From contig CAZKYP010000001.1 of assembly GCA_964556885.1 (NCBI GenBank), positions 2,122-66,121 of the forward strand: a DNA stretch of 64,000 nt, in the 5' to 3' direction. Positions within the stretch are counted from its first letter, which is position 1; each line of letters starts with the position of its first letter. A program made the position numbers and the translations under genes. Below are positions 1 to 64,000 of this stretch, piece by piece. This stretch comes from an uncultured Pirellulales bacterium. Lineage in GTDB: Bacteria; Planctomycetota; Phycisphaerae; Sedimentisphaerales; Anaerobacaceae. The notes under the pieces were generated by a model. It ran no database searches and had not been told where the DNA came from. It saw only the letters and a list, made by a program, of their open reading frames with translations.

Positions 1-13
1 TATCTGACATCCC

Positions 14-27
14 GGCACGCTATTTGC
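14..27 (+). promoter_or_regulatory. sigma-54 (RpoN) -24/-12 promoter candidate upstream of fliO
   Basis: The sequence cGGCACGctatTTGCTc has GG and GC separated by exactly 10 nt. It fits TGGCACG-N4-TTGCW except for the first T. It lies about 95 nt upstream of the fliO GTG start. Confidence 0.6.
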
Positions 28-120
28 TCATATCAAAATCAATATGTATTCCGTTTGTGAACCTGGATGTAGAGCCTCGCCAAACGGATATTCGGAAATT
101 TGGTATGATGTATTTATAAC

Positions 121-624
121 GTGGCGACAGTTAAGAAAAAGGCTGTTTTTTCGATACTCGCAGTTGCATTAGCCGGCAGCTTGTTAGTGGTCTGCGCAGC
201 TCAAACAACAAATAACACCGGGCAGGAGGAGTTCGAACCTATAACACAGAGTTCAGAAACACAAAATCAATCCTTATTCGGTGAGGATCCCAATTTCCCA
301 GGCGGGTCCGGTTTCAGCCCAGGCGGTGGGGAATTATTCTATAGGGCGATGATTACCGTATTATTCGTCATTGTTCTTGGTTTTGGGGCCTATTATGTAT
401 CGAGAAAACTGTTGCCGAGAATTACACGCCTGCCGGGAAGAGAGATTCATGTTATCGAGACGACCTATCTTGGACCGCATAAGGCGTTACACCTGATTGA
501 CATTGGCAGTCGTCGTCTTCTGATTGGCAGCACGAATAATAACATCACAAAGCTGATGGATATAAACGATGGATATACAGATGCATCGACAGGATTGTCT
601 GATGATAATCGAGAATATAAATGA
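121..624 (+). CDS. fliO: Flagellar export apparatus protein FliO
   Basis: Small protein with a signal/TM segment and a second TM (ITVLFVIVLGFGAYYV). It has the FliO-type C-terminal block HVIETTYLGPHKALHLIDIGSRRLLIGSTNNNITKL. Its stop overlaps the fliP start by 4 nt (ATGA). The start codon is GTG. Confidence 0.8.
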   Translation: MATVKKKAVFSILAVALAGSLLVVCAAQTTNNTGQEEFEPITQSSETQNQSLFGEDPNFPGGSGFSPGGGELFYRAMITVLFVIVLGFGAYYVSRKLLPRITRLPGREIHVIETTYLGPHKALHLIDIGSRRLLIGSTNNNITKLMDINDGYTDASTGLSDDNREYK

Positions 625-1505
625 GCAACAACTCCGTAAAAATATTTTCCCATGTTTTCATTGTTCTATTTCTTACTGGATCATTATCTGCCCAGTCGGG
701 CAATTCATTAAGCCAAGTTACTAATACTGACTTATCAGCCTTGGGGTCCCGGCAGCTCGGCCCGCCGGGACTACCTGGTTCCGCCAGTAGTACGACTGCA
801 ATCGAAAACGGGATTCCGAGCATCAGCGATTTGATGACGGTGGTAAATAAAGCGACGGCTAATGAAAACGGCGGCGAAAACTGGTCGACTCCGGTCAGGC
901 TTGTTATTATTTTCGGCGGTCTGGCAATCCTGCCGAGCCTTCTGGTGATGATGACATCTTTTACACGGATTGTCATCGTTCTGGCTTTTATTCGACGTGC
1001 TTTGACAACACAAACCATACCGCCAACTATTGCAATCATGGGCCTGGCATTATTTTTGACACTTTACACTATGGCACCTACATTCGCAAAAATCAATGAA
1101 AATTCCATCCAGCCCTATATTTCGGATAATATTGATTTCGGTACGGCTGGTGCCAGAGCGGGTGATTGTATGAAGGAATTTATGCTTCGTCAATGCAGAC
1201 AAGCCGACCTTGCTTTGTTTGTTCAGATGGCCAGGATAAAACCGCCCACCAGATCGATGGATTTAAAAATGCATATAGTCATTCCTGCGTTTATCATTAG
1301 TGAATTTCGCACAGCATTCGAGATGGGCTGTCTGTTATTTATTCCTTTTTTACTAATTGATATGGTTATAGCAGGCGTGCTGCTCAGTGCCGGAATGATG
1401 ATGCTGCCACCAGTCATGATTTCGCTGCCGTTCAAGCTGATGCTGTTTATTCTTGTTGACGGCTGGGGGCTGCTGGCAAAGAGTCTCAGTCTTGGCTTTA
1501 AGTAG
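621..1505 (+). CDS. fliP: Flagellar type III export gate protein FliP
   Basis: Carries the conserved FliP core LLVMMTSFTRIVIVLAFIRRALTTQTIPPTIAIMGLALFLTLYTMAPTF and a multi-TM profile. Gene order is fliO-P-Q-R. Confidence 0.95.
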   Translation: MSNNSVKIFSHVFIVLFLTGSLSAQSGNSLSQVTNTDLSALGSRQLGPPGLPGSASSTTAIENGIPSISDLMTVVNKATANENGGENWSTPVRLVIIFGGLAILPSLLVMMTSFTRIVIVLAFIRRALTTQTIPPTIAIMGLALFLTLYTMAPTFAKINENSIQPYISDNIDFGTAGARAGDCMKEFMLRQCRQADLALFVQMARIKPPTRSMDLKMHIVIPAFIISEFRTAFEMGCLLFIPFLLIDMVIAGVLLSAGMMMLPPVMISLPFKLMLFILVDGWGLLAKSLSLGFK

Positions 1506-1568
1506 CATCGAATCCGAATTTTAAGTATGAGTCAACGATTGACATATTTAAGTATTTAGCAGGAGAAC

Positions 1569-1844
1569 TTGCTTATGGATAGCAGTTATGTACTTTACCT
1601 CGGTCGATATACCCTTGAGACTGCCCTGTTATTGTCTGCACCGGTACTGCTGACATGTGTGGTTGTCGGTGTTGTTGTGACGTTGTTTCAGGCGGTTACT
1701 TCCATTCGCGATATGACCTTGACAGTTGTTCCGAAACTTGTGGCCGTCGGCATTGTGTATCTGATCTTCAGCGGCTGGATGCTTCAGGTAATGCTAAGTT
1801 TCACAAACGAAATATTCGCACAAGTTCAAAACGTCGGGCATTAA
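1569..1844 (+). CDS. fliQ: Flagellar export gate protein FliQ
   Basis: 91-aa two-TM protein with the FliQ motif VVGVVVTLFQAVTSIRDMTLTVVPKL. It sits between fliP and fliR. Confidence 0.93.
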   Translation: MLMDSSYVLYLGRYTLETALLLSAPVLLTCVVVGVVVTLFQAVTSIRDMTLTVVPKLVAVGIVYLIFSGWMLQVMLSFTNEIFAQVQNVGH

Positions 1845-1853
1845 CGGGCGGCA

Positions 1854-2606
1854 ATGGAATTGATGATTGATAAACTGCTTGGCTTCGCAATGGTGCTGAC
1901 CCGAATTTCGGCATTCTTCCTTATTCTTCCGGTTTTCGGGTGGCTCAGCATTCCGGCCAGAGTCAAAGTCGGAATGACCATACTGATTGCAATCTTCTTC
2001 TCGACTATAACGCCACTGCCCGTCGATGTCCGGCGGGTCAGCGTTTTGGAAGCTGTATTGCTGCTGGCAAACGAAGCTACCTATGGGCTGGCTCTTGGAT
2101 TGATCGCCGCCTGCCTTTTCGCAACAGTTAAGTTCAGCGGCAGATTCATCGAAAGGCAGATGGGTCTGGCTACGGCCGAGGTGCTGGATCCGCTGACGGG
2201 CGAAGGCGCACAGATATTGGGCAGCCTTTTGGAGATGATATTTGTAATATTGTTTCTCAGTGCCAATGGTCACCACCTGTTTTTACAAATTATATTACGA
2301 AGCTATGAAGCATTTCCCGCCGGCAGCATTCCAACGATAACCGTTTTACTTAACGGAGTAACCAAAGCGGGGTCGGCCATGTTGATGGCCGGTCTGAAAC
2401 TGGCGGCGCCGATGCTGGCTGCTTTTATATTGCTATTAGTTGTATTGGCGGTGCTGGCAAGAATGGTTCCCGAAATGAACATACTTTTTATCAGTATGCC
2501 GTTACGTGTAGCGATGGGATTGTTTATGGCGGCAATATTTCTGCCGTTTATCGGTTCATTTGTATCTGAATTCGCCGAGATGATGGGTAAAATAATGCCA
2601 TTGTAG
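1854..2606 (+). CDS. fliR: Flagellar export gate protein FliR
   Basis: 250-aa polytopic membrane protein beginning LGFAMVLTRISAFFLILPVF. It follows fliQ and precedes flhB. Confidence 0.92.
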   Translation: MELMIDKLLGFAMVLTRISAFFLILPVFGWLSIPARVKVGMTILIAIFFSTITPLPVDVRRVSVLEAVLLLANEATYGLALGLIAACLFATVKFSGRFIERQMGLATAEVLDPLTGEGAQILGSLLEMIFVILFLSANGHHLFLQIILRSYEAFPAGSIPTITVLLNGVTKAGSAMLMAGLKLAAPMLAAFILLLVVLAVLARMVPEMNILFISMPLRVAMGLFMAAIFLPFIGSFVSEFAEMMGKIMPL

Positions 2607-2702
2607 CAGCAGTCGACCTGTTTAGCGACAACTGAATAATGGTTAATATGAATAACCAGTTACCCACTACCAATAGCTATTTACGAATAATAGAGATCGA
2701 TT

Positions 2703-3791
2703 ATGCCGGAACAAAGCGCTGCAGAAAGGACAGAACTACCAACCCAGAGGAAGCTGAATAAGGCTCGTGAAAAAGGGCAGGTTCCGCAGAGCCAGGAATT
2801 TACGTCGGTTGCAACGCTTTTAATATTAATAACAGTACTTGTGCTGTTGGGTCCCCACCTTCTTCAATGGTTTATTATGCAAATCAGGGAGGGCATCTCA
2901 TGTGAAAACAGCATCTTTACAAATCCTCGGACATTTATAAAATTTACCAATTCCAAGATTACGGATTTGCTTTTTACGATCTCACCGATACTTACAGCAC
3001 TTTGCGTAGGGGCCGTTCTGGCCAGTATCTTGGTTAGTGGCTGGAATTTTGCTCCGGGTGCCCTTCGTTTCAAGTTGAATCAGCTTAATCCTGTGACAGG
3101 TCTTAGTAAGCTGATAAGCGGCCGTTCTTTGGTTGCACTTTTGTTGTCCATACTAAAACTGTTGTTCGTTTCAATTATCATTTGGTTTTATCTGGAAAGC
3201 AGGCTTGAGTCACTGGCAGCTCTCAGGTGGGCATGGTCGGCACAGATTCTTACAGTTATCACCAGGATGATATTGGGTCTTCTGATTCGTATTGGAATCG
3301 CATTGTTTATTATATCAATAGTCGATGTTATTTACCAGAAATGGAAATATATCAACGAATTGAAAATGACCCGTCAGGAAGTCAAGCAGGATCGCAGGGA
3401 AACCGAAGGTTCGCCCGAGGTTAAAGGTCGGATTCGAAAGTTACAAATCGAAATGAGCCTGAGACGTATGTTGCAGGAAGTCCCCAAGGCCAGTGTCGTT
3501 CTTGTCAACCCGACGCACGTCGCCGTGGCCCTGCAATATGACGCCAAAACAATGGATGCGCCTATTATGGTAGCGAAAGGTGCGGACCACCTGGCGGAAA
3601 AAATCAGAGATATTGCGAGGGCTTACGGAGTGCCCGTAGTACAAAGACCGGAGCTTGCCAGGACGATATATGCAACGGTTAAACTGGGAAATCCCATACC
3701 GCAATCATTATATGTGGCCGTAGCGGAAATATTAGCCTTGATTTATCGTTTGCGGCATAAAAACAGGGTAACGAAACCAGTACGAATTTAA
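2703..3791 (+). CDS. flhB: Flagellar export switch protein FlhB
   Basis: The N-terminus has TELPTQRKLNKAREKGQVPQS. The autocleavage-site context LVNPTHVAVAL (NPTH) is present, followed by the C-terminal block VVQRPELARTIY. Confidence 0.95.
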   Translation: MPEQSAAERTELPTQRKLNKAREKGQVPQSQEFTSVATLLILITVLVLLGPHLLQWFIMQIREGISCENSIFTNPRTFIKFTNSKITDLLFTISPILTALCVGAVLASILVSGWNFAPGALRFKLNQLNPVTGLSKLISGRSLVALLLSILKLLFVSIIIWFYLESRLESLAALRWAWSAQILTVITRMILGLLIRIGIALFIISIVDVIYQKWKYINELKMTRQEVKQDRRETEGSPEVKGRIRKLQIEMSLRRMLQEVPKASVVLVNPTHVAVALQYDAKTMDAPIMVAKGADHLAEKIRDIARAYGVPVVQRPELARTIYATVKLGNPIPQSLYVAVAEILALIYRLRHKNRVTKPVRI

Positions 3792-3805
3792 GTCATATCA
3801 CCTTG

Positions 3806-5845
3806 TTAACTATTGATTCCGAGGGCTTCCATCTGGCTCTGTAGCAAAGCCAATGTTTTTTCAAGGCGGGCGAATCGGGCAATTAATCTTTCCTCCTTTT
3901 TAGTAAGACGTTCTTCCTCGTTGTCAATTTTATCCTGTAGGTTCCCTATTTGATCTTTGACGTACTCCTGGTCGATTTTTATTGATCCGGTTGTTACCTT
4001 AAGCATATTATCCAGTGCGTCCTCGATCGCACCGGTAAAACCTTGTTTGACCCTGACTTTGGCGGTGAAGGTTCCGTCCTGACTTAAGTCTATGGTTAAT
4101 TGAAGGGCGTTCTCGGGATTCACAGGATAGCCGTTGTCATCGAAAGTGCTGTCTCCGGTGACAACATTGCCGCTGGCGGTGGCGTCACGATATGTCGATT
4201 CTGATGAAAGTTTTATTCTGGAACTGGTGATTACTCCGCCGTTGATGACAACTTCCACGTCATAGTTGCCTGCTGTCGTGTAGTTGCTGCTGGCACTGTA
4301 AAATTTTACTGTGTTACTATCGCTGCTGCCACTTTTGTCTGCTCCAATCAGGGCCAGAACGCCCATATAATCTTCAGCTATGGCTTCGTCAAAAACGTTT
4401 GAGTTCAGGTTTAGAAGGCCTTCTTTATCAAGCTCGAGCCCGATTAGACCCGGCATCAGAAAAGTATCGATGTCCTGTATAAACCCGCTGGTCTGAGATA
4501 TTAGCGGCGTGAGAATTTGGGAGCGTATTGTTGAGACGATATAATCGCCCATCAGCGTGCCTGCGGTTTTTTCGACCGTATCATATCCCGTCATTTCCTG
4601 AATATAGGTAGCAACCAGATTGTAAGCATTTACCATAGAAGTCAGTTTTTCTTTGACTGACTCAATATCTCTTGTCAGCGTTATCTCCTCTCCCGCGGCA
4701 TCGGTAGTATCGTGCAGGTGTAATGTCACACCGGAAATAACATCATCTATTGTGTTAGAGCTCCTGCTTATCCATGCTTCAGGCGGATAGCCGTCGACTC
4801 TAATCTGGCTGTCCTGTGCCGACTGCGTCTCGAGAAAATCCGCTTCCGCAAAACCTTCCAGATCCGCCTCAGCCGTCGTAGGACCTCCCTCAACCGAAAC
4901 AGCCATTGTGGGCAAGGTCAATGTGGCCGCAGAACCATTGTCATTGTAGGTCAAATTTATTGAAAGGCCGCTTGTACCATATGTACTGTCCGTAAGGACT
5001 ATCTGACCGTTAACCAAAGTTGCCTTGGCAATTCCATCGAAGGCGTCGTTGATTTCCGAGATAAGGTGAGTCAGTTTTGTATTGCTTGTAATACTGAGAT
5101 TCACCTGGGCTATCGCGTCTCCATTGTGGTCGGTCCCGATAATTTCTATTACCTCACCGCCTTCGAGCGGGTTTTCTCCGAACTGGTCGAGGTCTGTTAT
5201 CTTCGTTGAAAGTGTGGCGTTATCACTGTCAACGGTAAATGATGAATCAGCCTGCCATACTTCAGTGCTGCTGGCGTTAATCGAAATTGCATAATTAGAA
5301 CCTGCGCTGTTTCCGTTCAATACCAGATGATATGTGTTATTGTAATATAAAAGACCTGCGGTAACGCCCGGATTATCGGCGTCGTTATTGATCAGACCGA
5401 CGAGGTCCTGGAGGGTTGTGGTCTCGGTTGTTGTGATTACTGTCTCCATGTGATTATATGAATATATAAATGTCCCGGCTCCGACATAATCTTCCGCGTA
5501 TTCTATGCCGCTTGAGTGAATCCATCGCTCCGCGGTCGCAAGTTGATTGACGACAACCGTGTGATTGCCTTCGAAGGCGTTGTAAGATGCCTCGGCGGTT
5601 AATTTGTCGGAATCGCTGGATGAAACTGAAAAAGCGCGAAGCTCATTCGAATCGGACAGGGCCCTGACGGAACTCCTGAAGTTGCTTAGTTTGCTGTCGA
5701 GGGTGCTAAGTGCGGTTTTTCTCTCGTCCCATGTATCCTTTCGCTCTTCATACATATCGAGTGTTTTGCGCTCGATAGCCATTAACTGTGAAATAAGCGT
5801 GGATGTGTCGATTCCCGATAAAAGACCTGAAAGTTGTGTTGCCAT
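3806..5845 (-). CDS. fliD: Flagellar filament cap protein FliD (hook-associated protein 2), long form of 679 aa
   Basis: The N-terminus reads MATQLSGLLSGIDTSTLISQLMAIERKTLDMYEERK. The C-terminus has the coiled-coil ERLTKKEERLIARFARLEKTLALLQSQ. The central domain is large and S/T/N-rich. Confidence 0.93.
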   Translation of the reverse strand: MATQLSGLLSGIDTSTLISQLMAIERKTLDMYEERKDTWDERKTALSTLDSKLSNFRSSVRALSDSNELRAFSVSSSDSDKLTAEASYNAFEGNHTVVVNQLATAERWIHSSGIEYAEDYVGAGTFIYSYNHMETVITTTETTTLQDLVGLINNDADNPGVTAGLLYYNNTYHLVLNGNSAGSNYAISINASSTEVWQADSSFTVDSDNATLSTKITDLDQFGENPLEGGEVIEIIGTDHNGDAIAQVNLSITSNTKLTHLISEINDAFDGIAKATLVNGQIVLTDSTYGTSGLSINLTYNDNGSAATLTLPTMAVSVEGGPTTAEADLEGFAEADFLETQSAQDSQIRVDGYPPEAWISRSSNTIDDVISGVTLHLHDTTDAAGEEITLTRDIESVKEKLTSMVNAYNLVATYIQEMTGYDTVEKTAGTLMGDYIVSTIRSQILTPLISQTSGFIQDIDTFLMPGLIGLELDKEGLLNLNSNVFDEAIAEDYMGVLALIGADKSGSSDSNTVKFYSASSNYTTAGNYDVEVVINGGVITSSRIKLSSESTYRDATASGNVVTGDSTFDDNGYPVNPENALQLTIDLSQDGTFTAKVRVKQGFTGAIEDALDNMLKVTTGSIKIDQEYVKDQIGNLQDKIDNEEERLTKKEERLIARFARLEKTLALLQSQMEALGINS

Positions 5846-5904
5846 ATTTTTATGTTTTCCCGTCTAAATTCTATTTTAGAGCTAAAAAGGCTCCGTGTAA
5901 TCAA

Positions 5905-5931
5905 TTATCGATAAAATTCCTTTTCTATTTA
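5905..5931 (-). promoter_or_regulatory. sigma-28 (FliA) type promoter candidate for fliD
   Basis: The minus-sense sequence reads TAAA-tagaaaaggaatttt-ATCGATAA. That is TAAA-N15-GCCGATAA with the CGATAA core intact. It lies in the 94-nt spacer between the stop of the giant gene and the fliD start. Confidence 0.5.
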
Positions 5932-5939
5932 ATGGTTTT

Positions 5940-8900
5940 TTAATAAATGGCTGTCTGCATTTGTTCAGCATACTTTTGTCTGCCGAGATCGCATTTTTGC
6001 AGCAATTGACGGATTTGGTCGTTATTGGGGTCCATTTTGAGGCATTCATTCAATTCCGACCAGGCCTGTTCAAAAGCTTTTTTGGCGTAAACAGGGGATG
6101 AGTTTGAATTTATGAAATTCTGGCCTATTGAAAGGTAAGTTGCGGCGACCAGACATTTGGCGTGTAATGACCTTTTCTCGGGGGCTATCTTGTCCCAGGC
6201 TACATCCGGAAACAACTCATCATAACTGAAACTCTCCGTAAATCGCTTTAGAACCTCAAAATTTGCCCGTGCCCCTTCATGTGAAGGTTTTCTTGAAACA
6301 CTATCAAGTACCATTCTTCTAAGGTACAACGGTGCTTTAAGGTGGTGGGCTTTTAATCCGTGTTTAACAAACAGCCGTATCATGTCGTAATCCATGCTGT
6401 TTCTAAAACTGTCATCGAACTTTCCGATCTTGTCAAAGACGCTCTTTCTGATACAGGTCCTGAACGGCACAACTGGAAATCCGCAGTGAAACAGGTCTCT
6501 GATAAGATATTTTCGATCCGTGTACTCCGGGCGTTCAATCACCCGGGTCGGTCTGCCAATGGTATCGATAAGATAATCGTCGCAATAAATAAGGTCGGCG
6601 TCGGGACATTTTTCAAATTCCTTTAAATGTGATGAAATGTAATCCGGAGTCATCATATCATCGGCATCAAGAGGCACGATAAAATCACCTGATGCTTTTT
6701 TCATACCGAGATTTCGGGCGGTATAAGGCCCGCCGTTTTCCTTGTAGAAGTATTTAATCCGTGGGTCTCCGAAGCTCAATACCGCATCCTTAGTGTGATC
6801 TGTGGAACCGTCATCAACTACAATCAGCTCGAAATTCATATAGTTTTGAATCAGTATGCTTTCAATCGCCTCTATGATATAATTTTCCATGTTATATACG
6901 GGCATTATAATCGAGACCAGGGGATTGTCTTTGTGTTGGTAGATTGGGAAAATACCCAAATACTCTCTGCCATATCTCCTGCCGACCTTGTACCTCTCGT
7001 ACCAACTGTGAATCCTTCTGCCATGTTCGATTCCATCCCTGTTATAATAGTACAGCCCCAAAAATTCCGGTATGTGTTTGAAATCGTATTTTTGGGAAGT
7101 ACGAAGCCAAAAATCCCAGTCTCCCGAACAAGCTAATGACTCGTCAAAAAAGCCCAGTTCATCATGAAGTGTTTTTCTCCACATCGGCTGTGAACCAACA
7201 CAACAGCCGAAGAGCAGTCTTTCTTTACTGTATTCAGACCTTTTGGCCAGTTCTATACAGTTATGGTTTTCAAAAGTGCCGTTGGGTGTATCTGTGCATA
7301 TCTGGTCGCCATAAATAAGTGCTATTTCCGGATTTTTCTCCAGTGTGCGGGCCATAATTTCGAGGGCATCCTTACGATGCCGGTCGTCCGTATTGGCATT
7401 TGTCAGGTATTTCCCGCGGGCCACCCTGACAGCACGGTTCCATGCCGTGTAGATTCCCTCACGACAGTCGGTTTTGATGTAGGATATGTTATTATATTTA
7501 TTCTGGTATTCACGAACGATTGCATCTTCGTTCTGTTCCGAGCCGCTGTTGACAATTACAATCTCCAGCTTATCTGCTATTGTCTGCTGAACCAGGTCGT
7601 CCATGCAGCCTCTCAGGAATTTCTCTGCATTATATGTCGACACTATCGCCGAAACCAGATACCGGCTTTCCGGACCGGCGGAGCTTTCAGAAATAGCTTC
7701 GCTCTTTTGCGGAGCGGCCGGTAACGACGGTGCGTTTTCCAGTTTGGCAAGCACGGCTTTCAGACTCGCTGTTTGCTCCTGTGGCATATTCAAGCGATTA
7801 TCGTTCAGTAGCGTATGATAAATCTGTTTGACTTTATCGTATTTTCCATGGTTGAGGTAACACTGGGCAAGCTTCGTGCCGGTGCTTATGTAGCAGTCGA
7901 TTTGTGCCGTCTTGTTTTTTTCGACATCAGAGCTTGTTTTTAATTTTCGTTCAATGAATTCATCTGATTGCATTACGGAGGAAAATACGGATTCAAGCAG
8001 TATCTCGGCTTCTGTGAATTTGCCGAGCTTGGCATACAGAGTACCGAGCAGATAACGTCCCTTGAGCAAGTCCGGCTCAAGGTTCACTGCTTTCAAAGCC
8101 CATTCAGCAGCTTCCTGTGGAGAATTTTCCTGTAGAAACAGGCAGTTGCTTAAGAGTTTAAGATAATCTTTTTCAAATATCCTGGCATTTTGCGGATACA
8201 AGCTGCGGATATACTGCAGATACAATTCGATATCGGGCCATTTTTTGCGTGCCATTTTGAGCATTTCTTTTTCCCGCAGGTTTTTCTCGATGCGATGCTC
8301 GAAGTCGACTTTTGGTTCATGATATACTATCACATCGGGGGCATATATTATGCAGTTAATCTTCTCATTTAGTGATTTGTATATCCTGTATGAAAGCTCC
8401 CGGTTCTCGTTCCCGAACAGGTCGGTATCATATCCGTCGACCTTGCAGAATATATCCTTTCTGAAGGCACAATGTGAACTGACTTCACATGTGGTATGTA
8501 TAACATTATCGCCCAAATCATAACTCGCGGGTGCTGTTTGTGAGTCCGTGGAACTTTTCGGCAGTACCTTTCCTCTCAGGCCGCAAATGTTGTGTTTTGC
8601 GAAGTTCGCAAGAATATTAGCGACAAAATTTTTGTCCGGCACTGCGTCGTCGTCAAGGAACGCGAAATAGTCAGCCCTTGCCTTCGATGCGCCTGTATTT
8701 TTTGCGTATGACGGGCCGAGGTTTTTGCTTAGCTCTATACAGCAAAGCCCGCATTTGAATCTCTCGGAGATGGTTTTTAATTCGGATAATTCACCATCGT
8801 TGCTTATAACAATTATCTCGAAATCTGTCTCGGTTTGGTTTTGCAGGGCGTTAAGATTTTCATTTAATTGCTGCGGCTTATTATAAGTAACAATTACGAC

Positions 8901-11900
8901 GGACAATTTCGGCTTTGTACCACCTCTCAAATCCCATTGGTTCTTGATATAATCCGTGCGGGAATCTGCTGCGGCGATTTTTGTGAGGACCTTCTTTTTC
9001 CATATCTGTATTTCAGGCCAGTTGGAAAACAGGGGATTGTTACTTATACCGTTCCAGTCAATAATCTTACAAGCCTGCAATGCATAGTTATAGCACTTGC
9101 TAATCATAATGTTTTCGTAACTGGTTAGAGCGCTGTTGGATTTGCAGACTGCGTCCGGACTTAAAAGACGTTCGCCCAATGTCTCATTGATGTAAAGAAA
9201 ATTGTATTTTTGAGTCAGTCTGAACCAGAATTCGTAGTCGCCCGAAATCATGAAGCCTTCGTCGAAATATCCGAGCACATTATGTACTTCTTTTCGCCAC
9301 ATGGGTTGTGAGCCGGGGAAGCACTGGCCGCTAAATAATCGATCTCGTGAAAATTCACCGTTTATCCTCTCACCAACTGCAACTCTTCGTCCGTCTGTTT
9401 CGCTTACTTCTACCTGGTTGGCATAAACCATGACTTTGTCCTGATTTGCATCCAGCGCCTTTGCCATGATTTCGAGGGCATCGGGACGATGCCTGTCGTC
9501 GGTATTGGCATTTGTGATGTATTTGCCGGTGGCGATTTTGATACCCCTGTTCCATGCAGCATAGATTGTTTCGCGTTTCTCAGTTTTGATGTATTTTATA
9601 TTATTGTATTTTTTTTGAAATTCTTTTACGATCAGGCCTTCATTTTGCTGAGAGCCGCTGTCAATCACTATTATTTCGACCTTCTCGGATATAGTTTGCT
9701 TTTCCAGGTCTTCAAGACAATCGTGAATGAAATTTTCTGAATTGTATGTGGATACTATGGCACTAACAAGGTATTGTTTCTCGTGAGCATGTTCTTTACC
9801 GGTCTTGGAATTTTGTATAGATGAATCGGGGATTTTTGTTAACCAGCTATTAACAGCCTGTTCGATCATCTCAACGGTTATGGTGTTTATGCAGCGGATG
9901 TCCTGGCCGTATTTGCACCGCCAGTTGCAGCCGTAACAATCCATCTGGGTATAAACCAAAGACGTCTTTGGACTATACGGCATGAATCTGCCGAAATGGC
10001 CGCCACCAATGATTACAACATGCGGACAATTGACTGTCGCCGCTATATGTACCGGTGCCGATTCGACTCCAATACATAACTTTGCCCTTTCTAATAAAGC
10101 TGCTAACTGCCTGAGGGATGTTTTACCGCAAAAGTTGCGCACGTTGGGGTGTTCGGTTGTTTTGATAATGTTTTCCGCATTCTGGCTACTCTGTTTAGAG
10201 CCACAGATTAAAATTGGATAGTTTTTCAAACATGACATCAATTCCGCCCACTTGGAATCGGGCCAATTCCGCTTCTCATACTGTGCGAAGGGGCATATTA
10301 TCATCGGCTCTTGTATGTTTAGGTCCTTCAGCAGCTTGTCGGCATAATCCCTGTGCTCAGGTTCCAGCCATAAGGTAGTTTCATACGGATGAATAACTGA
10401 TAGGCCAAGTCCCTCGACAAATTCGCTATTTCGCTCAGTCTCAAGCATTTTGCCGGCTTTTGCGGGAATGAGTTTCGTGAAATATGGATTGTTTGCATGG
10501 ACCTGTTCTGCCGGCATGTTGGTATCGTCGCCGACCGAGGCGATTTTTTCTTTGGCTCCACTGTTTATTACAATAAAGTCGGTAACCTTATCCCTCGAAT
10601 AAACAGGACAAATTGCAACATCATACTTCGCGGCCTGGATGCGACTCATAAAATCGGCGGCATAATTCTGATCGTAGACCATCGACTTGCGATGATTGAC
10701 AATGACTTCGTCGATATAGGGACATGCCTCGGCGAGTTCTATAGTGCACTCCCTCACAATAATCGCAATATGTGAGTTTGGATAGAGTTTTCGGTAATAG
10801 GGCAGGGCCCCTGAGAAAATCACGAAATCCCCGATTCCATCTGTTTTCACAATAAGAACCTTATGTTGTTGTTTGGAAATCGCCTGGACTGCTGTTTTCA
10901 AAGCTGTAACGTCAATATTTGTTTTGTCTTCATTATGGACAAAAGTGTCGGATTGATGGCCGTAGGTAGGTGTTGATGCCCTGTCACCTGACGATGAAGT
11001 GTGTGCAACAGGACGTAACATAAAACAGCCCAGGCTATAGGCGAGCATGGGTTCTCGTTGCAATGCCGACTCTTCATCTACTTCCCGCCACTGGTTGTTT
11101 TCGTCCTTTATCCAAAAACAACTGCTTTCTATCTCCCAGTTTTTGAGGAGTTTTACAAGTCTTGTTTGTCCGTAAACGCGATGCAGTGAGCCGACAACCA
11201 TGTCAAGACCTACCGGAATTGTCAGAAGCATTTTGCCGTCCGGTTTAATGATTTTACTCATCTGGTTCATTATTTCCAGGTCGTCGTCTATTCCCTCTTT
11301 GGTTACTCCGTATCTACCTACCAGTCCGGAGTGTTCGACTGACGAACAATTGATTATTAAATCATAACTTTGCGGCGTCCAATCCTGCTGCAAAAAATCG
11401 CCCTGAATGAAGTGTATATCTCCCAGACCGTCAAGAGAGACTGTAAGGGGAGTCATATCTATCGCTGTTATCCGGTATCCGAGCTGAGTTGCGAAACGTG
11501 TCAGTTCGGCGGTTTGGCCGCATCCGAAGTCAAGAAGCCTTGATCCTTTATTATGGTTATTTGTCATTTTCGTAAGCAGGCTTTTTGTGGAGCCCCACTC
11601 AACATCTCTGTCCCCTTTTAGGTCCGGTTTTAATCTGTGTATTTGCTCTGCAAATTGTGCTGAATCCGGATTTTCAGGATCTTTGTTCAGGGCGTTTTTT
11701 GCTTCGACTTCCGCTTCCAGTAATCGACCGAGCCGAGCCAGGCATACTGCTCGTCCGAAGTGAGCATCAATACTGTCTTGAGAATGGATCAGAATCTTTT
11801 CGAATTCCTTTAGTGCCTTTACAATATGACCCTGATTCAGAAGCGTCTGTGCATGTATGATTTGATTTATTGTATTTCCTGTTTCGAAGTTATCAACATT

Positions 11901-14900
11901 AACCGGCAGGTGTGTGTCTTTGTCGAGTTTTTTGTGTTTCGGGGTGAACTTAGCTATGCAGAAACCAAATTTTTCCTTTGAATGAGTTATCAGTTCAAAC
12001 CGTTTATCCTTCTGTATCTCCTGGAAACTATGATGATGTTTGACATGGTAAATATCGTCCAGGGCAATATAACATTCTCCTTGCAGGTTATCTATGAGGT
12101 GATTAAATTCGATATTACCCATGTGGCCGCCGCTGTCAAGAAGGACAAAATCCGGCTTAAAGTCGAATACTTTGAGACATTGATATAGCAAATCGTCGGG
12201 CAGACTGGGAAAATTTGTCTCGTTATAGTAAAGCTCGGCTCTGTTTTCTTCTTTGTGGTCAACGAAAATACCATCATAATCGATATCTGTTATCGTCTTT
12301 CGGGCTATTTCCTCCTTGCTCGGCAACATCGCCCGCGGAACGGACAGGCCGTTAAGTGCATTGACCTTTATGTTATTCGTCTCGAAATATTGTTTCGCAC
12401 GAGTATAATTTTTAGGATTAACTTCGATAGTAAAAAATATTGCATCAACAATACCCAGTCTTTGCAGCGATTTTGTGATTATAGTCGTGGTGCCGGTGCC
12501 AAGATAAGTTCCAGTCTCAATAATCTTTCTTGGTTTGATTTTACTGAATAATTCTTGAATTTTTTCACCGAACGAAGATTCTGCACCAACATTAACTCCA
12601 GTTTTGACATAATCAGCGGCTATCTTAACCTTTTTGGAAACTTTGTCTGTGAGTTCCGAAGGTTCTTTCTGACAGGCTTTTTGTGCTAATGATTTTCGGA
12701 AACTTTCCATTACTTCAGGATGAGAGCCCTCAAAAGGTACAGTCTGTGAATTGATATCGCCAGTCCAGATGGGATATTTTGAATCAATCTCCTGCCTGTT
12801 CGCCGGCATCCATTTCAGGAAACATTCTTTATACCATTCAAGCAGGTCGATATTCCAGTTCTTTCCCCAGCCGTATCTGCAATAAAGCTCGATTTTCTGT
12901 TTTACTTGTTTATCTAAGACATAGCTGTAATGGTAAAAAATTATTCCCATTTGTTTTGTCTGGGTTCCATCCAGCAGGTGCATTTGTTCGGTGGTTTTAT
13001 CGGAGTCGGGCCAGAGCATTGTTGGTGGCCGGTGTGACGTAAACAGGGCGCCGGGAACATACTTAAACAGCCTTCTGTAATGGCACCATTGTTTATAGAA
13101 TGCGGGTGAAACGAAGATGTATTCCAGACCTTTCCAGAAATTGTCCGGGATGAAATTAACCTGTGTAATTGACGGTTCTTTTTTAATAATTTCCTTTATT
13201 TTCTCAAGATGCTCTCTTTTGTAAACCTCGTCGGAATCTATGAGCCAGATATAGTCCCCCGTGACATATTTCAGGGCCTCATTTTGCATCTCACATTTTT
13301 CCGGCCATCTGCCCTGGATAAGCCTGATTTTATTTTGCGGGTCCGGGAAAGACTGTATAAATTCTACTGTTCCATCAGTAGAGCTGCCATCCGGATTGGC
13401 TGCGAACATGCAATTTTCAACGGCGCCTTCTATTATGATTATCTCGTGTGCAAAATCATAAACCGACTTCAGGCTGTATTCGATAAAGGGCATTCCATTC
13501 AGGACGATCATTACGAACGAAAACTTAGGCTCATGTAGCAACTTAGGCTGATCGATAGAATGCGATATTGGCGAAATAATTTCGTCTCGAAGGTTTGTCT
13601 TACTATTTCTTGGATCAAAGGAAATAAGCGATTCTGCAGAAGACGAGTTTTCGTTATTGACGGTCGTTATCTGGTTATTGTTCCGTTCATATTCATTGAT
13701 TGCCTGTCTGAGTCTTTCGAGCAGATTTTTAGCACCGCTGTGTTCGGGCTGGAACCTGAGTTCTGTCTCACAGGCTTGTAGAGCCGAATATAATTTACCG
13801 GCCTGTGTGTAGGCGGCGGCCATAGCAAAATTCAGGTTGGACATATCGGGACAATCCGAGTGTACTTCATTAAAATAATTCAATGCCTCCTGCAAATTGC
13901 CGTCACGCATAAATTCGATACCCATTTTGAGAAGTTCTTCCGCTATTTTATCCTGATGAGGTTGCAGGATTCCCTCGGGACAGGATTTGGCCAATCTGAT
14001 AATTGCCTTTGATTTGTGGTGATCAGGTTGTAATTTTAGCTCTTCGGAACCTGCTTTAGCCGCCTCAATCGTCCTGCCCAGCCTGAGTAGGATGTTGGCT
14101 CTTCGGTAATTGAAATTCGGCCGATTTTCTCCTGCTTCCAGCAGCAGGTCCAGATACTCAAGCGCATCTTCTATTTTCTCCTGTTGTTCAAGCTCGGCAG
14201 ACCTCTTTTGGAAATGCTCGGTTATTAAATCCAGCCTGTCACGGTTCGGGCCATTTTTATATGCGAGAGGAGCATACCGTTTTGCCATGTCCCATATCCC
14301 CATATTGCAGTAGTTAATTACGTGCCATGGATATAGACTTGCTATGGCTTTATCCTTAAGCAAACGTATAGGTTCCGGTGTATCGGTATTGTTGCAAAGA
14401 CGCTCAATTGCGGCCTTTCTCGATGTCATCAGCTCTTCCCTGATTTCCGCCTGATAGCTATACGCTGCCGGATGTACTGCATATTTCGACACAAAACATG
14501 ATATGTGTCGAATGGGAAAGACGGCGCCGAGTCTTGCCCAGATTTCGAATTCGCCGCAACCGCTGTATTGTGAAAGTTTGACTGCATCGTAACATTTTTT
14601 TCTGAAAAAACTGGCGCTAAACGGGGGCATTATTTCGGAGCAGATATATTTCTCATAATCCCATTCTTTAGCTTTAACCCAGCCGGTGATATTGCCGTCG
14701 CAGTCAGTATTATAATGGTCACCGTATATCGCTGCCAGTTCAGGATTTTCCGTCAAGTTCCTGACGGCCCAGGAAACTGCATTTGGCAGCAATTCCTCAT
14801 CGGACAAACATGAACCAAAAAATTCTCCGCGTACTCTTGAAAGACAGCGAAAAAATGCGTCTCCCGGTCCTGAGTCCGGTTCGGAGACAAGATTAATTTG

Positions 14901-15101
14901 GTCTCCGTAACTTTTAAGTAGTTCGAGTGTTCCGTCGGTAGACTCGCCGTCCTGCACAATGATTTCAATGTTCGGATAGTCCTGTGCAAGAATACTGTCA
15001 ATCGACCGCCTGACGGATTTTGCGCGGTTTTTCACGAATGAAAAGATGGATACAAGCGGGTATTTATTAGATTCTGTTTGCACAAATCGGTCCTTTATCA
15101 A
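5940..15101 (-). CDS. Giant multidomain glycosyltransferase / methyltransferase / TPR polyprotein (3053 aa)
   Basis: An uninterrupted 9.16 kb ORF. Six GT2-like modules are visible, for example PLVSIFSFVKN...IEIIVQDGESTDGT, KFSFVMIVLNGMPF...STDGT, two YLVSAIVSTYN...TNANTDDRHR modules, KLSVVIVTYNKP...IIVISNDG and PLVSIIMPVYN...LIVVDDGSTDHT...PLDADD. One GT9 heptosyltransferase-like module is present (KVLIVKTDGIGDFVIF). There are two class I SAM-methyltransferase-like modules (IIETGTYLGTGT and LLDFGCGQ). At least four TPR blocks are present. The start is TTG or GTG and overlaps the upstream gene. Confidence 0.85.
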   Translation of the reverse strand: MIKDRFVQTESNKYPLVSIFSFVKNRAKSVRRSIDSILAQDYPNIEIIVQDGESTDGTLELLKSYGDQINLVSEPDSGPGDAFFRCLSRVRGEFFGSCLSDEELLPNAVSWAVRNLTENPELAAIYGDHYNTDCDGNITGWVKAKEWDYEKYICSEIMPPFSASFFRKKCYDAVKLSQYSGCGEFEIWARLGAVFPIRHISCFVSKYAVHPAAYSYQAEIREELMTSRKAAIERLCNNTDTPEPIRLLKDKAIASLYPWHVINYCNMGIWDMAKRYAPLAYKNGPNRDRLDLITEHFQKRSAELEQQEKIEDALEYLDLLLEAGENRPNFNYRRANILLRLGRTIEAAKAGSEELKLQPDHHKSKAIIRLAKSCPEGILQPHQDKIAEELLKMGIEFMRDGNLQEALNYFNEVHSDCPDMSNLNFAMAAAYTQAGKLYSALQACETELRFQPEHSGAKNLLERLRQAINEYERNNNQITTVNNENSSSAESLISFDPRNSKTNLRDEIISPISHSIDQPKLLHEPKFSFVMIVLNGMPFIEYSLKSVYDFAHEIIIIEGAVENCMFAANPDGSSTDGTVEFIQSFPDPQNKIRLIQGRWPEKCEMQNEALKYVTGDYIWLIDSDEVYKREHLEKIKEIIKKEPSITQVNFIPDNFWKGLEYIFVSPAFYKQWCHYRRLFKYVPGALFTSHRPPTMLWPDSDKTTEQMHLLDGTQTKQMGIIFYHYSYVLDKQVKQKIELYCRYGWGKNWNIDLLEWYKECFLKWMPANRQEIDSKYPIWTGDINSQTVPFEGSHPEVMESFRKSLAQKACQKEPSELTDKVSKKVKIAADYVKTGVNVGAESSFGEKIQELFSKIKPRKIIETGTYLGTGTTTIITKSLQRLGIVDAIFFTIEVNPKNYTRAKQYFETNNIKVNALNGLSVPRAMLPSKEEIARKTITDIDYDGIFVDHKEENRAELYYNETNFPSLPDDLLYQCLKVFDFKPDFVLLDSGGHMGNIEFNHLIDNLQGECYIALDDIYHVKHHHSFQEIQKDKRFELITHSKEKFGFCIAKFTPKHKKLDKDTHLPVNVDNFETGNTINQIIHAQTLLNQGHIVKALKEFEKILIHSQDSIDAHFGRAVCLARLGRLLEAEVEAKNALNKDPENPDSAQFAEQIHRLKPDLKGDRDVEWGSTKSLLTKMTNNHNKGSRLLDFGCGQTAELTRFATQLGYRITAIDMTPLTVSLDGLGDIHFIQGDFLQQDWTPQSYDLIINCSSVEHSGLVGRYGVTKEGIDDDLEIMNQMSKIIKPDGKMLLTIPVGLDMVVGSLHRVYGQTRLVKLLKNWEIESSCFWIKDENNQWREVDEESALQREPMLAYSLGCFMLRPVAHTSSSGDRASTPTYGHQSDTFVHNEDKTNIDVTALKTAVQAISKQQHKVLIVKTDGIGDFVIFSGALPYYRKLYPNSHIAIIVRECTIELAEACPYIDEVIVNHRKSMVYDQNYAADFMSRIQAAKYDVAICPVYSRDKVTDFIVINSGAKEKIASVGDDTNMPAEQVHANNPYFTKLIPAKAGKMLETERNSEFVEGLGLSVIHPYETTLWLEPEHRDYADKLLKDLNIQEPMIICPFAQYEKRNWPDSKWAELMSCLKNYPILICGSKQSSQNAENIIKTTEHPNVRNFCGKTSLRQLAALLERAKLCIGVESAPVHIAATVNCPHVVIIGGGHFGRFMPYSPKTSLVYTQMDCYGCNWRCKYGQDIRCINTITVEMIEQAVNSWLTKIPDSSIQNSKTGKEHAHEKQYLVSAIVSTYNSENFIHDCLEDLEKQTISEKVEIIVIDSGSQQNEGLIVKEFQKKYNNIKYIKTEKRETIYAAWNRGIKIATGKYITNANTDDRHRPDALEIMAKALDANQDKVMVYANQVEVSETDGRRVAVGERINGEFSRDRLFSGQCFPGSQPMWRKEVHNVLGYFDEGFMISGDYEFWFRLTQKYNFLYINETLGERLLSPDAVCKSNSALTSYENIMISKCYNYALQACKIIDWNGISNNPLFSNWPEIQIWKKKVLTKIAAADSRTDYIKNQWDLRGGTKPKLSVVIVTYNKPQQLNENLNALQNQTETDFEIIVISNDGELSELKTISERFKCGLCCIELSKNLGPSYAKNTGASKARADYFAFLDDDAVPDKNFVANILANFAKHNICGLRGKVLPKSSTDSQTAPASYDLGDNVIHTTCEVSSHCAFRKDIFCKVDGYDTDLFGNENRELSYRIYKSLNEKINCIIYAPDVIVYHEPKVDFEHRIEKNLREKEMLKMARKKWPDIELYLQYIRSLYPQNARIFEKDYLKLLSNCLFLQENSPQEAAEWALKAVNLEPDLLKGRYLLGTLYAKLGKFTEAEILLESVFSSVMQSDEFIERKLKTSSDVEKNKTAQIDCYISTGTKLAQCYLNHGKYDKVKQIYHTLLNDNRLNMPQEQTASLKAVLAKLENAPSLPAAPQKSEAISESSAGPESRYLVSAIVSTYNAEKFLRGCMDDLVQQTIADKLEIVIVNSGSEQNEDAIVREYQNKYNNISYIKTDCREGIYTAWNRAVRVARGKYLTNANTDDRHRKDALEIMARTLEKNPEIALIYGDQICTDTPNGTFENHNCIELAKRSEYSKERLLFGCCVGSQPMWRKTLHDELGFFDESLACSGDWDFWLRTSQKYDFKHIPEFLGLYYYNRDGIEHGRRIHSWYERYKVGRRYGREYLGIFPIYQHKDNPLVSIIMPVYNMENYIIEAIESILIQNYMNFELIVVDDGSTDHTKDAVLSFGDPRIKYFYKENGGPYTARNLGMKKASGDFIVPLDADDMMTPDYISSHLKEFEKCPDADLIYCDDYLIDTIGRPTRVIERPEYTDRKYLIRDLFHCGFPVVPFRTCIRKSVFDKIGKFDDSFRNSMDYDMIRLFVKHGLKAHHLKAPLYLRRMVLDSVSRKPSHEGARANFEVLKRFTESFSYDELFPDVAWDKIAPEKRSLHAKCLVAATYLSIGQNFINSNSSPVYAKKAFEQAWSELNECLKMDPNNDQIRQLLQKCDLGRQKYAEQMQTAIY
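7040..7664 (-). repeat. Internal paralogous GT2 module, copy 2, within the giant gene
   Basis: Encodes RYLVSAIVSTYNAEKF...VARGKYLTNANTDDRHRKDALEIMARTL...GSQPMWRK...SGDWDFWLR. It aligns colinearly with copy 1. Boundaries are approximate. Confidence 0.8.
9165..9776 (-). repeat. Internal paralogous GT2 module, copy 1, within the giant gene
   Basis: Encodes QYLVSAIVSTYNSENF...IATGKYITNANTDDRHRPDALEIMAKAL...GSQPMWRK...SGDYEFWFR. Short near-identical DNA patches are shared with copy 2, for example gtattggcatttgt. Boundaries are approximate. Confidence 0.8.
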
Positions 15102-15831
15102 AGAAATTGACTCTGCTGTTAAAAAACTCTATCGCTTGTTTGTATCGGTTGGGTGTTCCGATATCGATTATTTTCTCGTTGGTTATAAAAGCGTGACTGT
15201 TCCGGCCGGCCAGTTGCGGAAACAGGTCATATTCCAGCGAGTACTTCATACCAGCAGGTATCATTGGAAGAACCTCTTTTTGAAAGAGATAGATACCTGC
15301 ATTAATATATCCATGTTTATCAATGTCTTTTTTTTCTTCGAAGCCGATGATCCTCTGCGAGTCATCCAGAAAAACAGAACCGTAACTTTCCGTATTTTCA
15401 GTACCGGTTACGACCATTGACATCAAAGCTTCTCTGTCCGAATGGAATTTAAGAAATTCGGTCATGTCGGCGGTACAAAATGAATCGCCATTGGTGACAA
15501 GGAAAGGATTGCTTATTATTAAATATTGAGCATTCTTAATAGCGCCAGCCGTTCCCAGTGGGCTCTTTTCTTCTGATATAACAAACTCGAGTGAGCTATT
15601 ATTATGAATGAAATGAGCAAGAATTACCTCCGATTTATAACCGGCGCACAAGACAAATCTTTCGAAACCGAATCTGCTGAAATATCCTGTAAGAATATCG
15701 AGAAAAGGCTGTTGATTTATCAGGGCCATCGGTTTGGGACGGTCATTGATAATTGGCGCAAGCCGATTGCCCATTCCTCCGCAGAGGATGACAACGTCTA
15801 TTTCCTCAATTCTCTTTTTATTAATGGTCAT
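15067..15831 (-). CDS. Sugar-1-phosphate nucleotidyltransferase (HddC / heptose-1-P guanylyltransferase-like)
   Basis: The N-terminal motif VVILCGGMGNRLAPIINDRPKPMALI (GGxGxRL) is present, followed by PLGTAGAI. It overlaps the upstream kinase gene by 11 nt. Confidence 0.8.
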   Translation of the reverse strand: MTINKKRIEEIDVVILCGGMGNRLAPIINDRPKPMALINQQPFLDILTGYFSRFGFERFVLCAGYKSEVILAHFIHNNSSLEFVISEEKSPLGTAGAIKNAQYLIISNPFLVTNGDSFCTADMTEFLKFHSDREALMSMVVTGTENTESYGSVFLDDSQRIIGFEEKKDIDKHGYINAGIYLFQKEVLPMIPAGMKYSLEYDLFPQLAGRNSHAFITNEKIIDIGTPNRYKQAIEFFNSRVNFFDKGPICANRI

Positions 15832-16816
15832 TATTCGAGTATAGAGTTATTTGACTTCCCAGTGTTTCAAAATGGAAGGGGACGTACAGGAGATTTTTCA
15901 GAGCCTCTTTGACTGCCCGTTGCTTTCGTGGCGGAACAAATAAAAGCATAAAGCCGCCGCCTCCTGCCCCGCATAATTTCCCTCCGATTGCTCCAGCTTT
16001 TATTGCTGCATCGTACATATCGTCTATGACACTCGTGGTTGTTTTGCTCGATAGACTTTTTTTCAGCTTCCATGACTCGTCAAGCAGCTCACCGAAACGT
16101 TCTATTCTCTCACGGTGGTCGTTAAGAATATTTACAGCTTCCTTAACCATGTCCTTCATCGCACTCAGTTCGGAAGTTTTCTGTGAAGTATTGTTAATCT
16201 GTTCGGTTGCGATCTCGGAAGCAGTCCTGGAAAATCCGGTAAAGAACATCATCAAATGATTCTGAAGTTCCTTTATCCTTGATAGCTCTATTGTGATAGG
16301 ATGTACGGAAAAAGCCGCTTTGCCGTTAAATTCTATCAGGTTGAGTCCACCAAAAGCAGCGGCCACCTGGTCCTGTGAACCCACCGCCTCTCCGATGACA
16401 TTCTGCTCGATACAAATTGCGTTCGAGGCGAGTTGTGCCTTGTCGACCATTCTGCCGGTCAATGCATACAAGGCGTTCAAAAGGCCGACAGTAAAGGCAG
16501 AGCTCGAACCGATACCGGACCGTGCGGGCAAATCACCTGTATGCACCATTTCTATACCCTGGTCTATTCCAAGGAACCTGAGAGACTCCCGTACCGCCGG
16601 ATGCCTGATTTGAAGAAGATTATCTACTTCCTCACGCAGCCTGTATCTTATGAGGTATTTATGATCGAAAAACTGGGGTAGATACCGGCAATTTATGTAG
16701 CAATATTTATTTATGGTCGTATTCAGCACTGCACCGCCATTGTCCCTGTACCATACAGGGTAATCCGTACCGCCGCCAAAGAACGAGATACGATATGGCG
16801 TTCTGCTGATAATCAT
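15821..16816 (-). CDS. GHMP-family sugar kinase (HddA / D-glycero-D-manno-heptose 7-phosphate kinase-like)
   Basis: The N-terminus has RTPYRISFFGGGTDYPVWY. The GHMP motif II PARSGIGSSSAFTVGLLNAL and the C-terminal GGKLCGAGGGGFMLLF are both present. Confidence 0.82.
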   Translation of the reverse strand: MIISRTPYRISFFGGGTDYPVWYRDNGGAVLNTTINKYCYINCRYLPQFFDHKYLIRYRLREEVDNLLQIRHPAVRESLRFLGIDQGIEMVHTGDLPARSGIGSSSAFTVGLLNALYALTGRMVDKAQLASNAICIEQNVIGEAVGSQDQVAAAFGGLNLIEFNGKAAFSVHPITIELSRIKELQNHLMMFFTGFSRTASEIATEQINNTSQKTSELSAMKDMVKEAVNILNDHRERIERFGELLDESWKLKKSLSSKTTTSVIDDMYDAAIKAGAIGGKLCGAGGGGFMLLFVPPRKQRAVKEALKNLLYVPFHFETLGSQITLYSNNDH

Positions 16817-16878
16817 CGATTATCCTTTTTAACCGGTTTTCGATAGACTTTTTCTAATGATTTTAATTTTTCTATACT

Positions 16879-16892
16879 GCAAATTTCGTGCC
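16879..16892 (-). promoter_or_regulatory. sigma-54 -24/-12 promoter candidate inside the modification island
   Basis: The minus-sense sequence is aGGCACGaaatTTGCAg, with GG-N10-GC spacing. It lies about 65 nt upstream of the kinase gene start, in a 208-nt gap. Confidence 0.6.
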
Positions 16893-17024
16893 TGTGGTCA
16901 AAAAAGCCGTTTATCAACGACCATGCCATCCGAACCGGCAAACATGTAAAATTATCAGACATCTTCAATGCTGCAATCATTGTAAATATGCCCCCATCAT
17001 TTGCTTAAAGAGCCCCAAAAAAGA

Positions 17025-17546
17025 TCAAATTAGGTCTGCCGAAGCATCTCTATGTGATAATATAGGACTTTCCACGGGCCACCAGATACCGAACTGCGGC
17101 TCATTCCATCTGTATGTATATTGTTTCGATGGTTCGTAGTAAGTTGACTGCTTGTAATGGAAAATTGTCAGTTCGCTCATAACCAGATGAGCATTTCCGT
17201 ATCTCGGCGGAACCAAAACCTGAAGATTATTCCTGTCGGACAGAACAAATGACTGCCACTTGCCGAAGTCCTTCGATTTGGTATCACAATTAACCACGAC
17301 AAAATAAAATTTACCGTACAAACAGGATATCAGTTTCCATGTACAGTCGTCGCCATGAATGCCGCGCAACACGTTCCTCGTGGAGGTTGAAATATCGTCC
17401 TGGACAAAATTTACATCAATGCCTTTTCCCCTGTATAACTTCTCATTATATGTCTCTATATAGCGGCCGCGGTGATCTTCGAAAGGATCAGGTTGAATAA
17501 CTAAAACCCCATCCAGTTTTGTTTTTTCGACTTTTATCATAATCAA
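17025..17546 (-). CDS. RmlC-like cupin sugar-nucleotide 3,5-epimerase
   Basis: Contains LDGVLVIQPDPFEDHRGRYIETYN and RGIHGD, typical of dTDP-4-dehydrorhamnose 3,5-epimerase-fold enzymes. Confidence 0.8.
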   Translation of the reverse strand: MIMIKVEKTKLDGVLVIQPDPFEDHRGRYIETYNEKLYRGKGIDVNFVQDDISTSTRNVLRGIHGDDCTWKLISCLYGKFYFVVVNCDTKSKDFGKWQSFVLSDRNNLQVLVPPRYGNAHLVMSELTIFHYKQSTYYEPSKQYTYRWNEPQFGIWWPVESPILSHRDASADLI

Positions 17547-17618
17547 TCCGCTCTTTTCATTTCGGCTCGAAAAATATGGAACTAATAACCATTTATATAT
17601 CTGGTTTCCGGCGTGTCC

Positions 17619-19076
17619 CTATACATACATATGCTTATTTTTTGCTTTTCCCCTGTTTTTGATATCCTTCAATAAATCATCGAACTTCCGGCGAAATTCA
17701 TTTAATCGCTCAATTTGCATCTTGTATGGTTTGATATAAAATCTGTCATTGTTGTGATAGTGAAAGCCCGGCGTCCGCCAGAGATTGTCGATGTCCATTT
17801 CGTCGATGAATAGCCGGTCTTTCATCGCCTGCTCGAAGACCGATGTACCGGGCAATGGCATAAGATTCGTAACATATACTTCATCGACATCAATCTCTTT
17901 TATCATGTCGTACGATTCCTGAAGCGTCTGCGGAGTCTCCTCCGGGAAACCGATTACGAAATATGCCTTCAAATATAGATCCTGATATTTTCTTAGTAAT
18001 CCCACCACTTCGTAAATCCTGTCCCGTGACAGATGTTTGCCGATTACCTTATTGCGAATAAAATCCGACCCGCTTTCTATGGCAATGGCGCCTCTTACCC
18101 AACCGGCCTGGACCATCGCGTCCGCTGCTTCATGGTCAAGTGGTGCGACGCTCAAACCATTCGGGGTTTCGAATTGGATATCGAGTTTTCTCTCTATAAT
18201 TTCATTACAAATCGTAATTATGTGCTTTTTTTTCAGATTGATATTATCATCCATAAAGCTGAAGTGGTTCAGACCATAATAGTCATGCAACATTTGCATC
18301 TCGTCAACCACATTTTCGGGATTCCTAAATCTGATTTTCGGCCCCATGACCATATACATCGAACAGAAATTACACCTGTTTGGACAACTCCTGCTCGATA
18401 TGATCGGAACTGTCATACCAAATGAAAGCTGCTTTGGATTGTGCCAGTGGGCTATAGAGTGATAATAGTCCCTGAAATTAATCAAATCGTAAGCAGGGAA
18501 AGCCAGATCGTTCAAATCTTCGATGAAATTTTTCTTGGCGTTTACAATCACCTGACCATCTTTACGATACGCAACTCCTTCCAGCCCGGACAATCCACCG
18601 AGGTCGTCTTTATTAATGGCTTTTGCTATAGTGACAATCTGTTGTTCTCCCTCGCCGATTACCACGTAATCTATCGAAAGGCAATTGGTAATGATTTGCT
18701 CAGCAAATATTGTCGGGTGCATTCCGCCAATGACAATTGGAATATGGTTGTATTCTGCCCGTACCCGCTCCGAAAATTTCAGTATTGGTGGGAATTGTCC
18801 GGAAAACAGACAGCCAAAACCAATAAGTAAGGGGCGAAACTCAGCTATGTGCTGAAGAATGATCTCTTCACAGAAAGTTGTTCTGTAAGTATTCTTCTCC
18901 CAGGGTTTATAGATATTTAAATCGAGTATTTTCACTTCAATCCCGTTACACTGTAAAGCAGCGGCAAGATATAAAAGTGAAGTGGGGGGTATGTATTCCT
19001 TGTTCGGCAGAAAATCGAGCGTTGACGGATTGACCAGTAATACGCCCGTATGTTCTTTTTTATCAATCCTTTTCAT
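17619..19076 (-). CDS. B12-binding-domain radical SAM enzyme (class B, probable methyltransferase)
   Basis: The N-terminal half looks like a Rossmann-type cobalamin-binding domain (LLIGFGCLFSGQF...VIGGMHPT). It is followed by the CxxxCxxC cluster SRSCPNRCNFCSM. Confidence 0.8.
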   Translation of the reverse strand: MKRIDKKEHTGVLLVNPSTLDFLPNKEYIPPTSLLYLAAALQCNGIEVKILDLNIYKPWEKNTYRTTFCEEIILQHIAEFRPLLIGFGCLFSGQFPPILKFSERVRAEYNHIPIVIGGMHPTIFAEQIITNCLSIDYVVIGEGEQQIVTIAKAINKDDLGGLSGLEGVAYRKDGQVIVNAKKNFIEDLNDLAFPAYDLINFRDYYHSIAHWHNPKQLSFGMTVPIISSRSCPNRCNFCSMYMVMGPKIRFRNPENVVDEMQMLHDYYGLNHFSFMDDNINLKKKHIITICNEIIERKLDIQFETPNGLSVAPLDHEAADAMVQAGWVRGAIAIESGSDFIRNKVIGKHLSRDRIYEVVGLLRKYQDLYLKAYFVIGFPEETPQTLQESYDMIKEIDVDEVYVTNLMPLPGTSVFEQAMKDRLFIDEMDIDNLWRTPGFHYHNNDRFYIKPYKMQIERLNEFRRKFDDLLKDIKNRGKAKNKHMYV

Positions 19077-19102
19077 TATGTTAAACTCTCCTGTTTTAAC
19101 AT

Positions 19103-20050
19103 CTACTTGATCGGTCTCCAGACCACGTAAGAATGAGAATCATCGAAGAAATTGCCGAGTTGCTGATGATGAACCTTAATTATCTCAATCCTGCCCTGTT
19201 CCTGAAGTTGACGCAGGTGGGTCAAAAAGCCATTCAAGTAGTTCTTTCTCTTATGATATTTCAATGCCAGATAGTCCGGCAGGGCGTCCTGGTTATAAAG
19301 CTCTATAATTCCCTCTATATTTGCACACAGTTCTGGAGACCTTTTCAGGATAAATTCCAGAAAAGGCCCGAAGTTATCTCCGACCTGTTCCAATGCCCCG
19401 AAAGTAAAGATTGCACTGTCGGGTTCTATCTGTATGTTTTCATCCGGGCTGAAAAAATCAAAATAACCGCCTGTGATAGACCAGTTATAGTGTTTAACCA
19501 ATAAACTTATAATTTCCTGTGAGGTTTGCGTCCAGTCGAAGCCGTAGAGCTTTTTATCTGGAAAAATTGTTGCCAGGTAGGCAAGATGCTGTGCTGCTCC
19601 ACAACCGAACTCATAAATATTTTTCACGTTTTGGAAAAATTTCTGAAAAAACCAGCTTCGAAACAGTTTAGTAGCGTTTACGAAAAAATTCTCATCGAGC
19701 GGAATAACATATTTCAGGTTAAGCCTGACTGAGACGTGTTTTCTGAAATATTTTGGAAATAACTTATCTATGTCAAAACCGGATTCGATTAATTCCTGTA
19801 AGTTTTCACCCCATCCTTTTTCCCATGCCGAGATTCTTTGTGGGCCTGTGACGGTTATTTCTTCGGAATCTATGAATTTAAGAAGTTTAAGGATTAATTG
19901 TTCTTTTTTCTCTCCGTCGATTATTCTATATCGAAAATCCGACTTCTCGATATGCTCTGCACAAAACTGTATGATTTCTTCTTCTGTTGCACCGAAAAGT
20001 TCGGCGAAATCTTTCCCTGTAAGATTATAAAATTTTTCACTATCGGCCAT
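19103..20050 (-). CDS. Class I SAM-dependent methyltransferase
   Basis: Glycine-rich motif I IYEFGCGAAQHLAYLA is followed by the acidic loop KLYGFDW. Confidence 0.65.
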   Translation of the reverse strand: MADSEKFYNLTGKDFAELFGATEEEIIQFCAEHIEKSDFRYRIIDGEKKEQLILKLLKFIDSEEITVTGPQRISAWEKGWGENLQELIESGFDIDKLFPKYFRKHVSVRLNLKYVIPLDENFFVNATKLFRSWFFQKFFQNVKNIYEFGCGAAQHLAYLATIFPDKKLYGFDWTQTSQEIISLLVKHYNWSITGGYFDFFSPDENIQIEPDSAIFTFGALEQVGDNFGPFLEFILKRSPELCANIEGIIELYNQDALPDYLALKYHKRKNYLNGFLTHLRQLQEQGRIEIIKVHHQQLGNFFDDSHSYVVWRPIK

Positions 20051-20080
20051 TTACACAATCCTTTGTTCCGAATACGAGCA

Positions 20081-21199
20081 TCAGATAACATTTATATGAC
20101 GTGGCGGATTGGCCATTTCATAGAGATACCCGTTGATTGAGTGCTGTTTACAGCAGAATTTCTGACACTTGTCCGTCTTGATTTCATCGTAAAAACGGTC
20201 GATAACCTGTCGCCACTGTTCGCTCTGCCAGATTTCCCCGAAGCGTTTCTCCTTCAGGTCACCCAGACAATACCTTTCATCCCGCCAACAGAGCTGACAG
20301 GGATACATTTTACCGTCTGCATCTATGTGTGTTTCGAATTCCACACCGTAACATTTTTTATAAGTCCGGGCAGGCGTGCTGACATTCATGAAATAATCAA
20401 GGTATTGCTCATTAAGGAAGACTTTGAAGTTTTCATCCTCCAGCGCCTTTGCCTCGGTAAACTTATCATTGTATTTCTGGTGGAAGGAGTTGCGCTGCCA
20501 GTGGTGATTTTTATTATGCCCCATCACAACAGACGGACAGGGTTTGAAGGCGTTAATCCCGATATTCTTGAGCAGGCGGGCAGTCTCTGCGATATAGGGA
20601 GTACTAAAGTCGAAAACGATATATGTTGCTATAATCACGACATCAAGGTTATCCCTGTCTCTTATCTTTACCGCTTCTTCCAGGGCATTGATAACAGAAT
20701 GAAAATGTGACTCGGGGCAGCCATGTAGCTTTGCATAAAATTCGGCATTATGTGCCAGGGAACTGACCCGCAAAAATGACAGGCTGGATTCAACCTTCTC
20801 CAGGATTTCCTTATTCAGAAGCACACCGTTTGTGACCAGACATATATCCATACCGGCTTTTTTACCAGTTACAATAGCGTCGGGGACTGCCTTGTTAAGC
20901 AGCGGCTCACCCGTTCCCTGAAGCTCACAGCATTTGACACCGGCTTCACCCATATCATGAAATATTTTTATGAGCAAATCTTCAGGAATAGACAAATTCT
21001 TGAATCCGAGATGCTCTACGTAGCAGTAGAAGCATTTCTGATTGCATCGATTTGTGGCGCTGACTTCCACGTACAACGGCGGAAACTTCTTGCCTTCTTT
21101 CCACTTTTGCAATGTATCGAGATGGTGGAAGATTCCGTGCAGACCGTCATAAGCGCCAAGCTTTATTCGTTGCGATTTTTTCTTTTTATCAGGTTCCAC
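20081..21199 (-). CDS. Radical SAM enzyme with C-terminal SPASM/twitch-type Cys-rich domain
   Basis: Has the cluster motif ATNRCNQKCFYCYV. The C-terminal auxiliary-cluster pattern is CYGVEFETHIDADGKMYPCQLC...LGDLKEKRFGEIW...DKCQKFCC. Confidence 0.8.
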   Translation of the reverse strand: MEPDKKKKSQRIKLGAYDGLHGIFHHLDTLQKWKEGKKFPPLYVEVSATNRCNQKCFYCYVEHLGFKNLSIPEDLLIKIFHDMGEAGVKCCELQGTGEPLLNKAVPDAIVTGKKAGMDICLVTNGVLLNKEILEKVESSLSFLRVSSLAHNAEFYAKLHGCPESHFHSVINALEEAVKIRDRDNLDVVIIATYIVFDFSTPYIAETARLLKNIGINAFKPCPSVVMGHNKNHHWQRNSFHQKYNDKFTEAKALEDENFKVFLNEQYLDYFMNVSTPARTYKKCYGVEFETHIDADGKMYPCQLCWRDERYCLGDLKEKRFGEIWQSEQWRQVIDRFYDEIKTDKCQKFCCKQHSINGYLYEMANPPRHINVI

Positions 21200-22409
21200 T
21201 GGACATACACTCCTTTGGCGTAGATTTTTTTACATCATTATTAATTCTGGCAAAACGGTCCTGCATAAAACCGGTGCCGTCTATATTATGCACAATGCCG
21301 GCTTTCTTTAACTCGACCTCGATAATTTTAAGGCGTTTATTCATTGTCTCGTCGTCAATCTTGTCGTCCCTGTTTGATGAGACGGCGCCGGGAGCGTCAT
21401 AATATTTGCTGACCAGAGCATACGCGGGCTTATAAACTCTCAGGAAATCAATCGTCTCCATGAAGTCACTTTCAGTCTCCGATGGAAAACCGACAATAAT
21501 ATGTGTATCGAAGGCTCTGAAATTCAAATCAATCATCAGGCCGAATACCTTATCCAAATCCTTTCTGTTGTACTGACGCTTCATTGCAGCGAGGATCCTG
21601 TCTGATGCCGACTGGATCGGAAGGTTGATATGTATCAGCCAGCCGTCTTCGATAAACTGCTTCATATCATCGTAAAAATCCAGGAAGTTCTTAGGATGAT
21701 AGTTTTGCAGGGCATAGACGGTCTGGGGATATTCGCAGCGCAGACGTCGGATAAGTTGTGGAAGGGAAGAGCCTGTGTCGATTCCATACATTCCGAGGCA
21801 GTCACCAAGAAGGATAATGCGACGCTGGCCCTGTTGTTCAATCGGTACGCGGCAGACCTCAACGAGTTCATCTTCGCTTACGCTTTTATAAGGCGGAAAA
21901 GCAAGCTTTTCAGTGCAATATACACAATTATATGGACAACCCTGACTAATAAGCAGTTTGAAAAATTGGTCTGCAAAAATAACATCCTCTTCGGGATGGA
22001 GTTCTCTGTATTCTGATGCGTCTGTGCAGATCGCATTTTCGTAATAGACCGGTGAGTATTTGTCAAACGAACCGGCTGGGGCGCCGAAATATTCATCGAG
22101 AAATTTCCCCTCCTTTTTCCAGGGGATAATTTTACCTTTAAAACTACCTTCAAGAAGCTTCCTGTCTATATCGGGAAGACAACCAAGCGATATGACCTCT
22201 CCGGGATATTCCCTGCTGCTGCGTTTTAACTCGGAAATACTGTTGTCGACCACATCTTTTCTATAGCCGCAGGTCCAGACCAGAATAACGTCGCTGTCGT
22301 ATGGATTGGATACGACTTCGTGACCGGTACTTTTCAAAAAACACCTATAATGCAAAAGGCTTTGCCTGCGGAGGGCACAAATGTTCAGTCCCTTGATATA
22401 AACTTTCAT
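21189..22409 (-). CDS. Radical SAM enzyme with MiaB/RimO-like (methylthiotransferase-type) N-terminal domain
   Basis: The N-terminal block DVILVWTCGYRKDVVDNSI resembles the MTTase N-domain. The radical SAM motif is SQGCPYNCVYCTE. It overlaps the downstream gene by 11 nt. Confidence 0.7.
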   Translation of the reverse strand: MKVYIKGLNICALRRQSLLHYRCFLKSTGHEVVSNPYDSDVILVWTCGYRKDVVDNSISELKRSSREYPGEVISLGCLPDIDRKLLEGSFKGKIIPWKKEGKFLDEYFGAPAGSFDKYSPVYYENAICTDASEYRELHPEEDVIFADQFFKLLISQGCPYNCVYCTEKLAFPPYKSVSEDELVEVCRVPIEQQGQRRIILLGDCLGMYGIDTGSSLPQLIRRLRCEYPQTVYALQNYHPKNFLDFYDDMKQFIEDGWLIHINLPIQSASDRILAAMKRQYNRKDLDKVFGLMIDLNFRAFDTHIIVGFPSETESDFMETIDFLRVYKPAYALVSKYYDAPGAVSSNRDDKIDDETMNKRLKIIEVELKKAGIVHNIDGTGFMQDRFARINNDVKKSTPKECMSSGT

Positions 22410-22472
22410 TTTTTCAGTTTCTCCACTATATCACAAGATTTATATGACAATCTAATTTAACTTCTTGAGTTT

Positions 22473-23273
22473 TTATTCCACTTCCAGATATGAAAGTCTC
22501 GAAGTCATTGACATACGCTGTATTCGCATTTTGCGCATGTCAATCGCCTCCCGCAACGCGGCCGTTTCTCCCGGGAAAACATTGTCTACCAAGTCGTCGA
22601 AAACAAGAATGCTTCCCTTGCAAAGATACGGTTGAATAATTTCAAGTGCTGCCTTTGTAGGGGTATAGATATCCATGTCAAAGACTGCCAGCGAAACAAT
22701 GGTCTCGGGATGTTTTTCAAGATAAACCGGAAGAGTCTGTACGACGTCACCTTTAATCAGCTCGAATTTCTTTATATGACTGATTGGATTAAGTTGCTCC
22801 TGGAGTGTGAGAATTTTATCGAGATGATTTTCATAGTTGCTCGTCACGGCGAAGGCGCCATCTTTACAATTATGATTGGAGCCATCTTGTTCGCACATAC
22901 CAGTGTGTCCGCGGAAAGTGTCGAATCCTACGATTTTTCGTGTGCGGTTAAAAGGCTCGAATATGCCACGTAACGACGAAAGGATAGACACTGTCTGTCC
23001 CCAGCGTGTCCCGAATTCGATAATGATGCCGTGCATATTTACAATCTTTTTGTATATTTCATAGAAAAACAAAAGCCTGGAGAAATTCTTGCTTGTAAGG
23101 TATAATCCCAGATTTGACAGAAGCTCATCGTCCGGAATCGGGCTGCTTTTAAGTATTTCAACGAGCTTCATCTGAGTCTCTTTTTCATCCGTACTGGAAT
23201 GGACAATATTTGAAACATTTTGAGTTTGCTTCGTTTCATTGCTCCTGACGTCGGTATATTCTTTTAATTTCAT
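22473..23273 (-). CDS. TylF/MycF-family sugar O-methyltransferase-like protein
   Basis: Contains GIIIEFGTRWGQTVSIL and the metal/SAM fold block LAVFDMDIYTPTKAALEIIQPYLCKGSILVFDD. This resembles the macrocin O-methyltransferase family. Confidence 0.65.
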   Translation of the reverse strand: MKLKEYTDVRSNETKQTQNVSNIVHSSTDEKETQMKLVEILKSSPIPDDELLSNLGLYLTSKNFSRLLFFYEIYKKIVNMHGIIIEFGTRWGQTVSILSSLRGIFEPFNRTRKIVGFDTFRGHTGMCEQDGSNHNCKDGAFAVTSNYENHLDKILTLQEQLNPISHIKKFELIKGDVVQTLPVYLEKHPETIVSLAVFDMDIYTPTKAALEIIQPYLCKGSILVFDDLVDNVFPGETAALREAIDMRKMRIQRMSMTSRLSYLEVE

Positions 23274-23322
23274 TTTTTATTCTCTTTCAGTGTTTATTGT
23301 TTACTCTTGCAGTAGGAGAATT

Positions 23323-24690
23323 TCAGCATGGTATTCCTTTCATTGCCATCTCCAGCCTATTGAGCAATTGTCCGGCCGGAAGATTGTCCTTATATAATAA
23401 CAATTCCGCCTCACATGCCTTTTTTGCATAGCCCAGCTTGCCCAACTGAGCCAGGGCCGTCGCTCTGGCAAATTCCAGATTAGGAAGCCACGGTGAAATT
23501 TCCTTAGCCTTGTCCAGGCTGATTAAAGCGTTCTGGGGCTCGCCGGCTTGCAGCTTTGCAACACCGTCTTTCATCAAGTCTGTAAAATTCGGGTAGCTGC
23601 CTACAAGAAGATTCATGTAATCATTCGCCTTTTCCTTCTGGCCGGATTCCAGGAACGATGAAATAAGTAATTTGAGAGAACCAACATCGTCGAATGATTT
23701 TTCGAGTTTCAATTTGTCGAGTATTTTACCCCAGAAGTTTTCAGGCCTGCAGAGTTCGAATGCTTTGCGTCTGCCGTTTTCAGCTATTGCAATTCGTTCG
23801 GAATCGTGTGTCAGGTAATACCTTGCCTTTTCGGCCAGATCTCTTTCATCTTTGAAAGGGACGAATTCCACCATCGGTTCGAACCATCTCGGTGTTTCAG
23901 GGTTATCTGATTCCAGCAGCATTGTCCCGCATAAGGTCGACTCCATCAGGCGTCCCTTGTATGTCAGCTTATCACCGGAGCCGCAGAAATTAAGAGATAT
24001 TTTTGATCGCTTATATATTCCCGCGTATTCCTCGAGAGTGAGTCTGTCCTCCAGTTGGCCGCCGGTTTTATGCACATTGATTCCGGCCGCTCGCAGGGCA
24101 TTAATGCCTTTAATCCTGTCTTGTTTGTTTATGATGCGGCCGTTAAAACTGATATTGATGTCCCTTTCCAGTTTCGGATCAAAAAATATTGTTGTATCCG
24201 ATGAAAACGGCAGGCTCATGTATTTGTCCGGGCGGGCGATGTTCTTAAAGCTTTCTATAGGATCCGTGGTGATGCCGACGTCTACCAGCGGCATAATTTT
24301 CTCGGCAAGCCTGACTATCAGGTCCGCCCACGTATCGGGCCACATTGCAATAATAGGTATTCTCAGGTTTTTCCTGATAATATACAGAGTCTCGAATGTC
24401 GGATTCAGGTAATCGGGAGCACTGGGCAGCCAGACCAGTACGAAATAATCCGGCCGGACAGCTTTGCACATTTGAATCAATTCCGAATCAACAGGGCGTT
24501 TGAGGGTAAGGTAATGATCGTCAACCAGAAAAACATCATAGGTTGCAAAATCCCAGCCGTTAAGGGTATCCCATGTGAAGTACGCACAGTTGCTTGGTCC
24601 GCGGTTCGGTTCTCCCCTCAGCCACTTGGTGCCCCAGAACAGAAAATGAGGTTTTTCTCTCCGTTTATAATCTGTTTTTGATGCATCCAT
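23323..24690 (-). CDS. CgeB-like (Glyco_trans_1_2 / DUF3880-type) glycosyltransferase fused to C-terminal TPR
   Basis: The central block is YKRSKISLNF...RLMESTLCGTMLLESDNPETPRWFEPMVEFVPFKDERDLAEKARYYLTHDSERIAIAENGRRKA. The C-terminus holds TPR-like helices (ALISLDKAKEISPWLPNLEFARATALAQLGKLGYAKKACE). Confidence 0.65.
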   Translation of the reverse strand: MDASKTDYKRREKPHFLFWGTKWLRGEPNRGPSNCAYFTWDTLNGWDFATYDVFLVDDHYLTLKRPVDSELIQMCKAVRPDYFVLVWLPSAPDYLNPTFETLYIIRKNLRIPIIAMWPDTWADLIVRLAEKIMPLVDVGITTDPIESFKNIARPDKYMSLPFSSDTTIFFDPKLERDINISFNGRIINKQDRIKGINALRAAGINVHKTGGQLEDRLTLEEYAGIYKRSKISLNFCGSGDKLTYKGRLMESTLCGTMLLESDNPETPRWFEPMVEFVPFKDERDLAEKARYYLTHDSERIAIAENGRRKAFELCRPENFWGKILDKLKLEKSFDDVGSLKLLISSFLESGQKEKANDYMNLLVGSYPNFTDLMKDGVAKLQAGEPQNALISLDKAKEISPWLPNLEFARATALAQLGKLGYAKKACEAELLLYKDNLPAGQLLNRLEMAMKGIPC

Positions 24691-24721
24691 ATAAACGTCC
24701 TTTCAGACAAGGTCGACAGGC

Positions 24722-25654
24722 TTAAACGTTTGCATACTGGTTTCTTTTTATTACCTGATATCCTTTGATCAATTCTGTTATGCCGTCATCCAGTGAATAG
24801 ACTGGCTTGAATCCCGCCGCTTCTATCTTCTCGTTGCTTACTATATAATTCCTTTTGTCCGGGTCCAGTCCAACTTTAGCCTCGACAAAATAGAATTTTG
24901 GAACCTGCTTTTGAATCCGCTCGCACAATTGCCATTTGCTCAGGTTGGCGTCGCTCAGCCCGACATTATAAGGCTGGTCTTTCATGCGATTGAAGTTGTC
25001 CAGGCAATGCAGAAAAACCCTTGCCACATCGCGTATATGGATATAGTTCCGCATAAAATGTGCCTGATAAAGAACGATATAGCCGTCATTAACAGCGCGA
25101 TATGTAAAGTCATTGACCAGAAGGTCCAGCCGCATTCTCGGGCTTATACCGAAAACCGTAGCCAGCCTTAACGTAATTACATCACCATCGGATAACAAAT
25201 CTTTTTCTATATCCACCTTTAGTCTGCCGTAAAGCGAAACAGGCTTAAGTGGTGTATCTTCAGTACAATGAATACCTTCCTGACCAATCCCATATCCGCT
25301 GTTTGTTGTCGGAAAAACAATCATCTGGTTTCTGCTTCGCAGCTCGAGAATCATTTTTATAGCATCGTATATGATCGATTTGGCTTCGATTGGAAATTTA
25401 TCACAAAGTGGTGCACCCGTAAGGCACGCAAGAGGCAGGATAACGTCGGCTTTTTTAATATGTTTCGAAATCAGGGATTTATCTCTGACATCGCCGCGAA
25501 TTATGTCGAGATGTTTACTGTGACAGCAATCCAGCAGTGACGCCTGGTTGTACATAAAGTTGTCAATAACAGTGACATCATGGCCGCTGCTCAGTAATTC
25601 CGGGACCAGAACAGAGCCAAGGTATCCTGCACCGCCTGTAACTAAAACTTCCAT
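24722..25654 (-). CDS. NAD-dependent sugar-nucleotide epimerase/dehydratase/reductase (extended SDR)
   Basis: Has the N-terminal VLVTGGAGYLGS motif and the catalytic YxxxK in SLYGRLK. Confidence 0.85.
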   Translation of the reverse strand: MEVLVTGGAGYLGSVLVPELLSSGHDVTVIDNFMYNQASLLDCCHSKHLDIIRGDVRDKSLISKHIKKADVILPLACLTGAPLCDKFPIEAKSIIYDAIKMILELRSRNQMIVFPTTNSGYGIGQEGIHCTEDTPLKPVSLYGRLKVDIEKDLLSDGDVITLRLATVFGISPRMRLDLLVNDFTYRAVNDGYIVLYQAHFMRNYIHIRDVARVFLHCLDNFNRMKDQPYNVGLSDANLSKWQLCERIQKQVPKFYFVEAKVGLDPDKRNYIVSNEKIEAAGFKPVYSLDDGITELIKGYQVIKRNQYANV

Positions 25655-25673
25655 GTCGACCTTTTTAACGTTA

Positions 25674-26585
25674 CTAATTCCATTCCACGATTGTGTTTAC
25701 GATACTTTCTTTATCAAGTCCGAGTTTACAATGAATATCTTCCCGTATCCCGTATGTATATAAATGGTCATCCGATACGGCCAGCCGCTTCAATGGAACA
25801 GATACACCGGCATCAGTTAGAATTTCGGCAACGATACTTCCGAGTCCGCCATTGATTGTATGCTCTTCGATTGTTATTGCCTTTTTTATGTTTCTTACAG
25901 CTTGAAGAATGCTCTTCGTATCGATTGGTTTGAGCCTATACAGTTCAACAACCTGCGCTTCAATTGAATACTTGACAAGTTCCTTGGCGATCTCGAGCGC
26001 CCTGTGTACCATCATGCCGGTAGCGATGATACAAATATCCCAACCTTTCTTAAGGACGGAAAATCCTTTATCTATATTTTCGTTTTCTTTATGCAGCAGG
26101 GGGTATTTGCCCCTGTCGAGCCGGCAATAAACGGGTGTTTTGGCTCGAAGAGAGACGTCAACAAGAGCGGCTGCCATATTCGTGTCAGCCGGACTGTATA
26201 TGTGCATATTTGGAAGAGCACGCATAACGGCGATATCCTCGGTGGCGTGATGGGTCGGTCCGTCTACACCGTATGCATAGCAGGGCCCCACACCTATGAG
26301 AGTTACAGGCAGATTCATAGCGCACAAATCGATTTTCAACTGCTCGTAGCAACGCAGTGTAATAAAAGAAGCTATGCTGTACACATAAACCTTCTTGCCT
26401 GCTAAGGCCATACCGGCCGCGACTGAAATAAGATTCTGCTCTGAGATGCCGCCGTTGATAAACTGCTTCGACAGGTCCGCTCGGAATTTATCCAGACTCG
26501 GGGCGCCGTATTCATTGGACATAAAAATTATGTCAGGATCAGATTTTGCCCGAGTATATAGTTTCTGGATAAATGCGTCTCTCAT
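25674..26585 (-). CDS. Transketolase, C-terminal (pyrimidine-binding) subunit of a split enzyme
   Basis: Contains GISEQNLISVAAGMALAGKKVYVYS and GVDGPTHHATEDIAVMRALPNM. It is paired with the adjacent N-terminal subunit gene. Confidence 0.88.
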   Translation of the reverse strand: MRDAFIQKLYTRAKSDPDIIFMSNEYGAPSLDKFRADLSKQFINGGISEQNLISVAAGMALAGKKVYVYSIASFITLRCYEQLKIDLCAMNLPVTLIGVGPCYAYGVDGPTHHATEDIAVMRALPNMHIYSPADTNMAAALVDVSLRAKTPVYCRLDRGKYPLLHKENENIDKGFSVLKKGWDICIIATGMMVHRALEIAKELVKYSIEAQVVELYRLKPIDTKSILQAVRNIKKAITIEEHTINGGLGSIVAEILTDAGVSVPLKRLAVSDDHLYTYGIREDIHCKLGLDKESIVNTIVEWN

Positions 26586-26607
26586 ATTAGTTCCAAATAC
26601 TCTATAT

Positions 26608-27501
26608 CTAACCGCGTTCCAATTCTTCTATCGCCATTTTAATTTCTTCCTTACGGTTTAAGGAACGGACATGCCATGTCGGATCATTTTCCATAAAGGA
26701 AATGCCTTTACCTTTGACTGTTTCGGCGATGATAATCAACGGCGTGCAGGTATCTCTCGAACGGGCATAGCGAAAAGCCCCGTCAAGCTGGTTAAAATCA
26801 TGTCCGTTACATACGACAGTTTCCCATCCGAAGGACTTCCACTTGTCACCAAAAGGCTCAAGGCCCGTGAAATTGTCTGTGAAATCGATTGATCCGATGT
26901 GATTTCTGTCCACAATAGCGACTATATTGTCTAATTCATGTTTGCCGGCAAACATGGCGGCTTCCCAGACCGAGCCTTCGGTACATTCGGCATCACCCAT
27001 CAGTACGAACTGGAAGTGATTTTTGTTATCCATTTTCGCGGCCAGAGATATACCGGCCGCAATTCCAAGTCCATGACCGAGAGAACCGCTTGTGATTTCA
27101 ACGCCGGGTATAGCTCTGTCCGGATGTCCGCCGAGAAAACAGTCACCTCGTCGGTAGCGGGTTTCGAGCCATGATACGGGGAAAAAACCGAGGTCCGCCA
27201 AAACGGCATACAGGGCGGTTTCGCCGTGTCCTTTGCTTAACAAAAATCGGTCCCGGTCTTCCCACTCTGGGACACTCGGGTCAACATTCAAATTGTGACC
27301 ATAGTATAGAGAGACCAGAATATCGACACAGGAAAGTGACGAAACTATATGCCCTCCGGTGCTTATACACATTTGTAATACTTTTTTGCGTATTTGATTC
27401 GCTTTGTGTTCCAATTCAACCGCATTCAGATGAAGTTCTTTTAATGAAGCGATTATCGTTTCCATGTTACGTTTAGTGGTATCTTCTTTTATAATCTTCA
27501 A
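26608..27501 (-). CDS. Transketolase, N-terminal (ThDP-binding) subunit of a split enzyme
   Basis: Contains GGHIVSSLSCVDILVSLYY, LSKGHGETALYAVLADLG, GSLGHGLGIAAG and the ThDP motif GDAECTEGSVWEA. Confidence 0.88.
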   Translation of the reverse strand: MKIIKEDTTKRNMETIIASLKELHLNAVELEHKANQIRKKVLQMCISTGGHIVSSLSCVDILVSLYYGHNLNVDPSVPEWEDRDRFLLSKGHGETALYAVLADLGFFPVSWLETRYRRGDCFLGGHPDRAIPGVEITSGSLGHGLGIAAGISLAAKMDNKNHFQFVLMGDAECTEGSVWEAAMFAGKHELDNIVAIVDRNHIGSIDFTDNFTGLEPFGDKWKSFGWETVVCNGHDFNQLDGAFRYARSRDTCTPLIIIAETVKGKGISFMENDPTWHVRSLNRKEEIKMAIEELERG

Positions 27502-27510
27502 TATTAATCT

Positions 27511-28755
27511 TCAAACCTTTCTCATGACCAGTCTGAGACTGCTTGTTAAAAGCTCTTCTTCACTATAGTCTTGCAGCTCACTTAATATATCTGGTGTCAG
27601 TAGTTCCAAATGTTTGAAGTTCATTCCAAATCTGATATGTACCGGACTTACAATTTGAAAAAGATCAGCTACTATTGACTTGTATTCTCTGGTGCTGATC
27701 TGGTTATATCCATCTGAATAAATATAATCGATATGAGATCCAATCGGGGCTGATTGAATGATCTCTTTGCAGCGATCTTTGTAGTATGATTTCATTCCTT
27801 CGGCGTTCTTTTTTCTAAGATGAATCCAAGGATCGTTCGGAAAAATTGTCTCTTTATGGTGACCAAAAGCCGAGTTCCACAACGGAGCCGCAAAACAATA
27901 AATAATTCCTCTTTTTGCAGTAACTCTTACCATTTCTTCAAGCGCGTCCTTCGGATTTAAGACATGTTCTAATGTCGCCATGGAACAACAAATATCAAAG
28001 GAATTGTCCTTAAATGGTATTTTCTCAGCCGAACCTCTGACATATCTTATCCGGGGATGTGGATAACCTTGTCCCACATCTTCTATTATATCTAATCCTG
28101 TTACTTCTTTGGCTCCCATACAGGCGAGCAAATCACATTCCAATCCCCTATTGCACCCTACATCCAGAACGGTTTGATTACGGATGTCAACATATTTCCT
28201 CATATCATTCAGTAAATTTTGATGATAGCTTTTTTGTTCTTTTTCCTGTTTTGTGCTTTCTTGTTTATGGGCTAATCTATCAAAACTACCTTTGTCCAGG
28301 AAAGCCGCTCTGTTTACGAGGATAAAGTTCTTCTCGACAGGTATGACTATTTTCACCTTTAGATTTTCAAGCCGTTCTATTACATTATCGAGCAGATTTT
28401 CATCTAATTGGCACTGGCTGAAAATCGTATATTCACCTTTTGCTTCCTGGGCCGCCAGGAGACATAACTGCACGAAATCAAGTCCTGCCGGAGGCTTAAT
28501 TATTTTAATGTCGTCGATAATGGTTTTTATGTGGGATTCGTCAATCGCAACTGAGCTGTTATTGATAATTATGAGTTCGTACAGGCCGGGTAGGCTGGTT
28601 GCCAATAGTGAGTGCACGTAATTATATGCGTTTGGACAGTCAGTACCTATAAAAAGAACAATAGAGCATCGTTTCTTGACCCGGTCTGTTCCGTAACCGG
28701 TTGCTGTCTTGACGCTATTAATGACTTTGGTGTTGTTTGGTTGAACACAGAGCAC
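27511..28755 (-). CDS. Two-domain protein: degenerate GT2-like N-domain plus class I SAM methyltransferase
   Basis: The C-terminal half has VLDVGCNRGLECDLLA...VTGLDI...FDICCSMATLEHV (Methyltransf_11-like). The N-terminal half, CSIVLFIGTDCPN...LIIINNSS, resembles a GT-A fold but has no clear DxD motif. Confidence 0.6.
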   Translation of the reverse strand: MLCVQPNNTKVINSVKTATGYGTDRVKKRCSIVLFIGTDCPNAYNYVHSLLATSLPGLYELIIINNSSVAIDESHIKTIIDDIKIIKPPAGLDFVQLCLLAAQEAKGEYTIFSQCQLDENLLDNVIERLENLKVKIVIPVEKNFILVNRAAFLDKGSFDRLAHKQESTKQEKEQKSYHQNLLNDMRKYVDIRNQTVLDVGCNRGLECDLLACMGAKEVTGLDIIEDVGQGYPHPRIRYVRGSAEKIPFKDNSFDICCSMATLEHVLNPKDALEEMVRVTAKRGIIYCFAAPLWNSAFGHHKETIFPNDPWIHLRKKNAEGMKSYYKDRCKEIIQSAPIGSHIDYIYSDGYNQISTREYKSIVADLFQIVSPVHIRFGMNFKHLELLTPDILSELQDYSEEELLTSSLRLVMRKV

Positions 28756-28992
28756 TTGTAAAGCTCCTAAAAACAGTTATCCAAGGTTACCTTTTTAATA
28801 ACTTTTCTTACTCTATAATAAGACAATCGCTTCATTTTGATGTCCTACGATTTTTCCAAGGTAATTTATTGTTCTTGTTAGATATTGATAAAGACCGGAA
28901 CGAAATTGTTGATCCAGTTCTATCTCCTCCTTTCTCAAGAACACGCTTGATTGAACCGTGACTTTCCATTAATATCCACCCCATTAGTTACT

Positions 28993-29322
28993 TTACTGTA
29001 AATCAATATTATTTCGATAAGTTCCGACTATTTTTCTGCCTATGCGGACTTGACAAAGCTTATTGGCGGCGTCGGCCTTCTGGCATTCCAGAGACAAATA
29101 TAAACTGTCATATAATTCCCGGAGCCGTTTCCAATGATCTTCATAACCGGAATGTTTATGTATCCCGGCCTGTGTTATTTTCTGTACGAGTGAATCCGTC
29201 TGTGTGCCGAGCAGTTTGATTTGTTCGCCGGAAGAATTACCATGTTGAACCAGCTCGATCTGTTTTTCCAACATACTCTGTAATTCTCTCAGCATTTGTT
29301 CTTCGGTGGTTGTATTCATCAA
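28993..29322 (-). CDS. Small helical protein of unknown function (possible FlgN/FliT-style chaperone)
   Basis: 109 aa with predicted helical heptad-like composition. Its ATGA overlaps the stop of the upstream TPR gene. I recognise no diagnostic motif. Confidence 0.4.
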   Translation of the reverse strand: MMNTTTEEQMLRELQSMLEKQIELVQHGNSSGEQIKLLGTQTDSLVQKITQAGIHKHSGYEDHWKRLRELYDSLYLSLECQKADAANKLCQVRIGRKIVGTYRNNIDLQ

Positions 29323-29969
29323 ATTTCTATTTTTGCCAGTTTTTCCTGTGCCAGACTGTGTTCGACTTCTTCCAGCAGATTGGATGCATCCTTATGACCT
29401 GAATCCAGCGTCAGAAGGTCATAAAGTACCTGTTTTGACTGCTCCAGCTTTCCGTCTTTCAGATATAACGCTGCAAGCGGGAACATTACAGACGTATCAC
29501 CCGGATGCATATCCAGATACACCTCCAGATAATGAGTAACCTGTTCGAAGGAACCCATCTGGCTGGAAGTTTGAAACAGTCCAAGGAGAGCCGCGATATT
29601 ATCGCTGTCAAGTTCCAGGCATTTCAGATACATCTCGAACGACCGTCTGTAATCGCTTTTTTTCTGTGCCACCAGGCCCAGACCGGCGTAAGCCTTGGCA
29701 CAGTTTTTATCGAGTCTGCATGCAACCTTGAAAGCGGCTTCCGCGTCTTCGAGCATATTTTCCTGTAGAGCAATAACTCCAAGCCCGACATAAGGACCAG
29801 CTTCATCAGTGGCAAGAACCGCCGCTTTTTCGTAATATTTTTTTGCCTGTGTGTAATTACCCAAAGAAGTGTGACAATCCCCCAATTCCTGTAATACTTC
29901 ATAATGTTGCGTAGAGTCATGCTGTTGGTCGATATCGTTTTGGGTTATGTCCATAATTTTTTCCCACAA
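29319..29969 (-). CDS. Stand-alone TPR repeat protein
   Basis: Shows repeated 34-residue A/Y/G patterns: LGNYTQAKKYYEKA, LEDAEAAFKVACRLDKNCAKAYAGLG, YRRSFEMYLKCLELDSDN. Confidence 0.7.
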   Translation of the reverse strand: MWEKIMDITQNDIDQQHDSTQHYEVLQELGDCHTSLGNYTQAKKYYEKAAVLATDEAGPYVGLGVIALQENMLEDAEAAFKVACRLDKNCAKAYAGLGLVAQKKSDYRRSFEMYLKCLELDSDNIAALLGLFQTSSQMGSFEQVTHYLEVYLDMHPGDTSVMFPLAALYLKDGKLEQSKQVLYDLLTLDSGHKDASNLLEEVEHSLAQEKLAKIEI

Positions 29970-30010
29970 GTACTCCGGAGATTTTCACTTGTTCCGGTAA
30001 GTAATCCGTT

Positions 30011-31588
30011 TCAGCGACATCCGGAAAAATATTCCATTTCATTGTTAAGTATCTGTTCAGCCGATTCGAGCAGTTCAATTGCCGAATCGAAATTATTCTC
30101 GTTTCGTTTAATCTTCGCCTCTAATAAAAGCGTATCCACAGAGGGTCTTTGATTGTTAATTTCACTGTTGAGTATCGCTGCTCTTCTTAAATCTCCGGCT
30201 TTATAGAATGCCTTTGCGGCCATAGTCATCATCCACAACCGGTTCCGATGGTTGTCAGCAATGTGCTCAAACAATTCGGCCGCTTCCAGCCATTCTCCAT
30301 CCCGGCCGGCCGATTTAGCCTGTTGGAGTAAATTGTCGAACTGGAAAGGATACTCCTTAAAGTCCGGTTTTCTTACGGCTATTCCGGAAGCCTTTAAAGA
30401 TTCATATACTGGTAAATCAGGCCTGTTTTTTCTGGCAATAAGCAGGTCTTCTTTACGAATCACCGCCGCCCAAAGTTCATCTGTCGATTCTTCAAGCTCA
30501 AGTACCTGCCGGTCAACTGGATTGTTGATCATTGCGTATAGCGGGATTTCGATCCATAGATCCTTTATTGGATATCTGTCAGATACTATTCCGATATAAT
30601 CCCCATCACATTTTTCAAGAACCGCATCAATACGTCGGGCTGAAGATGCTGTTTCATCTACTGGTATGAAAATCAGGTTGGGCATATCGGTATTTAATTT
30701 GGCAAACTCGGACTTTGGCATGGGTATATATATTTTATATGGGTAGAACGTACACCGCCAGATAGTAAGTATGGCCGTAGCAGTCTGTATGTCTACGTGG
30801 TCGGAGAGAAATATGAGTGACATATCCTTAATCTTAGGCCAGGGTTTGGCCGGTCTGGTTGTTCGTATTGTCAGTACGTTCCAGAAATATTTGTTTGTAT
30901 CTTTACGCTGCTGAACCGATATTCTGTCACAGTCACCCATCGGGTGGTAATATTCACCGGTGATTTCATGGACATGATGAAAATCAGAAAAGAAGACCAG
31001 CCGACGAGCCATATCCCAGTCAATTAGAACATTTAGCTGCTCGTTGTAAGGCCCGGTTTTATCAAGCAAATCCAAACGGTGCATCAGGCATACGTGCAAA
31101 ACGTGATTGAATAATAACATAAGGAAACGGTCGAAGTCCCGGCTGACCTCGACAACTTTACTTAAGACCTGCCGTGTGCCGTCCGACATAACTTTACAGT
31201 AAACTTTGTAGAAGTCGCTGTAGGCGACCTGGCAATCGGTATCTCCTTCGAGGGCATCGACCAGTGTCCGGATATGATTGGGGTAATATATATCATCGTC
31301 GTCAAGGTATGCAACATATTTACCTTTGGCCCTTTCAAGGGCTTCATTTAGAGAATGGGCCTTGCCGCGGTTTTCCTTTCTGTTGATAAATATCAATCGT
31401 GGATCTTGAAATGAACGAATTATATCACTAACATCATCACCACCGTCGTTGACCACGAGTATCTGCATATTCTCGTAGCTCTGACCAAGAACGCTGGCCA
31501 GCGCCTTATGCAAATATTGGGGGCGGTTGAAAGTCGAAATAAGCACGCTAACCACCGGCCCGGCCATTTTCTCATAATTTTCCGACAT
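30011..31588 (-). CDS. GT2 glycosyltransferase with C-terminal TPR domain
   Basis: The N-terminus reads PVVSVLISTFNRPQYLHKALASVLGQSYENMQILVVNDGGDD...YLDDDD. The C-terminus has TPR-like helices (WLEAAELFEHIADNH..., AKAFYKAGDLRRAA). Confidence 0.8.
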   Translation of the reverse strand: MSENYEKMAGPVVSVLISTFNRPQYLHKALASVLGQSYENMQILVVNDGGDDVSDIIRSFQDPRLIFINRKENRGKAHSLNEALERAKGKYVAYLDDDDIYYPNHIRTLVDALEGDTDCQVAYSDFYKVYCKVMSDGTRQVLSKVVEVSRDFDRFLMLLFNHVLHVCLMHRLDLLDKTGPYNEQLNVLIDWDMARRLVFFSDFHHVHEITGEYYHPMGDCDRISVQQRKDTNKYFWNVLTIRTTRPAKPWPKIKDMSLIFLSDHVDIQTATAILTIWRCTFYPYKIYIPMPKSEFAKLNTDMPNLIFIPVDETASSARRIDAVLEKCDGDYIGIVSDRYPIKDLWIEIPLYAMINNPVDRQVLELEESTDELWAAVIRKEDLLIARKNRPDLPVYESLKASGIAVRKPDFKEYPFQFDNLLQQAKSAGRDGEWLEAAELFEHIADNHRNRLWMMTMAAKAFYKAGDLRRAAILNSEINNQRPSVDTLLLEAKIKRNENNFDSAIELLESAEQILNNEMEYFSGCR

Positions 31589-31624
31589 TCCAGGAGTATC
31601 TTACTTTCTCTTCGTAACAATGAT

Positions 31625-33181
31625 TTATGTGATCCAATTATTCTCGAATATCCGAGAACCAGTAACAGCGGGATGTTTATATTGCTTGATATTGGAATTT
31701 TGCGAACTGTTACTTTGCGCGGCCGCAGTTTGTTGCGAATCTATTGAGGTCTCAATCTGAGTAAAAATATCGTTGATCTTGTTCAACTGTTTATTCAACG
31801 AATACTTTTCTTCTACAAAACTACGATACCTGTGCGGCTCGTACGGCCCGGAGCAAATTTGTTCGCAAAATTCTTCAGCGATATTGAATAAAAATTCGGA
31901 GGGGAACGTTTCGCTCGCTCCCGGAAAGTTATGTATTACGGGTTTCAAACCGCAAGCCATCGCTTCCAAAAGTCCCATGCCCTGACTCTCGATAAGGCTG
32001 GTCGAAACGATGTAATGTTTGTCCCTGAGCCATGCATTGACGTTTTCCTGCCAGCCGTCGAAGAAAATCACGTTGTTGAGATTAAGAGCATCAACCATGT
32101 GTCTTACATATTGCTCGATGGTTTCATCCTGGAACATACCTCCAAAGAACAGGCGGTAGCCGGGGTCTATATAGTGTAGTTTCTGCATGCACTGCAAAAC
32201 AAAAGCAGGATTCTTCACCGCTCTAATGTTAGACAGGAAGGCTATGTTTTTCCCTCGCGGCCGGTCGACGAAATTAAATTGGTCGAAATTTATACCGTTG
32301 GGAATAGTGACGATTGATGTTTGACTTTCAAGTGATGGGACCTTTCGGAAGAGGGCGTCCTTTACAAACTTGTTACCAATTATTACAAGGTAATCGATGT
32401 CGGACCAGTTTATCTGTTGCGGCCACGGCCCATAAGCTTCATAACGATGCAATCTTATAATGTTCTTACAGACCTTTGGCATCTTGGAACCGATAACCGC
32501 AAGGTCGGTGCACCATTCAAACCATGAAATATCGCTCCATTTCATCAAGTCGTACAGTTCTTCCTCTGTTTTACCGTTAAAAATACGTATTTCAAATCGC
32601 TGGTCTGTAAATTTTGTGATTTCATCAAGAAATTTCATACCATCAGCGCCGCAAATAAATGCCAGCTTCGGTCTTTTGTAACGAATTACATCGATCATCG
32701 GCCGCAATATTTCCTGATCGGGACAAATTTGGAGGGAATGAAGCAACATTTCGATTGCCCCGGCTTTGTTATCCTGATCAAGTAATACATTGGCGGTTCT
32801 GTTCAGAACATCTGCATTTAAGATATTCATTCGCTCCATATCATTAAAAAGCTGTACCGCTTCATTTGCTCTGCCGGTCGCCAGATATGCCTCCACCAGG
32901 TTCCAAACTATTTCACCGGAATCGTTTTTCAGGGAACGGGCCTTGAGGAAATGATCTATGGCTTCTTTTGAGCGGCCCAGGCAATGGAGAATCGCTCCTG
33001 TATCATTCAGGGCCTGTGCATCATTTTTATCGGTAAGAAGATATTCCTGCATGTACACAAGGGCCTGCTCGTATTGTCCGTTTTCGGCTAATTTCAAACC
33101 TTTTTCGTAATTATTGAGGTTTCCATGGTTTCCATCATGTATTTGCCCATCGTGGCTGTTCAAATTTATGTCCTTTATCAT
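31625..33181 (-). CDS. N-terminal TPR domain fused to GT-B (GT4-like) glycosyltransferase
   Basis: The N-terminus has TPR repeats (GQYEQALVYMQEYL, GRSKEAIDHFLKARSL, GRANEAVQLFNDM). The C-terminus has the GT-B signature STSLIESQGMGLLEAMACGLKPVIHNFPG (E-x7-E region). Confidence 0.78.
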   Translation of the reverse strand: MIKDINLNSHDGQIHDGNHGNLNNYEKGLKLAENGQYEQALVYMQEYLLTDKNDAQALNDTGAILHCLGRSKEAIDHFLKARSLKNDSGEIVWNLVEAYLATGRANEAVQLFNDMERMNILNADVLNRTANVLLDQDNKAGAIEMLLHSLQICPDQEILRPMIDVIRYKRPKLAFICGADGMKFLDEITKFTDQRFEIRIFNGKTEEELYDLMKWSDISWFEWCTDLAVIGSKMPKVCKNIIRLHRYEAYGPWPQQINWSDIDYLVIIGNKFVKDALFRKVPSLESQTSIVTIPNGINFDQFNFVDRPRGKNIAFLSNIRAVKNPAFVLQCMQKLHYIDPGYRLFFGGMFQDETIEQYVRHMVDALNLNNVIFFDGWQENVNAWLRDKHYIVSTSLIESQGMGLLEAMACGLKPVIHNFPGASETFPSEFLFNIAEEFCEQICSGPYEPHRYRSFVEEKYSLNKQLNKINDIFTQIETSIDSQQTAAAQSNSSQNSNIKQYKHPAVTGSRIFENNWIT

Positions 33182-33254
33182 TTTCTATACTCCCTTATAG
33201 ACCTTATTTATAGCAAGTCCAGTTGCAATAACAGCCGAAGCCTTTTTTGATTCA

Positions 33255-33268
33255 GCAAATTCCGTGCC
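33255..33268 (-). promoter_or_regulatory. sigma-54 -24/-12 promoter candidate at the head of the modification island
   Basis: The minus-sense sequence is cGGCACGgaatTTGCTg, with GG-N10-GC spacing. It lies about 75 nt upstream of the TPR-GT gene ATG, which is preceded by an AAGGGAG Shine-Dalgarno site. Confidence 0.6.
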
Positions 33269-33391
33269 GCCCGCCCGAACCAATAAATAAAGGCAATAAT
33301 ATGTTGGCCGGCCCGGAAATCTGTATAAATATCAAACATCCGCGCCTTTTAAGATGGCTGCATTTCTTGCTTTGATTCTGGTAAATACTGA

Positions 33392-34576
33392 TTATTGAAG
33401 GAAATCAATCAATGAAGCAGATGTAAGTGTGCCGATAACCGAAAGCGACATTTGGTACAGAATTTCACGACGGGACAGATCGATGGCAATTTGGGCAATA
33501 TCGGCTTCCTGCAGGCGGGTGGTTTCGTCTTCAGTGTTGTATTTAATATTTTCCAGTGAATTCTTTATATCTTCCAAGAATCCGATTCTCGATCCCGCAG
33601 AAACGGATTTCTCCGCTAAAAGACTTCTAACCTCTTCCAGTGAATCGACAGCCATATCTCGCAGCTCCGACAATTCGGCTTCAGAGAATTCTTGATCATT
33701 CTCTAAAATATCACGAATAGTAATGAGCGTTTGAAATATATTATGAGTTCCTGGTACGCTCACCATATCAGTTCCTGTGCGGCTTATTTCGGTAGTATCG
33801 ATATACAATACTTCTCCGGTAGTAGAATTGGTAACCGCCAGATTGGTATCTGTGCCGTCGGTATGAAAAGTGCTCAAGCCGCCGTCAATAGATAAAGTAT
33901 AATCTCCGGCTGAGCCGGTGACGGTCAGCCATATATTTCCTTTTACGCTCGAAGTACCGGTCCCGGTCTGAGCACCGGTCTGACCTACAAAAACCGGCTC
34001 GCCGCGATCGTCTGAACTGAATAAATCATCACCGACAAAAAATGCCGATGAGTTGATATTGGGAGCTATTTCTATATTTCGATTCTCATAACTGCCCTGG
34101 TAGGTAACACTGGTTATTTCCCCGTTGGTTCGTTCGATAAGGTACGGTACTGTAGTTGTGTTACTCCCCCCGAAGAGATATTGGTTCGAATGTTTGGTAT
34201 TGGCAAGTAAAACCATCTGCTCCAATATGTCGTTGATTTCTTCGGCGGTTCTTGCCCTTGCATCTTCTGTATATATACCGCTGGTAATCTGTGTAAGAAG
34301 TGTGTTGGTTGACGACAGGCTCGTTGACATGTCGTCGATCACGCTGGACGAAATCTCCAGAGTGCTGATAACCTCCGAGAGACTGTCAATGTAACTGGTC
34401 AGTGATCTGTCCTGAGAATTCAATCCCAGCACTCTGAACGCGCTCGAAGGATCGTCTGACGAACGATTAATTCGCGAGCCTGTGGCTACCTGTTCCTGCA
34501 ATAATGCCATTGCGTTAGTATGAAGACGCAAAGCATAGCTTGCATTGTCATATATGCTGTTCAGTGTTCCACTCAT
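33392..34576 (-). CDS. flgL: Flagellar hook-filament junction protein FlgL (HAP3)
   Basis: The N-terminus has ATGSRINRSSDDPSSAFRVLGL, which is FlgL-type rather than the flagellin LSSGLRIN type. It lies directly downstream of flgK. The C-terminal helix is ILYQMSLSVIGTL. Confidence 0.85.
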   Translation of the reverse strand: MSGTLNSIYDNASYALRLHTNAMALLQEQVATGSRINRSSDDPSSAFRVLGLNSQDRSLTSYIDSLSEVISTLEISSSVIDDMSTSLSSTNTLLTQITSGIYTEDARARTAEEINDILEQMVLLANTKHSNQYLFGGSNTTTVPYLIERTNGEITSVTYQGSYENRNIEIAPNINSSAFFVGDDLFSSDDRGEPVFVGQTGAQTGTGTSSVKGNIWLTVTGSAGDYTLSIDGGLSTFHTDGTDTNLAVTNSTTGEVLYIDTTEISRTGTDMVSVPGTHNIFQTLITIRDILENDQEFSEAELSELRDMAVDSLEEVRSLLAEKSVSAGSRIGFLEDIKNSLENIKYNTEDETTRLQEADIAQIAIDLSRREILYQMSLSVIGTLTSASLIDFLQ

Positions 34577-34625
34577 ATTTGTTTCCGTTATAAGAAATTA
34601 TTTGTATGGTATTAACAAGATATCG

Positions 34626-36593
34626 TCATATTATGTCCATGACCGTCGACATTGATGATTGAACTATGTTAAGATATTTGGACATTGCCTTGAACATCTG
34701 CTCAAAAACGAGCATCGCTGCGGCTTCGTCATTAATATTGACGCCACTTGTATTGCTTTCCTGGTTCTTGAGGTTCTGAATCACAGCCTCGATATTGTCG
34801 TAGCGCATCTGCCTTGTGGACACATCCTGTCCGACGTTGGTGATCAACTGGCGATAGAACTCACCGAGTGTCTGATCATTCAGTTCGGTCATGACCTTAT
34901 CCTGTAAGTCCACTATCCGTGAAACATTGGCATTATCCATCATATCGGAACCCAATGCCGTTGCAATGCGTCCGAGATCGTCGATTATATCCGAACAGAC
35001 ATCTATATCCGAAGCGTTGCTGCCGGAGAAGAATGTGTTGATTCCTACGGCCGCTAAAAAGCCGGATGTATCTGTTTGTGCAAAAACATCTACGTCGAAA
35101 TTATCTGTGGCGCCGAAATCACCGGTGCCCACAGATATTTTAATTCCGTTACCTATGTCAATCTTGTCGCCTGCTGCATACCCGCTGCCTATACTAACTG
35201 TGGCGATCACATCACCGGTCCCTCCGTCAGCCCTGACTTCGAGTTGCAGGCTGCCGTTCCCAACCGAGCCGGCGCCGGATACTGTGAATTTATAAGTGTC
35301 GTTTTCGTCGCCTGTGTAAATGCCGGAAACTGTAATTTGCGGGACTGTTCCTCCCGTTAAAACGGATGCTGTCGGTTCACTTAGGACCGCGGGGAGAAAA
35401 TCAAATTCATAGTTTGATTCGGCCTCTATATGGAGCGCCGAGCTGGCTACGACCGCGTCCAGACCGGTTATTGAAGAAATAGCAGCAGCTATAGTGCTGA
35501 GTGAATCCGTTGAAACATCGACAGGGATAAAGTTCCTTGTTATTTCTCCGGTACTGGTGTTGATTACTCTTATATAAATATTGCCGTCCGATATAGATTC
35601 GCCAAGAGAGTCCAGAGTCCCGCTTGCAACCGGCCAGCCCGAAATCTCCGTAAAAGAGCCCTCCGAACCGACGCCCTGAACATGATACTGGTTGATTTGT
35701 TGAATTATTATGCCTGCCAGGTCGTCCATGTCACTTTTAATGTCAGGAATGATATCGTTCCTGAGTGAAATCAATCCGCCAAGTCTTCCCCCCTGGACAT
35801 CGGATGTATAACTGGTTGTATTGACCATGCCAATACCTAATTCTCCATCCTCCGTCAAACCGGTCCGTAGTTCTATAGCAGAGGTGCCTGTCACTACGGG
35901 CATCGTGGATACACTCAGATCAATCATTCCGTTATCACGAGTCTGTGCTTCGACGCTTATCAGCTCGGAGATTTCTGCAATGCACTGGTCTCTCTGGTCT
36001 CTCAGATTGTTCGCCTCACCTCCGGCAAATTCCTGTTTTGCTATACTCTCGTTAAGTTCGGCAACTCTGTTTACAAGTAAATTAATCTGCTCGACCGTAT
36101 TATCAGCTTCCAGCTCAATCTGCTCTTCCAGGGTTGAAAGAAAATCCGAAGATGTCCTGAATTGATCGGACAAAGATTGTGCCGCTGTCACGGCCTGGTT
36201 TTGCCAGATTGATTCGGTCGGATGGGCAGACAAATCCTGCATCGCGATGAAAAAATCGTCCAAAGCCGTGCTCAGGCTGCTTCCTTCCGAAAACTCTCCA
36301 AATGTACTTTCTATCGTTTGTAATGTAGAAAGCTCCTGTGAAACCTGTCCGAATATTGACTTCTGGTTGAATATCTCCTGTTGCAGAAAAGTATCGATAA
36401 TCCTTGTGACACTGGTAACTTCGACACCGCCTCCGAAAAGAACATCACCAACTTGTCCGGAGTATGAGGGAGTTAGTTCAATTTTCTGTTTGTGATAGCC
36501 TTCGGTTGCAGCGTTGGCGATATTATTGCCGATTACTTCAAAAGCCCTCTGGGCCGCAGTAATGCCGCTGATTCCTATATAATAACTGTCCAT
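34626..36593 (-). CDS. flgK: Flagellar hook-associated protein FlgK (HAP1)
   Basis: The N-terminus reads GISGITAAQRAFEVIGNNIANAATEGYHKQ. The C-terminus has NINDEAAAMLVFEQMFKAMSKYLNIVQS. Confidence 0.93.
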   Translation of the reverse strand: MDSYYIGISGITAAQRAFEVIGNNIANAATEGYHKQKIELTPSYSGQVGDVLFGGGVEVTSVTRIIDTFLQQEIFNQKSIFGQVSQELSTLQTIESTFGEFSEGSSLSTALDDFFIAMQDLSAHPTESIWQNQAVTAAQSLSDQFRTSSDFLSTLEEQIELEADNTVEQINLLVNRVAELNESIAKQEFAGGEANNLRDQRDQCIAEISELISVEAQTRDNGMIDLSVSTMPVVTGTSAIELRTGLTEDGELGIGMVNTTSYTSDVQGGRLGGLISLRNDIIPDIKSDMDDLAGIIIQQINQYHVQGVGSEGSFTEISGWPVASGTLDSLGESISDGNIYIRVINTSTGEITRNFIPVDVSTDSLSTIAAAISSITGLDAVVASSALHIEAESNYEFDFLPAVLSEPTASVLTGGTVPQITVSGIYTGDENDTYKFTVSGAGSVGNGSLQLEVRADGGTGDVIATVSIGSGYAAGDKIDIGNGIKISVGTGDFGATDNFDVDVFAQTDTSGFLAAVGINTFFSGSNASDIDVCSDIIDDLGRIATALGSDMMDNANVSRIVDLQDKVMTELNDQTLGEFYRQLITNVGQDVSTRQMRYDNIEAVIQNLKNQESNTSGVNINDEAAAMLVFEQMFKAMSKYLNIVQSSMSTVMDII

Positions 36594-36675
36594 CTGCTTG
36601 CTCCGTCGATAATACTGCTCTGTTTATATGTGTACCGATAGCATACCGGACAATGCTTTGTATGTTATGGATATT

Positions 36676-37197
36676 TCAGAACTGCAAATTTACAAACGCC
36701 ATATCGGTCTGCTTTCTGGTTGTCCCCTTTGAGTCGTAACTAACAACATCTGTTTTACCCATATTAAAAATGCTTTTTAACAGCATATTATTGATACGGG
36801 CACACTCGTTTAGCAGCAGGGCGGTGCTCAGATGTTCCTTCCTGAGTTCTTCGATCAGCGATTTTAATTTAGATTTTGTTTCGGTTAGTTTTGTTCTTGC
36901 CGTTTCGGACACATTTTCTTCGAGGGTGGATAAAGTTATTTGTTCTACGGGACATTCAAGTTCCTTCGCCAGTTCCTCTCGTATTGACTGCCGGTTCAAT
37001 TCGTTTTTACGGTAGTCTTCCGACTTTGCCAGAACGATCTCAAGCATTTTACCGAGTGCGGCGTCATCCCGTCGGATTATCAGCTCTCGCAGTTCGTTCA
37101 GTTGTGAGATAGTATCGTGTATGTGCTTACAATCATTGTCGAGACAGGCAGCCAGCTCATTGATTTTATCATCCGTTATAATTGCAATCGATTTCAT
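36676..37197 (-). CDS. flgN: FlgN-like export chaperone for FlgK/FlgL
   Basis: 173-aa helical protein immediately upstream of flgK, overlapping the flgJ-like gene by 4 nt. The call rests on position and composition, not on a strong motif. Confidence 0.6.
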   Translation of the reverse strand: MKSIAIITDDKINELAACLDNDCKHIHDTISQLNELRELIIRRDDAALGKMLEIVLAKSEDYRKNELNRQSIREELAKELECPVEQITLSTLEENVSETARTKLTETKSKLKSLIEELRKEHLSTALLLNECARINNMLLKSIFNMGKTDVVSYDSKGTTRKQTDMAFVNLQF

Positions 37198-37541
37198 AAA
37201 TTTCCATCCGGAGAATTTGCTATATTTGTCTGGTTGGTATCTTTTATAAATTTATATATGTCTTCCCACAAACCCAGGCCGCCATTGTCTGCAACATCAC
37301 GTGCAAGGTGCAGCCAGAAAATCCCCTGTATCTGCTCGGAAGCCCCATCTTCTTCAGAATCCCAGTCGACGACCGTATTTTTCATCTCGTCAAATATCTT
37401 GTTGAGCAGAACCGATTCAAAATCTTTGGCGATCTGCTTTTTTTTCTCATCCGAAACGCTACCAATATTTGACGTATTAATATTGTCAAGTAAAGATGGT
37501 GGCGAAACGGGCTGTGTTAAAATTAACTGGACACTGTCCAT
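37194..37541 (-). CDS. flgJ: Rod-binding protein (FlgJ N-terminal domain only, no muramidase domain)
   Basis: Contains KKQIAKDFESVLLNKIFDEMKNT, typical of the FlgJ rod-binding domain. At 115 aa it has no hydrolase domain. Confidence 0.8.
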   Translation of the reverse strand: MDSVQLILTQPVSPPSLLDNINTSNIGSVSDEKKKQIAKDFESVLLNKIFDEMKNTVVDWDSEEDGASEQIQGIFWLHLARDVADNGGLGLWEDIYKFIKDTNQTNIANSPDGNL

Positions 37542-37551
37542 AAAACTGCTC

Positions 37552-38700
37552 CTACATTATCACAAGTTTGGCCTGAAGTGCGCCGGCCTTCTTCAGGGCA
37601 TTGAATATTGCTATCAGGTCGCTCGGTGTTGCGCCGATACTGTTGAGGCTCTTGGCCAGTTCCGAGACCGTGACCGAGCGAGAAACAGGAACGAGGTACG
37701 AGTTTCGTTCCTGGACGTCCAACATGGTATCTGGAACTCTTTCGGTCGTGCCTGCATCCGAAAATGGAGCATTGGGTTGGGAAACAGTCTCCGATTCTTT
37801 AATTTTCACAATCAGCCCGCCCTGAGATATCCCCACTGCGGAAATGCCGACGTGCTCGCCGACAACGATGGTACCTGTGCGTTCGTTGATAACAACAATC
37901 GCCGGGACGTCAACTTCAACTTCAGGCTTTGTTATATTGTCTATGAAATCGGCAATACCGGCCTGAGTAATATTGTTGGGTATCTTGACCTTGATTGTGC
38001 CGGCGTCAATCACCACGGTACTGTTGGGGTAGTCCTGGTTGATAATTTTGCTGATTCGCTCTGCGGTTGAAAAATCACTGTTTCTGAGATTCAGCGTTAT
38101 GAACCTGTACCCGCCGATTTGTTCGATGAAGGTCGCAAGCTCCTCCATTTCAACCGTTGCACCGCCTGGGATTCGTCCGACTGTTTGGTGATTCTTGGTA
38201 ATTGAGGCTTTCTCACCTGAAGCGGTCCAGCCGCCGATTGAAACTCCACCGTCGGCGACAGCATAAACCTGGCCGTCAAGACCTCTCAATGGCGTCGGAA
38301 GCAGTTTCCCGCCCTGAAGACTGCTAGCGTCTCCGATGGTTGATACATCAACGTCGATTCTTGAGCCTTCGCGGGAAAATGGACCTAGTTCTGCGGTAAC
38401 CCATACTACTGCGACATTTTTACCGGTTAAATCAGATGGGGAGAGGACTAAACCAGAGTCCCTCAAGATATTCGTCAGCATTTGTCTCGCAAGTAGTGTA
38501 GTATCGCCGGTTCCCGCCAGGCCGACGACCAGACCCACACCGGTCAGCGGGTTGCTGCGAAGCCCCTGGATATCGACGATATCCTTTATTCGCTCACACC
38601 GCCCGACACCGGGCATCGATGCACAAATTACAACTGCACAGGCAATCAGTATTATTATGTCACTTTGTTTTTTCAACCGAATGTGCTCAGATAACGTCAT
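37552..38700 (-). CDS. flgI: Flagellar P-ring protein FlgI
   Basis: Has a signal peptide followed by RIKDIVDIQGLRSNPLTGVGLVVGLAGTGD. The C-terminus is IAIFNALKKAGALQAKLVIM. Confidence 0.95.
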   Translation of the reverse strand: MTLSEHIRLKKQSDIIILIACAVVICASMPGVGRCERIKDIVDIQGLRSNPLTGVGLVVGLAGTGDTTLLARQMLTNILRDSGLVLSPSDLTGKNVAVVWVTAELGPFSREGSRIDVDVSTIGDASSLQGGKLLPTPLRGLDGQVYAVADGGVSIGGWTASGEKASITKNHQTVGRIPGGATVEMEELATFIEQIGGYRFITLNLRNSDFSTAERISKIINQDYPNSTVVIDAGTIKVKIPNNITQAGIADFIDNITKPEVEVDVPAIVVINERTGTIVVGEHVGISAVGISQGGLIVKIKESETVSQPNAPFSDAGTTERVPDTMLDVQERNSYLVPVSRSVTVSELAKSLNSIGATPSDLIAIFNALKKAGALQAKLVIM

Positions 38701-38740
38701 AGGTAAATACTTTCAAAAATTGCTGTTAACAGCCTTAATT

Positions 38741-39349
38741 TCATAACGGCCAGATGATGTCGAATATCCCGCCGAGCCAGCCCTGTTTGGTATAAGGGGC
38801 CGAGACACCGGCGTTCCTTGTCACAATGCGGAAATCTGCAACCTGCTCGCTCATGATCGTGTTGTCAAATGCAATGTCACTCGGCCTGATTATACCGCTT
38901 ACCTCAATTGTCTGGATGTCGCCGGCAATGTTGCGGTAACGGTTTCCCATGACGACAAGATTCCGGTTCGGCAGAACGTCCATAACGACCACGGTAATAC
39001 TGTCGATGAACGAACGTTCATCCTTGTAATCGGCTTTGCCCTTCAACTCGTTATCCGAGCCGGCACTCATGCCGAATTCGCCGAGATCTGCGAAATTGCC
39101 CATAACACCGTTAAAAGTCGTCGAACGGTCGGTTTCTTTCTTCAAATCTCTTTTTGCCTTGTTGTCGACTTTGCTGTCTTCGGTGATTTTTACCGTCAGG
39201 ACGTCTCCTATCCGATGGGCTACATCGTCGGCATAGAGGGTTTTCATGTTCTTATCTCTTTTAGCCCAGATCGAATCCGCCTTTGTGCAGGTAACACCAA
39301 AAAACACAAAAAAAATAACTATAATCCATAGAACTTTGCTTTTGTTCAT
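38741..39349 (-). CDS. flgH: Flagellar L-ring protein FlgH
   Basis: Contains LYADDVAHRIGDVLTVKITE and the C-terminal GWLGGIFDIIWP. I place the start at the internal ATG (MNKSKVLW...), which is preceded by an AAAGGAG Shine-Dalgarno site. The longest ORF extends to 39379. Confidence 0.9.
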   Translation of the reverse strand: MNKSKVLWIIVIFFVFFGVTCTKADSIWAKRDKNMKTLYADDVAHRIGDVLTVKITEDSKVDNKAKRDLKKETDRSTTFNGVMGNFADLGEFGMSAGSDNELKGKADYKDERSFIDSITVVVMDVLPNRNLVVMGNRYRNIAGDIQTIEVSGIIRPSDIAFDNTIMSEQVADFRIVTRNAGVSAPYTKQGWLGGIFDIIWPL

Positions 39350-39399
39350 TGTTACTCCTTTTAAGAGAATAAGTTCCATTTGAATTCTATTAGAGTTTT

Positions 39400-40422
39400 C
39401 TACAATGCCGGCTCCACGCTTCCGTCTTCGTTAACTTTGGCCATGATAATCCTTTGCGAGTCCACGTTTCTAACTCTGATATGGTCTCCGATGTACCCTT
39501 TTTCCATAGCCAATCCAACGGTAGTAATCAGGAATCCCGGCTTGTCGATCCTGATTACAACATTACGATTTTTTTCAACAACAACTGCCGGCTCGGCAGG
39601 ACCAACCATATTTGGTTGAATCACAGTATTTGCCGGCAGTTTGCGTTTGGCCAGAAGGCCATAAGGGGACTTCCAATCCGCAGGCTCAGGACTGTCTGAT
39701 TCTGTTTTTTCTATACGCACATTGTCAGGGCCGATTACGGTTCCCGGCATTATATCTTCCGTGGTTACTGCATTGCGCGATTCATATCCAAGATTGAATA
39801 TTACTTCACGAGCTCCTATTTGTTTGCCCTCTTCAAGCACGTCAATTGTGACCTTTGCATAATTTGGGGAGCAGCCGGTCAGTTTCGGTGACAATTCCAC
39901 ATCATTACCCTCGCCCTGTAAAATCAAATCCGCCGGGGTTCTCTGCGGCTCGAAACGGCGAACGAGAAAGTTTGGTGGATGCTTTGTAATAAAATCAGAC
40001 GCTATATCTATGAATCCGGAACCTTCGATAATCTTGCTCTTTTGTTTAACAGTAATTGTTTCCGCGCCAACCATTTTTACTTTTGATACGGAGATACCGT
40101 TGCAGGCCAGCCTGCTCAGAATCGTCGGTCTGTCGAAAACTATCTTTTGTCCGGGTACCGAAACCTGACCAAGTTCAATTTCGTTGGCTTTGCTGACAAG
40201 GGATTCCGGACCACGTATTGCACTGATCTGGCCAAGAGTAAGCCTACTATTGTCAACTGTGATTTCCCTCGGAAGATAAACCTGAAGGAAGGAATCCGTC
40301 TGTGACTTGTCCGAAGCGTCGTTGCCCATGGCCGGACAAAATAGAGTGCACATTATCAATGTGCAGACTGCTATCTCTGTATTCTTAAACTCCTTTGGTC
40401 TTACATTCTTGAATCTCTTCAT
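39400..40422 (-). CDS. flgA: Flagellar P-ring assembly chaperone FlgA (long, 340 aa)
   Basis: Has a signal peptide and a SAF-like segment. The FlgA C-terminal block is VVIRIDKPGFLITTVGLAMEKGYIGDHIRVRNVDSQRIIMAKV. Confidence 0.8.
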   Translation of the reverse strand: MKRFKNVRPKEFKNTEIAVCTLIMCTLFCPAMGNDASDKSQTDSFLQVYLPREITVDNSRLTLGQISAIRGPESLVSKANEIELGQVSVPGQKIVFDRPTILSRLACNGISVSKVKMVGAETITVKQKSKIIEGSGFIDIASDFITKHPPNFLVRRFEPQRTPADLILQGEGNDVELSPKLTGCSPNYAKVTIDVLEEGKQIGAREVIFNLGYESRNAVTTEDIMPGTVIGPDNVRIEKTESDSPEPADWKSPYGLLAKRKLPANTVIQPNMVGPAEPAVVVEKNRNVVIRIDKPGFLITTVGLAMEKGYIGDHIRVRNVDSQRIIMAKVNEDGSVEPAL

Positions 40423-40431
40423 GAGGTCCTC

Positions 40432-41217
40432 TTAGCTTACGATGTTGTTCGCAGTGCGAAGTATATCATCGCCTGCTTTTATTGCGCGTGAGTTAATTTC
40501 ATAAGCTCGTTGCGCGGTGATAAGATTGACTAATTCGGTTACCATCTGCACATTGGATTTTTCAAGAAATCCTGACTGGATTGAACCGAAACCATTTTCA
40601 CCCGGGGTGCCGGTGGTAGGGGCACCGCTGGCTTCAGTTTCTGCATACAAATTATCACCTTCACTCGAAAGACCCGACGGATTGGCAAAACGGGCCAGTT
40701 GAATGGTTCCAACAACCGATTGTGTACCGGATATATCAATTACATTGACGCCACCGTCTTTTTCAATGCTCACTGAAGACACATCCGACAGGCCGCTGAT
40801 GGTTGGCTCTATCGGATAGCCGCTGGTTGTAACCAGCTCACCGAGAGCATTTATCATCAGAGAACCGTCTCTTGTGTACCTTATGTCACCGTTAGGCATA
40901 GTTACCTGGAGAAAACCATCTCCTCCGATTGCTATATTCAGAGGATTGTTTGTGTTTTCGAACTCGCCTGTGGTAAAGACCTTTGTCGTGGATGCCGCAC
41001 GTACACCGCTTCCGATTTCCACGCCGCTGGGTGAATTTATGCCGGATGCGACTTCCGTTCCAAAATTCTTCATCTGGACGTAGAGCAGGTCCTGAAAATT
41101 GATCTGGCTTCTTTTAAAACCGGAGGTGTTAACGTTGGCGAGATTGTTGGCGATGACGTCCACCATCATTTGCTGACCTGTCATGCCCGTTGCCGCCGTG
41201 GAAAATGCTTTTAACAT
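40432..41217 (-). CDS. flgG: Flagellar distal rod protein FlgG
   Basis: The protein begins MLKAFSTAATGMTGQQMMVDVIANNLANVNTSGFKRS and ends LITAQRAYEINSRAIKAGDDIL. I place the start at the ATG at 41217, preceded by an AAGGAGAA Shine-Dalgarno site. The longest ORF extends to 41268. Confidence 0.93.
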   Translation of the reverse strand: MLKAFSTAATGMTGQQMMVDVIANNLANVNTSGFKRSQINFQDLLYVQMKNFGTEVASGINSPSGVEIGSGVRAASTTKVFTTGEFENTNNPLNIAIGGDGFLQVTMPNGDIRYTRDGSLMINALGELVTTSGYPIEPTISGLSDVSSVSIEKDGGVNVIDISGTQSVVGTIQLARFANPSGLSSEGDNLYAETEASGAPTTGTPGENGFGSIQSGFLEKSNVQMVTELVNLITAQRAYEINSRAIKAGDDILRTANNIVS

Positions 41218-41277
41218 ATTGTTTTTCTCCTTGTGTCGTAATCCACTTTTGTTAGTGGACAAAATCAAACATATCCC

Positions 41278-42012
41278 TTAGCCCATAGCCGCGTTCATTA
41301 AGCTCGATGAAGTGTCTTTTTTGACGGAAACAAATTTCATATTTGCTTCATATAGCCTGGATACCATTATCATGTCCACAAGCTCGTCAATGATTTTTAC
41401 ATTGGATGCTTCCTGGAAGCCCTGTTTGACGATTAGATTTTCCGCATCATCCGGCTGTAAGCTCGTATCGGTCATCCGGAAGCAGCCTTCTCCTACCGGT
41501 ACGAGTTTTGCCTGGTTTTCTTTGAAGTCAACCAGTTTGAATTTTCCGATGCTTATTCCATCGGCGCTTATATTTCCGTCACTCGAAACATTTAACTGGG
41601 ATATTCCCACAGTATTCGGAAAGGTAATCGGACCGGACTGGCCTGCAATAGTACGCCCCATGGAATCCACTATCTGGCCATTCTGGTTAAGATGAAACAT
41701 ACCGTTGCGGGTATAAAGCGGCCCTTCAGTTGTCTCGACAAGAAAGAAGCCCTGGCCATATAAAGCAAAGTCAAGCGGATTTTCAGTGCTGACTATATTG
41801 CCCTGGGAAAAATCAAACATCGTTTTGAAATTAATGTCCTCGGACGAAGCTCCCTGTGCCTTTTTCTCCTGCGCTTCGAGAGATTGTGAAAACGTATTGC
41901 ACCTGCGCTTGTAACCGACGGTGCTGACGTTCGCCAGGTTGTGAGCGACGATATCAAATTCCTGCGTCAGTGCATCAAGACTTGAACTAATCTGTTGTGC
42001 AATATCCGTCAT
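41278..42012 (-). CDS. flgF: Flagellar proximal rod protein FlgF
   Basis: Contains FDIVAHNLANVSTVGYKRR and the C-terminal MIMVSRLYEANMKFV. It lies immediately upstream of flgG. Confidence 0.88.
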   Translation of the reverse strand: MTDIAQQISSSLDALTQEFDIVAHNLANVSTVGYKRRCNTFSQSLEAQEKKAQGASSEDINFKTMFDFSQGNIVSTENPLDFALYGQGFFLVETTEGPLYTRNGMFHLNQNGQIVDSMGRTIAGQSGPITFPNTVGISQLNVSSDGNISADGISIGKFKLVDFKENQAKLVPVGEGCFRMTDTSLQPDDAENLIVKQGFQEASNVKIIDELVDMIMVSRLYEANMKFVSVKKDTSSSLMNAAMG

Positions 42013-42013
42013 T

Positions 42014-43255
42014 TCAGACTCCCTGCACCGTTACCGGCTCCTCGATATCTTCGTTTTTACCGATGATTTTCAGAGAAGCTGCATTAGTGGCTCGTACCAG
42101 TTCGTTGATATTCGAGTCACTTAATCCCGTTAATTCGACTGCTATCGAAAAACCATTCTCGACGGCTTTTGTATGTCTTACTTCACCTATGTCCTCGACA
42201 ATTCGGATGGTTTTTGTTGTTCCTTCTTTTTGCGGATTTGGATTTTTGCCCTCATCGTCCAGCTTGAATATTACCAGAACCCTGTCGCCGACATTTACAT
42301 CGAGCGGCGCTTCAATACGCAGGCCCGGACCGGCCAGTTCGGTGACAGCCGCCGGTACGAAATCAGGCGGTCCCCATTCATTTTTGGCTTCGGCGGTCGA
42401 GTCGTTCTTGTTATCACCGTTATCTTCCGGCGGCAATGTCTTATCAAAAGGAAATTGAGCGATGTAGGTCGGCTGATTGACAGGGACACGCACGAAACGC
42501 CGTCGATTTATAAACCGTACGTTGTCACTATGGCTTAATACCAGGATGTTGTCCTGGCAGCTTAATACAGATGTTTCAAACTCCCAGACCGAGGCGCCGA
42601 AATAATATCGCACACACCATTTTTCGCCGGGTCTGCTCTCCAGGGACACAGTTAGTTTGATGGTAAGCTCCACATCGTTATTATCCACAACCGTTGATTC
42701 GACATTTGCCATATCGTTTTCCCGTCGTGTCATGTGAAGTTTTTTGCCGGGAGGAATCTGCCTGCTGCTCGGCTTGTTCGACTTTTCCGCGGACCCGTTT
42801 GTAGCGGTGCTTTGTTTCTGAAAACCGAGTTTCTCACGCAGGACGGAAAGCTCGCCGATTAATTGTTTAGCGGCTTCCGATCCTTGTAGTTCAAGAGTTT
42901 TTTGTGCGATGGCAGTAGCCCCTATGCTGAAAGCCTGGGGCACTGTGAAAATCGATTCTTTCTCCTTGAGATTTGTCTTGGACACGACATCAAGCAGAAT
43001 ATCGTATTCACGCTCGCTGAGACCTTTTTTTTTCGCATATTCGGAAAAGAGCGAATTGCTTTGATCCTGTCTCTTTGTTTTTTGATTGATTTTTATTACG
43101 AAGTAGAGCAGTACAAACAATGCTATTAAAACGACGAGACATGTCAGGATAAACCAGTGTTCGGAGATATAACCTCCCTGGTAATTATTTACGGCCTGCC
43201 ATTTCTGAATCGGCGTCAATCCCAAAATAATGTTTGTTCCTGCGGTCATTACCAA
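42014..43255 (-). CDS. Membrane-anchored PilZ-domain protein (YcgR-like flagellar brake candidate)
   Basis: Has one N-terminal TM (HWFILTCLVVLIALFVLLYFVI) and the PilZ RxxxR motif in INRRRFVRVPV. The second motif is non-canonical: TELAGPGLRI replaces D/NxSxxG. It is tightly packed between flgE and flgF, with a 1-nt gap to flgF. Confidence 0.6.
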   Translation of the reverse strand: MVMTAGTNIILGLTPIQKWQAVNNYQGGYISEHWFILTCLVVLIALFVLLYFVIKINQKTKRQDQSNSLFSEYAKKKGLSEREYDILLDVVSKTNLKEKESIFTVPQAFSIGATAIAQKTLELQGSEAAKQLIGELSVLREKLGFQKQSTATNGSAEKSNKPSSRQIPPGKKLHMTRRENDMANVESTVVDNNDVELTIKLTVSLESRPGEKWCVRYYFGASVWEFETSVLSCQDNILVLSHSDNVRFINRRRFVRVPVNQPTYIAQFPFDKTLPPEDNGDNKNDSTAEAKNEWGPPDFVPAAVTELAGPGLRIEAPLDVNVGDRVLVIFKLDDEGKNPNPQKEGTTKTIRIVEDIGEVRHTKAVENGFSIAVELTGLSDSNINELVRATNAASLKIIGKNEDIEEPVTVQGV

Positions 43256-43285
43256 TACTCTGAAAATCCTAATTTCAATTCGGTG

Positions 43286-44959
43286 TTATCTGATAAGATT
43301 GGTCAGCTCACTGAGAATTTCGTTGGCGACTTTTATACTTCTGGCGTTTGCCTGGAAACCGTTCTGGGCCTGAATCATGTTGACGAACTCGGTTGCTACA
43401 TCAGCGTTTGATTTTTCCAGAGCCGCACCATGGATGGAACCGGCACCGCCGGTCATTGCCTGGGTTGCTATGGCCTCACCTGAGTTGGCCGAGGGAATGT
43501 AGTATCCGTTTCCGATGCTCTCAAGGCCGGATGCGTTTTTGAATAATCCAATTTGTATAGTCGCAATATTCTTCTTGATGCCGTTGGAAAATGCGCCGAT
43601 GAGTACACCTTCATTATTGACCGAGACGGTTGAAAGCCGACCGGCTTCATAACCATCCTGATCTCTTGCCACCGCGGTCGAGCTTCCTGCGAATTGCGTC
43701 AGACCGTCAAGCATTTCAGGCGTACCCAGATTAATATCGATGGTTTGGGGGTTCGATGTATCATGCCCGAAAGTTATTACAAACTCGGTTGATTCATCTT
43801 CTTCACTTAATCCGGTGTATGAGCCGTTGTTGGCGTCAAATGTTATTCCCTCGATGCGTCGATCCGTCATATCTATTGCGCTGACGTCACCGGTAATTGT
43901 TGTTAATACCATATCCCATGTGTTGGCAGTATCGGTTCGGACAAATGCACCGGAGAGAACGTGTTTGCCGCCCTGGGAGTCAAAAACCGTAATATTGATG
44001 GTCTTATATTCCTCTCCGCCAACCGTCGAAACCTCGAAATAACCTGGCATTGTAAGTGTGCCGGCGCCGGAGTCGGAGTATGATAAGGTCATGTCTGTCT
44101 TGCTGTAGCCTGTGGTGTCGTCCGTTATTCTGATTTGTCCGTTAACTAAAGAAGCCGTTGAACCGTCGAGAACATTCGTGTTCAAATGATCAATCAGGTC
44201 ACCCAATGTGGTTGTAGCATCAATATCTAACGTAAGACCGCTGTCGAAATCAGTGCCGTCCATATCATAGCCGCTGATTGTGATTGTGCCCGAAGTAAGT
44301 GTGCCGCTGTACTGATCGAGGCTGCCAATCAAGGTCGCTTCCGTAGCTGATGTACCATCGTTGTATGTATAGGCCACATTTGAAGTCATTACCTGGGCTG
44401 CAATTGAAGTGGACACAGCGTCGGCGCTCAGGTTACCTGATACGACTACTTCCGTTGATGCTTTTGCGGGCATGGCAACATCGTATGGGACATAAATATT
44501 ACTGTCGCTGGCGGTCTGGAAACCGTCGATTTCACCTTCCGAACCGATACGTTGGACATAATAGCCGGTGGCGGGGTCCACAAGGCTCGAGTCCGAGTCG
44601 ACTGCGAAAGAGCCCGATCGGGTATAAATGAGTTTTTCTCCATCACTTAGTACAAAATAACCTTCTCCTTCAAGGGCCATGTCGAGTGGAGTACCTGTAT
44701 TGACGATGCTGCCCTGTGACAGGTCGGGAGTGATACTTGCAACTCCGACGCCGCTACCCATCTGCTGAGGATTGGTACCGCCGATATCGGATGTCGGCTG
44801 TGATGCCTTTTTAATTGTTTCATTCAGCAGTTCCGAAAAGGTAATCCTGCTGGCCTTGAAGGCGGTTGTGTTGACGTTGGCTATGTTGTTTGCGGCTACG
44901 TCGAGCATCTTCTGGTGGGCCTGCAAACCGGTAACTCCTGATGATAGTGCAAAACTCAT
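43286..44959 (-). CDS. flgE: Flagellar hook protein FlgE
   Basis: The N-terminus reads SGVTGLQAHQKMLDVAANNIANVNTTAFKASR. The C-terminus has LEKSNADVATEFVNMIQAQNGFQANARSIKVANEIL. Confidence 0.94.
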   Translation of the reverse strand: MSFALSSGVTGLQAHQKMLDVAANNIANVNTTAFKASRITFSELLNETIKKASQPTSDIGGTNPQQMGSGVGVASITPDLSQGSIVNTGTPLDMALEGEGYFVLSDGEKLIYTRSGSFAVDSDSSLVDPATGYYVQRIGSEGEIDGFQTASDSNIYVPYDVAMPAKASTEVVVSGNLSADAVSTSIAAQVMTSNVAYTYNDGTSATEATLIGSLDQYSGTLTSGTITISGYDMDGTDFDSGLTLDIDATTTLGDLIDHLNTNVLDGSTASLVNGQIRITDDTTGYSKTDMTLSYSDSGAGTLTMPGYFEVSTVGGEEYKTINITVFDSQGGKHVLSGAFVRTDTANTWDMVLTTITGDVSAIDMTDRRIEGITFDANNGSYTGLSEEDESTEFVITFGHDTSNPQTIDINLGTPEMLDGLTQFAGSSTAVARDQDGYEAGRLSTVSVNNEGVLIGAFSNGIKKNIATIQIGLFKNASGLESIGNGYYIPSANSGEAIATQAMTGGAGSIHGAALEKSNADVATEFVNMIQAQNGFQANARSIKVANEILSELTNLIR

Positions 44960-45001
44960 ATTTATCTCTCCTTAATATATAGAGAAACTTTAATCCCGAA
45001 A

Positions 45002-45385
45002 TTAATTTTTAACTGATATAACTTCATCTATTCCAAGGGCGTAATCGCCAACCGTTAAAATAATTTCACCTTCCACGTTATTGTAAACCTGCTCAACTAC
45101 GCCGCTCTTCGACTCGACATCACCAGTTTCAGTCTCAATGTAGAACTGGACTTCCTTACCTATCAACGAGCTTGCATAAGAGCGTTTGGCGTTGACAAGT
45201 ACGTCGGAGAAATTTGTGTTCATCGATTCAAGCTGCTGAAGTTGTGAGAATTGCGTCAACTGGGATGCCAGGTCGTTGTTATCCATAGGTTCGAGAGGAT
45301 TCTGATTTTGAAGCTGTGCAACGAGCAGTTTCATATAATCCAACTGGATGTCACTTGCTGATGTTACTGACGATGTTGTACTCAT
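45002..45385 (-). CDS. flgD: Flagellar hook assembly (capping) protein FlgD
   Basis: Contains DYMKLLVAQLQNQNPLEPMDNNDLASQLTQFSQLQQLE. Confidence 0.9.
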   Translation of the reverse strand: MSTTSSVTSASDIQLDYMKLLVAQLQNQNPLEPMDNNDLASQLTQFSQLQQLESMNTNFSDVLVNAKRSYASSLIGKEVQFYIETETGDVESKSGVVEQVYNNVEGEIILTVGDYALGIDEVISVKN

Positions 45386-45465
45386 AAATTTTTACCTTAT
45401 TGTTTACAAAACCAATTTTTTCTGTGTACCTCGTTACTATTCAGAAACAAGCCAGTTAATATTGA

Positions 45466-45480
45466 GCAATTGTCGTGCCA
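45466..45480 (-). promoter_or_regulatory. sigma-54 -24/-12 promoter for the flgD-to-flgL operon
   Basis: The minus-sense sequence TGGCACGacaaTTGCTc is a full match to TGGCACG-N4-TTGCW. It lies about 80 nt upstream of the flgD ATG. Confidence 0.75.
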
Positions 45481-45948
45481 TGCCCGAGCCGATGCGGATG
45501 TCGACGTATCTATCTCCTTTTGTGAAATGATGTTAGCAGAAACTAAATTTTCATTAAATGACACAACAGCTTCACTTTGGCACGTTTTTGAAGTACAATT
45601 TATCCCTTACTCCAGAAAAAATTTCCGTGTTTTGTAAGAAGTTAGGTATCAAGAAAAAATTAAACAGGCTGGTTGTAATGTCCTATAAAATTGTATTTTC
45701 ATGTCAGTAGACGATTAGATTAAATTGAAGCAGTGACATTATTGGCCCGTCCCATAAAAAGATTAAAGTTGGTTTTACCTGCCTGACGATTAATAGCTTG
45801 TGCTGTCCATTAATGATTTGGATCGCGTGATGTCAATAAATTGGCATCTTGGGGGGGCCGCATAAGTGAATGGGTTGTACCCAATGCGTATGGGATACGA
45901 ATCCCATGATTCAATGAAGCGATATCTAAGGAACAGAATGCGCCTAAA

Positions 45949-47442
45949 ATGAGCCTAAGAAGAATTGTAGCAATAGGTAAAAATCCGGAAGTCCTGAGAC
46001 TAGCTCAACAGTTCGGCCGTGAGATATTTGGAGCCGATGACCTGACTGATGCTCTTGATATTGTCCAAACAGTTAATCCGAACCTTATTCTTTTCGATCA
46101 TGGTTTCAGTCCCGATCAGATCCGTCAGTTTTTGGATATGGCCGATAAAAACGTTTCGGATATCCCCGTAATTGTGATTGGCAGCGAAGATGGCGATATT
46201 AATCTTTCCTCTGAATACGTACAGATGGGGGCCTATGATTACCTTCACGGAAAAAAGGATTATGACTGGTTGGAGCGAATCGTTAATAAAATCAAGATTC
46301 GATTGAATGCCAGTGATTCAATTAGTACGGACAAACCGGAACAGTCTGATACCCTTTTGGAACGAAACAAGAATCGCTTTTTTGAAAACAATATTGCAGG
46401 CTCCGTATCAATGGTCGGCCGAAGCAAAGCTATTGCTAATACTGTTAAAATGATTAAACTCGTCGCATCCAGCCGATGCAATCCAGTCCTGATTGTCGGA
46501 GAAACAGGTACGGGCAAGGAACTTGCGGCCAAAGCAATACATGCTGTCAGGCATTCGAATGAGGTATTCGTTGCCGTTAATTGTGCGGCCCTGACAGCGA
46601 ACCTACTGGAAAGCGAGCTTTTCGGACATGTAAAAGGTTCATTTACCGGAGCAGACCGGGAAAAAACAGGCCTTCTGGAAGTGGCAGCTTCGGGGACACT
46701 TTTTCTTGACGAGATATCTGAAATGCCGATGGATCTCCAGGCCAAACTGCTGCGAGTCTTGCAGGAGAAAAGCTTCAGAAAGGTAGGAGGTATCAGTGAT
46801 ATCTCCTGTCAGGCTACTATAATTGCATCGAGCAATCGCGACCTTAAGAACGAGGTTCAGGCAAATCGTTTCAGACGCGACCTTTATTACCGTCTGAACA
46901 TCAGCCCCATTGTCTTAGCTCCTCTCAAATCACCGGAGCGAAGAACGGACATCAGGCTTCTGGCTGAATATTTCCTCCTGATATCCAGTATATGCCCTGA
47001 GAAACGCAATAAGGTAAAATCGATAACTGAATTGGCCTTGGAAGCATTGGAAAAGCATGACTGGCCCGGAAACGTTCGTGAATTGAAGAACGTAATTGAC
47101 AGGGCGATTTTGCTTGAAACAACCGATAAAATAGGTCTAAGCGGCATTGTGCTTGATCCGACAGAGTGCTCTAAAACACATGAAGGTCCAGCTACAGGTC
47201 TGATTAAAAGTTTCTCTCTGGCGAAAGCCGAACGAGAACTGATTTCCCTCGCTCTGAAGGAAACGGGCTGGCAAAAGACGCGTGCCGCCGCTCTTCTTGG
47301 CATAACCCGGGCAACACTTTACGCTAAAGTCAAGCAGTACAATCTCGAAAAGGATTCGAGCAATTCAACCGACGATTCAAATCAATATCAAAATGAATTT
47401 TCATCTATATCCATACCAGAGTCTACAGCAGTCGGTTTTTAA
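45949..47442 (+). CDS. Sigma-54-dependent transcriptional activator with atypical receiver domain (FleQ/FlrA-like)
   Basis: Has the AAA+ Walker A motif GETGTGKELAAKAIH, plus ESELFGHVKGSFTGA (GAFTGA variant) and a C-terminal Fis-type HTH (KTRAAALLGITRATLYAKVKQY). The N-terminal receiver-like fold keeps LILFDHG but lacks the acidic pair near the N-terminus. Confidence 0.88.
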   Translation: MSLRRIVAIGKNPEVLRLAQQFGREIFGADDLTDALDIVQTVNPNLILFDHGFSPDQIRQFLDMADKNVSDIPVIVIGSEDGDINLSSEYVQMGAYDYLHGKKDYDWLERIVNKIKIRLNASDSISTDKPEQSDTLLERNKNRFFENNIAGSVSMVGRSKAIANTVKMIKLVASSRCNPVLIVGETGTGKELAAKAIHAVRHSNEVFVAVNCAALTANLLESELFGHVKGSFTGADREKTGLLEVAASGTLFLDEISEMPMDLQAKLLRVLQEKSFRKVGGISDISCQATIIASSNRDLKNEVQANRFRRDLYYRLNISPIVLAPLKSPERRTDIRLLAEYFLLISSICPEKRNKVKSITELALEALEKHDWPGNVRELKNVIDRAILLETTDKIGLSGIVLDPTECSKTHEGPATGLIKSFSLAKAERELISLALKETGWQKTRAAALLGITRATLYAKVKQYNLEKDSSNSTDDSNQYQNEFSSISIPESTAVGF

Positions 47443-47596
47443 TTCCTCAGTTCCTTTTAACTGTGTCAGAAAATCTATCGATCCGTATAGAATCCTGACA
47501 ATCTTTTTACGAATAAAAGCATTTCCGATACAATAAAGTTATTGTTTTGTACCCCAAACCTTAAAAAGTAAGCATCAGGGAATGCGCGTTCGGCTC

Positions 47597-47611
47597 TGGC
47601 ACAGTAATTGC
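47597..47611 (+). promoter_or_regulatory. sigma-54 -24/-12 promoter for the TPR / activator / fliLMN-flhA-fliA operon
   Basis: The sequence cTGGCACagtaATTGCTa has GG-N10-GC spacing. It lies about 95 nt upstream of the ATG at 47705. Confidence 0.72.
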
Positions 47612-47704
47612 TAATTTATTTCAGAAAAGATTTATAAAACGGCCTCGCATATTCCGGGATCGTTCGGAAACACGGGATTTGCGCGGTTGTGATATTAGAA
47701 AAAA

Positions 47705-50212
47705 ATGGCTAAAGAAGAAGAACAAAACAAAGTTCCCGAAGAAAACCTCTCCGAAAAACTTTCGGATCGCGATATATTTTCGGACGAAGTTTATAAAGAG
47801 CTCCGAGAAAGCGATATAATTACCGGCGATGAGAATCTGTATGAGCTTTTAAAAGATTTTTCTGCAACGGATGAGAAATTTCAAATCGAGGGTAAATCTG
47901 AAGTTGGGCCAAAACTGAAAGAAAAGTTTTCGCTTATCCCCAAAGTGCTTATTTTCTGTATTATTACCGTAGCATCGATACTGTTGTACGTGTTGCTAAA
48001 ACCCATTCTCAGCCCCGTGAACGCTCCACCTTCATCCGAGGCTGTGACAAAAACGGCCTTCCCGCAAATAACTGATGCATCACAGCCTGTTTCAGAGACC
48101 GAACAGAGTACCCCGGAACAGGTTCGCAATCCTGCGTCTTCATTATCATCGAATCAGTCATTATCTTTAAGTGTTGCCCGCAATTTCTATGAGCAGGAAG
48201 ATTTTACCCTGGCATACTCCGTCTATCAGAAAATGAGGGAAAACCTTCCAACCGTCGGGGAAGAGGAGCTGTTGAGGGATTTCCTCCAGTTGAAGATGGC
48301 ATTATGTGCAAACAGGGGGGCTGATTATGAACAGGCCAACCATCTATTGAGTTTGGTTTGCGAGAGTCGCTCTCCGGCCGTGAAGGTAATTGCCAATTAC
48401 CATCTTACTCTGCTCGATATCCGAAAAAAGCAATATCTTCGGGCTCGAACCAGAGCGTATAAGACCATCGCGTTAATAAAAGCAGTCGATTTCAACGATG
48501 ACTGGGCCTTGTCGTTCGAATGTGACTGTTATTTTCTCGCCGCCGAATGTCTTACTCGACATATACTTTCTCTTGGCAACGCAGATAACAACCTTCCCGA
48601 AAACCTCTGGGACAATCCTGTGACATTGGACGACCCGTTCGATAAACTCAATGAATCACAACTGCGTCGTTTCCTGAACTCAGGCACGGATAACCTGGCC
48701 GGCGGGCTTCTTGACCCGGAAATTCATAAAATTGAACGCCCCGATGGTCTGCCCCGCTGGTCCGTTGTTTCTTACGGCGTGCCCGTGGATGAATTGCTGG
48801 CTAAAATCGCCAGCGATGCGGGCTTCGATATCAACTGGGCCGTTGAAGTGCAATCCGACGCCGACCCGGAGAAAGATAAAATCAGGCAAAGGTCTGTCAG
48901 CTTGTATCTTCCGGCGGCTTCGTACGGACAAATTGTGCAGATTACCGCCGGTTGCGCCGGTTTACTGGTATCTACGGAAAACGAACATGACAAGCCTGGA
49001 ATCACAATCTTCGATCCAACGGATTATTCATCCTTACAGGAACATATATATTTCCTGAGCCGGCATGCTGTGTCGCTCTGGCAGGAGTTTGTCCTTATGT
49101 TTTACAGCGATAAACGTCTCGGCAACTGTCATTTTGCCATGGGTCTTTTGCAGTCTCTTATGGAATTACCGGCCGAAGCGATTGCAGAGTACAAGCTGGT
49201 TGCCAATCGGTTTCCACAAAGCCCGCTCGCGCCATTCGCATTGCTGCATTCGAGCAGGCTGAAATCGAATTTGCGCGACCACAAAGGAGCCAGAGAGGAT
49301 TTGAAACAGCTAATAGAGCAATATCCCGATACGAAAGTTTTCGGCCAGGCTTATCTGCGTCTTGCAGATGCTACGATGGAGGCAGGACTTAAATCGGAGG
49401 CGGCCCAGCTTTATCAAAGGATTTATAATTTCGATTTGTCGGTGGAATCCAACAAAGCCTCCGCTCTCGGTGCCGCCGGATGTCACTATGAAACCGAATC
49501 GTACCAGGATGCGGTAAAATGGCTGATCCGATATATCAACCTGGCGGACGACGACAACAACAACTTATATTCGGCCTACCTTCTTTTAGGCAAATCTTAT
49601 CTGGCGTTGGAGCAATATCAGCAGGCATGTGACGCCTTTAAATATGCGTTAACGGAGCAAAACTCAAGAGAACAATATGTGGAGGCCATTCAATCACTTG
49701 TGGAAAGTCATATAGAGCAGGGTAATTTCCTGGAAGCGATTGATGTGCTGGAAAGTGTCCGCTCTATCGCTTTGTCGCAGGAACAATCGGTTGATATGCT
49801 GGTTCTAAAGAGCAGAATTTATCGGTTACTGGCTCTTGTGGATACGGCCGTTGTTTTACTGCGTGACAGGTCCGGATTTGTCACTGAACCTGTATTAAAG
49901 GCAAAAATCTCTTTCGAATTAGCCATGTGTTATATTACAAAGGGTGATCTGGAGCTTGCCCGCAGCAGCCTGGGTGATGTCCTCGGCTATGTCGAGTCCG
50001 GGCCCTTTTCACATAAAGCCGCTCTCGAATTAGCAGATGTTTGTTTGAAGCTCGGCCAGAACTCCCAAGCTATAACAATATGTTCACAGCTTCTTGATTC
50101 CGACACATCGGATCAGACGAAGCGAAAAGCTTTAGAACTGCTGGCTTCGGCTTACAACCAGCAGGGAAACTACGAAAAAGCGGCGTTGGCCCTGTCCGGT
50201 CAATGGAAATGA
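47705..50212 (+). CDS. Large single-pass membrane protein with extensive extracytoplasmic TPR repeats
   Basis: Has an acidic N-terminus and one TM (VLIFCIITVASILLYVLL), followed by many TPR / YbgF-BamD-like units, for example ANRFPQSPLAPFALLHS, LIEQYPDTKVFGQAYLRLADA and YNQQGNYEKAALAL. Confidence 0.75.
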   Translation: MAKEEEQNKVPEENLSEKLSDRDIFSDEVYKELRESDIITGDENLYELLKDFSATDEKFQIEGKSEVGPKLKEKFSLIPKVLIFCIITVASILLYVLLKPILSPVNAPPSSEAVTKTAFPQITDASQPVSETEQSTPEQVRNPASSLSSNQSLSLSVARNFYEQEDFTLAYSVYQKMRENLPTVGEEELLRDFLQLKMALCANRGADYEQANHLLSLVCESRSPAVKVIANYHLTLLDIRKKQYLRARTRAYKTIALIKAVDFNDDWALSFECDCYFLAAECLTRHILSLGNADNNLPENLWDNPVTLDDPFDKLNESQLRRFLNSGTDNLAGGLLDPEIHKIERPDGLPRWSVVSYGVPVDELLAKIASDAGFDINWAVEVQSDADPEKDKIRQRSVSLYLPAASYGQIVQITAGCAGLLVSTENEHDKPGITIFDPTDYSSLQEHIYFLSRHAVSLWQEFVLMFYSDKRLGNCHFAMGLLQSLMELPAEAIAEYKLVANRFPQSPLAPFALLHSSRLKSNLRDHKGAREDLKQLIEQYPDTKVFGQAYLRLADATMEAGLKSEAAQLYQRIYNFDLSVESNKASALGAAGCHYETESYQDAVKWLIRYINLADDDNNNLYSAYLLLGKSYLALEQYQQACDAFKYALTEQNSREQYVEAIQSLVESHIEQGNFLEAIDVLESVRSIALSQEQSVDMLVLKSRIYRLLALVDTAVVLLRDRSGFVTEPVLKAKISFELAMCYITKGDLELARSSLGDVLGYVESGPFSHKAALELADVCLKLGQNSQAITICSQLLDSDTSDQTKRKALELLASAYNQQGNYEKAALALSGQWK

Positions 50213-51069
50213 AGATGAGGAACAAGAAATCAAAATACAAATACGAGTTTGAATCCGGCAATTACAGAATGACAAAAATGAGGTTTTGCTGTTTTGTTTT
50301 TTGCTTTATGATGATACCTCTGAACCTTTTAACGTCGCTGACAGATACATTATATGCGAAACCTAATGCGGATCCGAACTACGAAACATCCGACAGTGAT
50401 TTTCCTTTGCCACAGGATACGAACAGTACCGCCGTTCACAATCTGCAGTCGGCCGGGGTCAGTTCCGCAAAGGAAAGAAACGAGCAAAGGAGCAAGGAAC
50501 GGCTCAGACAAATGATTGAGATGCTTCGTTCTATCGAACTTTCGTCACAAAAGCCGTCCTTTGAACCCCTGGTTGTTTCAAAACAAATAGAGAAACAAGA
50601 GCCAAACGAGGTTCCACTTCATGATATTATGCCGATGCAACCAGAAAAAAGTACCAGTCCAAAGGTAGAAACAGAATCTCAATCATCTACCGGACTGATT
50701 AATAATTCAACTTTACAAATGTTGAAGGACCTGTCACAGCAACCCGGTGAACTGCACAATCCTTTTGAGCTTGGAGAGGTTCTGTTTCTAAGCGGACATC
50801 TGAGAGAGGCGGCTGCTTTCTACCAGGAAGCATTGCGTCGAATCGATGCCAAAGATATCAGGATGGTGGAAACAAGGGCCTGGATATTGTTCCAGATAGG
50901 AAATTGCTTGAGAAACAGCGATATGCCCGCCGCCGCGAAGATATATGGTCAGCTTATTGCGGAATACCCCAATTCGCCCTGGACGGAGTTGGCACAGGCA
51001 CAGGTAAAGCTGATTGAATGGCTGCAAAAGGACGAACCGGAAAATTTGATTGTCGGCTATAAACCGTAA
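50203..51069 (+). CDS. Exported protein with C-terminal YbgF/TPR-like domain
   Basis: Has a hydrophobic N-terminal segment (FCCFVFCFMMIPLNLLTSL). The C-terminus reads AAFYQEALRRID...AAKIYGQLIAEYPNSPWTELAQAQV. The ATG overlaps the stop of the preceding gene (ATGGAAATGA), and several in-frame Met codons make the exact start uncertain. Confidence 0.65.
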   Translation: MEMKMRNKKSKYKYEFESGNYRMTKMRFCCFVFCFMMIPLNLLTSLTDTLYAKPNADPNYETSDSDFPLPQDTNSTAVHNLQSAGVSSAKERNEQRSKERLRQMIEMLRSIELSSQKPSFEPLVVSKQIEKQEPNEVPLHDIMPMQPEKSTSPKVETESQSSTGLINNSTLQMLKDLSQQPGELHNPFELGEVLFLSGHLREAAAFYQEALRRIDAKDIRMVETRAWILFQIGNCLRNSDMPAAAKIYGQLIAEYPNSPWTELAQAQVKLIEWLQKDEPENLIVGYKP

Positions 51070-51111
51070 ATGTTGCAGACTTAAAATAACAAGAGAGACA
51101 ATAGAAAATAT

Positions 51112-52647
51112 ATGACCGAGACAGACAAAAAAAATGCTGCAATGCGGGAAGATATAGCAAACGTGCTGATAGTCGACAACGACACCGAGTTGGCTCGCGC
51201 CATGCTTGAAGTTATGGCTCGCAAAGGAATTCGGGGATATCTTGTCAGTGACATAAAGAAAGCCGGCGAATTCGTATGCAAGAGTCGTTGCGATCTCGTG
51301 TTCATAAGTGACAATCTGGAACAAACCATAGAAGGATCACGTCGGTCTCAGAGCGGCTTCGAGCTGCTTGAAAATATTAAAACAAACTGGCCCGAGATGC
51401 CGATTATTATGACGGCCGGTGCCCAAAACCAGAAATCTCAAAATCAGCAGCGAATTATCGAAACCGCCGTCAGGGCTGTTCGCAGGGGCTGCTGCGATTT
51501 TGCGGCCAAACCGCTGAGCCGCGAAAGAATAGAAAATCTGCTCGATACATACCTGCCAAACCACGGCATATCAACGATAGAGACCGCCCATGAAAACATG
51601 AATTGCCTTTATCATATCGTAGGAAAAAGTGCTAGCCTCTTCAGGACCGTTGACCTGGCCAGGAGAGTCGCTCCAACCTCAGCGCCCGTATTAATAAGCG
51701 GTGAAAGCGGCACAGGCAAAGAGCTGCTTGCTTATTATATTCATCATAACAGCAAAAGAGCTCAGGGTTCGTATATCAAAATTAATTGTGCCGCCTTAAA
51801 TGAATCTCTTCTTGAAAGTGAGCTGTTCGGTCATGAGAAGGGAGCTTTCACCGGCGCCTATATGCAGCGTAAAGGGCGGTTTGAAATGGCTCATGGCGGG
51901 ACTCTGCTGCTGGATGAAATATCCGAAACGCCCATCAGGTTTCAGGCCAAGTTGTTGCGTGTGCTCGAGCAGCAGGATTTCGAACGTGTCGGCGGCAATG
52001 AAAGCGTAAGAGTCAATGTCAGAATTATCAGCACCACCAACAAGAATCTGTTGCACGAAATCAGAAGAGGTCGGTTCCGTCAGGATTTGTATTATCGCCT
52101 GAGCGGTGTAAGACTGGTTATATCTCCTCTGCGGGAACGTACCGACGATTTGCGTGAGCTTGTATGGTATTTCATCAATCTTTACGCCCGTGAAATATCT
52201 CGTCGTATAACACGTCTTGATCCGGCCATGATGGACATCCTTGCTAAATATCACTGGCCCGGCAATGTGCGTCAATTGCGTAATGTGGTTCGAACATCTC
52301 TGATATTGGGATTTGGGGAGACTTTATCGCTCGCCGATGTTTCCTGGCTGTTCGACGAATTGCAACCGCTGATCCAGGAAGGGTGTGGCAATATTGATTC
52401 ATCACGTATCGAACATGAAATTGGGGGTGAGGATTGTTCATATACTGATATGAATGTGGAACAAAATAATGAGGGTGGTCTGGGAGGCGTACCGCTCGTA
52501 CAGATAGAACGAAGAGCGATTATCGATACATTACGTCAGACCGGCGGAAATCAGACAAAAGCCGCTAAAGTCCTGGGCATAAGTGACCGTACATTAAGAG
52601 ATAGAATACAAAGATATAAAAAGGAAGGTTGTTTACAGGCATCATGA
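51112..52647 (+). CDS. Sigma-54-dependent response regulator (FlrC/FleR-like)
   Basis: The receiver looks canonical: VLIVDNDTE, DLVFISDN, IIMTAG, FAAKP. The AAA+ domain has GESGTGKELLA and ESELFGHEKGAFTGA. The C-terminal HTH is QTKAAKVLGISDRTLRDRIQRY. Confidence 0.9.
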   Translation: MTETDKKNAAMREDIANVLIVDNDTELARAMLEVMARKGIRGYLVSDIKKAGEFVCKSRCDLVFISDNLEQTIEGSRRSQSGFELLENIKTNWPEMPIIMTAGAQNQKSQNQQRIIETAVRAVRRGCCDFAAKPLSRERIENLLDTYLPNHGISTIETAHENMNCLYHIVGKSASLFRTVDLARRVAPTSAPVLISGESGTGKELLAYYIHHNSKRAQGSYIKINCAALNESLLESELFGHEKGAFTGAYMQRKGRFEMAHGGTLLLDEISETPIRFQAKLLRVLEQQDFERVGGNESVRVNVRIISTTNKNLLHEIRRGRFRQDLYYRLSGVRLVISPLRERTDDLRELVWYFINLYAREISRRITRLDPAMMDILAKYHWPGNVRQLRNVVRTSLILGFGETLSLADVSWLFDELQPLIQEGCGNIDSSRIEHEIGGEDCSYTDMNVEQNNEGGLGGVPLVQIERRAIIDTLRQTGGNQTKAAKVLGISDRTLRDRIQRYKKEGCLQAS

Positions 52648-52683
52648 TTTGCTTGTTCGTTTGATTCAAATGGGGGCAAAAGC

Positions 52684-53265
52684 ATGGCAGATGAAGAAAA
52701 TAAACAGGAAAATGAAGATTCAAAATCAGAAAGTAACAGTGGAGAATCTATGATAAAGCGATTACTTCCGTGGATAATATTAACCGTAGTGGTGATATTC
52801 TGTGCCGGCGCAGGTTTTGGTCTTGGCAGGTTATTTGCCGGTTCCAGAACGACGGACGCGACCGAGGTCGATTCATCGGCGGATAACTCGAATCAAAAAG
52901 AAGACCTCAGCACCCCCGTTGGTTCAGAGGCCAGTTCGAATAATGTTTGGTACTATGACCTTGATCCGGTCGTTGCAAGTCTTAATGAACCCAGCGTAAC
53001 GCGTTATGTCCGGGCCTCTCTGACGCTTCAAATGAGCTCCGACCTGGAGCAGAAAAAGGGTACAGAAATAATCGATAAGAAAAAACCCGTTCTGATTAAC
53101 TGGCTTACTGTTTATCTTTCAGGTTTAACCCTTGAAGATATAAGAGGTGATAAAAACCTCAAAGCCATACAATGGAAAGTTTGCGAGTCCTTTAATGAGA
53201 TACTGTTCCCTGATTCAAAAGCTTATCTTAAAGAGATCCTGATTAAGGAATTTCCAGTTCAATGA
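52684..53265 (+). CDS. fliL: Flagellar basal-body-associated protein FliL
   Basis: Has a single TM (LLPWIILTVVVIFCAGAGFGLG) and the FliL body YYDLDPVVASLNEP...YVRASLTLQM...DIRGDKNLKAIQWKV...EFPVQ. It lies upstream of fliM with a 4-nt overlap. Confidence 0.85.
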   Translation: MADEENKQENEDSKSESNSGESMIKRLLPWIILTVVVIFCAGAGFGLGRLFAGSRTTDATEVDSSADNSNQKEDLSTPVGSEASSNNVWYYDLDPVVASLNEPSVTRYVRASLTLQMSSDLEQKKGTEIIDKKKPVLINWLTVYLSGLTLEDIRGDKNLKAIQWKVCESFNEILFPDSKAYLKEILIKEFPVQ

Positions 53266-54233
53266 GCAGTCGTATAATGAACAACTTGAGCAGAGACAGG
53301 ATAAATCAGCTTTTTACGGCGGCGCGTGCTACGGCTAAAGAAGAACCGTCACAGGTACAAGCCACGGAATTCAACTGGCTTGAACCTCATTATTTCAACG
53401 CCGTCCAGCTTGAAAATATTAACAAATTCACACAAATGCTCGCTGTAGCAATTAGTAAAAAATTTACCGAACTTAATAACTGTAAGTTCGAAGTTACCAT
53501 TGTTTCAGTTACCCAGTACTTTGCGGGTGAATATCTTAAAGATGCCCAAAACAGTGAACCGAAAAATTATTACCTTCCTTTCGCCGCAGACAAGCAGAGC
53601 CCTTGCGGATTTGTCGGTATCCCTGAGCAAACCGCTTTTACCTGGGCAACGCAATTGCTCGGAGATTCAAAGCCGGAAGACGGCTCGAACAGGGATTTAT
53701 CACAATTAGAAGAATCTCTCCTGGGGGATCTGGCCGGTGCTATTGTCGGAGTTTTTTCAAGTACATATAAGGCATCTGCTTTTATTCCTGCCGGAAATTT
53801 TATAAAGGGACACTGGCCTCTCAATATACAGCCAAACGATGAAATATGTAAAATTTCTTTTGATGTCAAAAAGACCGATTCCGAGAGCGGCTCCGGTGCA
53901 TACATTATAATCCCTTGCAGTAAATTTGAAACCGCGGCGGGGAAATCCGCACAAACTGCCGGTCAGCAGTCGTCGGCAGATATTTCAAAAGCAATCATTG
54001 GGCACCTGCATGAAATAAAGCTCTCGGTTAAAGCTCAATTAACCCGGGCCGCAATTACATTCGAAGAAATGATGAATCTTCAGGTAGATGATATCTTGCT
54101 GCTTGACAGAAAGATTGATGAGCCGGTCGAATTAATGTTGGGCGATCGGACGATCAGTTACGGCCGGCCTGCGAGATCAGAGGGTAAATATGCTTTGGTA
54201 ATCACCGCAGATAAAGGACCTCTGCGTAAGTGA
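53262..54233 (+). CDS. fliM: Flagellar motor switch protein FliM
   Basis: The N-terminal LSRDRINQLF resembles the CheY-P binding peptide LSQxEIDxLL. The C-terminal SpoA-type block is ITFEEMMNLQVDDILLLDRKIDEPVELMLGDRTISYGRP. Confidence 0.9.
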   Translation: MSSRIMNNLSRDRINQLFTAARATAKEEPSQVQATEFNWLEPHYFNAVQLENINKFTQMLAVAISKKFTELNNCKFEVTIVSVTQYFAGEYLKDAQNSEPKNYYLPFAADKQSPCGFVGIPEQTAFTWATQLLGDSKPEDGSNRDLSQLEESLLGDLAGAIVGVFSSTYKASAFIPAGNFIKGHWPLNIQPNDEICKISFDVKKTDSESGSGAYIIIPCSKFETAAGKSAQTAGQQSSADISKAIIGHLHEIKLSVKAQLTRAAITFEEMMNLQVDDILLLDRKIDEPVELMLGDRTISYGRPARSEGKYALVITADKGPLRK

Positions 54234-54289
54234 TATTAATTAAATAAACATAAATGTGATAACAAATAAATTTTAAGGAAAGTCATAAC

Positions 54290-54685
54290 ATGGCAAAAGC
54301 AGCTCAGGGGGTAATGGAAAAACCGGATGTTAAGCAAGAGACTTCCCAATCAGAAGCTCAGAAGCAGGCACAGTCCGTGGAGTTTGAAGAAGCTGTCGGA
54401 AGCGACGCGGCGGGCAATGGTGCGAGTCTGGACATACTATTGGATATGAATGTGCCTATTACGGTTACCATTGGTCAAACAGAAATACAGGTGCGGCGTC
54501 TTTTACAGCTTGGGCCGGGTTCGGTTGTAAAGCTTGATAAATCCATTGAAGAACCGATGGATTTGTACTTGAAGGATGTTAAATTTGCAACTGGAACCGC
54601 TGTTGTAGTGGACGGACGTTTTGCCATAAAAATAACTCAGATTCTGGGTCTTGGTAACTCGGCAGGCAACACCGCGAAGCAGTAA
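54290..54685 (+). CDS. fliN: Flagellar motor switch protein FliN
   Basis: Carries a SpoA domain: LDILLDMNVPITVTIGQTEIQVRRLLQLGPGSVVKLDKSIEEPMDLYLKDVKFATGTAVVVDGRFAIKI. Confidence 0.92.
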   Translation: MAKAAQGVMEKPDVKQETSQSEAQKQAQSVEFEEAVGSDAAGNGASLDILLDMNVPITVTIGQTEIQVRRLLQLGPGSVVKLDKSIEEPMDLYLKDVKFATGTAVVVDGRFAIKITQILGLGNSAGNTAKQ

Positions 54686-54703
54686 ACTTGTTAAGGAATT
54701 CTG

Positions 54704-56848
54704 ATGTCGGGAACTGCACAATCAAATATATCCTCCTCAGACGGCTCGATCAGATTGAATCTGTCTAATGCAACTTACAGCAATCTAATATTAGTCGTCG
54801 GTCTGGTGGCGGTCCTTGCTACCCTTATAATTCCTCTGCCGACATTAATTTTGGATATGTTTTTGGCTTGTAGTATTTCACTTGCCATAGCTGTTCTGAT
54901 TATTACATTGTCATCAAAGGAAGCCCTCGAATTATCCACATTTCCTTCATTGCTGCTTTTTGTGACACTTTTTCGTCTTTCATTGAATGTCGCTTCGACC
55001 AGACTTATTCTGCTGCAGGGTGATGCGGGGAAAATAATTCAGACATTCGGCAGTTTTGTTGCTGGCGGCAGTTTCGTGGTCGGTATCGTAATCTTTCTTA
55101 TCCTTGTTGTTATCCAGTTTATCGTTATTACCAAAGGTGCCGAGCGAATCAGCGAAGTCTCGGCCCGATTTACCCTTGACGCCATGCCGGGCAAACAGAT
55201 GGCGATTGACGCCGACCTCAACGCCGGGACGATTACAGAGACGCAGGCCAACGAACGCAGGGCGAAAATCGTAAAAGAAAGCGAGTTCTACGGTGCTATG
55301 GATGGTGCCAGCAAGTTTATTCGAGGCGATGCCAAAGCAGGACTTCTCATCACTGCCGTCAATATAGTCGGCGGTATAGCTCTTGGCTATTCGCGCTTCG
55401 GCTCAATTGCTGACGCTATAAGAACCTATTCCATCTTGTCTATCGGTGACGGACTCGTCAGCCAGATACCTTCAGTCATCATATCAGTTAGTTCCGGATT
55501 CCTGGTGACGAAAATATCATCGAACTTCAGTGTCGGGCAGGATTTGTCCAAACAATTCCTGAAGTCCAGCCAGCCGTTGACCATGGCGGCCTTTATAATA
55601 GCACTAATGGCCTTCGTGCCGGGCCTGCCCAAAATACCCTTTTTATTTTTGGGAATTGGAACGGCTGCAGTGGGGAGAATGATAGCAAAGTCGGAAAAAG
55701 ACCAGAAAGACCAGCGTGGAACAACGCCGCAATCAAAAATGGAAAAACAACCGGTGGAAGAGCTTCTCGACGTCGACAGAGTATCTGTTCAGGTGGGGGT
55801 GAGATTAATCAGCATGGTTGATCCTCGCAAAAACAGTGCTATATTTGACCGTATCGGCTCACTGCGGCGGAAGTTTGCCCAACAGCTCGGTATCATTATT
55901 CCTCTTGTCCGGTTACGGGATAATATCAATCTTGAGCCGACGGCTTATGAGATAAGAATAGCCGAGCTTCCGGTTGCGAAAGGACGGCTGGAGCCGGACA
56001 TGTTTCTGGCTATGGATCCCGGGACCGTCCAGAATAAAATCCAGGGAATCAAGACTTCGGAACCTGTCTATGGGTTATCGGCTTTGTGGATTACAGTGAA
56101 CGACAAGGAAAAAGCTGAGCTTAACGGGTATACCGTGATTGATCCTGAGTCGGTATTTATTACGCACCTGTCCGAGACGTTACGGAATCACGCTGATGAT
56201 ATGCTGACCCGTGAAGACGTCCAGTTGTTGATAGACAGGCTTCGCAAAACTCAGCCGTCGCTGGTTGGTGACGTAGTTGGCCCGGATAAAGACGTGTCCA
56301 TCGGACTACTTCAACGAGTATTAAAAAACCTCATTAAAAACGGAATCCCGATTCGTGAAATGACTGCAATTCTCGAATCGCTCGGTGAATACGCACCGAA
56401 AACAAAAAATCCGGCCGTTCTGACGGAAATGGTTCGCAAACGTCTCAGCAGGACCATCACCGAACTGCATAAAACCGACGCCGGCAAGATTGTGGCAATA
56501 ACGCTGAATCCGGCGCTCGAACACCAGATGGCTTCGACCCTGCAGCAGGATGCGGATTCAATCAGCCTTGCTTTGCCGACCGACATGGCAATGGAAATCA
56601 GCAGGAAAATCGCACAGGCCTGGAAATCGGCTATGGATAAAGGCCGGGACAAGGTGGTCCTGTTATGCGATTCGAGATTGCGTTCGCCCCTGTCTGTTAT
56701 GCTGATGCGAACCGTTTCGATGCTGCCTGTGGTTGCTTACGATGAAATTGTGCTTGGGGCGGAAATAGAGCCGATAGAAACAATTTCCATTCAGCAGGTT
56801 GAATCGACGCAGACGAGGGAGCGTGAGCTTGCTGCGGCGATAAAATGA
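54704..56848 (+). CDS. flhA: Flagellar export apparatus protein FlhA
   Basis: Contains FPSLLLFVTLFRLSLNVASTRLIL, ERISEVSARFTLDAMPGKQMAIDADLNAG and GAMDGASKFIRGDA. At 714 aa it includes the cytoplasmic C-domain. Confidence 0.96.
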   Translation: MSGTAQSNISSSDGSIRLNLSNATYSNLILVVGLVAVLATLIIPLPTLILDMFLACSISLAIAVLIITLSSKEALELSTFPSLLLFVTLFRLSLNVASTRLILLQGDAGKIIQTFGSFVAGGSFVVGIVIFLILVVIQFIVITKGAERISEVSARFTLDAMPGKQMAIDADLNAGTITETQANERRAKIVKESEFYGAMDGASKFIRGDAKAGLLITAVNIVGGIALGYSRFGSIADAIRTYSILSIGDGLVSQIPSVIISVSSGFLVTKISSNFSVGQDLSKQFLKSSQPLTMAAFIIALMAFVPGLPKIPFLFLGIGTAAVGRMIAKSEKDQKDQRGTTPQSKMEKQPVEELLDVDRVSVQVGVRLISMVDPRKNSAIFDRIGSLRRKFAQQLGIIIPLVRLRDNINLEPTAYEIRIAELPVAKGRLEPDMFLAMDPGTVQNKIQGIKTSEPVYGLSALWITVNDKEKAELNGYTVIDPESVFITHLSETLRNHADDMLTREDVQLLIDRLRKTQPSLVGDVVGPDKDVSIGLLQRVLKNLIKNGIPIREMTAILESLGEYAPKTKNPAVLTEMVRKRLSRTITELHKTDAGKIVAITLNPALEHQMASTLQQDADSISLALPTDMAMEISRKIAQAWKSAMDKGRDKVVLLCDSRLRSPLSVMLMRTVSMLPVVAYDEIVLGAEIEPIETISIQQVESTQTRERELAAAIK

Positions 56849-56934
56849 TTCACTTAAAGAAAAAACGAATTCGGTATGATAGTAATTGACAAACCGGGAT
56901 TGAATATAGACGCAATAAGTAAGAAGGGATAATA

Positions 56935-57180
56935 ATGCCGTTACATGTTCGTCCAATAGCAATAAGCGCAGCAGTTATATGTTTTTTCCTTTTCAGCTTC
57001 ATCGGCTGGTTCAGCGGACTGTCGCCTTACGTTTGCAGCAAAAGGGCTCTGACAGGGGCCGCCCTTGTGTATATTGCGGGCTCATGGGCTGTGAGGGCAC
57101 TCAATAGCATCCTATTGAGTGCGATGATTTCGAACGAGATAAATCAGCAGAAGGATTTTGAAGGTGTCGGTAAAGACTAA
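56935..57180 (+). CDS. Small two-TM membrane protein of unknown function
   Basis: 81 aa with hydrophobic segments AISAAVICFFLFSFIGWF and LTGAALVYIAGSWAV, preceded by an AAGGGA Shine-Dalgarno-like sequence. It occupies the flhA-fliA interval. Confidence 0.45.
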   Translation: MPLHVRPIAISAAVICFFLFSFIGWFSGLSPYVCSKRALTGAALVYIAGSWAVRALNSILLSAMISNEINQQKDFEGVGKD

Positions 57181-57979
57181 AAATATCTCTGAAGAAAACG
57201 CGGCCGAGGATAATCAAAAGCATCTGAACAACGTTGCCCTGCGCACTTATTCAGGGCAGCAGAAGTCCGACAAGAGCTTAATTGACGACGAGCAGATCAG
57301 TGAATTTATTCCCATGGTCCACAAGATAGTCAGACAGGTCGTAACATATTTGAAACCACCTCTGTCTTTCGAAGATATGGTTTCGGCGGGGACCGTCGGT
57401 CTGGTCAAGGCTGCTCGTGATTTCGATCCGTCTCACAGCGCCGAGTTCAAGACATACGCCTACATCAGAATCAAGGGGGCTGTCCTGGATGAACTGAGGG
57501 GCTGGTCATCCGTACCGTCGAATCTGAGCAGACGGATTCGCGATGCCCAACGGGTAAGCCAAAGCATCGCCCAGGAGAAAGGTTCCGCACCCGACGACTA
57601 CGAACTGGCCGAAGAACTCGGAATAACAGTAACCGAACTCCATGAAATGTTTGATAACGCCCGCGCCCAGCATTTTATTTCACTCGACGGTTACGGTGAC
57701 GATGTACCGGGTCTTGGCAGTGTTTTGCCCGCTGATCGCAACAGCTCCCCGGACGAGCAGGTCGAACGGGCCGAGCTTATAGAAAAGCTGGCCGAAGGAA
57801 TACAAAAGCTAACGGAAAACCAACGACAGGTTATCCTGCTTTACTATCAACAGCATCTGACAATGAAACAGATTGCAGATGTTTTGGAAATAACCGAATC
57901 ACGAGTCAGCCAGGTACATTCGAGTGCCTTGTTTAACTTATCGGTAAAATTAAGGCAGTGGAAAGATGACAGAATATGA
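57158..57979 (+). CDS. fliA: Flagellar sigma factor FliA (sigma-28)
   Basis: Region 2 is VSAGTVGLVKAARDFDPSHSAEFKTYAYIRIKGAVLDELR. Region 4.2 is LTENQRQVILLYYQQHLTMKQIADVLEITESRVSQVHSSAL. The start is uncertain: TTG at 57158 or GTG at 57164, both overlapping the preceding small ORF. Confidence 0.9.
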   Translation: MKVSVKTKNISEENAAEDNQKHLNNVALRTYSGQQKSDKSLIDDEQISEFIPMVHKIVRQVVTYLKPPLSFEDMVSAGTVGLVKAARDFDPSHSAEFKTYAYIRIKGAVLDELRGWSSVPSNLSRRIRDAQRVSQSIAQEKGSAPDDYELAEELGITVTELHEMFDNARAQHFISLDGYGDDVPGLGSVLPADRNSSPDEQVERAELIEKLAEGIQKLTENQRQVILLYYQQHLTMKQIADVLEITESRVSQVHSSALFNLSVKLRQWKDDRI

Positions 57980-58229
57980 TTCAAATTTGATTAAGCCGGT
58001 GGAAAGCCTGCAAAATATTACGCGGCTGGATCCGGCCAAACGTCGCGATGGAAGAAAACCAAGGCAGCAAATGTATGAACAGAACAAGGAAGAAAACGAA
58101 TCCACCGAGGAACAATCCGGCGAAGTGTTCGATGAATCCGCAGGCCAGGAAGACGTTTTGAAAAAAGACGCCAAACATCATGATATAGAACGGGATTCCG
58201 ACACAGACAGGATTGATTTTTGTGCCTGA
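57966..58229 (+). CDS. Small highly charged (acidic) protein of unknown function, translationally coupled to fliA
   Basis: 87 aa whose ATG overlaps the fliA 3' end by 14 nt. It has an E/D/K-rich low-complexity middle. I recognise no motif. Confidence 0.4.
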   Translation: MTEYDSNLIKPVESLQNITRLDPAKRRDGRKPRQQMYEQNKEENESTEEQSGEVFDESAGQEDVLKKDAKHHDIERDSDTDRIDFCA

Positions 58230-58326
58230 AACGGGTGCTGACAATCCTTAGTTTTGACAAAAATTGGGAAACTGATTTGGAATTCTTCAGAATAATCAAC
58301 AGCTTTTGAGAAAGGCAGAGTGAAAG

Positions 58327-58548
58327 ATGGCGATAACAGCAGGACGGATCTTAAAAAGTAATGAGGTCAAAATAGAAGGCCGGTTTCGACTCAACACAGA
58401 TCAGGCGGGCCGGTGCCTGCCGCAGCAGGGTAATACCATCTCGGCCTCGCCTGATGTGCGTATTTTGGAACAACATCCCGAGTACGCCGTCATCGAGATA
58501 ACCTGTGTCTGCGGCGGAAAAACCTGTGTAAAGTGCGAATATACATAA
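58327..58548 (+). CDS. Small Cys-rich protein of unknown function
   Basis: 73 aa with the C-terminal cluster ITCVCGGKTCVKCEY (four Cys in 11 residues). A plausible AAAGG Shine-Dalgarno site lies upstream. Confidence 0.4.
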   Translation: MAITAGRILKSNEVKIEGRFRLNTDQAGRCLPQQGNTISASPDVRILEQHPEYAVIEITCVCGGKTCVKCEYT

Positions 58549-58603
58549 GACTGTATAGTGTTATTGAGACTCTTAAAAAGATGATTTATAAGATGGAATA
58601 AAA

Positions 58604-59173
58604 ATGGAGACCAGTATTATGCAAACCGGCAAACAAACAATTCTTTTACTTATTTTATCAATTTCGGTGTTTTTTCCGTCAGGTTGCACAACAAATCCAC
58701 ACCCCGCGCAGGTTACGCCGCAATCGGCCTACACTATAAAACAGCCGGGTGACTCTCTGGCAAAAAGATTTCAGGACACGATGCCACAGGGTGCTACCGC
58801 GATTGAATCCGCGATGGAACTATCGGAAAAGTATGCCAGCCTGTCGGAGCAGGCCGCCCTGTTAAAACAGCAAAACCAGGATGTGACCTCGGAGAATCAG
58901 AAGTTGAAAGAGCAGATTCTTTCAATTGAAAACCAGTTAAAACAAACACAAAAAGAGCTTACGGAAGCGAACGATTTTTTAATCGAAATGCGGATCGAGC
59001 TGAACAACTGGAAAGCCGATGTTCTTGGCTTCCGCGATGAAATGCGTGATGCTGAAACCGCTCAGCTTGAAGCGCTGCTTAAAATATTGAAAGCTCTTGG
59101 CGGGGATGTACAGGAAACCGCTGCGAGCAATAATGCGGGATCGATAGTTGCGTCGTTGAAGGTATCCGAATAA
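58604..59173 (+). CDS. Lipoprotein with coiled-coil domain
   Basis: Signal peptide plus lipobox FFPSGC. A long heptad-rich segment follows: LLKQQNQDVTSENQKLKEQILSIENQLKQTQKELTEANDFLIEMRIELNNWK. Confidence 0.6.
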   Translation: METSIMQTGKQTILLLILSISVFFPSGCTTNPHPAQVTPQSAYTIKQPGDSLAKRFQDTMPQGATAIESAMELSEKYASLSEQAALLKQQNQDVTSENQKLKEQILSIENQLKQTQKELTEANDFLIEMRIELNNWKADVLGFRDEMRDAETAQLEALLKILKALGGDVQETAASNNAGSIVASLKVSE

Positions 59174-59210
59174 TCCGAATCTGGGAAGTTTTTGTGCCTG
59201 GGTGCAATAA

Positions 59211-59858
59211 ATGAAAAATCAAATAACATCATATTCATATCATATTTGCAGGTTACTCTTAATGTTGCTGCTCATCGTGATTTTGTCAGGTTGCATTTCT
59301 AACAAAACGTCTTCACCGTTGGGCGATTACTATTATGTCAATCCTGATAAAAGTTTGTCTATGATCGGGAGGGTTACTATCGTCGAGCTTGATAACGATT
59401 CGAGTTATCCACAAATGTCCACAGACATAACGGAATCACTTTATCAGGCGCTGCAAAAGAAACAGATTTTCGGCTTGACGATAATCCGTCAGAATGATCC
59501 TTTATGGCGTTCTTTGCAGTTGCAGGGCAATTCCACATATTCTCTCGACCAGATATCGGCAATGTATGACACGCTGAAATGTGACGGTATTTTAATCGGG
59601 ACTATCACCGAGTTCAGGCCGTATCCTCACATGGCGATCGGGCTGCGGCTGAAACTTCTGGACCTGAGAGACGGACAGTTAATTTGGGCGCTTGAGCAGA
59701 TATGGGACAGCGCTGAAAAGAAGACCGAGTCCAGAATGAAACGTTATTTTCAATCCCAGAAAAGCACGGGCTTTACTCCTTTGTATGAGCAGTTGCTGGA
59801 TGTCAGCCCGCTTGAGTTCATCAAATTCGTTAGTTACGAGGTGGCCGGAACACTATAG
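59211..59858 (+). CDS. Lipoprotein with LpoB / DUF799 / FlgP-like (TolB-N-type) signature
   Basis: Lipobox ILSGC. The pattern VTIVELDNDS...DGILIGTITEFRPYPHMAIGLRLKLLDLRDGQLIWA is typical of small envelope lipoproteins of this fold. The assignment is by eye only. Confidence 0.5.
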   Translation: MKNQITSYSYHICRLLLMLLLIVILSGCISNKTSSPLGDYYYVNPDKSLSMIGRVTIVELDNDSSYPQMSTDITESLYQALQKKQIFGLTIIRQNDPLWRSLQLQGNSTYSLDQISAMYDTLKCDGILIGTITEFRPYPHMAIGLRLKLLDLRDGQLIWALEQIWDSAEKKTESRMKRYFQSQKSTGFTPLYEQLLDVSPLEFIKFVSYEVAGTL

Positions 59859-59982
59859 ATGAAAAACGGTATATTCCTTATATACGGTTTAAACTGGATA
59901 ATTTATAAAACTGTGATTTTACAGTTGTGACCGAAAAAAAATGAGTACTTGAAATAAGAATTAAAATTTGTTAAAAAGCTCT

Positions 59983-60008
59983 AAAGCTTTGGCGAAAACT
60001 TACGAAAA
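59983..60008 (+). promoter_or_regulatory. Possible sigma-28 promoter for flgM
   Basis: TAAA-gctttggcgaaaact-TACGAAAA has N15 spacing and matches the GCCGATAA -10 consensus at 5 of 8 positions. It lies 39 nt upstream of the ATG. Confidence 0.35.
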
Positions 60009-60046
60009 GAATTGTGAATTGATGATTCTTTTATTAATGTGCTGAA

Positions 60047-60316
60047 ATGATAGAAAAGATAAACACAAATCAAATATCGGATTTCATGGACAAACCGGTG
60101 TCAAAACAGCCCAATACGACCGGTGCCGTTCCCGACATTAACACGGACGTTTCTATTGATGTTAATTATGCCTCTTTGATCTACAAAGCTATTCAGGTCC
60201 CGGAAGCGGACACCCAGGCTGTTCAGCGGGCGAAAGAGCTTTTAAAGTCGGGAAAGCTCGAAAGCCCGGAAAATATCAAACAAGCTGCGGAAAATATCAT
60301 AAAATTCGGTATATAA
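60047..60316 (+). CDS. flgM: Anti-sigma-28 factor FlgM (candidate)
   Basis: 89 aa with a disordered-looking N-terminal half. The C-terminal helices AVQRAKELLKSGKLESPENIKQAAENIIKFG resemble the FlgM sigma-28-binding region. It sits in the fliA neighbourhood. Confidence 0.6.
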   Translation: MIEKINTNQISDFMDKPVSKQPNTTGAVPDINTDVSIDVNYASLIYKAIQVPEADTQAVQRAKELLKSGKLESPENIKQAAENIIKFGI

Positions 60317-60458
60317 GACATTTGTTCTGGGTCTATTTGCGACAGGCGGCAATTCTTCCAATCCCTAATAAAAAATTAATACGACAATAACACAGCCTCG
60401 GATCGTACTCAGATAATCCAATCAATTTCGTTGAGGTGATGAAAAAATTGGGACTGGT

Positions 60459-60665
60459 TTAGATATAAAGGTCGAGAATCCGTGACGTTTGATTGCCGTT
60501 TGATGTTTCTACCATTTTCCTGCAATTTGTATATGTGAAGGCTTTGCTATCGTACTCCGTATCGCATTTGATATCGTACAGAGTTTTATAGTGTGAAAAT
60601 TCACCGTCCTCATTGAGAGGAACTGATTTGATGACCCTGCATGTAATTTTTTTTCTCATCCCCAA
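60459..60665 (-). CDS. Hypothetical small protein
   Basis: ORF only (68 aa). I recognise no motif and see no clear Shine-Dalgarno site. Confidence 0.2.
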   Translation of the reverse strand: MGMRKKITCRVIKSVPLNEDGEFSHYKTLYDIKCDTEYDSKAFTYTNCRKMVETSNGNQTSRILDLYI

Positions 60666-60850
60666 CCTCGAGTTTCATTATAGCAAAATTCGGCAAGTTA
60701 GTCAAGAGAAAAATGCAGTACCGGATATGTTGCATATGGGGAAATAATATGAATCAGGGGAGCGTTTAATATACGGACCGAATCAATGGTTGATAATAAC
60801 CGGCCCCACAGATAAAATTTCCGGTAAAGGTCTGGTAAGGAATTGTAGTT

Positions 60851-61051
60851 ATGCAGATTATCGCCAAGTGTCCGAAATGCGGCAGTACATGGTTGCTCGA
60901 CGGTAGTACTGCGGACCGAAGGATAAGATGCCGGAAATGTGGCAGGTTATTCAAGGTCCCGAATCAGGATGAGGTACCAAAAGCGACCGAGATAATAAAA
61001 CAGGTAAAAGGGACCGTCTACGTCGATGAATCAGGTAAAACTTACGGTTGA
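60851..61051 (+). CDS. Zinc-ribbon (MJ0042-type CxxC...CxxC) small protein
   Basis: The N-terminus has IAKCPKCGSTWLL...RIRCRKCGRLFKVP, giving two CxxC pairs. Confidence 0.55.
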   Translation: MQIIAKCPKCGSTWLLDGSTADRRIRCRKCGRLFKVPNQDEVPKATEIIKQVKGTVYVDESGKTYG

Positions 61052-61107
61052 AAAGTAAAAAGCAAACTACTGATAAATATACCGCCTTTTGTTGATGTAT
61101 TATCTAA

Positions 61108-61491
61108 TCATTTTCGGCCTTCCGTTTTTGATTTTGCATCGGTAGTTTGAATTGTTGTGTTCACTTCTATGCCAAGTGTCTTTTCAATTCTTGCGGTTTT
61201 AGCGGCCAGTTCCGTCAATTTGGCATCGATTGAATCAAGCTTCGTGATAATTGTTTCGAGGTCCGAGCCCATTCCCGTCAAATTCCGTTCGGTTAGGTCC
61301 ATATATCTGTCCATCAGACGCTCGTAAGCGTCAACGACGCGGTCAATATCGGTTTTATACTCAGGTATGGTCAGATTGGGCTGGACTTCGTAAGTCCTCT
61401 GGCTGCTTTGGATTGAACCTGAAAAACAAATTATCGATATACAGCATATCAGTATTATCACGATGGTCGGTAAATACTTTTTCATTTTCAT
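61108..61491 (-). CDS. Exported coiled-coil protein of unknown function
   Basis: Has a signal/TM segment (YLPTIVIILICCISIICFSG) and a helical body. Confidence 0.45.
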   Translation of the reverse strand: MKMKKYLPTIVIILICCISIICFSGSIQSSQRTYEVQPNLTIPEYKTDIDRVVDAYERLMDRYMDLTERNLTGMGSDLETIITKLDSIDAKLTELAAKTARIEKTLGIEVNTTIQTTDAKSKTEGRK

Positions 61492-61566
61492 GGTAATATC
61501 TCCAATATATTTACATTGTGCAATTTGTTTATCGGCATAAAGGACGTTTGAAATAAGGTAACGACG

Positions 61567-62622
61567 CTAAAAATCCAGGCTATTAATGACTTCCATCAGC
61601 GAAAGCTCCACGTAACAAACAGATGTATCCGCCGCCCCATAATAGATTCTGAGCTTGTCGCCTTCAGGCAGCAGGCCGCAGCTAAAGACCACATTTCCGA
61701 AAAAGCCGTTACATTCGTAGTCGGCTTCCGGAGTAAAAATCGGTTCTTTTGACCTGCCTAAAATAATATATGGTTTTTTGGCTTCGAACAAGGCGGCGCC
61801 GAGGTAATAGCGGTTATTATGGTCCGCACCGTGATAGATTTCCAGCCATCCCATCTCAACTTTGAAGGGTACTGCTCCGGCCCCGATTTTCATCTGGTCC
61901 CAGAAGTTGTTGCGCGGACTCATAATACAGCGATGATTTCCCCAATTTAGCAAATCGTGTGATTGAGCAATCCAGATTTCATGCTTCTGAAATAAGGTTG
62001 AAACGGGTCTGTGAAGGGCGTAGTATTTTCCTTCGATTCGTTCGGGAAAAATAACCACATCCTTGTTGTCGGGGCAGAAGATTATGCCGTGTCGCTCGAA
62101 AGAGATAAAGTCCTTCGTCGATGTCAAACAGGTTGTTACCCCAGACTCGGATACGGCTACATAATCGATATAATACCGACCGTCAATAAATGTTATCCGT
62201 GGATCTTCAAGACCAAAGGCTTCATATTTATTTGCAGGCGAAATGGTGGGGCGGTCGTCTATCCGGAAATTGATTCCGTCATTGCTTATTGCCAGTCTCA
62301 AATGTGAAATGCTGGTCAGGTATGTTTGTGATGTAGTTTTAATCAGCCGGGGATCAGAAAAGTCATTCTCCGGATCATCTCTCAGAAATTCTTTTATAAC
62401 TATATGATTTTCATGAATATCAAAAACAGCCGTCTGAACTATGTTAGGATTTACGTTAACCGGTCTTTCCGCCACCCGAAGCAGCAGAATAATATCTTCC
62501 TTATAACGGGCGACACCGGCGTTAAAAACACCGATAACTTCGAAATCTTCCCTGGACGGCTTAATATCATCAGGCTTAATCAGCGGATTTTCCGGTACTC
62601 GTAATACTTTCGCTTTATTCAT
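61567..62622 (-). CDS. GH130-family glycoside phosphorylase/hydrolase-like protein
   Basis: Contains FNAGVARYKEDIILLLRVAE, FGLEDPRITFIDGRYYIDYVAVS and the C-terminal KLRIYYGAADT. These are characteristic of the beta-mannoside phosphorylase fold. Confidence 0.75.
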   Translation of the reverse strand: MNKAKVLRVPENPLIKPDDIKPSREDFEVIGVFNAGVARYKEDIILLLRVAERPVNVNPNIVQTAVFDIHENHIVIKEFLRDDPENDFSDPRLIKTTSQTYLTSISHLRLAISNDGINFRIDDRPTISPANKYEAFGLEDPRITFIDGRYYIDYVAVSESGVTTCLTSTKDFISFERHGIIFCPDNKDVVIFPERIEGKYYALHRPVSTLFQKHEIWIAQSHDLLNWGNHRCIMSPRNNFWDQMKIGAGAVPFKVEMGWLEIYHGADHNNRYYLGAALFEAKKPYIILGRSKEPIFTPEADYECNGFFGNVVFSCGLLPEGDKLRIYYGAADTSVCYVELSLMEVINSLDF

Positions 62623-62904
62623 TCTTAATCCTTAATTTTAGTCTCTAAAAGTCCGAAATCTTATTTAGGATCGTAAATTTCTAATGATAATAACTCAATA
62701 TGTCAGATTCAAGTGATCTGGCCAAAAAACGTTTATACGAGTACTAATGTCTAAAATACAGCTTGTATCGAATTTTCATGGAACTTTAAAAGAGCATCAT
62801 CGTAGGCTACTTAACGAAAAAGATTTGGTATAAACGATATGAATCTGTTATTATAGGTAAAATGCTTTTTTGGCTAATGTGTCTATTTGGGAAGGGTTAA
62901 GAAG

Positions 62905-64000
62905 ATGTCGGTAATTATACGAATTTCATCAGTAATCATAATATTATTCATGTGTCTGGTCGGCTCTGTACAGGCCCAGGGAGTGACGTCCCTTGTTATC
63001 AACGAAATTATGGCTTCTAATACCGAATGTGTTCAGGATCCACAGGGCCAGTATGACGACTGGGTTGAGCTTTATAACAGCGGCACAGTTCCGGTGAATG
63101 CGGGCGGATTGTATTTGACTGATAATTTATCGGTGCCTACCAAATGGCAGATTCCAACCGATAATCCGTCTGCTACCGTTATACCGGCACGAGGATATCT
63201 GTTGATCTGGGCCGACAATGATACAACCGATACAGGTCTGCATGCGAATTTCAAACTCGATATCGGTGGTGAGGAAATCGGTTTGTATGACAGTGATGGT
63301 CTTACGCTGGTAGATACTGTAACTTTTGATAACCAGGCAAACAACATATCATACGGACGATTTCCGAATGGCGATGACAACTGGCAGTTGTTTACTATCC
63401 CGAGTCCCGGAGCGACAAATGATTATATAGGTCAGGTCGAAGCCCTAAGGTTCAGTCATAATCGCGGCTTCTATGATGAACTATTTTATCTGACAATTGC
63501 AACTGAAACCGAGGGAGTATCAATATACTATACTCTCGACGGCAGATCGCCTTATAACGATGAAACTGGTATTGCCAGAGGCATGCGTTATACCGAACCT
63601 TTACCTATCACCCAGACTACGTGTCTGCGGGCAGTCGCGATAAAATCCGGGTTCAAACCTACAAAAATTGAAACGCATACGTATATCTTCCTGGCGGATG
63701 TAATAACACGCAGCCAGCAGGATGTTCTTAATGTCGGTTATCCGGATACGTGGTTTCCACCGTATCCGGCTGATTATGAGATGGACCCAGAAATTTATAA
63801 CGATCCGGATTACCGGGATCTGATGGACGATGCACTGTTGGCGATTCCCACCCTTTCAATTACAACTGACAAAGACAATCTTTTTAGCAATATAAGAGAT
63901 CCTGAAAAAGGTGGCATTTATATTTATGATGGTCACTCAAGCACAGGAGGAGAGGATTGGGAACGTCCGGTTTCGGCTGAGTTCTTTACAAAAAATGGGG
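62905..64000 (+). CDS. Secreted lamin-tail-domain (LTD) / CotH-family protein, 5' partial (runs off the window)
   Basis: An open frame runs from the ATG at 62905 to the window end. It is absent from the ORF track because it has no stop. It has a signal peptide and the LTD motif LVINEIMASN...DDWVELYNSG...GLYLTD...GYLLIWAD...NFKLDIGGEEIGLY...ISYGRFPNG. A CotH-like start follows (IPTLSITTDKDNLFS...ERPVSAEFF). Confidence 0.8.
   Translation, partial: MSVIIRISSVIIILFMCLVGSVQAQGVTSLVINEIMASNTECVQDPQGQYDDWVELYNSGTVPVNAGGLYLTDNLSVPTKWQIPTDNPSATVIPARGYLLIWADNDTTDTGLHANFKLDIGGEEIGLYDSDGLTLVDTVTFDNQANNISYGRFPNGDDNWQLFTIPSPGATNDYIGQVEALRFSHNRGFYDELFYLTIATETEGVSIYYTLDGRSPYNDETGIARGMRYTEPLPITQTTCLRAVAIKSGFKPTKIETHTYIFLADVITRSQQDVLNVGYPDTWFPPYPADYEMDPEIYNDPDYRDLMDDALLAIPTLSITTDKDNLFSNIRDPEKGGIYIYDGHSSTGGEDWERPVSAEFFTKNG

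Follow-up and report, generated by a model that had tools for sequence, protein, structure and literature searches.

Genes for the glycosylation of flagellin are found in islands that contain large blocks of sugar-biosynthesis and glycosyltransferase genes, and the island of Pseudomonas aeruginosa reportedly adjoins flgL. The FlmG protein combines a tetratricopeptide repeat (TPR) region and a glycosyltransferase domain (bioRxiv 10.1101/2022.03.25.485807). The GDP-heptose pathway of Campylobacter jejuni, which belongs to a capsule locus, uses the same enzyme classes as those encoded beside the genes described here; its scheme comprises GmhA, HddA, GmhB, and HddC, the C4-dehydrogenase Cj1427, 3,5-epimerases of the Cj1430 type, a PLP C3-dehydratase, and C4-reductases (PMC10680097). 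The substrates of methylthiotransferases (MTTases) known as of 2023 were limited to A37 of tRNA and ribosomal protein S12 (PMC10702137).

The window, which is the whole 64-kb stretch of DNA analyzed, covers a flagellar regulon with an island of roughly 27 kb located between fliD and flgL (Table 1). As in flagellin glycosylation islands, the space between the two flagellar genes is occupied by a big block of sugar-biosynthesis and glycosyltransferase genes, and one of the island proteins has the N-terminal TPR and C-terminal GT-B organization of the FlmG systems of Caulobacter and Brevundimonas. Unlike the known islands, which provide nonulosonic acid or viosamine, the island is predicted to provide a heptose-derived sugar and encodes three radical SAM enzymes, and there is no flagellin gene in the island or in the 64-kb window. 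Five adjacent minus-strand open reading frames at positions 17619–23273, located exactly where the sequence-only reading had placed them, encode the three radical SAM enzymes and two methyltransferases. The five genes are likely to be the tailoring core of a conserved GDP-heptose cassette that feeds the flagellar glycosylation island extending from fliD to flgL. The CX3CX2C motifs quoted in the earlier reading are present in all three radical SAM enzymes (CPNRCNFC, CNQKCFYC, and CPYNCVYC), and the overlap it attributed to some of the genes is limited to 11 nucleotides shared by the second and third radical SAM genes, the others being separated by gaps of 26–63 nucleotides.

Table 1 Features of the flagellar glycosylation island and its boundaries in the 64-kb window
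Feature	Position	Strand	Length (aa)	Basis
fliD (filament cap), island boundary	3806..5845	-		Pfam FliD_N, FliD_C
Multi-domain protein: six GT2, one GT9 (heptosyltransferase), class I/DUF268 methyltransferase, TPRs	5940..15101	-	3053	Pfam
Nucleotidyltransferase, predicted heptose-1-phosphate guanylyltransferase (HddC-like)	15067..15831	-		Best NCBIfam HddC, E 5e-44, below cut-off
GHMP kinase, predicted D-glycero-D-manno-heptose 7-phosphate kinase (HddA/WcbL-like)	15821..16816	-		Best NCBIfam HddA, E 7e-47, below cut-off
Cupin 3,5-epimerase, predicted GDP-4-keto-heptose 3,5-epimerase	17025..17546	-		PDB matches
Class B (B12-binding) radical SAM enzyme	17619..19076	-	485	Pfam B12-binding, Radical_SAM
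Divergent class I SAM-dependent methyltransferase (MT315)	19103..20050	-	315	Family profile
Radical SAM enzyme with twitch-like (SPASM Pfam) auxiliary-cluster domain	20081..21199	-	372	Pfam
TRAM-less MTTase-like radical SAM enzyme	21189..22409	-	406	UPF0004, Radical_SAM
CalS11/TylF-type NDP-sugar O-methyltransferase	22473..23273	-	266	E 4e-57 to CalS11
Glycosyltransferase (Glyco_trans_1_2), C-terminal TPR-like tail	23323..24690	-	455	Pfam E 4.5e-19
SDR dehydrogenase	24722..25654	-		PDB 6VO6: E 9e-118, 57% identity over 308 residues
Split transketolase	25674..27501	-		Pfam; NCBIfam transketolase models below cut-off
 pyrimidine-binding/C-terminal subunit	25674-26585			
 ThDP-binding N-terminal subunit	26608-27501			
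Rest of glycosylation island	27511..33181	-		Pfam
 GT2+methyltransferase fusion	27511-28755	-		Pfam
 ORF and TPR protein	within 27511..33181	-	109 (ORF)	
 GT2	30011-31588	-		Pfam
 TPR+GT1 protein, FlmG-like architecture	31625-33181	-		Pfam
flgL, island boundary	33392-34576	-		Pfam Flagellin_N
flgK	34626-36593	-		Pfam FlgK_D1

The genes flanking the five resemble those of the C. jejuni pathway in including an SDR, an epimerase, a heptose-type kinase, and an HddC-like nucleotidyltransferase; a DegT-type putative C3-dehydratase is found in relatives of the cassette. The top four PDB matches of the GHMP kinase are 4usk and 4usm ('putative sugar kinase'), which we take to be the heptokinase WcbL, and 3k85 and 4n3o, which were deposited as heptose-phosphate kinases. 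The top PDB matches of the cupin epimerase are the C. jejuni GDP-D-glycero-4-keto-D-lyxo-heptose 3,5-epimerases (E 3e-37), which rank above dTDP RmlC enzymes. The entry matched by the SDR, 6VO6, is presumably Cj1427. The function of Cj1427 has been described (PMC10680097). The heptosyltransferase-type GT9 domain of the adjoining 3053-residue-long protein likewise points to heptose. Unlike the C. jejuni locus, the window contains neither a C4-reductase gene, which is absent from the island as well, nor genes for GmhA and GmhB, which are encoded elsewhere in the genome. The genes for GmhA (SIS_2) and GmhB (HAD) are located inside the cassette in six other loci (L005, L006, L011, L063, L065, and L083), which include those of an archaeon and a Chloroflexi metagenome-assembled genome (MAG). 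To the C. jejuni scheme the cassette adds a split transketolase, methyltransferases of as many as four kinds, and as many as three radical SAM enzymes; it also differs in lying here within a flagellar island and not at a capsule locus.

The MTTase-like gene is the hallmark of the cassette. It was compared across 47 non-redundant loci with a length of 9 kb or more, each encoding an orthologue with at least 35% identity, nearly all of which are MAG or metagenome contigs and often incomplete. Nucleotide-sugar genes accompany the MTTase-like clade in all 47 loci. The CalS11-like methyltransferase is encoded in 46 of them, the split transketolase in 43, the heptose-type kinase in 34, the class B enzyme in 30, the nucleotidyltransferase in 29, the epimerase in 27, and the twitch enzyme in only about six. 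The transketolase, kinase, nucleotidyltransferase, and epimerase are absent from all 23 loci with MTTase-like paralogues of less than 35% identity. The five-gene order of the window recurs in two other assemblies (L054 at 66–84% identity and L055 at 40–71%), and therefore the adjacency is not due to chance. The hosts belong to very diverse phyla and include an archaeon and Patescibacteria. Flagellar genes occur within 10 kb of the cassette in only one other locus, L006, the layout of which (flgK, flgL, cassette, multi-glycosyltransferase protein) matches that of the window. The earlier remark that such genes are unusual in a flagellar locus needs recasting: the cassette itself is a general, mobile glycan module, and its flagellar placement is particular to this genome and to L006.

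The cassette most likely decorates GDP-heptose, and in this genome it probably serves flagellar glycosylation. The GmhA/GmhB step would be performed by enzymes encoded elsewhere in the genome, or inside the cassette in several relatives, as indicated by homology. Close similarity to enzymes of solved structure suggests that C4 would then be oxidized by the Cj1427-like SDR and the configuration at C3 and C5 scrambled by the cupin epimerase. Family chemistry and synteny point to decoration of the GDP-(4-keto)-heptose by the five enzymes. The CalS11-like enzyme would O-methylate the sugar, MT315 may add a further methyl group, and the class B enzyme may methylate an unactivated carbon. The twitch enzyme could catalyze a radical oxidation, elimination, or epimerization of the DesII/BlsE/BtrN type, and the MTTase-like enzyme, using its N-terminal auxiliary [4Fe-4S] cluster together with the radical SAM cluster, would insert a methylthio or other sulfur group at a C–H position of the sugar. 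The split transketolase may either supply sedoheptulose-7-phosphate or transfer a two-carbon ketol unit onto the 4-keto sugar to form a branched higher sugar. The two roles are about equally likely; ketol addition is favored by the lack of a C4-reductase in the island and by the existence of transketolase–MT315 fusions. The location of the genes suggests that the adjoining glycosyltransferases, with a GT9 domain and an FlmG-like TPR-GT, would move the product, most likely onto flagellin.

The two methyltransferases belong to different families. MT315 alone has no significant Pfam match; however, Methyltransf_25 is recognized in ten out of ten members of its family (best E 9e-7), and a profile of the family matches structures of class I methyltransferases, among them CouO and NovO. 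MT315 carries an E-x-G-C-G motif, and in two loci (L017 and L022) it forms a single fused protein with the C-terminal subunit of the transketolase. The 266-residue-long enzyme scores just under the Pfam cut-off for Methyltransf_24, and its match to CalS11, a TDP-rhamnose 3′-O-methyltransferase of the TylF superfamily, extends over 231 residues and indicates an NDP-sugar O-methyltransferase. Unlike that of CalS11, its substrate is presumed to be a GDP-heptose derivative. One to two paralogues of the CalS11-like methyltransferase flank the MTTase-like gene, often on both sides.

The class B enzyme shares B12-binding (E 1e-19) and radical SAM (E 8e-18) domains with TsrM, Fom3, GenK, PhpK, the Sden_1168 family, and MgmA, and its PDB matches include TsrM and MgmA (9ccb). 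It belongs to a large, uncharacterized family (633 matches at E<1e-30) and, unlike those methylases, reaches no family cut-off, the best NCBIfam match being the Sden_1168 P-methyltransferase model (187 bits versus a cut-off of 575); its substrate is presumably a nucleotide sugar. Orthologues are encoded in cassettes with transketolase, SDR, MT315, RmlC, GHMP kinase, and nucleotidyltransferase genes (L054, L055, L057, and L058). In the sugar pathway, the enzyme is predicted to act as a C-methyltransferase or to catalyze another cobalamin-dependent radical reaction. The class B subfamily predominating in cassettes elsewhere differs from that in the window, and class B enzymes are therefore accessories that can replace one another.

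The MTTase-like protein has the N-terminal UPF0004 domain (28.2 bits, cut-off 27) with three conserved cysteines and the CX3CX2C radical SAM core of MiaB, MtaB/e-MtaB, and RimO. Cysteines 11, 47, and 77 and cysteines 158, 162, and 165 are invariant across 28 homologues, so that all six cluster-binding residues of both Fe–S motifs are kept in the family. The AlphaFold2 (AF2) model (pLDDT 92.4) is most similar to the folds of MtaB, MiaB, and RimO (TMq about 0.70). By contrast, no TRAM domain was found in the protein by Pfam, by NCBIfam, or in the AF2 model; it is replaced by a helix-strand-helix tail of about 40 residues, and the gene is embedded in a sugar operon. The protein is 20–23% identical to MTTases of solved structure and falls below the cut-off of TIGR00089 (157 bits versus 251) and of all equivalogs. 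This divergence fits a possible, though doubtful, alternative in which the enzyme belongs to the sugar pathway but catalyzes another radical reaction than methylthiolation: thiolation without methyl transfer, C–C bond formation, C-methylation, or functionalization of an O-methyl group introduced by the CalS11-like methyltransferases, which flank the gene in about 20 of 30 loci. The cassette also contains no dedicated sulfur-mobilization gene; however, canonical MTTases are not known to need a dedicated sulfur donor gene nearby either, and the invariance of the auxiliary-cluster and radical SAM cysteines and the overall MTTase fold argue for methylthiolation.

It is unlikely that the product of the cassette is a small molecule other than a glycan, for example a heptose-derived secondary metabolite of the septacidin/hygromycin type, and that the flagellar neighborhood of the cassette is incidental. 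Most orthologous loci lack flagellar genes, and the best-known cases of sugar tailoring by radical SAM enzymes come from antibiotic pathways (DesII, BlsE, AprD4, and GenK). However, the cassette sits among glycosyltransferases (GT9, GT2, and FlmG-like TPR-GT) read in the same direction, and no aglycone-type biosynthetic genes were seen. Parts of the 3053-residue-long protein are separate genes adjoining the cassette in other loci, and glycosyltransferase modules homologous to it follow the cassette in six (L006, L007, L017, L022, L023, and L024). Orthologues of the 455-residue-long glycosyltransferase are present in L054 (66%) and L017 (48%), and a Wzm/Wzt-like ABC transporter adjoins the cassette in L056 and L057.

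The twitch enzyme bears on whether the substrate is a sugar or a protein, both of which the sequence-only reading had proposed. It matches the Radical_SAM and SPASM Pfam families (SPASM 39.3 bits, cut-off 21.5), and the earlier SPASM/twitch label can be refined. Only four C-terminal cysteines (C283, C301, C345, and C350) are invariant in the family, which indicates one auxiliary cluster in a twitch-like domain instead of the seven-cysteine SPASM motif. The spacing of the four cysteines presumably resembles that of the BtrN auxiliary cluster; DesII is not known to have an auxiliary cluster. The AF2 model (pLDDT 89.7) is nearest in fold to the sugar-nucleotide and nucleoside enzymes DesII (TMq 0.64–0.68) and BlsE (TMq 0.62, TMt 0.69), which together with SkfB are its best Foldseek matches; BlsE is also the best PDB sequence match. 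By contrast, identity to DesII, BlsE, and BtrN is only 14–20%, and the protein represents a separate, rare family with 64 matches in 5.8 billion proteins. Its distant relatives are located in sugar clusters, even where the MTTase-like gene is absent. Action of the radical SAM enzymes on flagellin, in the way RimO modifies ribosomal protein S12, or on a RiPP precursor is very unlikely. In favor of such action, the MTTase RimO has a protein substrate, many SPASM enzymes act in the maturation of peptides, the peptide enzymes SkfB (TMq 0.61) and SuiB are among the structural neighbors of the twitch enzyme, and the five genes are part of a flagellar locus. However, DesII and BlsE score equal to or better than the peptide enzymes, the MTTase-like protein lacks TRAM, nucleotide-sugar genes are universal in the comparison set while flagellar genes are near only one locus, and the hosts extend to an archaeon and Patescibacteria. 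The gaps between the five genes leave no room for a peptide gene, in agreement with the earlier failure to find one nearby. The conserved nucleotide-heptose cassette, the DesII/BlsE-like fold, and the lack of space for a peptide gene thus support the sugar substrate and disfavor the protein.

It is scarcely credible that these are housekeeping enzymes (true MiaB, RimO, or MtaB; MoaA; BchE or HemN-type) present in the island by accident: metagenome pipelines label homologues as 'MiaB', 'MtaB', 'GTP 3′,8-cyclase', or 'Mg-protoporphyrin cyclase', but none of the five proteins reaches an NCBIfam equivalog cut-off or that of any curated housekeeping family (MiaB 92 versus 355, RimO 102 versus 357, MtaB 99 versus 357, MoaA 68 versus 325, and BchE 156 versus 481), TRAM is missing, and the linkage to sugar genes is closely maintained across loci. 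Neither of the two objections considered in the earlier reading, housekeeping identities and an adjacency that is not conserved, is borne out.

A literature search found no paper with experiments on any member of the three radical SAM subfamilies, and to our knowledge no methylthio-heptose has been described from any glycan. The cassette is widespread and uncharacterized, and its MTTase-like enzyme, which is similar to methylthiotransferases of tRNA and protein, seems to have been co-opted for sugar chemistry. If so, a methylthiotransferase acting on a sugar would represent a new class of substrate for these enzymes.

The sequence-only reading described three different radical SAM (rSAM) enzymes and two methyltransferases encoded back to back, and the domain content of the five co-directional open reading frames agrees with this description. 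The class B rSAM has an N-terminal B12-binding domain (Pfam PF02310, E 1e-19, residues 28-147) fused to a radical SAM domain (PF04055, E 8e-18, residues 225-392), which is the architecture of its class. It lies outside the characterized NCBIfam subfamilies, among them BchE, PhpK, Sden_1168, HpnR, TsrM, and the GenK type, with a best score of 187 bits against a cut-off of 575. MT315, the 315-residue methyltransferase, belongs to a family in which ten of ten sampled members match Methyltransf_25 and the E-x-G-C-G motif is invariant; the family profile matches the class I methyltransferase structures of CouO, NovO, and a PKS C-methyltransferase. The second methyltransferase, MT266, is similar to CalS11, a TylF-superfamily enzyme that methylates TDP-rhamnose at the 3'-oxygen.

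The twitch rSAM was previously described as a SPASM/twitch enzyme with a C-terminal Cys-rich auxiliary-cluster domain. The domain itself is present (PF13186, 39.3 bits against a cut-off of 21.5); however, the full seven-cysteine SPASM motif for two auxiliary clusters was not found among 30 homologues. The only invariant C-terminal cysteines are C283, C301, C345, and C350, whereas C304 and C349 vary and 23 of the 30 sequences have C311. Since four C-terminal cysteines are invariant, the enzyme most likely binds one auxiliary cluster in a twitch-like manner. Its structural model (pLDDT 89.7) has DesII, SkfB, and BlsE as the nearest folds; the substrate of DesII is a TDP-sugar and that of BlsE a nucleoside sugar.

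Housekeeping roles were checked against NCBIfam equivalog models, and none of the three rSAM proteins comes near a cut-off (MoaA, 68 bits against 325; BchE, 156 against 481). The earlier failure to see a gene for a precursor peptide is borne out: no RiPP precursor gene was found beside the five genes, the intergenic gaps are at most 63 nucleotides long, and the conserved neighbors are sugar enzymes.

Features of the probable flagellar glycosylation island and its surroundings
Feature	Position	Strand	Length (aa)	Description
fliD	3806-5845			Flanks the island
Sugar/glycosyltransferase block	5940-33181	-		27 kb, between fliD and flgL
Giant protein	5940-15101	-	3053	One ORF; six GT2 domains, GT9 heptosyltransferase domain, class I/DUF268 methyltransferase domain, several TPR blocks
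Five-gene core	17619-23273	-		Five co-directional ORFs
Class B rSAM	17619-19076	-	485	B12-binding and radical SAM domains, CPNRCNFC
MT315	19103-20050	-	315	No Pfam match by itself
Twitch rSAM	20081-21199	-	372	Radical SAM domain (CNQKCFYC) and SPASM Pfam domain
MTTase-like rSAM	21189-22409	-	406	UPF0004 MTTase N-domain and radical SAM core, CPYNCVYC
CalS11-like methyltransferase (MT266)	22473-23273	-	266	E 4e-57 to CalS11
SDR (Cj1427-like dehydrogenase)	24722-25654	-		Sole SDR of the island
TPR+GT1 protein	31625-33181	-		Candidate flagellin glycosyltransferase of FlmG-like architecture (N-terminal TPRs and C-terminal GT1); directly downstream of flgL
Flagellin_N protein, most likely flgL	33392-34576		394	After flgK
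ORF in the rod/hook operon	42014-43255	-	413	Between flgE and flgF; no Pfam match

The fourth enzyme of the core resembles methylthiotransferases (MTTases). Its N-terminal UPF0004 domain scores 28.2 bits against a Pfam cut-off of 27, and its radical SAM domain matches Pfam with an E value of 6.5e-18. Cysteines C11, C47, and C77 of the auxiliary [4Fe-4S] cluster and C158, C162, and C165 of the CX3CX2C motif are invariant among 28 homologues. The AF2 model (pLDDT 92.4) superimposes best on MtaB, MiaB, and RimO, with a TMq of about 0.70. However, the protein scores under every curated NCBIfam cut-off (TIGR00089, 157 of 251 bits; MiaB, 92 of 355; RimO, 102 of 357; MtaB, 99 of 357), and Pfam detects no TRAM domain at its C-terminus. 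The NCBIfam match stops at position 359 of 429 of the profile, and the model contains only about 40 residues beyond the core, a short tail in place of the TRAM domain. The clade is populous: clustering at 90% identity yields at least 120 groups, whose proteins are 390-400 residues long and 41-73% identical to that of the window; among the taxon labels are Geobacter, Desulfovibrio, Magnetococcales, Planctomycetes, Omnitrophota, Patescibacteria, Methylomirabilia, and Methanoperedens. According to a 2023 study, the only known MTTase substrates are tRNA A37 and ribosomal protein S12 (PMC10702137). The enzyme could catalyze true methylthiolation, at somewhat less than even chances.

Distant TRAM-less MTTase-like proteins, with 24-31% identity, served as a negative control (loci L029-L048). 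They are not canonical tRNA enzymes and fall into other uncharacterized clusters. The proteins occur as tandem paralogues (for example in L034, L039, L040, and L042), and among the genes around them are those for class B rSAMs, a beta-ketoacyl-synthase-like protein, and an acyl/nucleotidyl-transferase-like protein. Together they appear to form a separate uncharacterized system, possibly a lipid-related one.

Loci with homologues of the window genes were gathered from GTDB genomes, metagenomes, and exact-protein look-ups, and duplicates were removed; nearly all come from metagenome-assembled genomes (MAGs) or metagenomes, and many of the contigs are truncated. At least 81 non-redundant loci, ranging from Geobacter to Methanoperedens, encode an orthologue of the MTTase-like enzyme with at least 35% identity, and 47 of the loci reach a length of 9 kb. 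In a tblastn search with the window proteins as queries, which undercounts divergent analogues, these 47 loci contain the CalS11-like methyltransferase in 46 cases, the split transketolase in 43, the heptose-type kinase in 34, the class B rSAM in 30, the nucleotidyltransferase in 29, the cupin epimerase in 27, MT315 in 17, and the twitch rSAM in about six. By contrast, the transketolase, kinase, nucleotidyltransferase, and epimerase were not found in any of the 23 loci whose MTTase-like paralogue is below 35% identity (same minimum length of 9 kb). Unbiased all-against-all clustering of the neighbors gave the same core gene set.

The adjacency of the genes is conserved. The exact gene order of the window is kept in L055 (GCA_964551285.1, 40-71% identity), where the N- and C-terminal transketolase subunits (TKn and TKc) are followed by the SDR, MT266, MTTase-like rSAM, twitch rSAM, MT315, class B rSAM, epimerase, kinase, and nucleotidyltransferase; the order is also kept in L054 (66-84% identity), and the core neighbors are common among the 47 loci. 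At least 13 contigs, matched by their lengths between the two hit lists and supplemented by locus scans, carry both the MTTase-like and the twitch rSAM genes. A dienelactone-hydrolase (DLH-type) or esterase-like gene is positioned between these two in the close relatives L055 (9330-10016), L056 (11196-11786), and one JGI contig; it is missing in the window, where the two genes overlap by 11 nucleotides.

The similarity of the neighboring enzymes points to a heptose as the sugar of the cassette, several of these anchor enzymes scoring under curated cut-offs. The best NCBIfam model for the GHMP kinase is HddA (161 bits against a cut-off of 600), and that for the nucleotidyltransferase is the heptose-1-phosphate guanylyltransferase HddC (151 bits against 300). 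Two of the four best PDB matches of the kinase are named heptose-phosphate kinases, while the top two carry the deposited name 'putative sugar kinase'. Over 308 residues, the SDR shares 57% identity (E 9e-118) with PDB entry 6VO6, which we take to be Cj1427. The function of this counterpart has been described (PMC10680097). The best PDB matches of the cupin epimerase are the C. jejuni GDP-D-glycero-4-keto-D-lyxo-heptose 3,5-epimerases, ahead of the dTDP-sugar enzyme RmlC. Candidates for a Cj1427-type C4-dehydrogenase and a C3/C5 epimerase acting on GDP-heptose are thus both present, and a GT9 heptosyltransferase domain is part of the giant glycosyltransferase. In its chassis, the window cassette corresponds to the GDP-heptose pathway of C. 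jejuni (PMC10680097).

The isomerase GmhA and the phosphatase GmhB were not found in the 64-kb window and may be encoded elsewhere in the source genome. In six comparison loci (L005, L006, L011, L063, L065, and L083), GmhA (SIS_2) and GmhB (HAD) are encoded within the cassette. Cassettes with their own GmhA and GmhB occur in a Methanoperedens archaeon and an Anaerolineaceae MAG, organisms that are unlikely to make lipopolysaccharide heptose, and in several metagenome loci. Some relatives include a DegT-family protein with a histidine replacing the catalytic lysine, a hallmark of sugar 3-dehydratases; C. jejuni uses enzymes of this class for 3,6-dideoxy-heptoses. We consider it highly probable that the cassette is a nucleotide-heptose tailoring pathway. 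No C4-reductase was found in the window, L055, or L056; perhaps a different enzyme uses up the 4-keto group, or the gene for the reductase lies elsewhere.

The five genes appear to be exchangeable tailoring modules built onto a shared chassis, 'transketolase plus GDP-heptose'. The class B rSAMs of the cassettes form several subfamilies, and the window enzyme is outside the dominant one. Its family is large (633 hits) and recurs with the transketolase, SDR, MT315, epimerase, kinase, and nucleotidyltransferase, in L057 without the MTTase-like and twitch genes, and also beside additional ThDP enzymes (L058). Weak tblastn matches to this enzyme in other loci (22-28% identity) represent other class B subfamilies rather than orthologues. 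The twitch rSAM family is rare (64 hits), and its distant members accompany HldE, E1, transketolase, and SDRs in further sugar clusters of the heptose or ThDP kind; a match at 19% identity in L023 is spurious. The Syntrophobacteraceae locus L058 (1950-15653), with a class B rSAM orthologue, encodes three ThDP enzymes, namely an E1 alpha/beta pair, an acetolactate-synthase/YerE-like protein, and a split transketolase, accompanied by a DegT protein, SDRs, and a cupin epimerase, which suggests the formation of a branched-chain sugar.

An MT315-type methyltransferase is fused to the C-terminal subunit of transketolase in a single open reading frame in L017 (3807-5678) and L022 (5214-7118). This Rosetta-stone link suggests that the transketolase joins in the tailoring and does not serve precursor supply alone. 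The transketolase could provide sedoheptulose-7-phosphate or add a C2 ketol to the 4-keto sugar. A role in the 5-deoxyribose/methylthioribose 'DHAP-shunt' salvage was rejected, because no MtnA/MtnK-type genes are alongside and the neighbors are NDP-sugar enzymes. ThDP-dependent branching at a 4-keto sugar has a precedent in YerE of yersiniose biosynthesis. C2-branching by the transketolase would explain both the missing C4-reductase and the transketolase-MT315 fusions; we propose it tentatively, the odds being slightly against it.

The window is a flagellar regulon. On one side of the island are fliO, fliP, fliR, and flhB, followed by fliD; on the other side are flgL, flgK, flgN, flgI, flgH, flgA, flgG, flgF, and flgE, and past flgE two sigma-54 activators, fliL, a fliM/N-like gene, flhA, and a sigma-28-like factor. 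Sugar-biosynthesis and glycosyltransferase genes are embedded among late flagellar genes, as is characteristic of a glycosylation island. In the order of transcription, the island encodes the TPR+GT1 protein, a GT2, a TPR protein, a 109-residue ORF, a GT2-methyltransferase fusion, TKn, TKc, the SDR, a Glyco_trans_1_2 glycosyltransferase, the five-gene core, the epimerase, the kinase, the nucleotidyltransferase, and the giant protein. In L007, L017, L022, L023, and L024, pieces of the giant protein (42-59% identity) are encoded separately next to the cassette, and in L055 and L057 the nucleotidyltransferase is followed by DUF268, GT2, and GT11 genes. An Rfam search of the window detected no riboswitch or other RNA, and promoter and terminator scans gave background levels.

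The interval between flgL and fliD is the usual place of flagellin genes and is here occupied by the island; no flagellin gene is present anywhere in the window (1-64000). A Methylomirabilia MAG (L006, 1252-21173) has the same layout as the window, with flgK, flgL, the heptose/transketolase/MTTase cassette, and a 1781-residue multi-glycosyltransferase protein. Among about 47 long loci, only the window and L006 have a flagellar context; in the other loci, the cassette probably contributes to different surface glycans. In this genome, flagellin is the acceptor that we favor, by a modest margin over even odds.

Domain content, retention of cluster ligands, membership in the nucleotide-heptose cassette, and placement in the flagellar island are grounded in sequence, structure, and synteny. 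In the pathway that we propose from them, GDP-heptose would be oxidized at C4 and epimerized, O-methylated by the CalS11-like enzyme and MT315, C-methylated by the class B rSAM, oxidized or rearranged through radical chemistry by the twitch rSAM, and methylthiolated by the MTTase-like rSAM, before the finished sugar is transferred to flagellin. The sequence-only reading considered modified sugars or direct radical chemistry on a protein; it is probable that the rSAM enzymes act on the sugar. The most complete version of the proposal is that the TRAM-less clade is the first nucleotide-sugar MTTase family and, together with ThDP-dependent C2-branching, the class B C-methylase, and the twitch rSAM, builds a methylthio-bearing, C-methylated, possibly branched higher-carbon heptose that decorates the flagellar filament here, with the cassette distributed across many uncultured anaerobic bacteria and archaea. 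With all its parts combined, this version is speculative and rather unlikely.

Literature searches on methylthiotransferases with flagellin glycosylation or sugars, on MTL1, and on transketolase with GHMP and radical SAM returned nothing relevant, and no described counterpart was found for an rSAM layer on GDP-heptose; the radical SAM protein of the C. jejuni HS:19 capsule is a mere gene-list annotation. The apparent novelty is therefore not categorical, and would lie in the substrate class and setting of the MTTase fold and in the decoration layer on GDP-heptose. Since the C. jejuni GDP-heptose intermediates are already enzymatically available, the sugar hypothesis is directly testable in vitro. 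The cassette provides three groups of 'radical SAM proteins', each large or rare, with a functional context; these groups are now mis-annotated in metagenomes as MiaB, MtaB, MoaA, or BchE. If the proposal is true, the chemistry of MTTases extends to carbohydrates, past tRNA A37 and S12 (PMC10702137). A methylthio- and C-methyl-bearing, possibly branched heptose would be a type of monosaccharide not yet described, and would represent a new family of surface sugars in bacteria and archaea.

Follow-up and report, generated by a model that had tools for sequence, protein, structure and literature searches.

A probable flagellar protein glycosylation island with a conserved four-gene core between flgL and fliD in a Sedimentisphaerales bacterium

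Introduction

The flagellin glycosyltransferase FlmG binds flagellin through its TPR domain, which is both necessary and sufficient to do so (PMC7591256). The TPR domain of Maf-1 in Shewanella oneidensis also binds flagellin, and there GlfM, a FliS/FliT-like protein of 89 aa, bridges Maf-2 to flagellin (bioRxiv 10.1101/2023.12.03.569772). In Listeria monocytogenes the flagellin O-GlcNAc transferase GmaR, which is also the MogR anti-repressor, is a cytoplasmic flagellin-modifying enzyme (PMC9638930). Every TPR-bearing flagellar glycosyltransferase that has been established by experiment has flagellin as its substrate (PMC7591256; bioRxiv 10.1101/2023.12.03.569772), and an annotation rule based on finding a glycosyltransferase and TPR together in a flagellar island is already in use (PMC13317340). 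The flagellar islands of the Enterobacteriaceae have not one protein that is conserved among them (PMC4875605).

Here we describe a sugar-decoration island of 27 kb and 18 genes in a Sedimentisphaerales bacterium (Phycisphaerae, Planctomycetota), found in a stretch of 64 kb that was analysed as a whole and is called the window below. A sequence-only reading of the window had proposed that TPR domains fused to glycosyltransferases dock on protein substrates there, a role as acceptor binders that is on record for FlmG (PMC7591256) and Maf-1 (bioRxiv 10.1101/2023.12.03.569772). We consider that the island probably serves O-glycosylation of flagellar proteins in the cytoplasm, with proteins as acceptors and with a four-gene core that is supplemented by a variable glycan extension. 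Our search of the published literature found no binding, glycan or mutant work for this clade. The strategy of intracellular flagellar glycosylation is already known; the version found here is new.

Results

The island interrupts a string of flagellar genes that runs flgE, an unknown ORF, flgF, flgG, flgA, flgH, flgI, a flgJ-like gene, flgN, flgK, flgL, the island and fliD; two sigma54 activators, FliA, FlhA/B and FliOPR are encoded elsewhere in the window. Its upstream boundary is flgL, the gene of a hook-filament junction protein (33392-34576, minus strand; NCBIfam TIGR02550, 169.2 bits against a cut-off of 127.2), and its downstream boundary is fliD, the gene of the filament cap (3806-5845, minus strand; Pfam FliD_N and FliD_C). 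The four ORFs on which the sequence-only reading was built are present exactly where it placed them, all on the minus strand, and the location of the fusions between flgL and fliD supports its interpretation.

A sigma54-type -24/-12 promoter motif (GGCACGGAATTTGC; 33255-33268, minus strand) lies in the gap of 210 nt that separates flgL from the first island gene, TPR-GT4, 87 nt upstream of the start of the latter. The motif GGCAC-N5-TTGC recurs in 59 of 70 flgL/TPR-GT4 gaps from related loci, 58-159 nt upstream of the orthologous gene; its background rate is 0.064 per kb. Seven matches occur in the window, five of them intergenic and correctly oriented, and these five precede fliO, flgE, TPR-GT4, the GHMP kinase gene and a TPR gene. 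An internal match is found within the variable block of the island (16879-16892). The island is headed by a conserved predicted sigma54-type promoter.

Four genes form a core that is conserved clade-wide while the rest of the island is variable. Among 44 loci of at least 20 kb, each from a different species, TPR-GT4 follows flgK and flgL in every one (median identity 63%), the free TPR gene is present in 43 (70%, making it the most conserved of the core genes), GT2-X in 39 (61%) and the gene of a small protein in 37 (38% identity). These core-gene identities are on a par with those of FlgK (57%) and FlgL (61%), and every island gene outside the core occurs in at most six of the 44 loci. The order flgL, TPR-GT4, free TPR, small protein, fliD is retained in minimal loci: L007; L035, L054 and L056, where a remnant of GT2-X persists; and L048, where the small protein was undetected. 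In these five GT2-X is lost or reduced to a remnant. The three fusions that had been treated alike are therefore not equivalent, as two are part of the clade-wide core, whereas the CgeB-like fusion is accessory and rarely present.

TPR-GT4 (31625-33181, minus strand), the core gene directly after flgL, encodes a protein of 518 aa. About 4.5 N-terminal TPRs (residues 24-167), which exceed several Pfam cut-offs (TPR_2 39.2 bits, TPR_16 35.2, TPR_12 34.6), are fused to a GT-B domain of the GT4 type (Glycos_transf_1 at residues 310-426, 55.9 bits against a cut-off of 26.4), so the proposed architecture of N-terminal TPR and C-terminal GT-B is clear. In the AF2 model residues 24-167 form nine helices (pLDDT above 90), and the GT-B half is of low confidence (pLDDT 30-60). 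Orthologues from 80 species-level loci are 57-70% identical and always follow flgL, and more distant relatives with 38-45% identity in the GT domain are still found directly after flgL (L088, L090).

The second conserved fusion, GT2-X-TPR (30011-31588, minus strand), is a protein of 525 aa with a GT-A (GT2) domain (Glycos_transf_2 at residues 14-119, 105.5 bits). The description of this protein as an N-terminal GT2 with a C-terminal TPR was right on both ends and overlooked a second, well-folded alpha/beta domain (256-410) between them. Its three TPR-like hairpins (414-523) are sub-threshold in Pfam, both in the whole protein (TPR_19, E=0.0018) and in the tail alone (E=3.4e-5, 24.5 bits against a cut-off of 25), and are seen in the AF2 model as six confident helices that Foldseek superposes on designed 3-TPR proteins (TM 0.83, rmsd 2.0 A). 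The E398-x7-E406 motif is invariant in TPR-GT4 orthologues, as is D97-D98-D99 in GT2-X, and the predicted catalytic motifs of both enzymes are intact.

The two remaining core genes are small. The free TPR protein (29319-29969, minus strand; 216 aa) is unambiguously TPR-only in Pfam (TPR_8, 60.2 bits, and others), just as had been read from its translation, and is soluble, with neither a hydrophobic segment nor a signal peptide; the true start of its gene is probably the ATG at codon 6. Its stop overlaps the start of the gene of a helical protein of about 105 aa (TGATG; 28993-29322, minus strand), which has a conserved C-terminal motif, RKGKKTIxxYRxNI. This small protein is weakly FlgN/FliT-like through its orthologues, of which 15 of 35 match FlgN and 11 of 35 match FliT in Pfam (best E=1.2e-6); the copy in the window has no FlgN or FliT match.

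The variable part of the island begins with a block of sugar-biosynthesis and modification genes (15067-28755, minus strand, exclusive of 23323-24690) that encodes, by Pfam, a GT2-like protein with a methyltransferase, a split transketolase-like pair, an NAD epimerase, a Methyltransf_24 protein, three radical-SAM enzymes, an unknown protein of 315 aa, an RmlC-like epimerase, a GHMP kinase and a nucleotidyltransferase. The accessory fusion within it (23323-24690, minus strand; 455 aa) is a CgeB-type glycosyltransferase (Glyco_trans_1_2, 69.3 bits), as proposed, and one homologue carries the name CgeB from its source. The C-terminal TPR that had been assigned to it is weaker: the tail of about 125 aa matches TPR families only, and all matches of the window copy are sub-threshold (best E=0.0016), although the tail of a 66% identical homologue, P0242, passes (TPR_14, 28.2 bits against 23.5). 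The tail is present in three of the 11 homologues found, and the fusion in one of the 44 related loci. The gene is paired with a downstream Methyltransf_24 gene (22473-23273), and P0242 has the same methyltransferase neighbour.

The last island gene (5940-15101, minus strand) encodes an enzyme of 3053 aa with six GT2 domains, one GT9 domain and a SAM methyltransferase (1175-1325), and with no membrane segment; a faint methyltransferase-like stretch at about 850-920 is sub-threshold. Partial relatives occur elsewhere, for example in L032 (66% identity) and L077 (46%). Three of its TPR blocks are supported by Pfam (about 300-470, 1083-1150 and 2313-2385), which brings the supported fused TPR blocks of the island to six in total. 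A possible further block at the C-terminus of the giant enzyme is faint (E=0.016-0.043), which leaves the seventh block of an earlier count of at least seven unproven.

Discussion

Our findings suggest the following scheme. A sigma54-dependent promoter after flgL would drive the four-gene core. TPR-GT4, a retaining-type enzyme, would use its TPR groove to hold a flagellar protein bound for export, flagellin being the likeliest, in an unfolded or partly folded state while its GT-B domain attaches the first sugar to Ser/Thr. GT2-X-TPR, an inverting-type GT-A enzyme with a short TPR of its own, may add a further sugar or serve other sites, and the free TPR protein and the FlgN/FliT-like protein may be an adaptor/chaperone pair that keeps the substrate export-competent and presents it to the enzymes. 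The variable genes (GHMP kinase, nucleotidyltransferase, epimerases, transketolase-like pair, radical-SAM enzymes, methyltransferases, the CgeB-like GT-TPR and the 3053-aa enzyme) would make strain-specific activated sugars and extend or decorate the glycan directly on the protein, with their TPR blocks tethering each catalytic module to the substrate. We infer which protein is the acceptor, in what order the enzymes act, that TPR docks on flagellin or another substrate and that the two small proteins serve as adaptors. Against the scheme stand members of the wider GT-domain family that lie in non-flagellar loci (a radical-SAM/ABC-transporter locus in Latescibacterota, a phage-like locus and polysaccharide-type loci on plasmids).

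Flagellar glycosylation could be directed at FlgK, FlgL, FliD or the hook, with the small protein and the free TPR protein as ordinary export chaperones, but we regard this as fairly unlikely. The 64-kb window has no flagellin gene, and in 83 related loci none is found at a distance of up to 10 kb from the core, whereas flgKL and fliD flank the core in every locus; the genetic linkage is therefore with flgKL and fliD and not with the presumed acceptor. FlgK and FlgL are chaperoned by FlgN, and FliD by FliT, and the small protein weakly resembles both chaperones; the free TPR protein is weakly like TPR secretion chaperones of the SycD/LcrH type (48.8 bits against a cut-off of 104.8), and the central region of FlgL is rich in Ser/Thr. 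However, a canonical flgN is already present upstream (36676-37197), the TPR chaperone matches are generic cross-matches that all fall far below cut-offs, and the established TPR-bearing enzymes act on flagellin. The flagellin glycosylation island of Pseudomonas aeruginosa, too, reportedly follows flgL.

It is unlikely that the TPR blocks are simply a scaffold for a complex of glycosyltransferases, free TPR protein and sugar enzymes, or stabilisers of the enzymes as in GmaR, where the TPR makes a stabilising intramolecular contact (PMC9638930). In principle TPRs serve as well for holding enzymes together as for holding a substrate, the alternation of TPR blocks with catalytic modules in the 3053-aa protein would suit spacer or inter-domain roles, and conservation of the free TPR protein goes together with that of the enzymes. 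On the other hand, the TPR of TPR-GT4 is conserved like its catalytic domain (mean column identity 0.73 versus 0.77) and is kept where no partner enzyme is nearby, as in L088, where TPR-GT4 is the sole island gene. The four groove-lining A helices (49 residues) carry ten polar residues that are at least 95% conserved across 80 orthologues, and the four B helices (55 residues) carry three; N59, N94 and N127, about 34 residues apart, are among the conserved positions. This pattern, as placed on the model, resembles ligand-binding TPR grooves.

We consider it highly improbable that the island makes a polysaccharide, lipid-linked or secreted (a capsule, a sheath or a glycan of the cell envelope), and that its flagellar location is incidental. 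Envelope glycan synthesis typically involves GT4, GT2 and GT9 domains, and all three occur in the island; in the PDB the GT2 domain is closest in sequence to enzymes of polysaccharides or lipid-linked oligosaccharides (PglI, chondroitin polymerase, SpsA), and distant homologues lie in the polysaccharide-type plasmid loci. Against this, all 18 island proteins stay below the hydropathy threshold for a membrane segment, so that all are predicted to be soluble, and Pfam finds among them no initiating phosphotransferase, Wzx/Wzy flippase or polymerase, ligase, oligosaccharyltransferase or exporter. Related loci likewise lack such genes, with three of 300 downstream ORFs being multi-hydrophobic, and the predicted flagellar-type sigma54 promoter and strict flgL linkage point the same way. 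The argument for protein rather than lipid-linked acceptors is thus strengthened, and the flippase that had been named as its counter-sign is not found in the island. A mainly regulatory role for one or both conserved fusions in flagellar expression or assembly, with catalysis secondary, is very unlikely: they are as conserved as structural flagellar genes and are kept without accompanying sugar-pathway genes in L007, L048 and L088, and GmaR, itself a GT2-TPR protein, also acts as an anti-repressor (PMC9638930), but the conserved fusions have no likeness to its linker or anti-repressor domains in profile searches at E<=1 and their invariant catalytic motifs argue for retained enzymatic function.

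We therefore return to cytoplasmic glycosylation of flagellar proteins and to the systems that it recalls. FlmG of Caulobacter crescentus and Brevundimonas, like TPR-GT4, is soluble, has an N-terminal TPR and a C-terminal GT-B (596 versus 518 aa) and is encoded with flagellar genes; it acts in the cytoplasm, where its TPR binds flagellins (PMC7591256). FlmG differs in that it transfers pseudaminic or legionaminic acid and needs the nonulosonic-acid pathway, its hallmark, which is not encoded in the window; it is reportedly confined to Caulobacterales (bioRxiv 10.1101/2023.12.03.569772) and the present locus is planctomycetal. In this comparison by description, the glycosyltransferase of TPR-GT4 is of the Glycos_transf_1/EX7E type. 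The Maf-1 and GlfM-Maf-2 systems of Shewanella oneidensis show that a TPR on a flagellin glycosyltransferase can give acceptor binding, and GlfM, a small cis-encoded helical adaptor, is the closest analogy, with no kinship implied, for the small protein and the free TPR protein (bioRxiv 10.1101/2023.12.03.569772). Maf enzymes differ in that they transfer nonulosonic acids and have a MAF_flag10 domain, which is not found here.

GmaR, like GT2-X-TPR, has an N-terminal GT2 followed by helical repeats of the TPR type, but continues with 14 TPR-domain helices, a linker and an anti-repressor domain in 637 aa (PMC9638930), whereas GT2-X-TPR has its second alpha/beta domain and only three hairpins. 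Residues 141-637 of GmaR have no detectable similarity to GT2-X-TPR, even by profile at E<=1, and the suggested relationship does not go past the GT2 fold. OGT and SPINDLY (GT41) share with TPR-GT4 an N-terminal TPR superhelix before GT-B and conserved Asn at TPR periodicity on A helices, and are the top Foldseek matches of its model, weakly so (TM 0.23) and with an unreliable GT half. Sequence matches cover the TPR only, and the likeness to OGT that had been raised stops at a catalytic domain of GT4 type (Glycos_transf_1), not GT41. The flagellin glycosylation islands of Clostridium (PMC13317340) and Enterobacteriaceae (PMC4875605), which encode TPR-bearing GT2 enzymes or glucosyltransferases, also have hypervariable glycosyltransferases, sugar-pathway genes and methyltransferases within the flagellar locus, and for them TPR with a glycosyltransferase is taken as the signature of a flagellin-specific transferase. 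Those islands adjoin flagellin genes; the present one sits between flgL and fliD with no flagellin gene and includes the 3053-aa multi-GT enzyme. Unlike the Enterobacteriaceae islands, it keeps a four-gene core clade-wide at 38-70% identity. The best reading is that the island works like FlmG, Maf-1 or GmaR, yet stands outside those families, with FlmG set apart by description.

Results

Conserved core and variable periphery

The 18 island genes occupy 33181-5940 on the minus strand, after flgL and before fliD, in a minus-strand series (44959-3806) that reads flgE, an unknown 413-aa ORF, flgF, flgG, flgA, flgH, flgI, a gene for a FlgJ-like rod-binding protein, flgN, flgK, flgL, the island and fliD. 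FlgL scores above the cut-off of the NCBIfam model TIGR02550, and the plus strand carries fliO, fliP, fliR, flhB, two sigma54 activator genes, fliL, a fliM/N-like gene, flhA and the gene for a fliA-type sigma factor. As in a flagellar glycosylation island, glycosyltransferase and sugar-pathway genes sit inside a flagellar cluster and their content varies between relatives. At 41-45% GC the island does not stand out clearly from its flanks, and base composition therefore gives no hint of recent transfer; Rfam returned no matches in the whole window. The ORF between flgE and flgF (42014-43255, minus strand) is without a Pfam or NCBIfam match. Unannotated ORFs that resemble it in size and position are found in two related loci, L001 (442 aa) and L002 (438 aa), and the ORF may encode a flagellar component that has gone unrecognised. 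Two further TPR proteins are encoded on the plus strand between the two sigma54 activator genes, at 47705-50212 (835 aa) and 50203-51069 (288 aa).

The four ORFs that the sequence-only reading had singled out are all present on the minus strand, with coordinates exact. Genes were counted over 44 loci that are 20 kb or longer, drawn from 80 species-level loci that we retrieved around relatives of the gene for TPR-GT4, the fusion encoded at 31625-33181. Homologues of TPR-GT4 and of the second core enzyme, GT2-X-TPR (30011-31588), come from Phycisphaerae/Sedimentisphaerales metagenome-assembled genomes. TPR-GT4 is present in 44/44 loci at a median identity of 63%, the same frequency as flgK (44/44; 57%) and flgL (44/44; 61%); it is followed by GT2-X-TPR (39/44; 61%), a free TPR protein encoded at 29319-29969 (43/44; 70%) and a small protein of about 105 aa encoded at 28993-29322 (37/44; 38%). 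The order of these core genes is constant across the 44 loci, and each of the remaining island genes, including those for the CgeB-like fusion (23323-24690) and the giant enzyme (5940-15101), occurs in no more than six of them. Some species have a minimal arrangement of flgL, TPR-GT4, TPR, small protein and fliD, which is complete in L007, accompanied by a remnant of the GT2-X gene in L035, L054 and L056, and without a detected small protein in L048. Judged by gene content, the three glycosyltransferase-TPR fusions are not equivalent, because the core enzymes are found in 39-44 of the 44 loci and the CgeB-like fusion in six at most: two are part of a core that is shared across the clade and is conserved to the same degree as structural flagellar genes, and the CgeB-like protein is a rare accessory.

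The periphery of the island encodes three radical-SAM enzymes on the minus strand (17619-19076, 20081-21199 and 21189-22409), of B12-binding, SPASM and UPF0004+radical-SAM (MiaB/RimO-like methylthiotransferase) types. Sugar pathways do not usually include such enzymes, whose target might be the glycan or else the protein. A split transketolase-like pair (25674-27501, minus strand), made up of N-terminal and pyrimidine/C-terminal halves, adjoins an NAD epimerase and may add a two-carbon branch to a sugar; L001 has two such split thiamine-diphosphate enzyme pairs (15166-19065).

Architecture of the glycosyltransferase-TPR proteins

Pfam leaves no ambiguity about TPR-GT4 (518 aa), which is an N-terminal TPR and C-terminal GT-B fusion as had been read from the sequence: several TPR families score above cut-off at residues 25-155, Glycos_transf_1 matches at 310-426 and, together with Glyco_trans_1_4, spans residues 310-442. 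The protein has the marks of a GT4-type retaining enzyme, with PF00534 at 55.9 bits against a gathering score of 26.4 and an EX7E motif, a hallmark of such enzymes. The two glutamates, E398 and E406 (E398-x7-E406), are invariant in 35 homologues and at least 95% conserved among 80. An AlphaFold2 model built with 35 homologues folds residues 24-167 into nine helices (pLDDT above 90), and its catalytic half is poor (pLDDT 30-60); hydropathy analysis found no hydrophobic segment in the protein.

When the GT domain of TPR-GT4 was used as the query against 1.8 billion representatives, it retrieved 696 relatives at E<=1e-30, the majority of which are extended at the N-terminus by about 120-165 residues. 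Relatives at 38-45% identity are still encoded directly after flgL (L088 and L090). In L090 (5239-9953), two TPR-GT paralogues and an extra GT1 lie between flgL and the GT2/TPR/small-protein genes, and the TPR-GT module has therefore been duplicated within islands. Some members of the GT-domain family sit in non-flagellar loci. Two of these are distant relatives of the TPR-GT4 catalytic domain. One, from Latescibacterota (L084, 8563-10341), is a TPR-GT whose neighbours are radical-SAM/SPASM enzymes, ABC exporters and a transglutaminase-like protein, a locus that may be a glycosylated-peptide system; the other is a GT2-GT1 fusion (L086, 10001-11830) whose surroundings are phage-like and include HNH and RuvC genes. 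A tblastn search of plasmids with TPR-GT4 gave five weak GT-domain matches; the two that were inspected had non-flagellar contexts and were uninformative on FlmG.

The GT2 domain assigned earlier to GT2-X-TPR (525 aa) stands firmly at residues 14-119, where PF00535 (Glycos_transf_2) scores 105.5 bits, above its gathering score, and where D97-D98-D99, the DXD motif of GT2 (GT-A) enzymes, is invariant in 35 homologues. Its C-terminal TPR is below the Pfam threshold and is supported by the model, in which a confident six-helix module at 414-523 forms three TPR-like hairpins and superposes on designed three-repeat TPR proteins (TM 0.83, rmsd 2.0 A). Residues 256-410 form a further well-folded alpha/beta domain in the model, one that had been overlooked. 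The best whole-chain fold matches are to chondroitin polymerase and heparosan synthase, enzymes with two GT-A domains.

For the CgeB-like fusion (455 aa) the CgeB-type GT is confirmed (Glyco_trans_1_2, 69.3 bits), and the proposed C-terminal TPR is weak. The 125-aa tail matches TPR families only, below threshold in the window copy, and the tail of P0242, a homologue 66% identical to the fusion, passes the Pfam threshold; a TPR tail is present in three of 11 detectable homologues. The giant protein (3053 aa; 5940-15101, minus strand) has six GT2 domains, one GT9 domain, a methyltransferase and three Pfam-supported TPR blocks. Matches to a fourth block, at its C-terminus, were too faint to count, and where at least seven TPR blocks attached to catalytic modules had been proposed, six are supported. 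Its GT9 domain is of the heptosyltransferase type and the protein is soluble; the GHMP kinase and nucleotidyltransferase genes upstream of it would fit the activation of a heptose-like sugar. Other loci encode partial relatives that are at least 1700 aa long.

Regulation

The 210-nt gap between flgL and the TPR-GT4 gene contains GGCACGGAATTTGC, a sigma54 -24/-12 motif at 33255-33268 on the minus strand. Of 70 orthologous gaps, 59 have the motif about as far from the gene, against a background of 0.064 per kb. Five of the seven GGCAC-N5-TTGC matches in the window are intergenic and correctly oriented: besides the one before TPR-GT4, they precede fliO (14-27, plus strand), the GHMP-kinase gene inside the island (16879-16892, minus strand), flgE (45466-45479, minus strand) and the gene for the 835-aa TPR protein (47598-47611, plus strand). 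A sigma28-type pattern was found in none of the 70 gaps, and scans of 22000-34000 for sigma70 promoters and terminators were both at chance level, which fits long operons. On these results the island is integrated into the flagellar sigma54 hierarchy, and the whole flagellar region, island included, appears to be sigma54-driven.

Discussion

Very probably, the island serves to glycosylate flagellar proteins in the cytoplasm. We infer both the docking of the substrate by its TPR domains and the identity of the acceptor. A HMM made from FlgL orthologues, run over 4825 ORFs from the window and all loci, found FlgL fragments only, so that, in the 64-kb window and up to 10 kb from the core in 83 loci, FlgL is the only flagellin-like ORF. 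With no adjacent flagellin gene in this set, the filament genes of the clade must, on gene content, be encoded away from the flagellar region. We count the same absence as weakening our interpretation and as favouring one of its main, less probable rivals, in which the sugars go to FlgK, FlgL, FliD or the hook and the small proteins are ordinary chaperones. The free TPR protein (216 aa), clearly stand-alone by Pfam as had been proposed, has no signal peptide; the stop codon of its gene overlaps the start of the small-protein gene (TGATG, 29319-29323), which suggests that the two would be translationally coupled. The small protein (minus strand) is helical, with a conserved C-terminal motif, RKGKKTIxxYRxNI. 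Its family has weak Pfam matches to FlgN in 15 of 35 orthologues and to FliT in 11 of 35 (best E=1.2e-6; none for the window copy), and a profile search of the PDB gave matches at chance level only (ribosomal S20 and designed helical bundles). For the two small partners the closest parallel in the literature is GlfM (89 aa), a FliS/FliT-like protein of four helices that forms the bridge between Maf-2 and flagellin (bioRxiv 10.1101/2023.12.03.569772). No curated NCBIfam family reached cut-off for the GT-TPR proteins, the free TPR protein or the small protein.

A second of these rivals holds that the TPRs scaffold the enzymes and not the substrate. The residues that are at least 95% conserved in 80 orthologues of the TPR-GT4 TPR include 10 polar ones on its four A helices and three on its four B helices, and the conserved N59, N94 and N127 recur at intervals of about 34 residues. 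Since it is the A helices that face the concave groove in a TPR superhelix, the pattern suggests, from conservation and the model, a peptide-binding groove that may itself be conserved.

The rival in which the island makes a lipid-linked glycan fares poorly. None of the 18 island proteins has a predicted membrane helix (maximum 19-residue hydropathy below 1.6), and Pfam found no initiating phosphoglycosyltransferase, flippase, polymerase, ligase, oligosaccharyltransferase or ABC exporter in the island; multi-hydrophobic ORFs make up three of 300 downstream ORFs in related loci. The preference of the sequence-only reading for a protein rather than a lipid-linked route is upheld by this negative search for flippase and lipid-carrier genes among proteins free of predicted membrane helices, and the gene content has the look of a cytoplasmic, carrier-free pathway.

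Taken together, these elements could form a wider scheme, which we put forward as a tentative and rather doubtful proposal: the four genes after flgL would constitute an undescribed, phylum-specific class of flagellar glycosylation, obligatory for flagellum assembly in Sedimentisphaerales, that primes a substrate for carrier-free megaenzymes. Two TPR-tethered transferases, of families unlike FlmG and Maf, would have a TPR/chaperone adaptor pair of their own as partners; the core would prime the substrate, and megaenzymes such as the 3053-aa protein would processively build a long, decorated glycan on the protein. We found no published literature on this clade, which also weakens our interpretation. 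What is new is a core of four conserved genes with a sigma54 promoter of its own, a GT4-type enzyme in a FlmG-like layout and giant multi-GT-TPR enzymes. Four genes that match flgK and flgL in conservation across Sedimentisphaerales thereby receive their first functional hypothesis. The conserved pair of free TPR and chaperone-like proteins could be a new adaptor arrangement, and the giant proteins may assemble complex glycans directly on protein, which would make them attractive for glyco-engineering without lipid carriers.

Comparison with known systems

The choice of acceptor by cytoplasmic O-glycosyltransferases is understood in few systems only, namely FlmG, Maf-1 and GlfM-Maf-2, and a rule that equates a GT and TPR protein in a flagellar island with a flagellin glycosyltransferase is already in use (PMC13317340). 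The interpretation in the sequence-only reading is supported in part; the searches found no kinship with GmaR or OGT, which it had given as examples of TPR-bearing glycosyltransferases. For GmaR, neither single-sequence nor profile searches found any likeness beyond the GT2-then-TPR order, which is seen in GT2-X-TPR alone: homology was looked for to GmaR residues 141-637, in the solved TPR/linker/anti-repressor part (PMC9638930), and no GmaR chain appeared in a phmmer search of the PDB at E<=0.01 or in a search with the 35-orthologue profile at E<=1. The rival in which the conserved fusions are chiefly GmaR-like regulators has that shared domain order in its favour and these searches against it. 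For OGT, the catalytic domain of TPR-GT4 is Glycos_transf_1/Glyco_trans_1_4 by Pfam and not GT41, and in a sequence search of the PDB OGT chains align to residues 39-157, the TPR only. Foldseek placed SPY and OGT on top, but at TM ~0.23 with a GT half of pLDDT 30-60, and we gave this no weight in favour of GT41 membership. No island protein has a MAF_flag10 domain by Pfam.

FlmG is the closest in layout, since TPR-GT4 likewise joins an N-terminal TPR to a C-terminal GT-B in one soluble protein. In FlmG the TPR spans 1-313 and the GT-B 309-596, the TPR is necessary and sufficient for flagellin binding, and Pse or Leg is transferred (PMC7591256); FlmG is reported to be restricted to Caulobacterales (bioRxiv 10.1101/2023.12.03.569772). 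The two differ in that FlmG goes with a nonulosonic-acid pathway, a comparison made with its published description rather than its sequence, whereas window ORFs of at least 150 aa gave no Pfam match to NeuB/PseI, a PseC-type enzyme or a CMP-nonulosonate synthetase. The island works like enzymes of the FlmG, GmaR and OGT types and falls within none of these families, FlmG being set apart by description; on this comparison the clade would represent a third enzyme lineage with the logic of TPR tethering.
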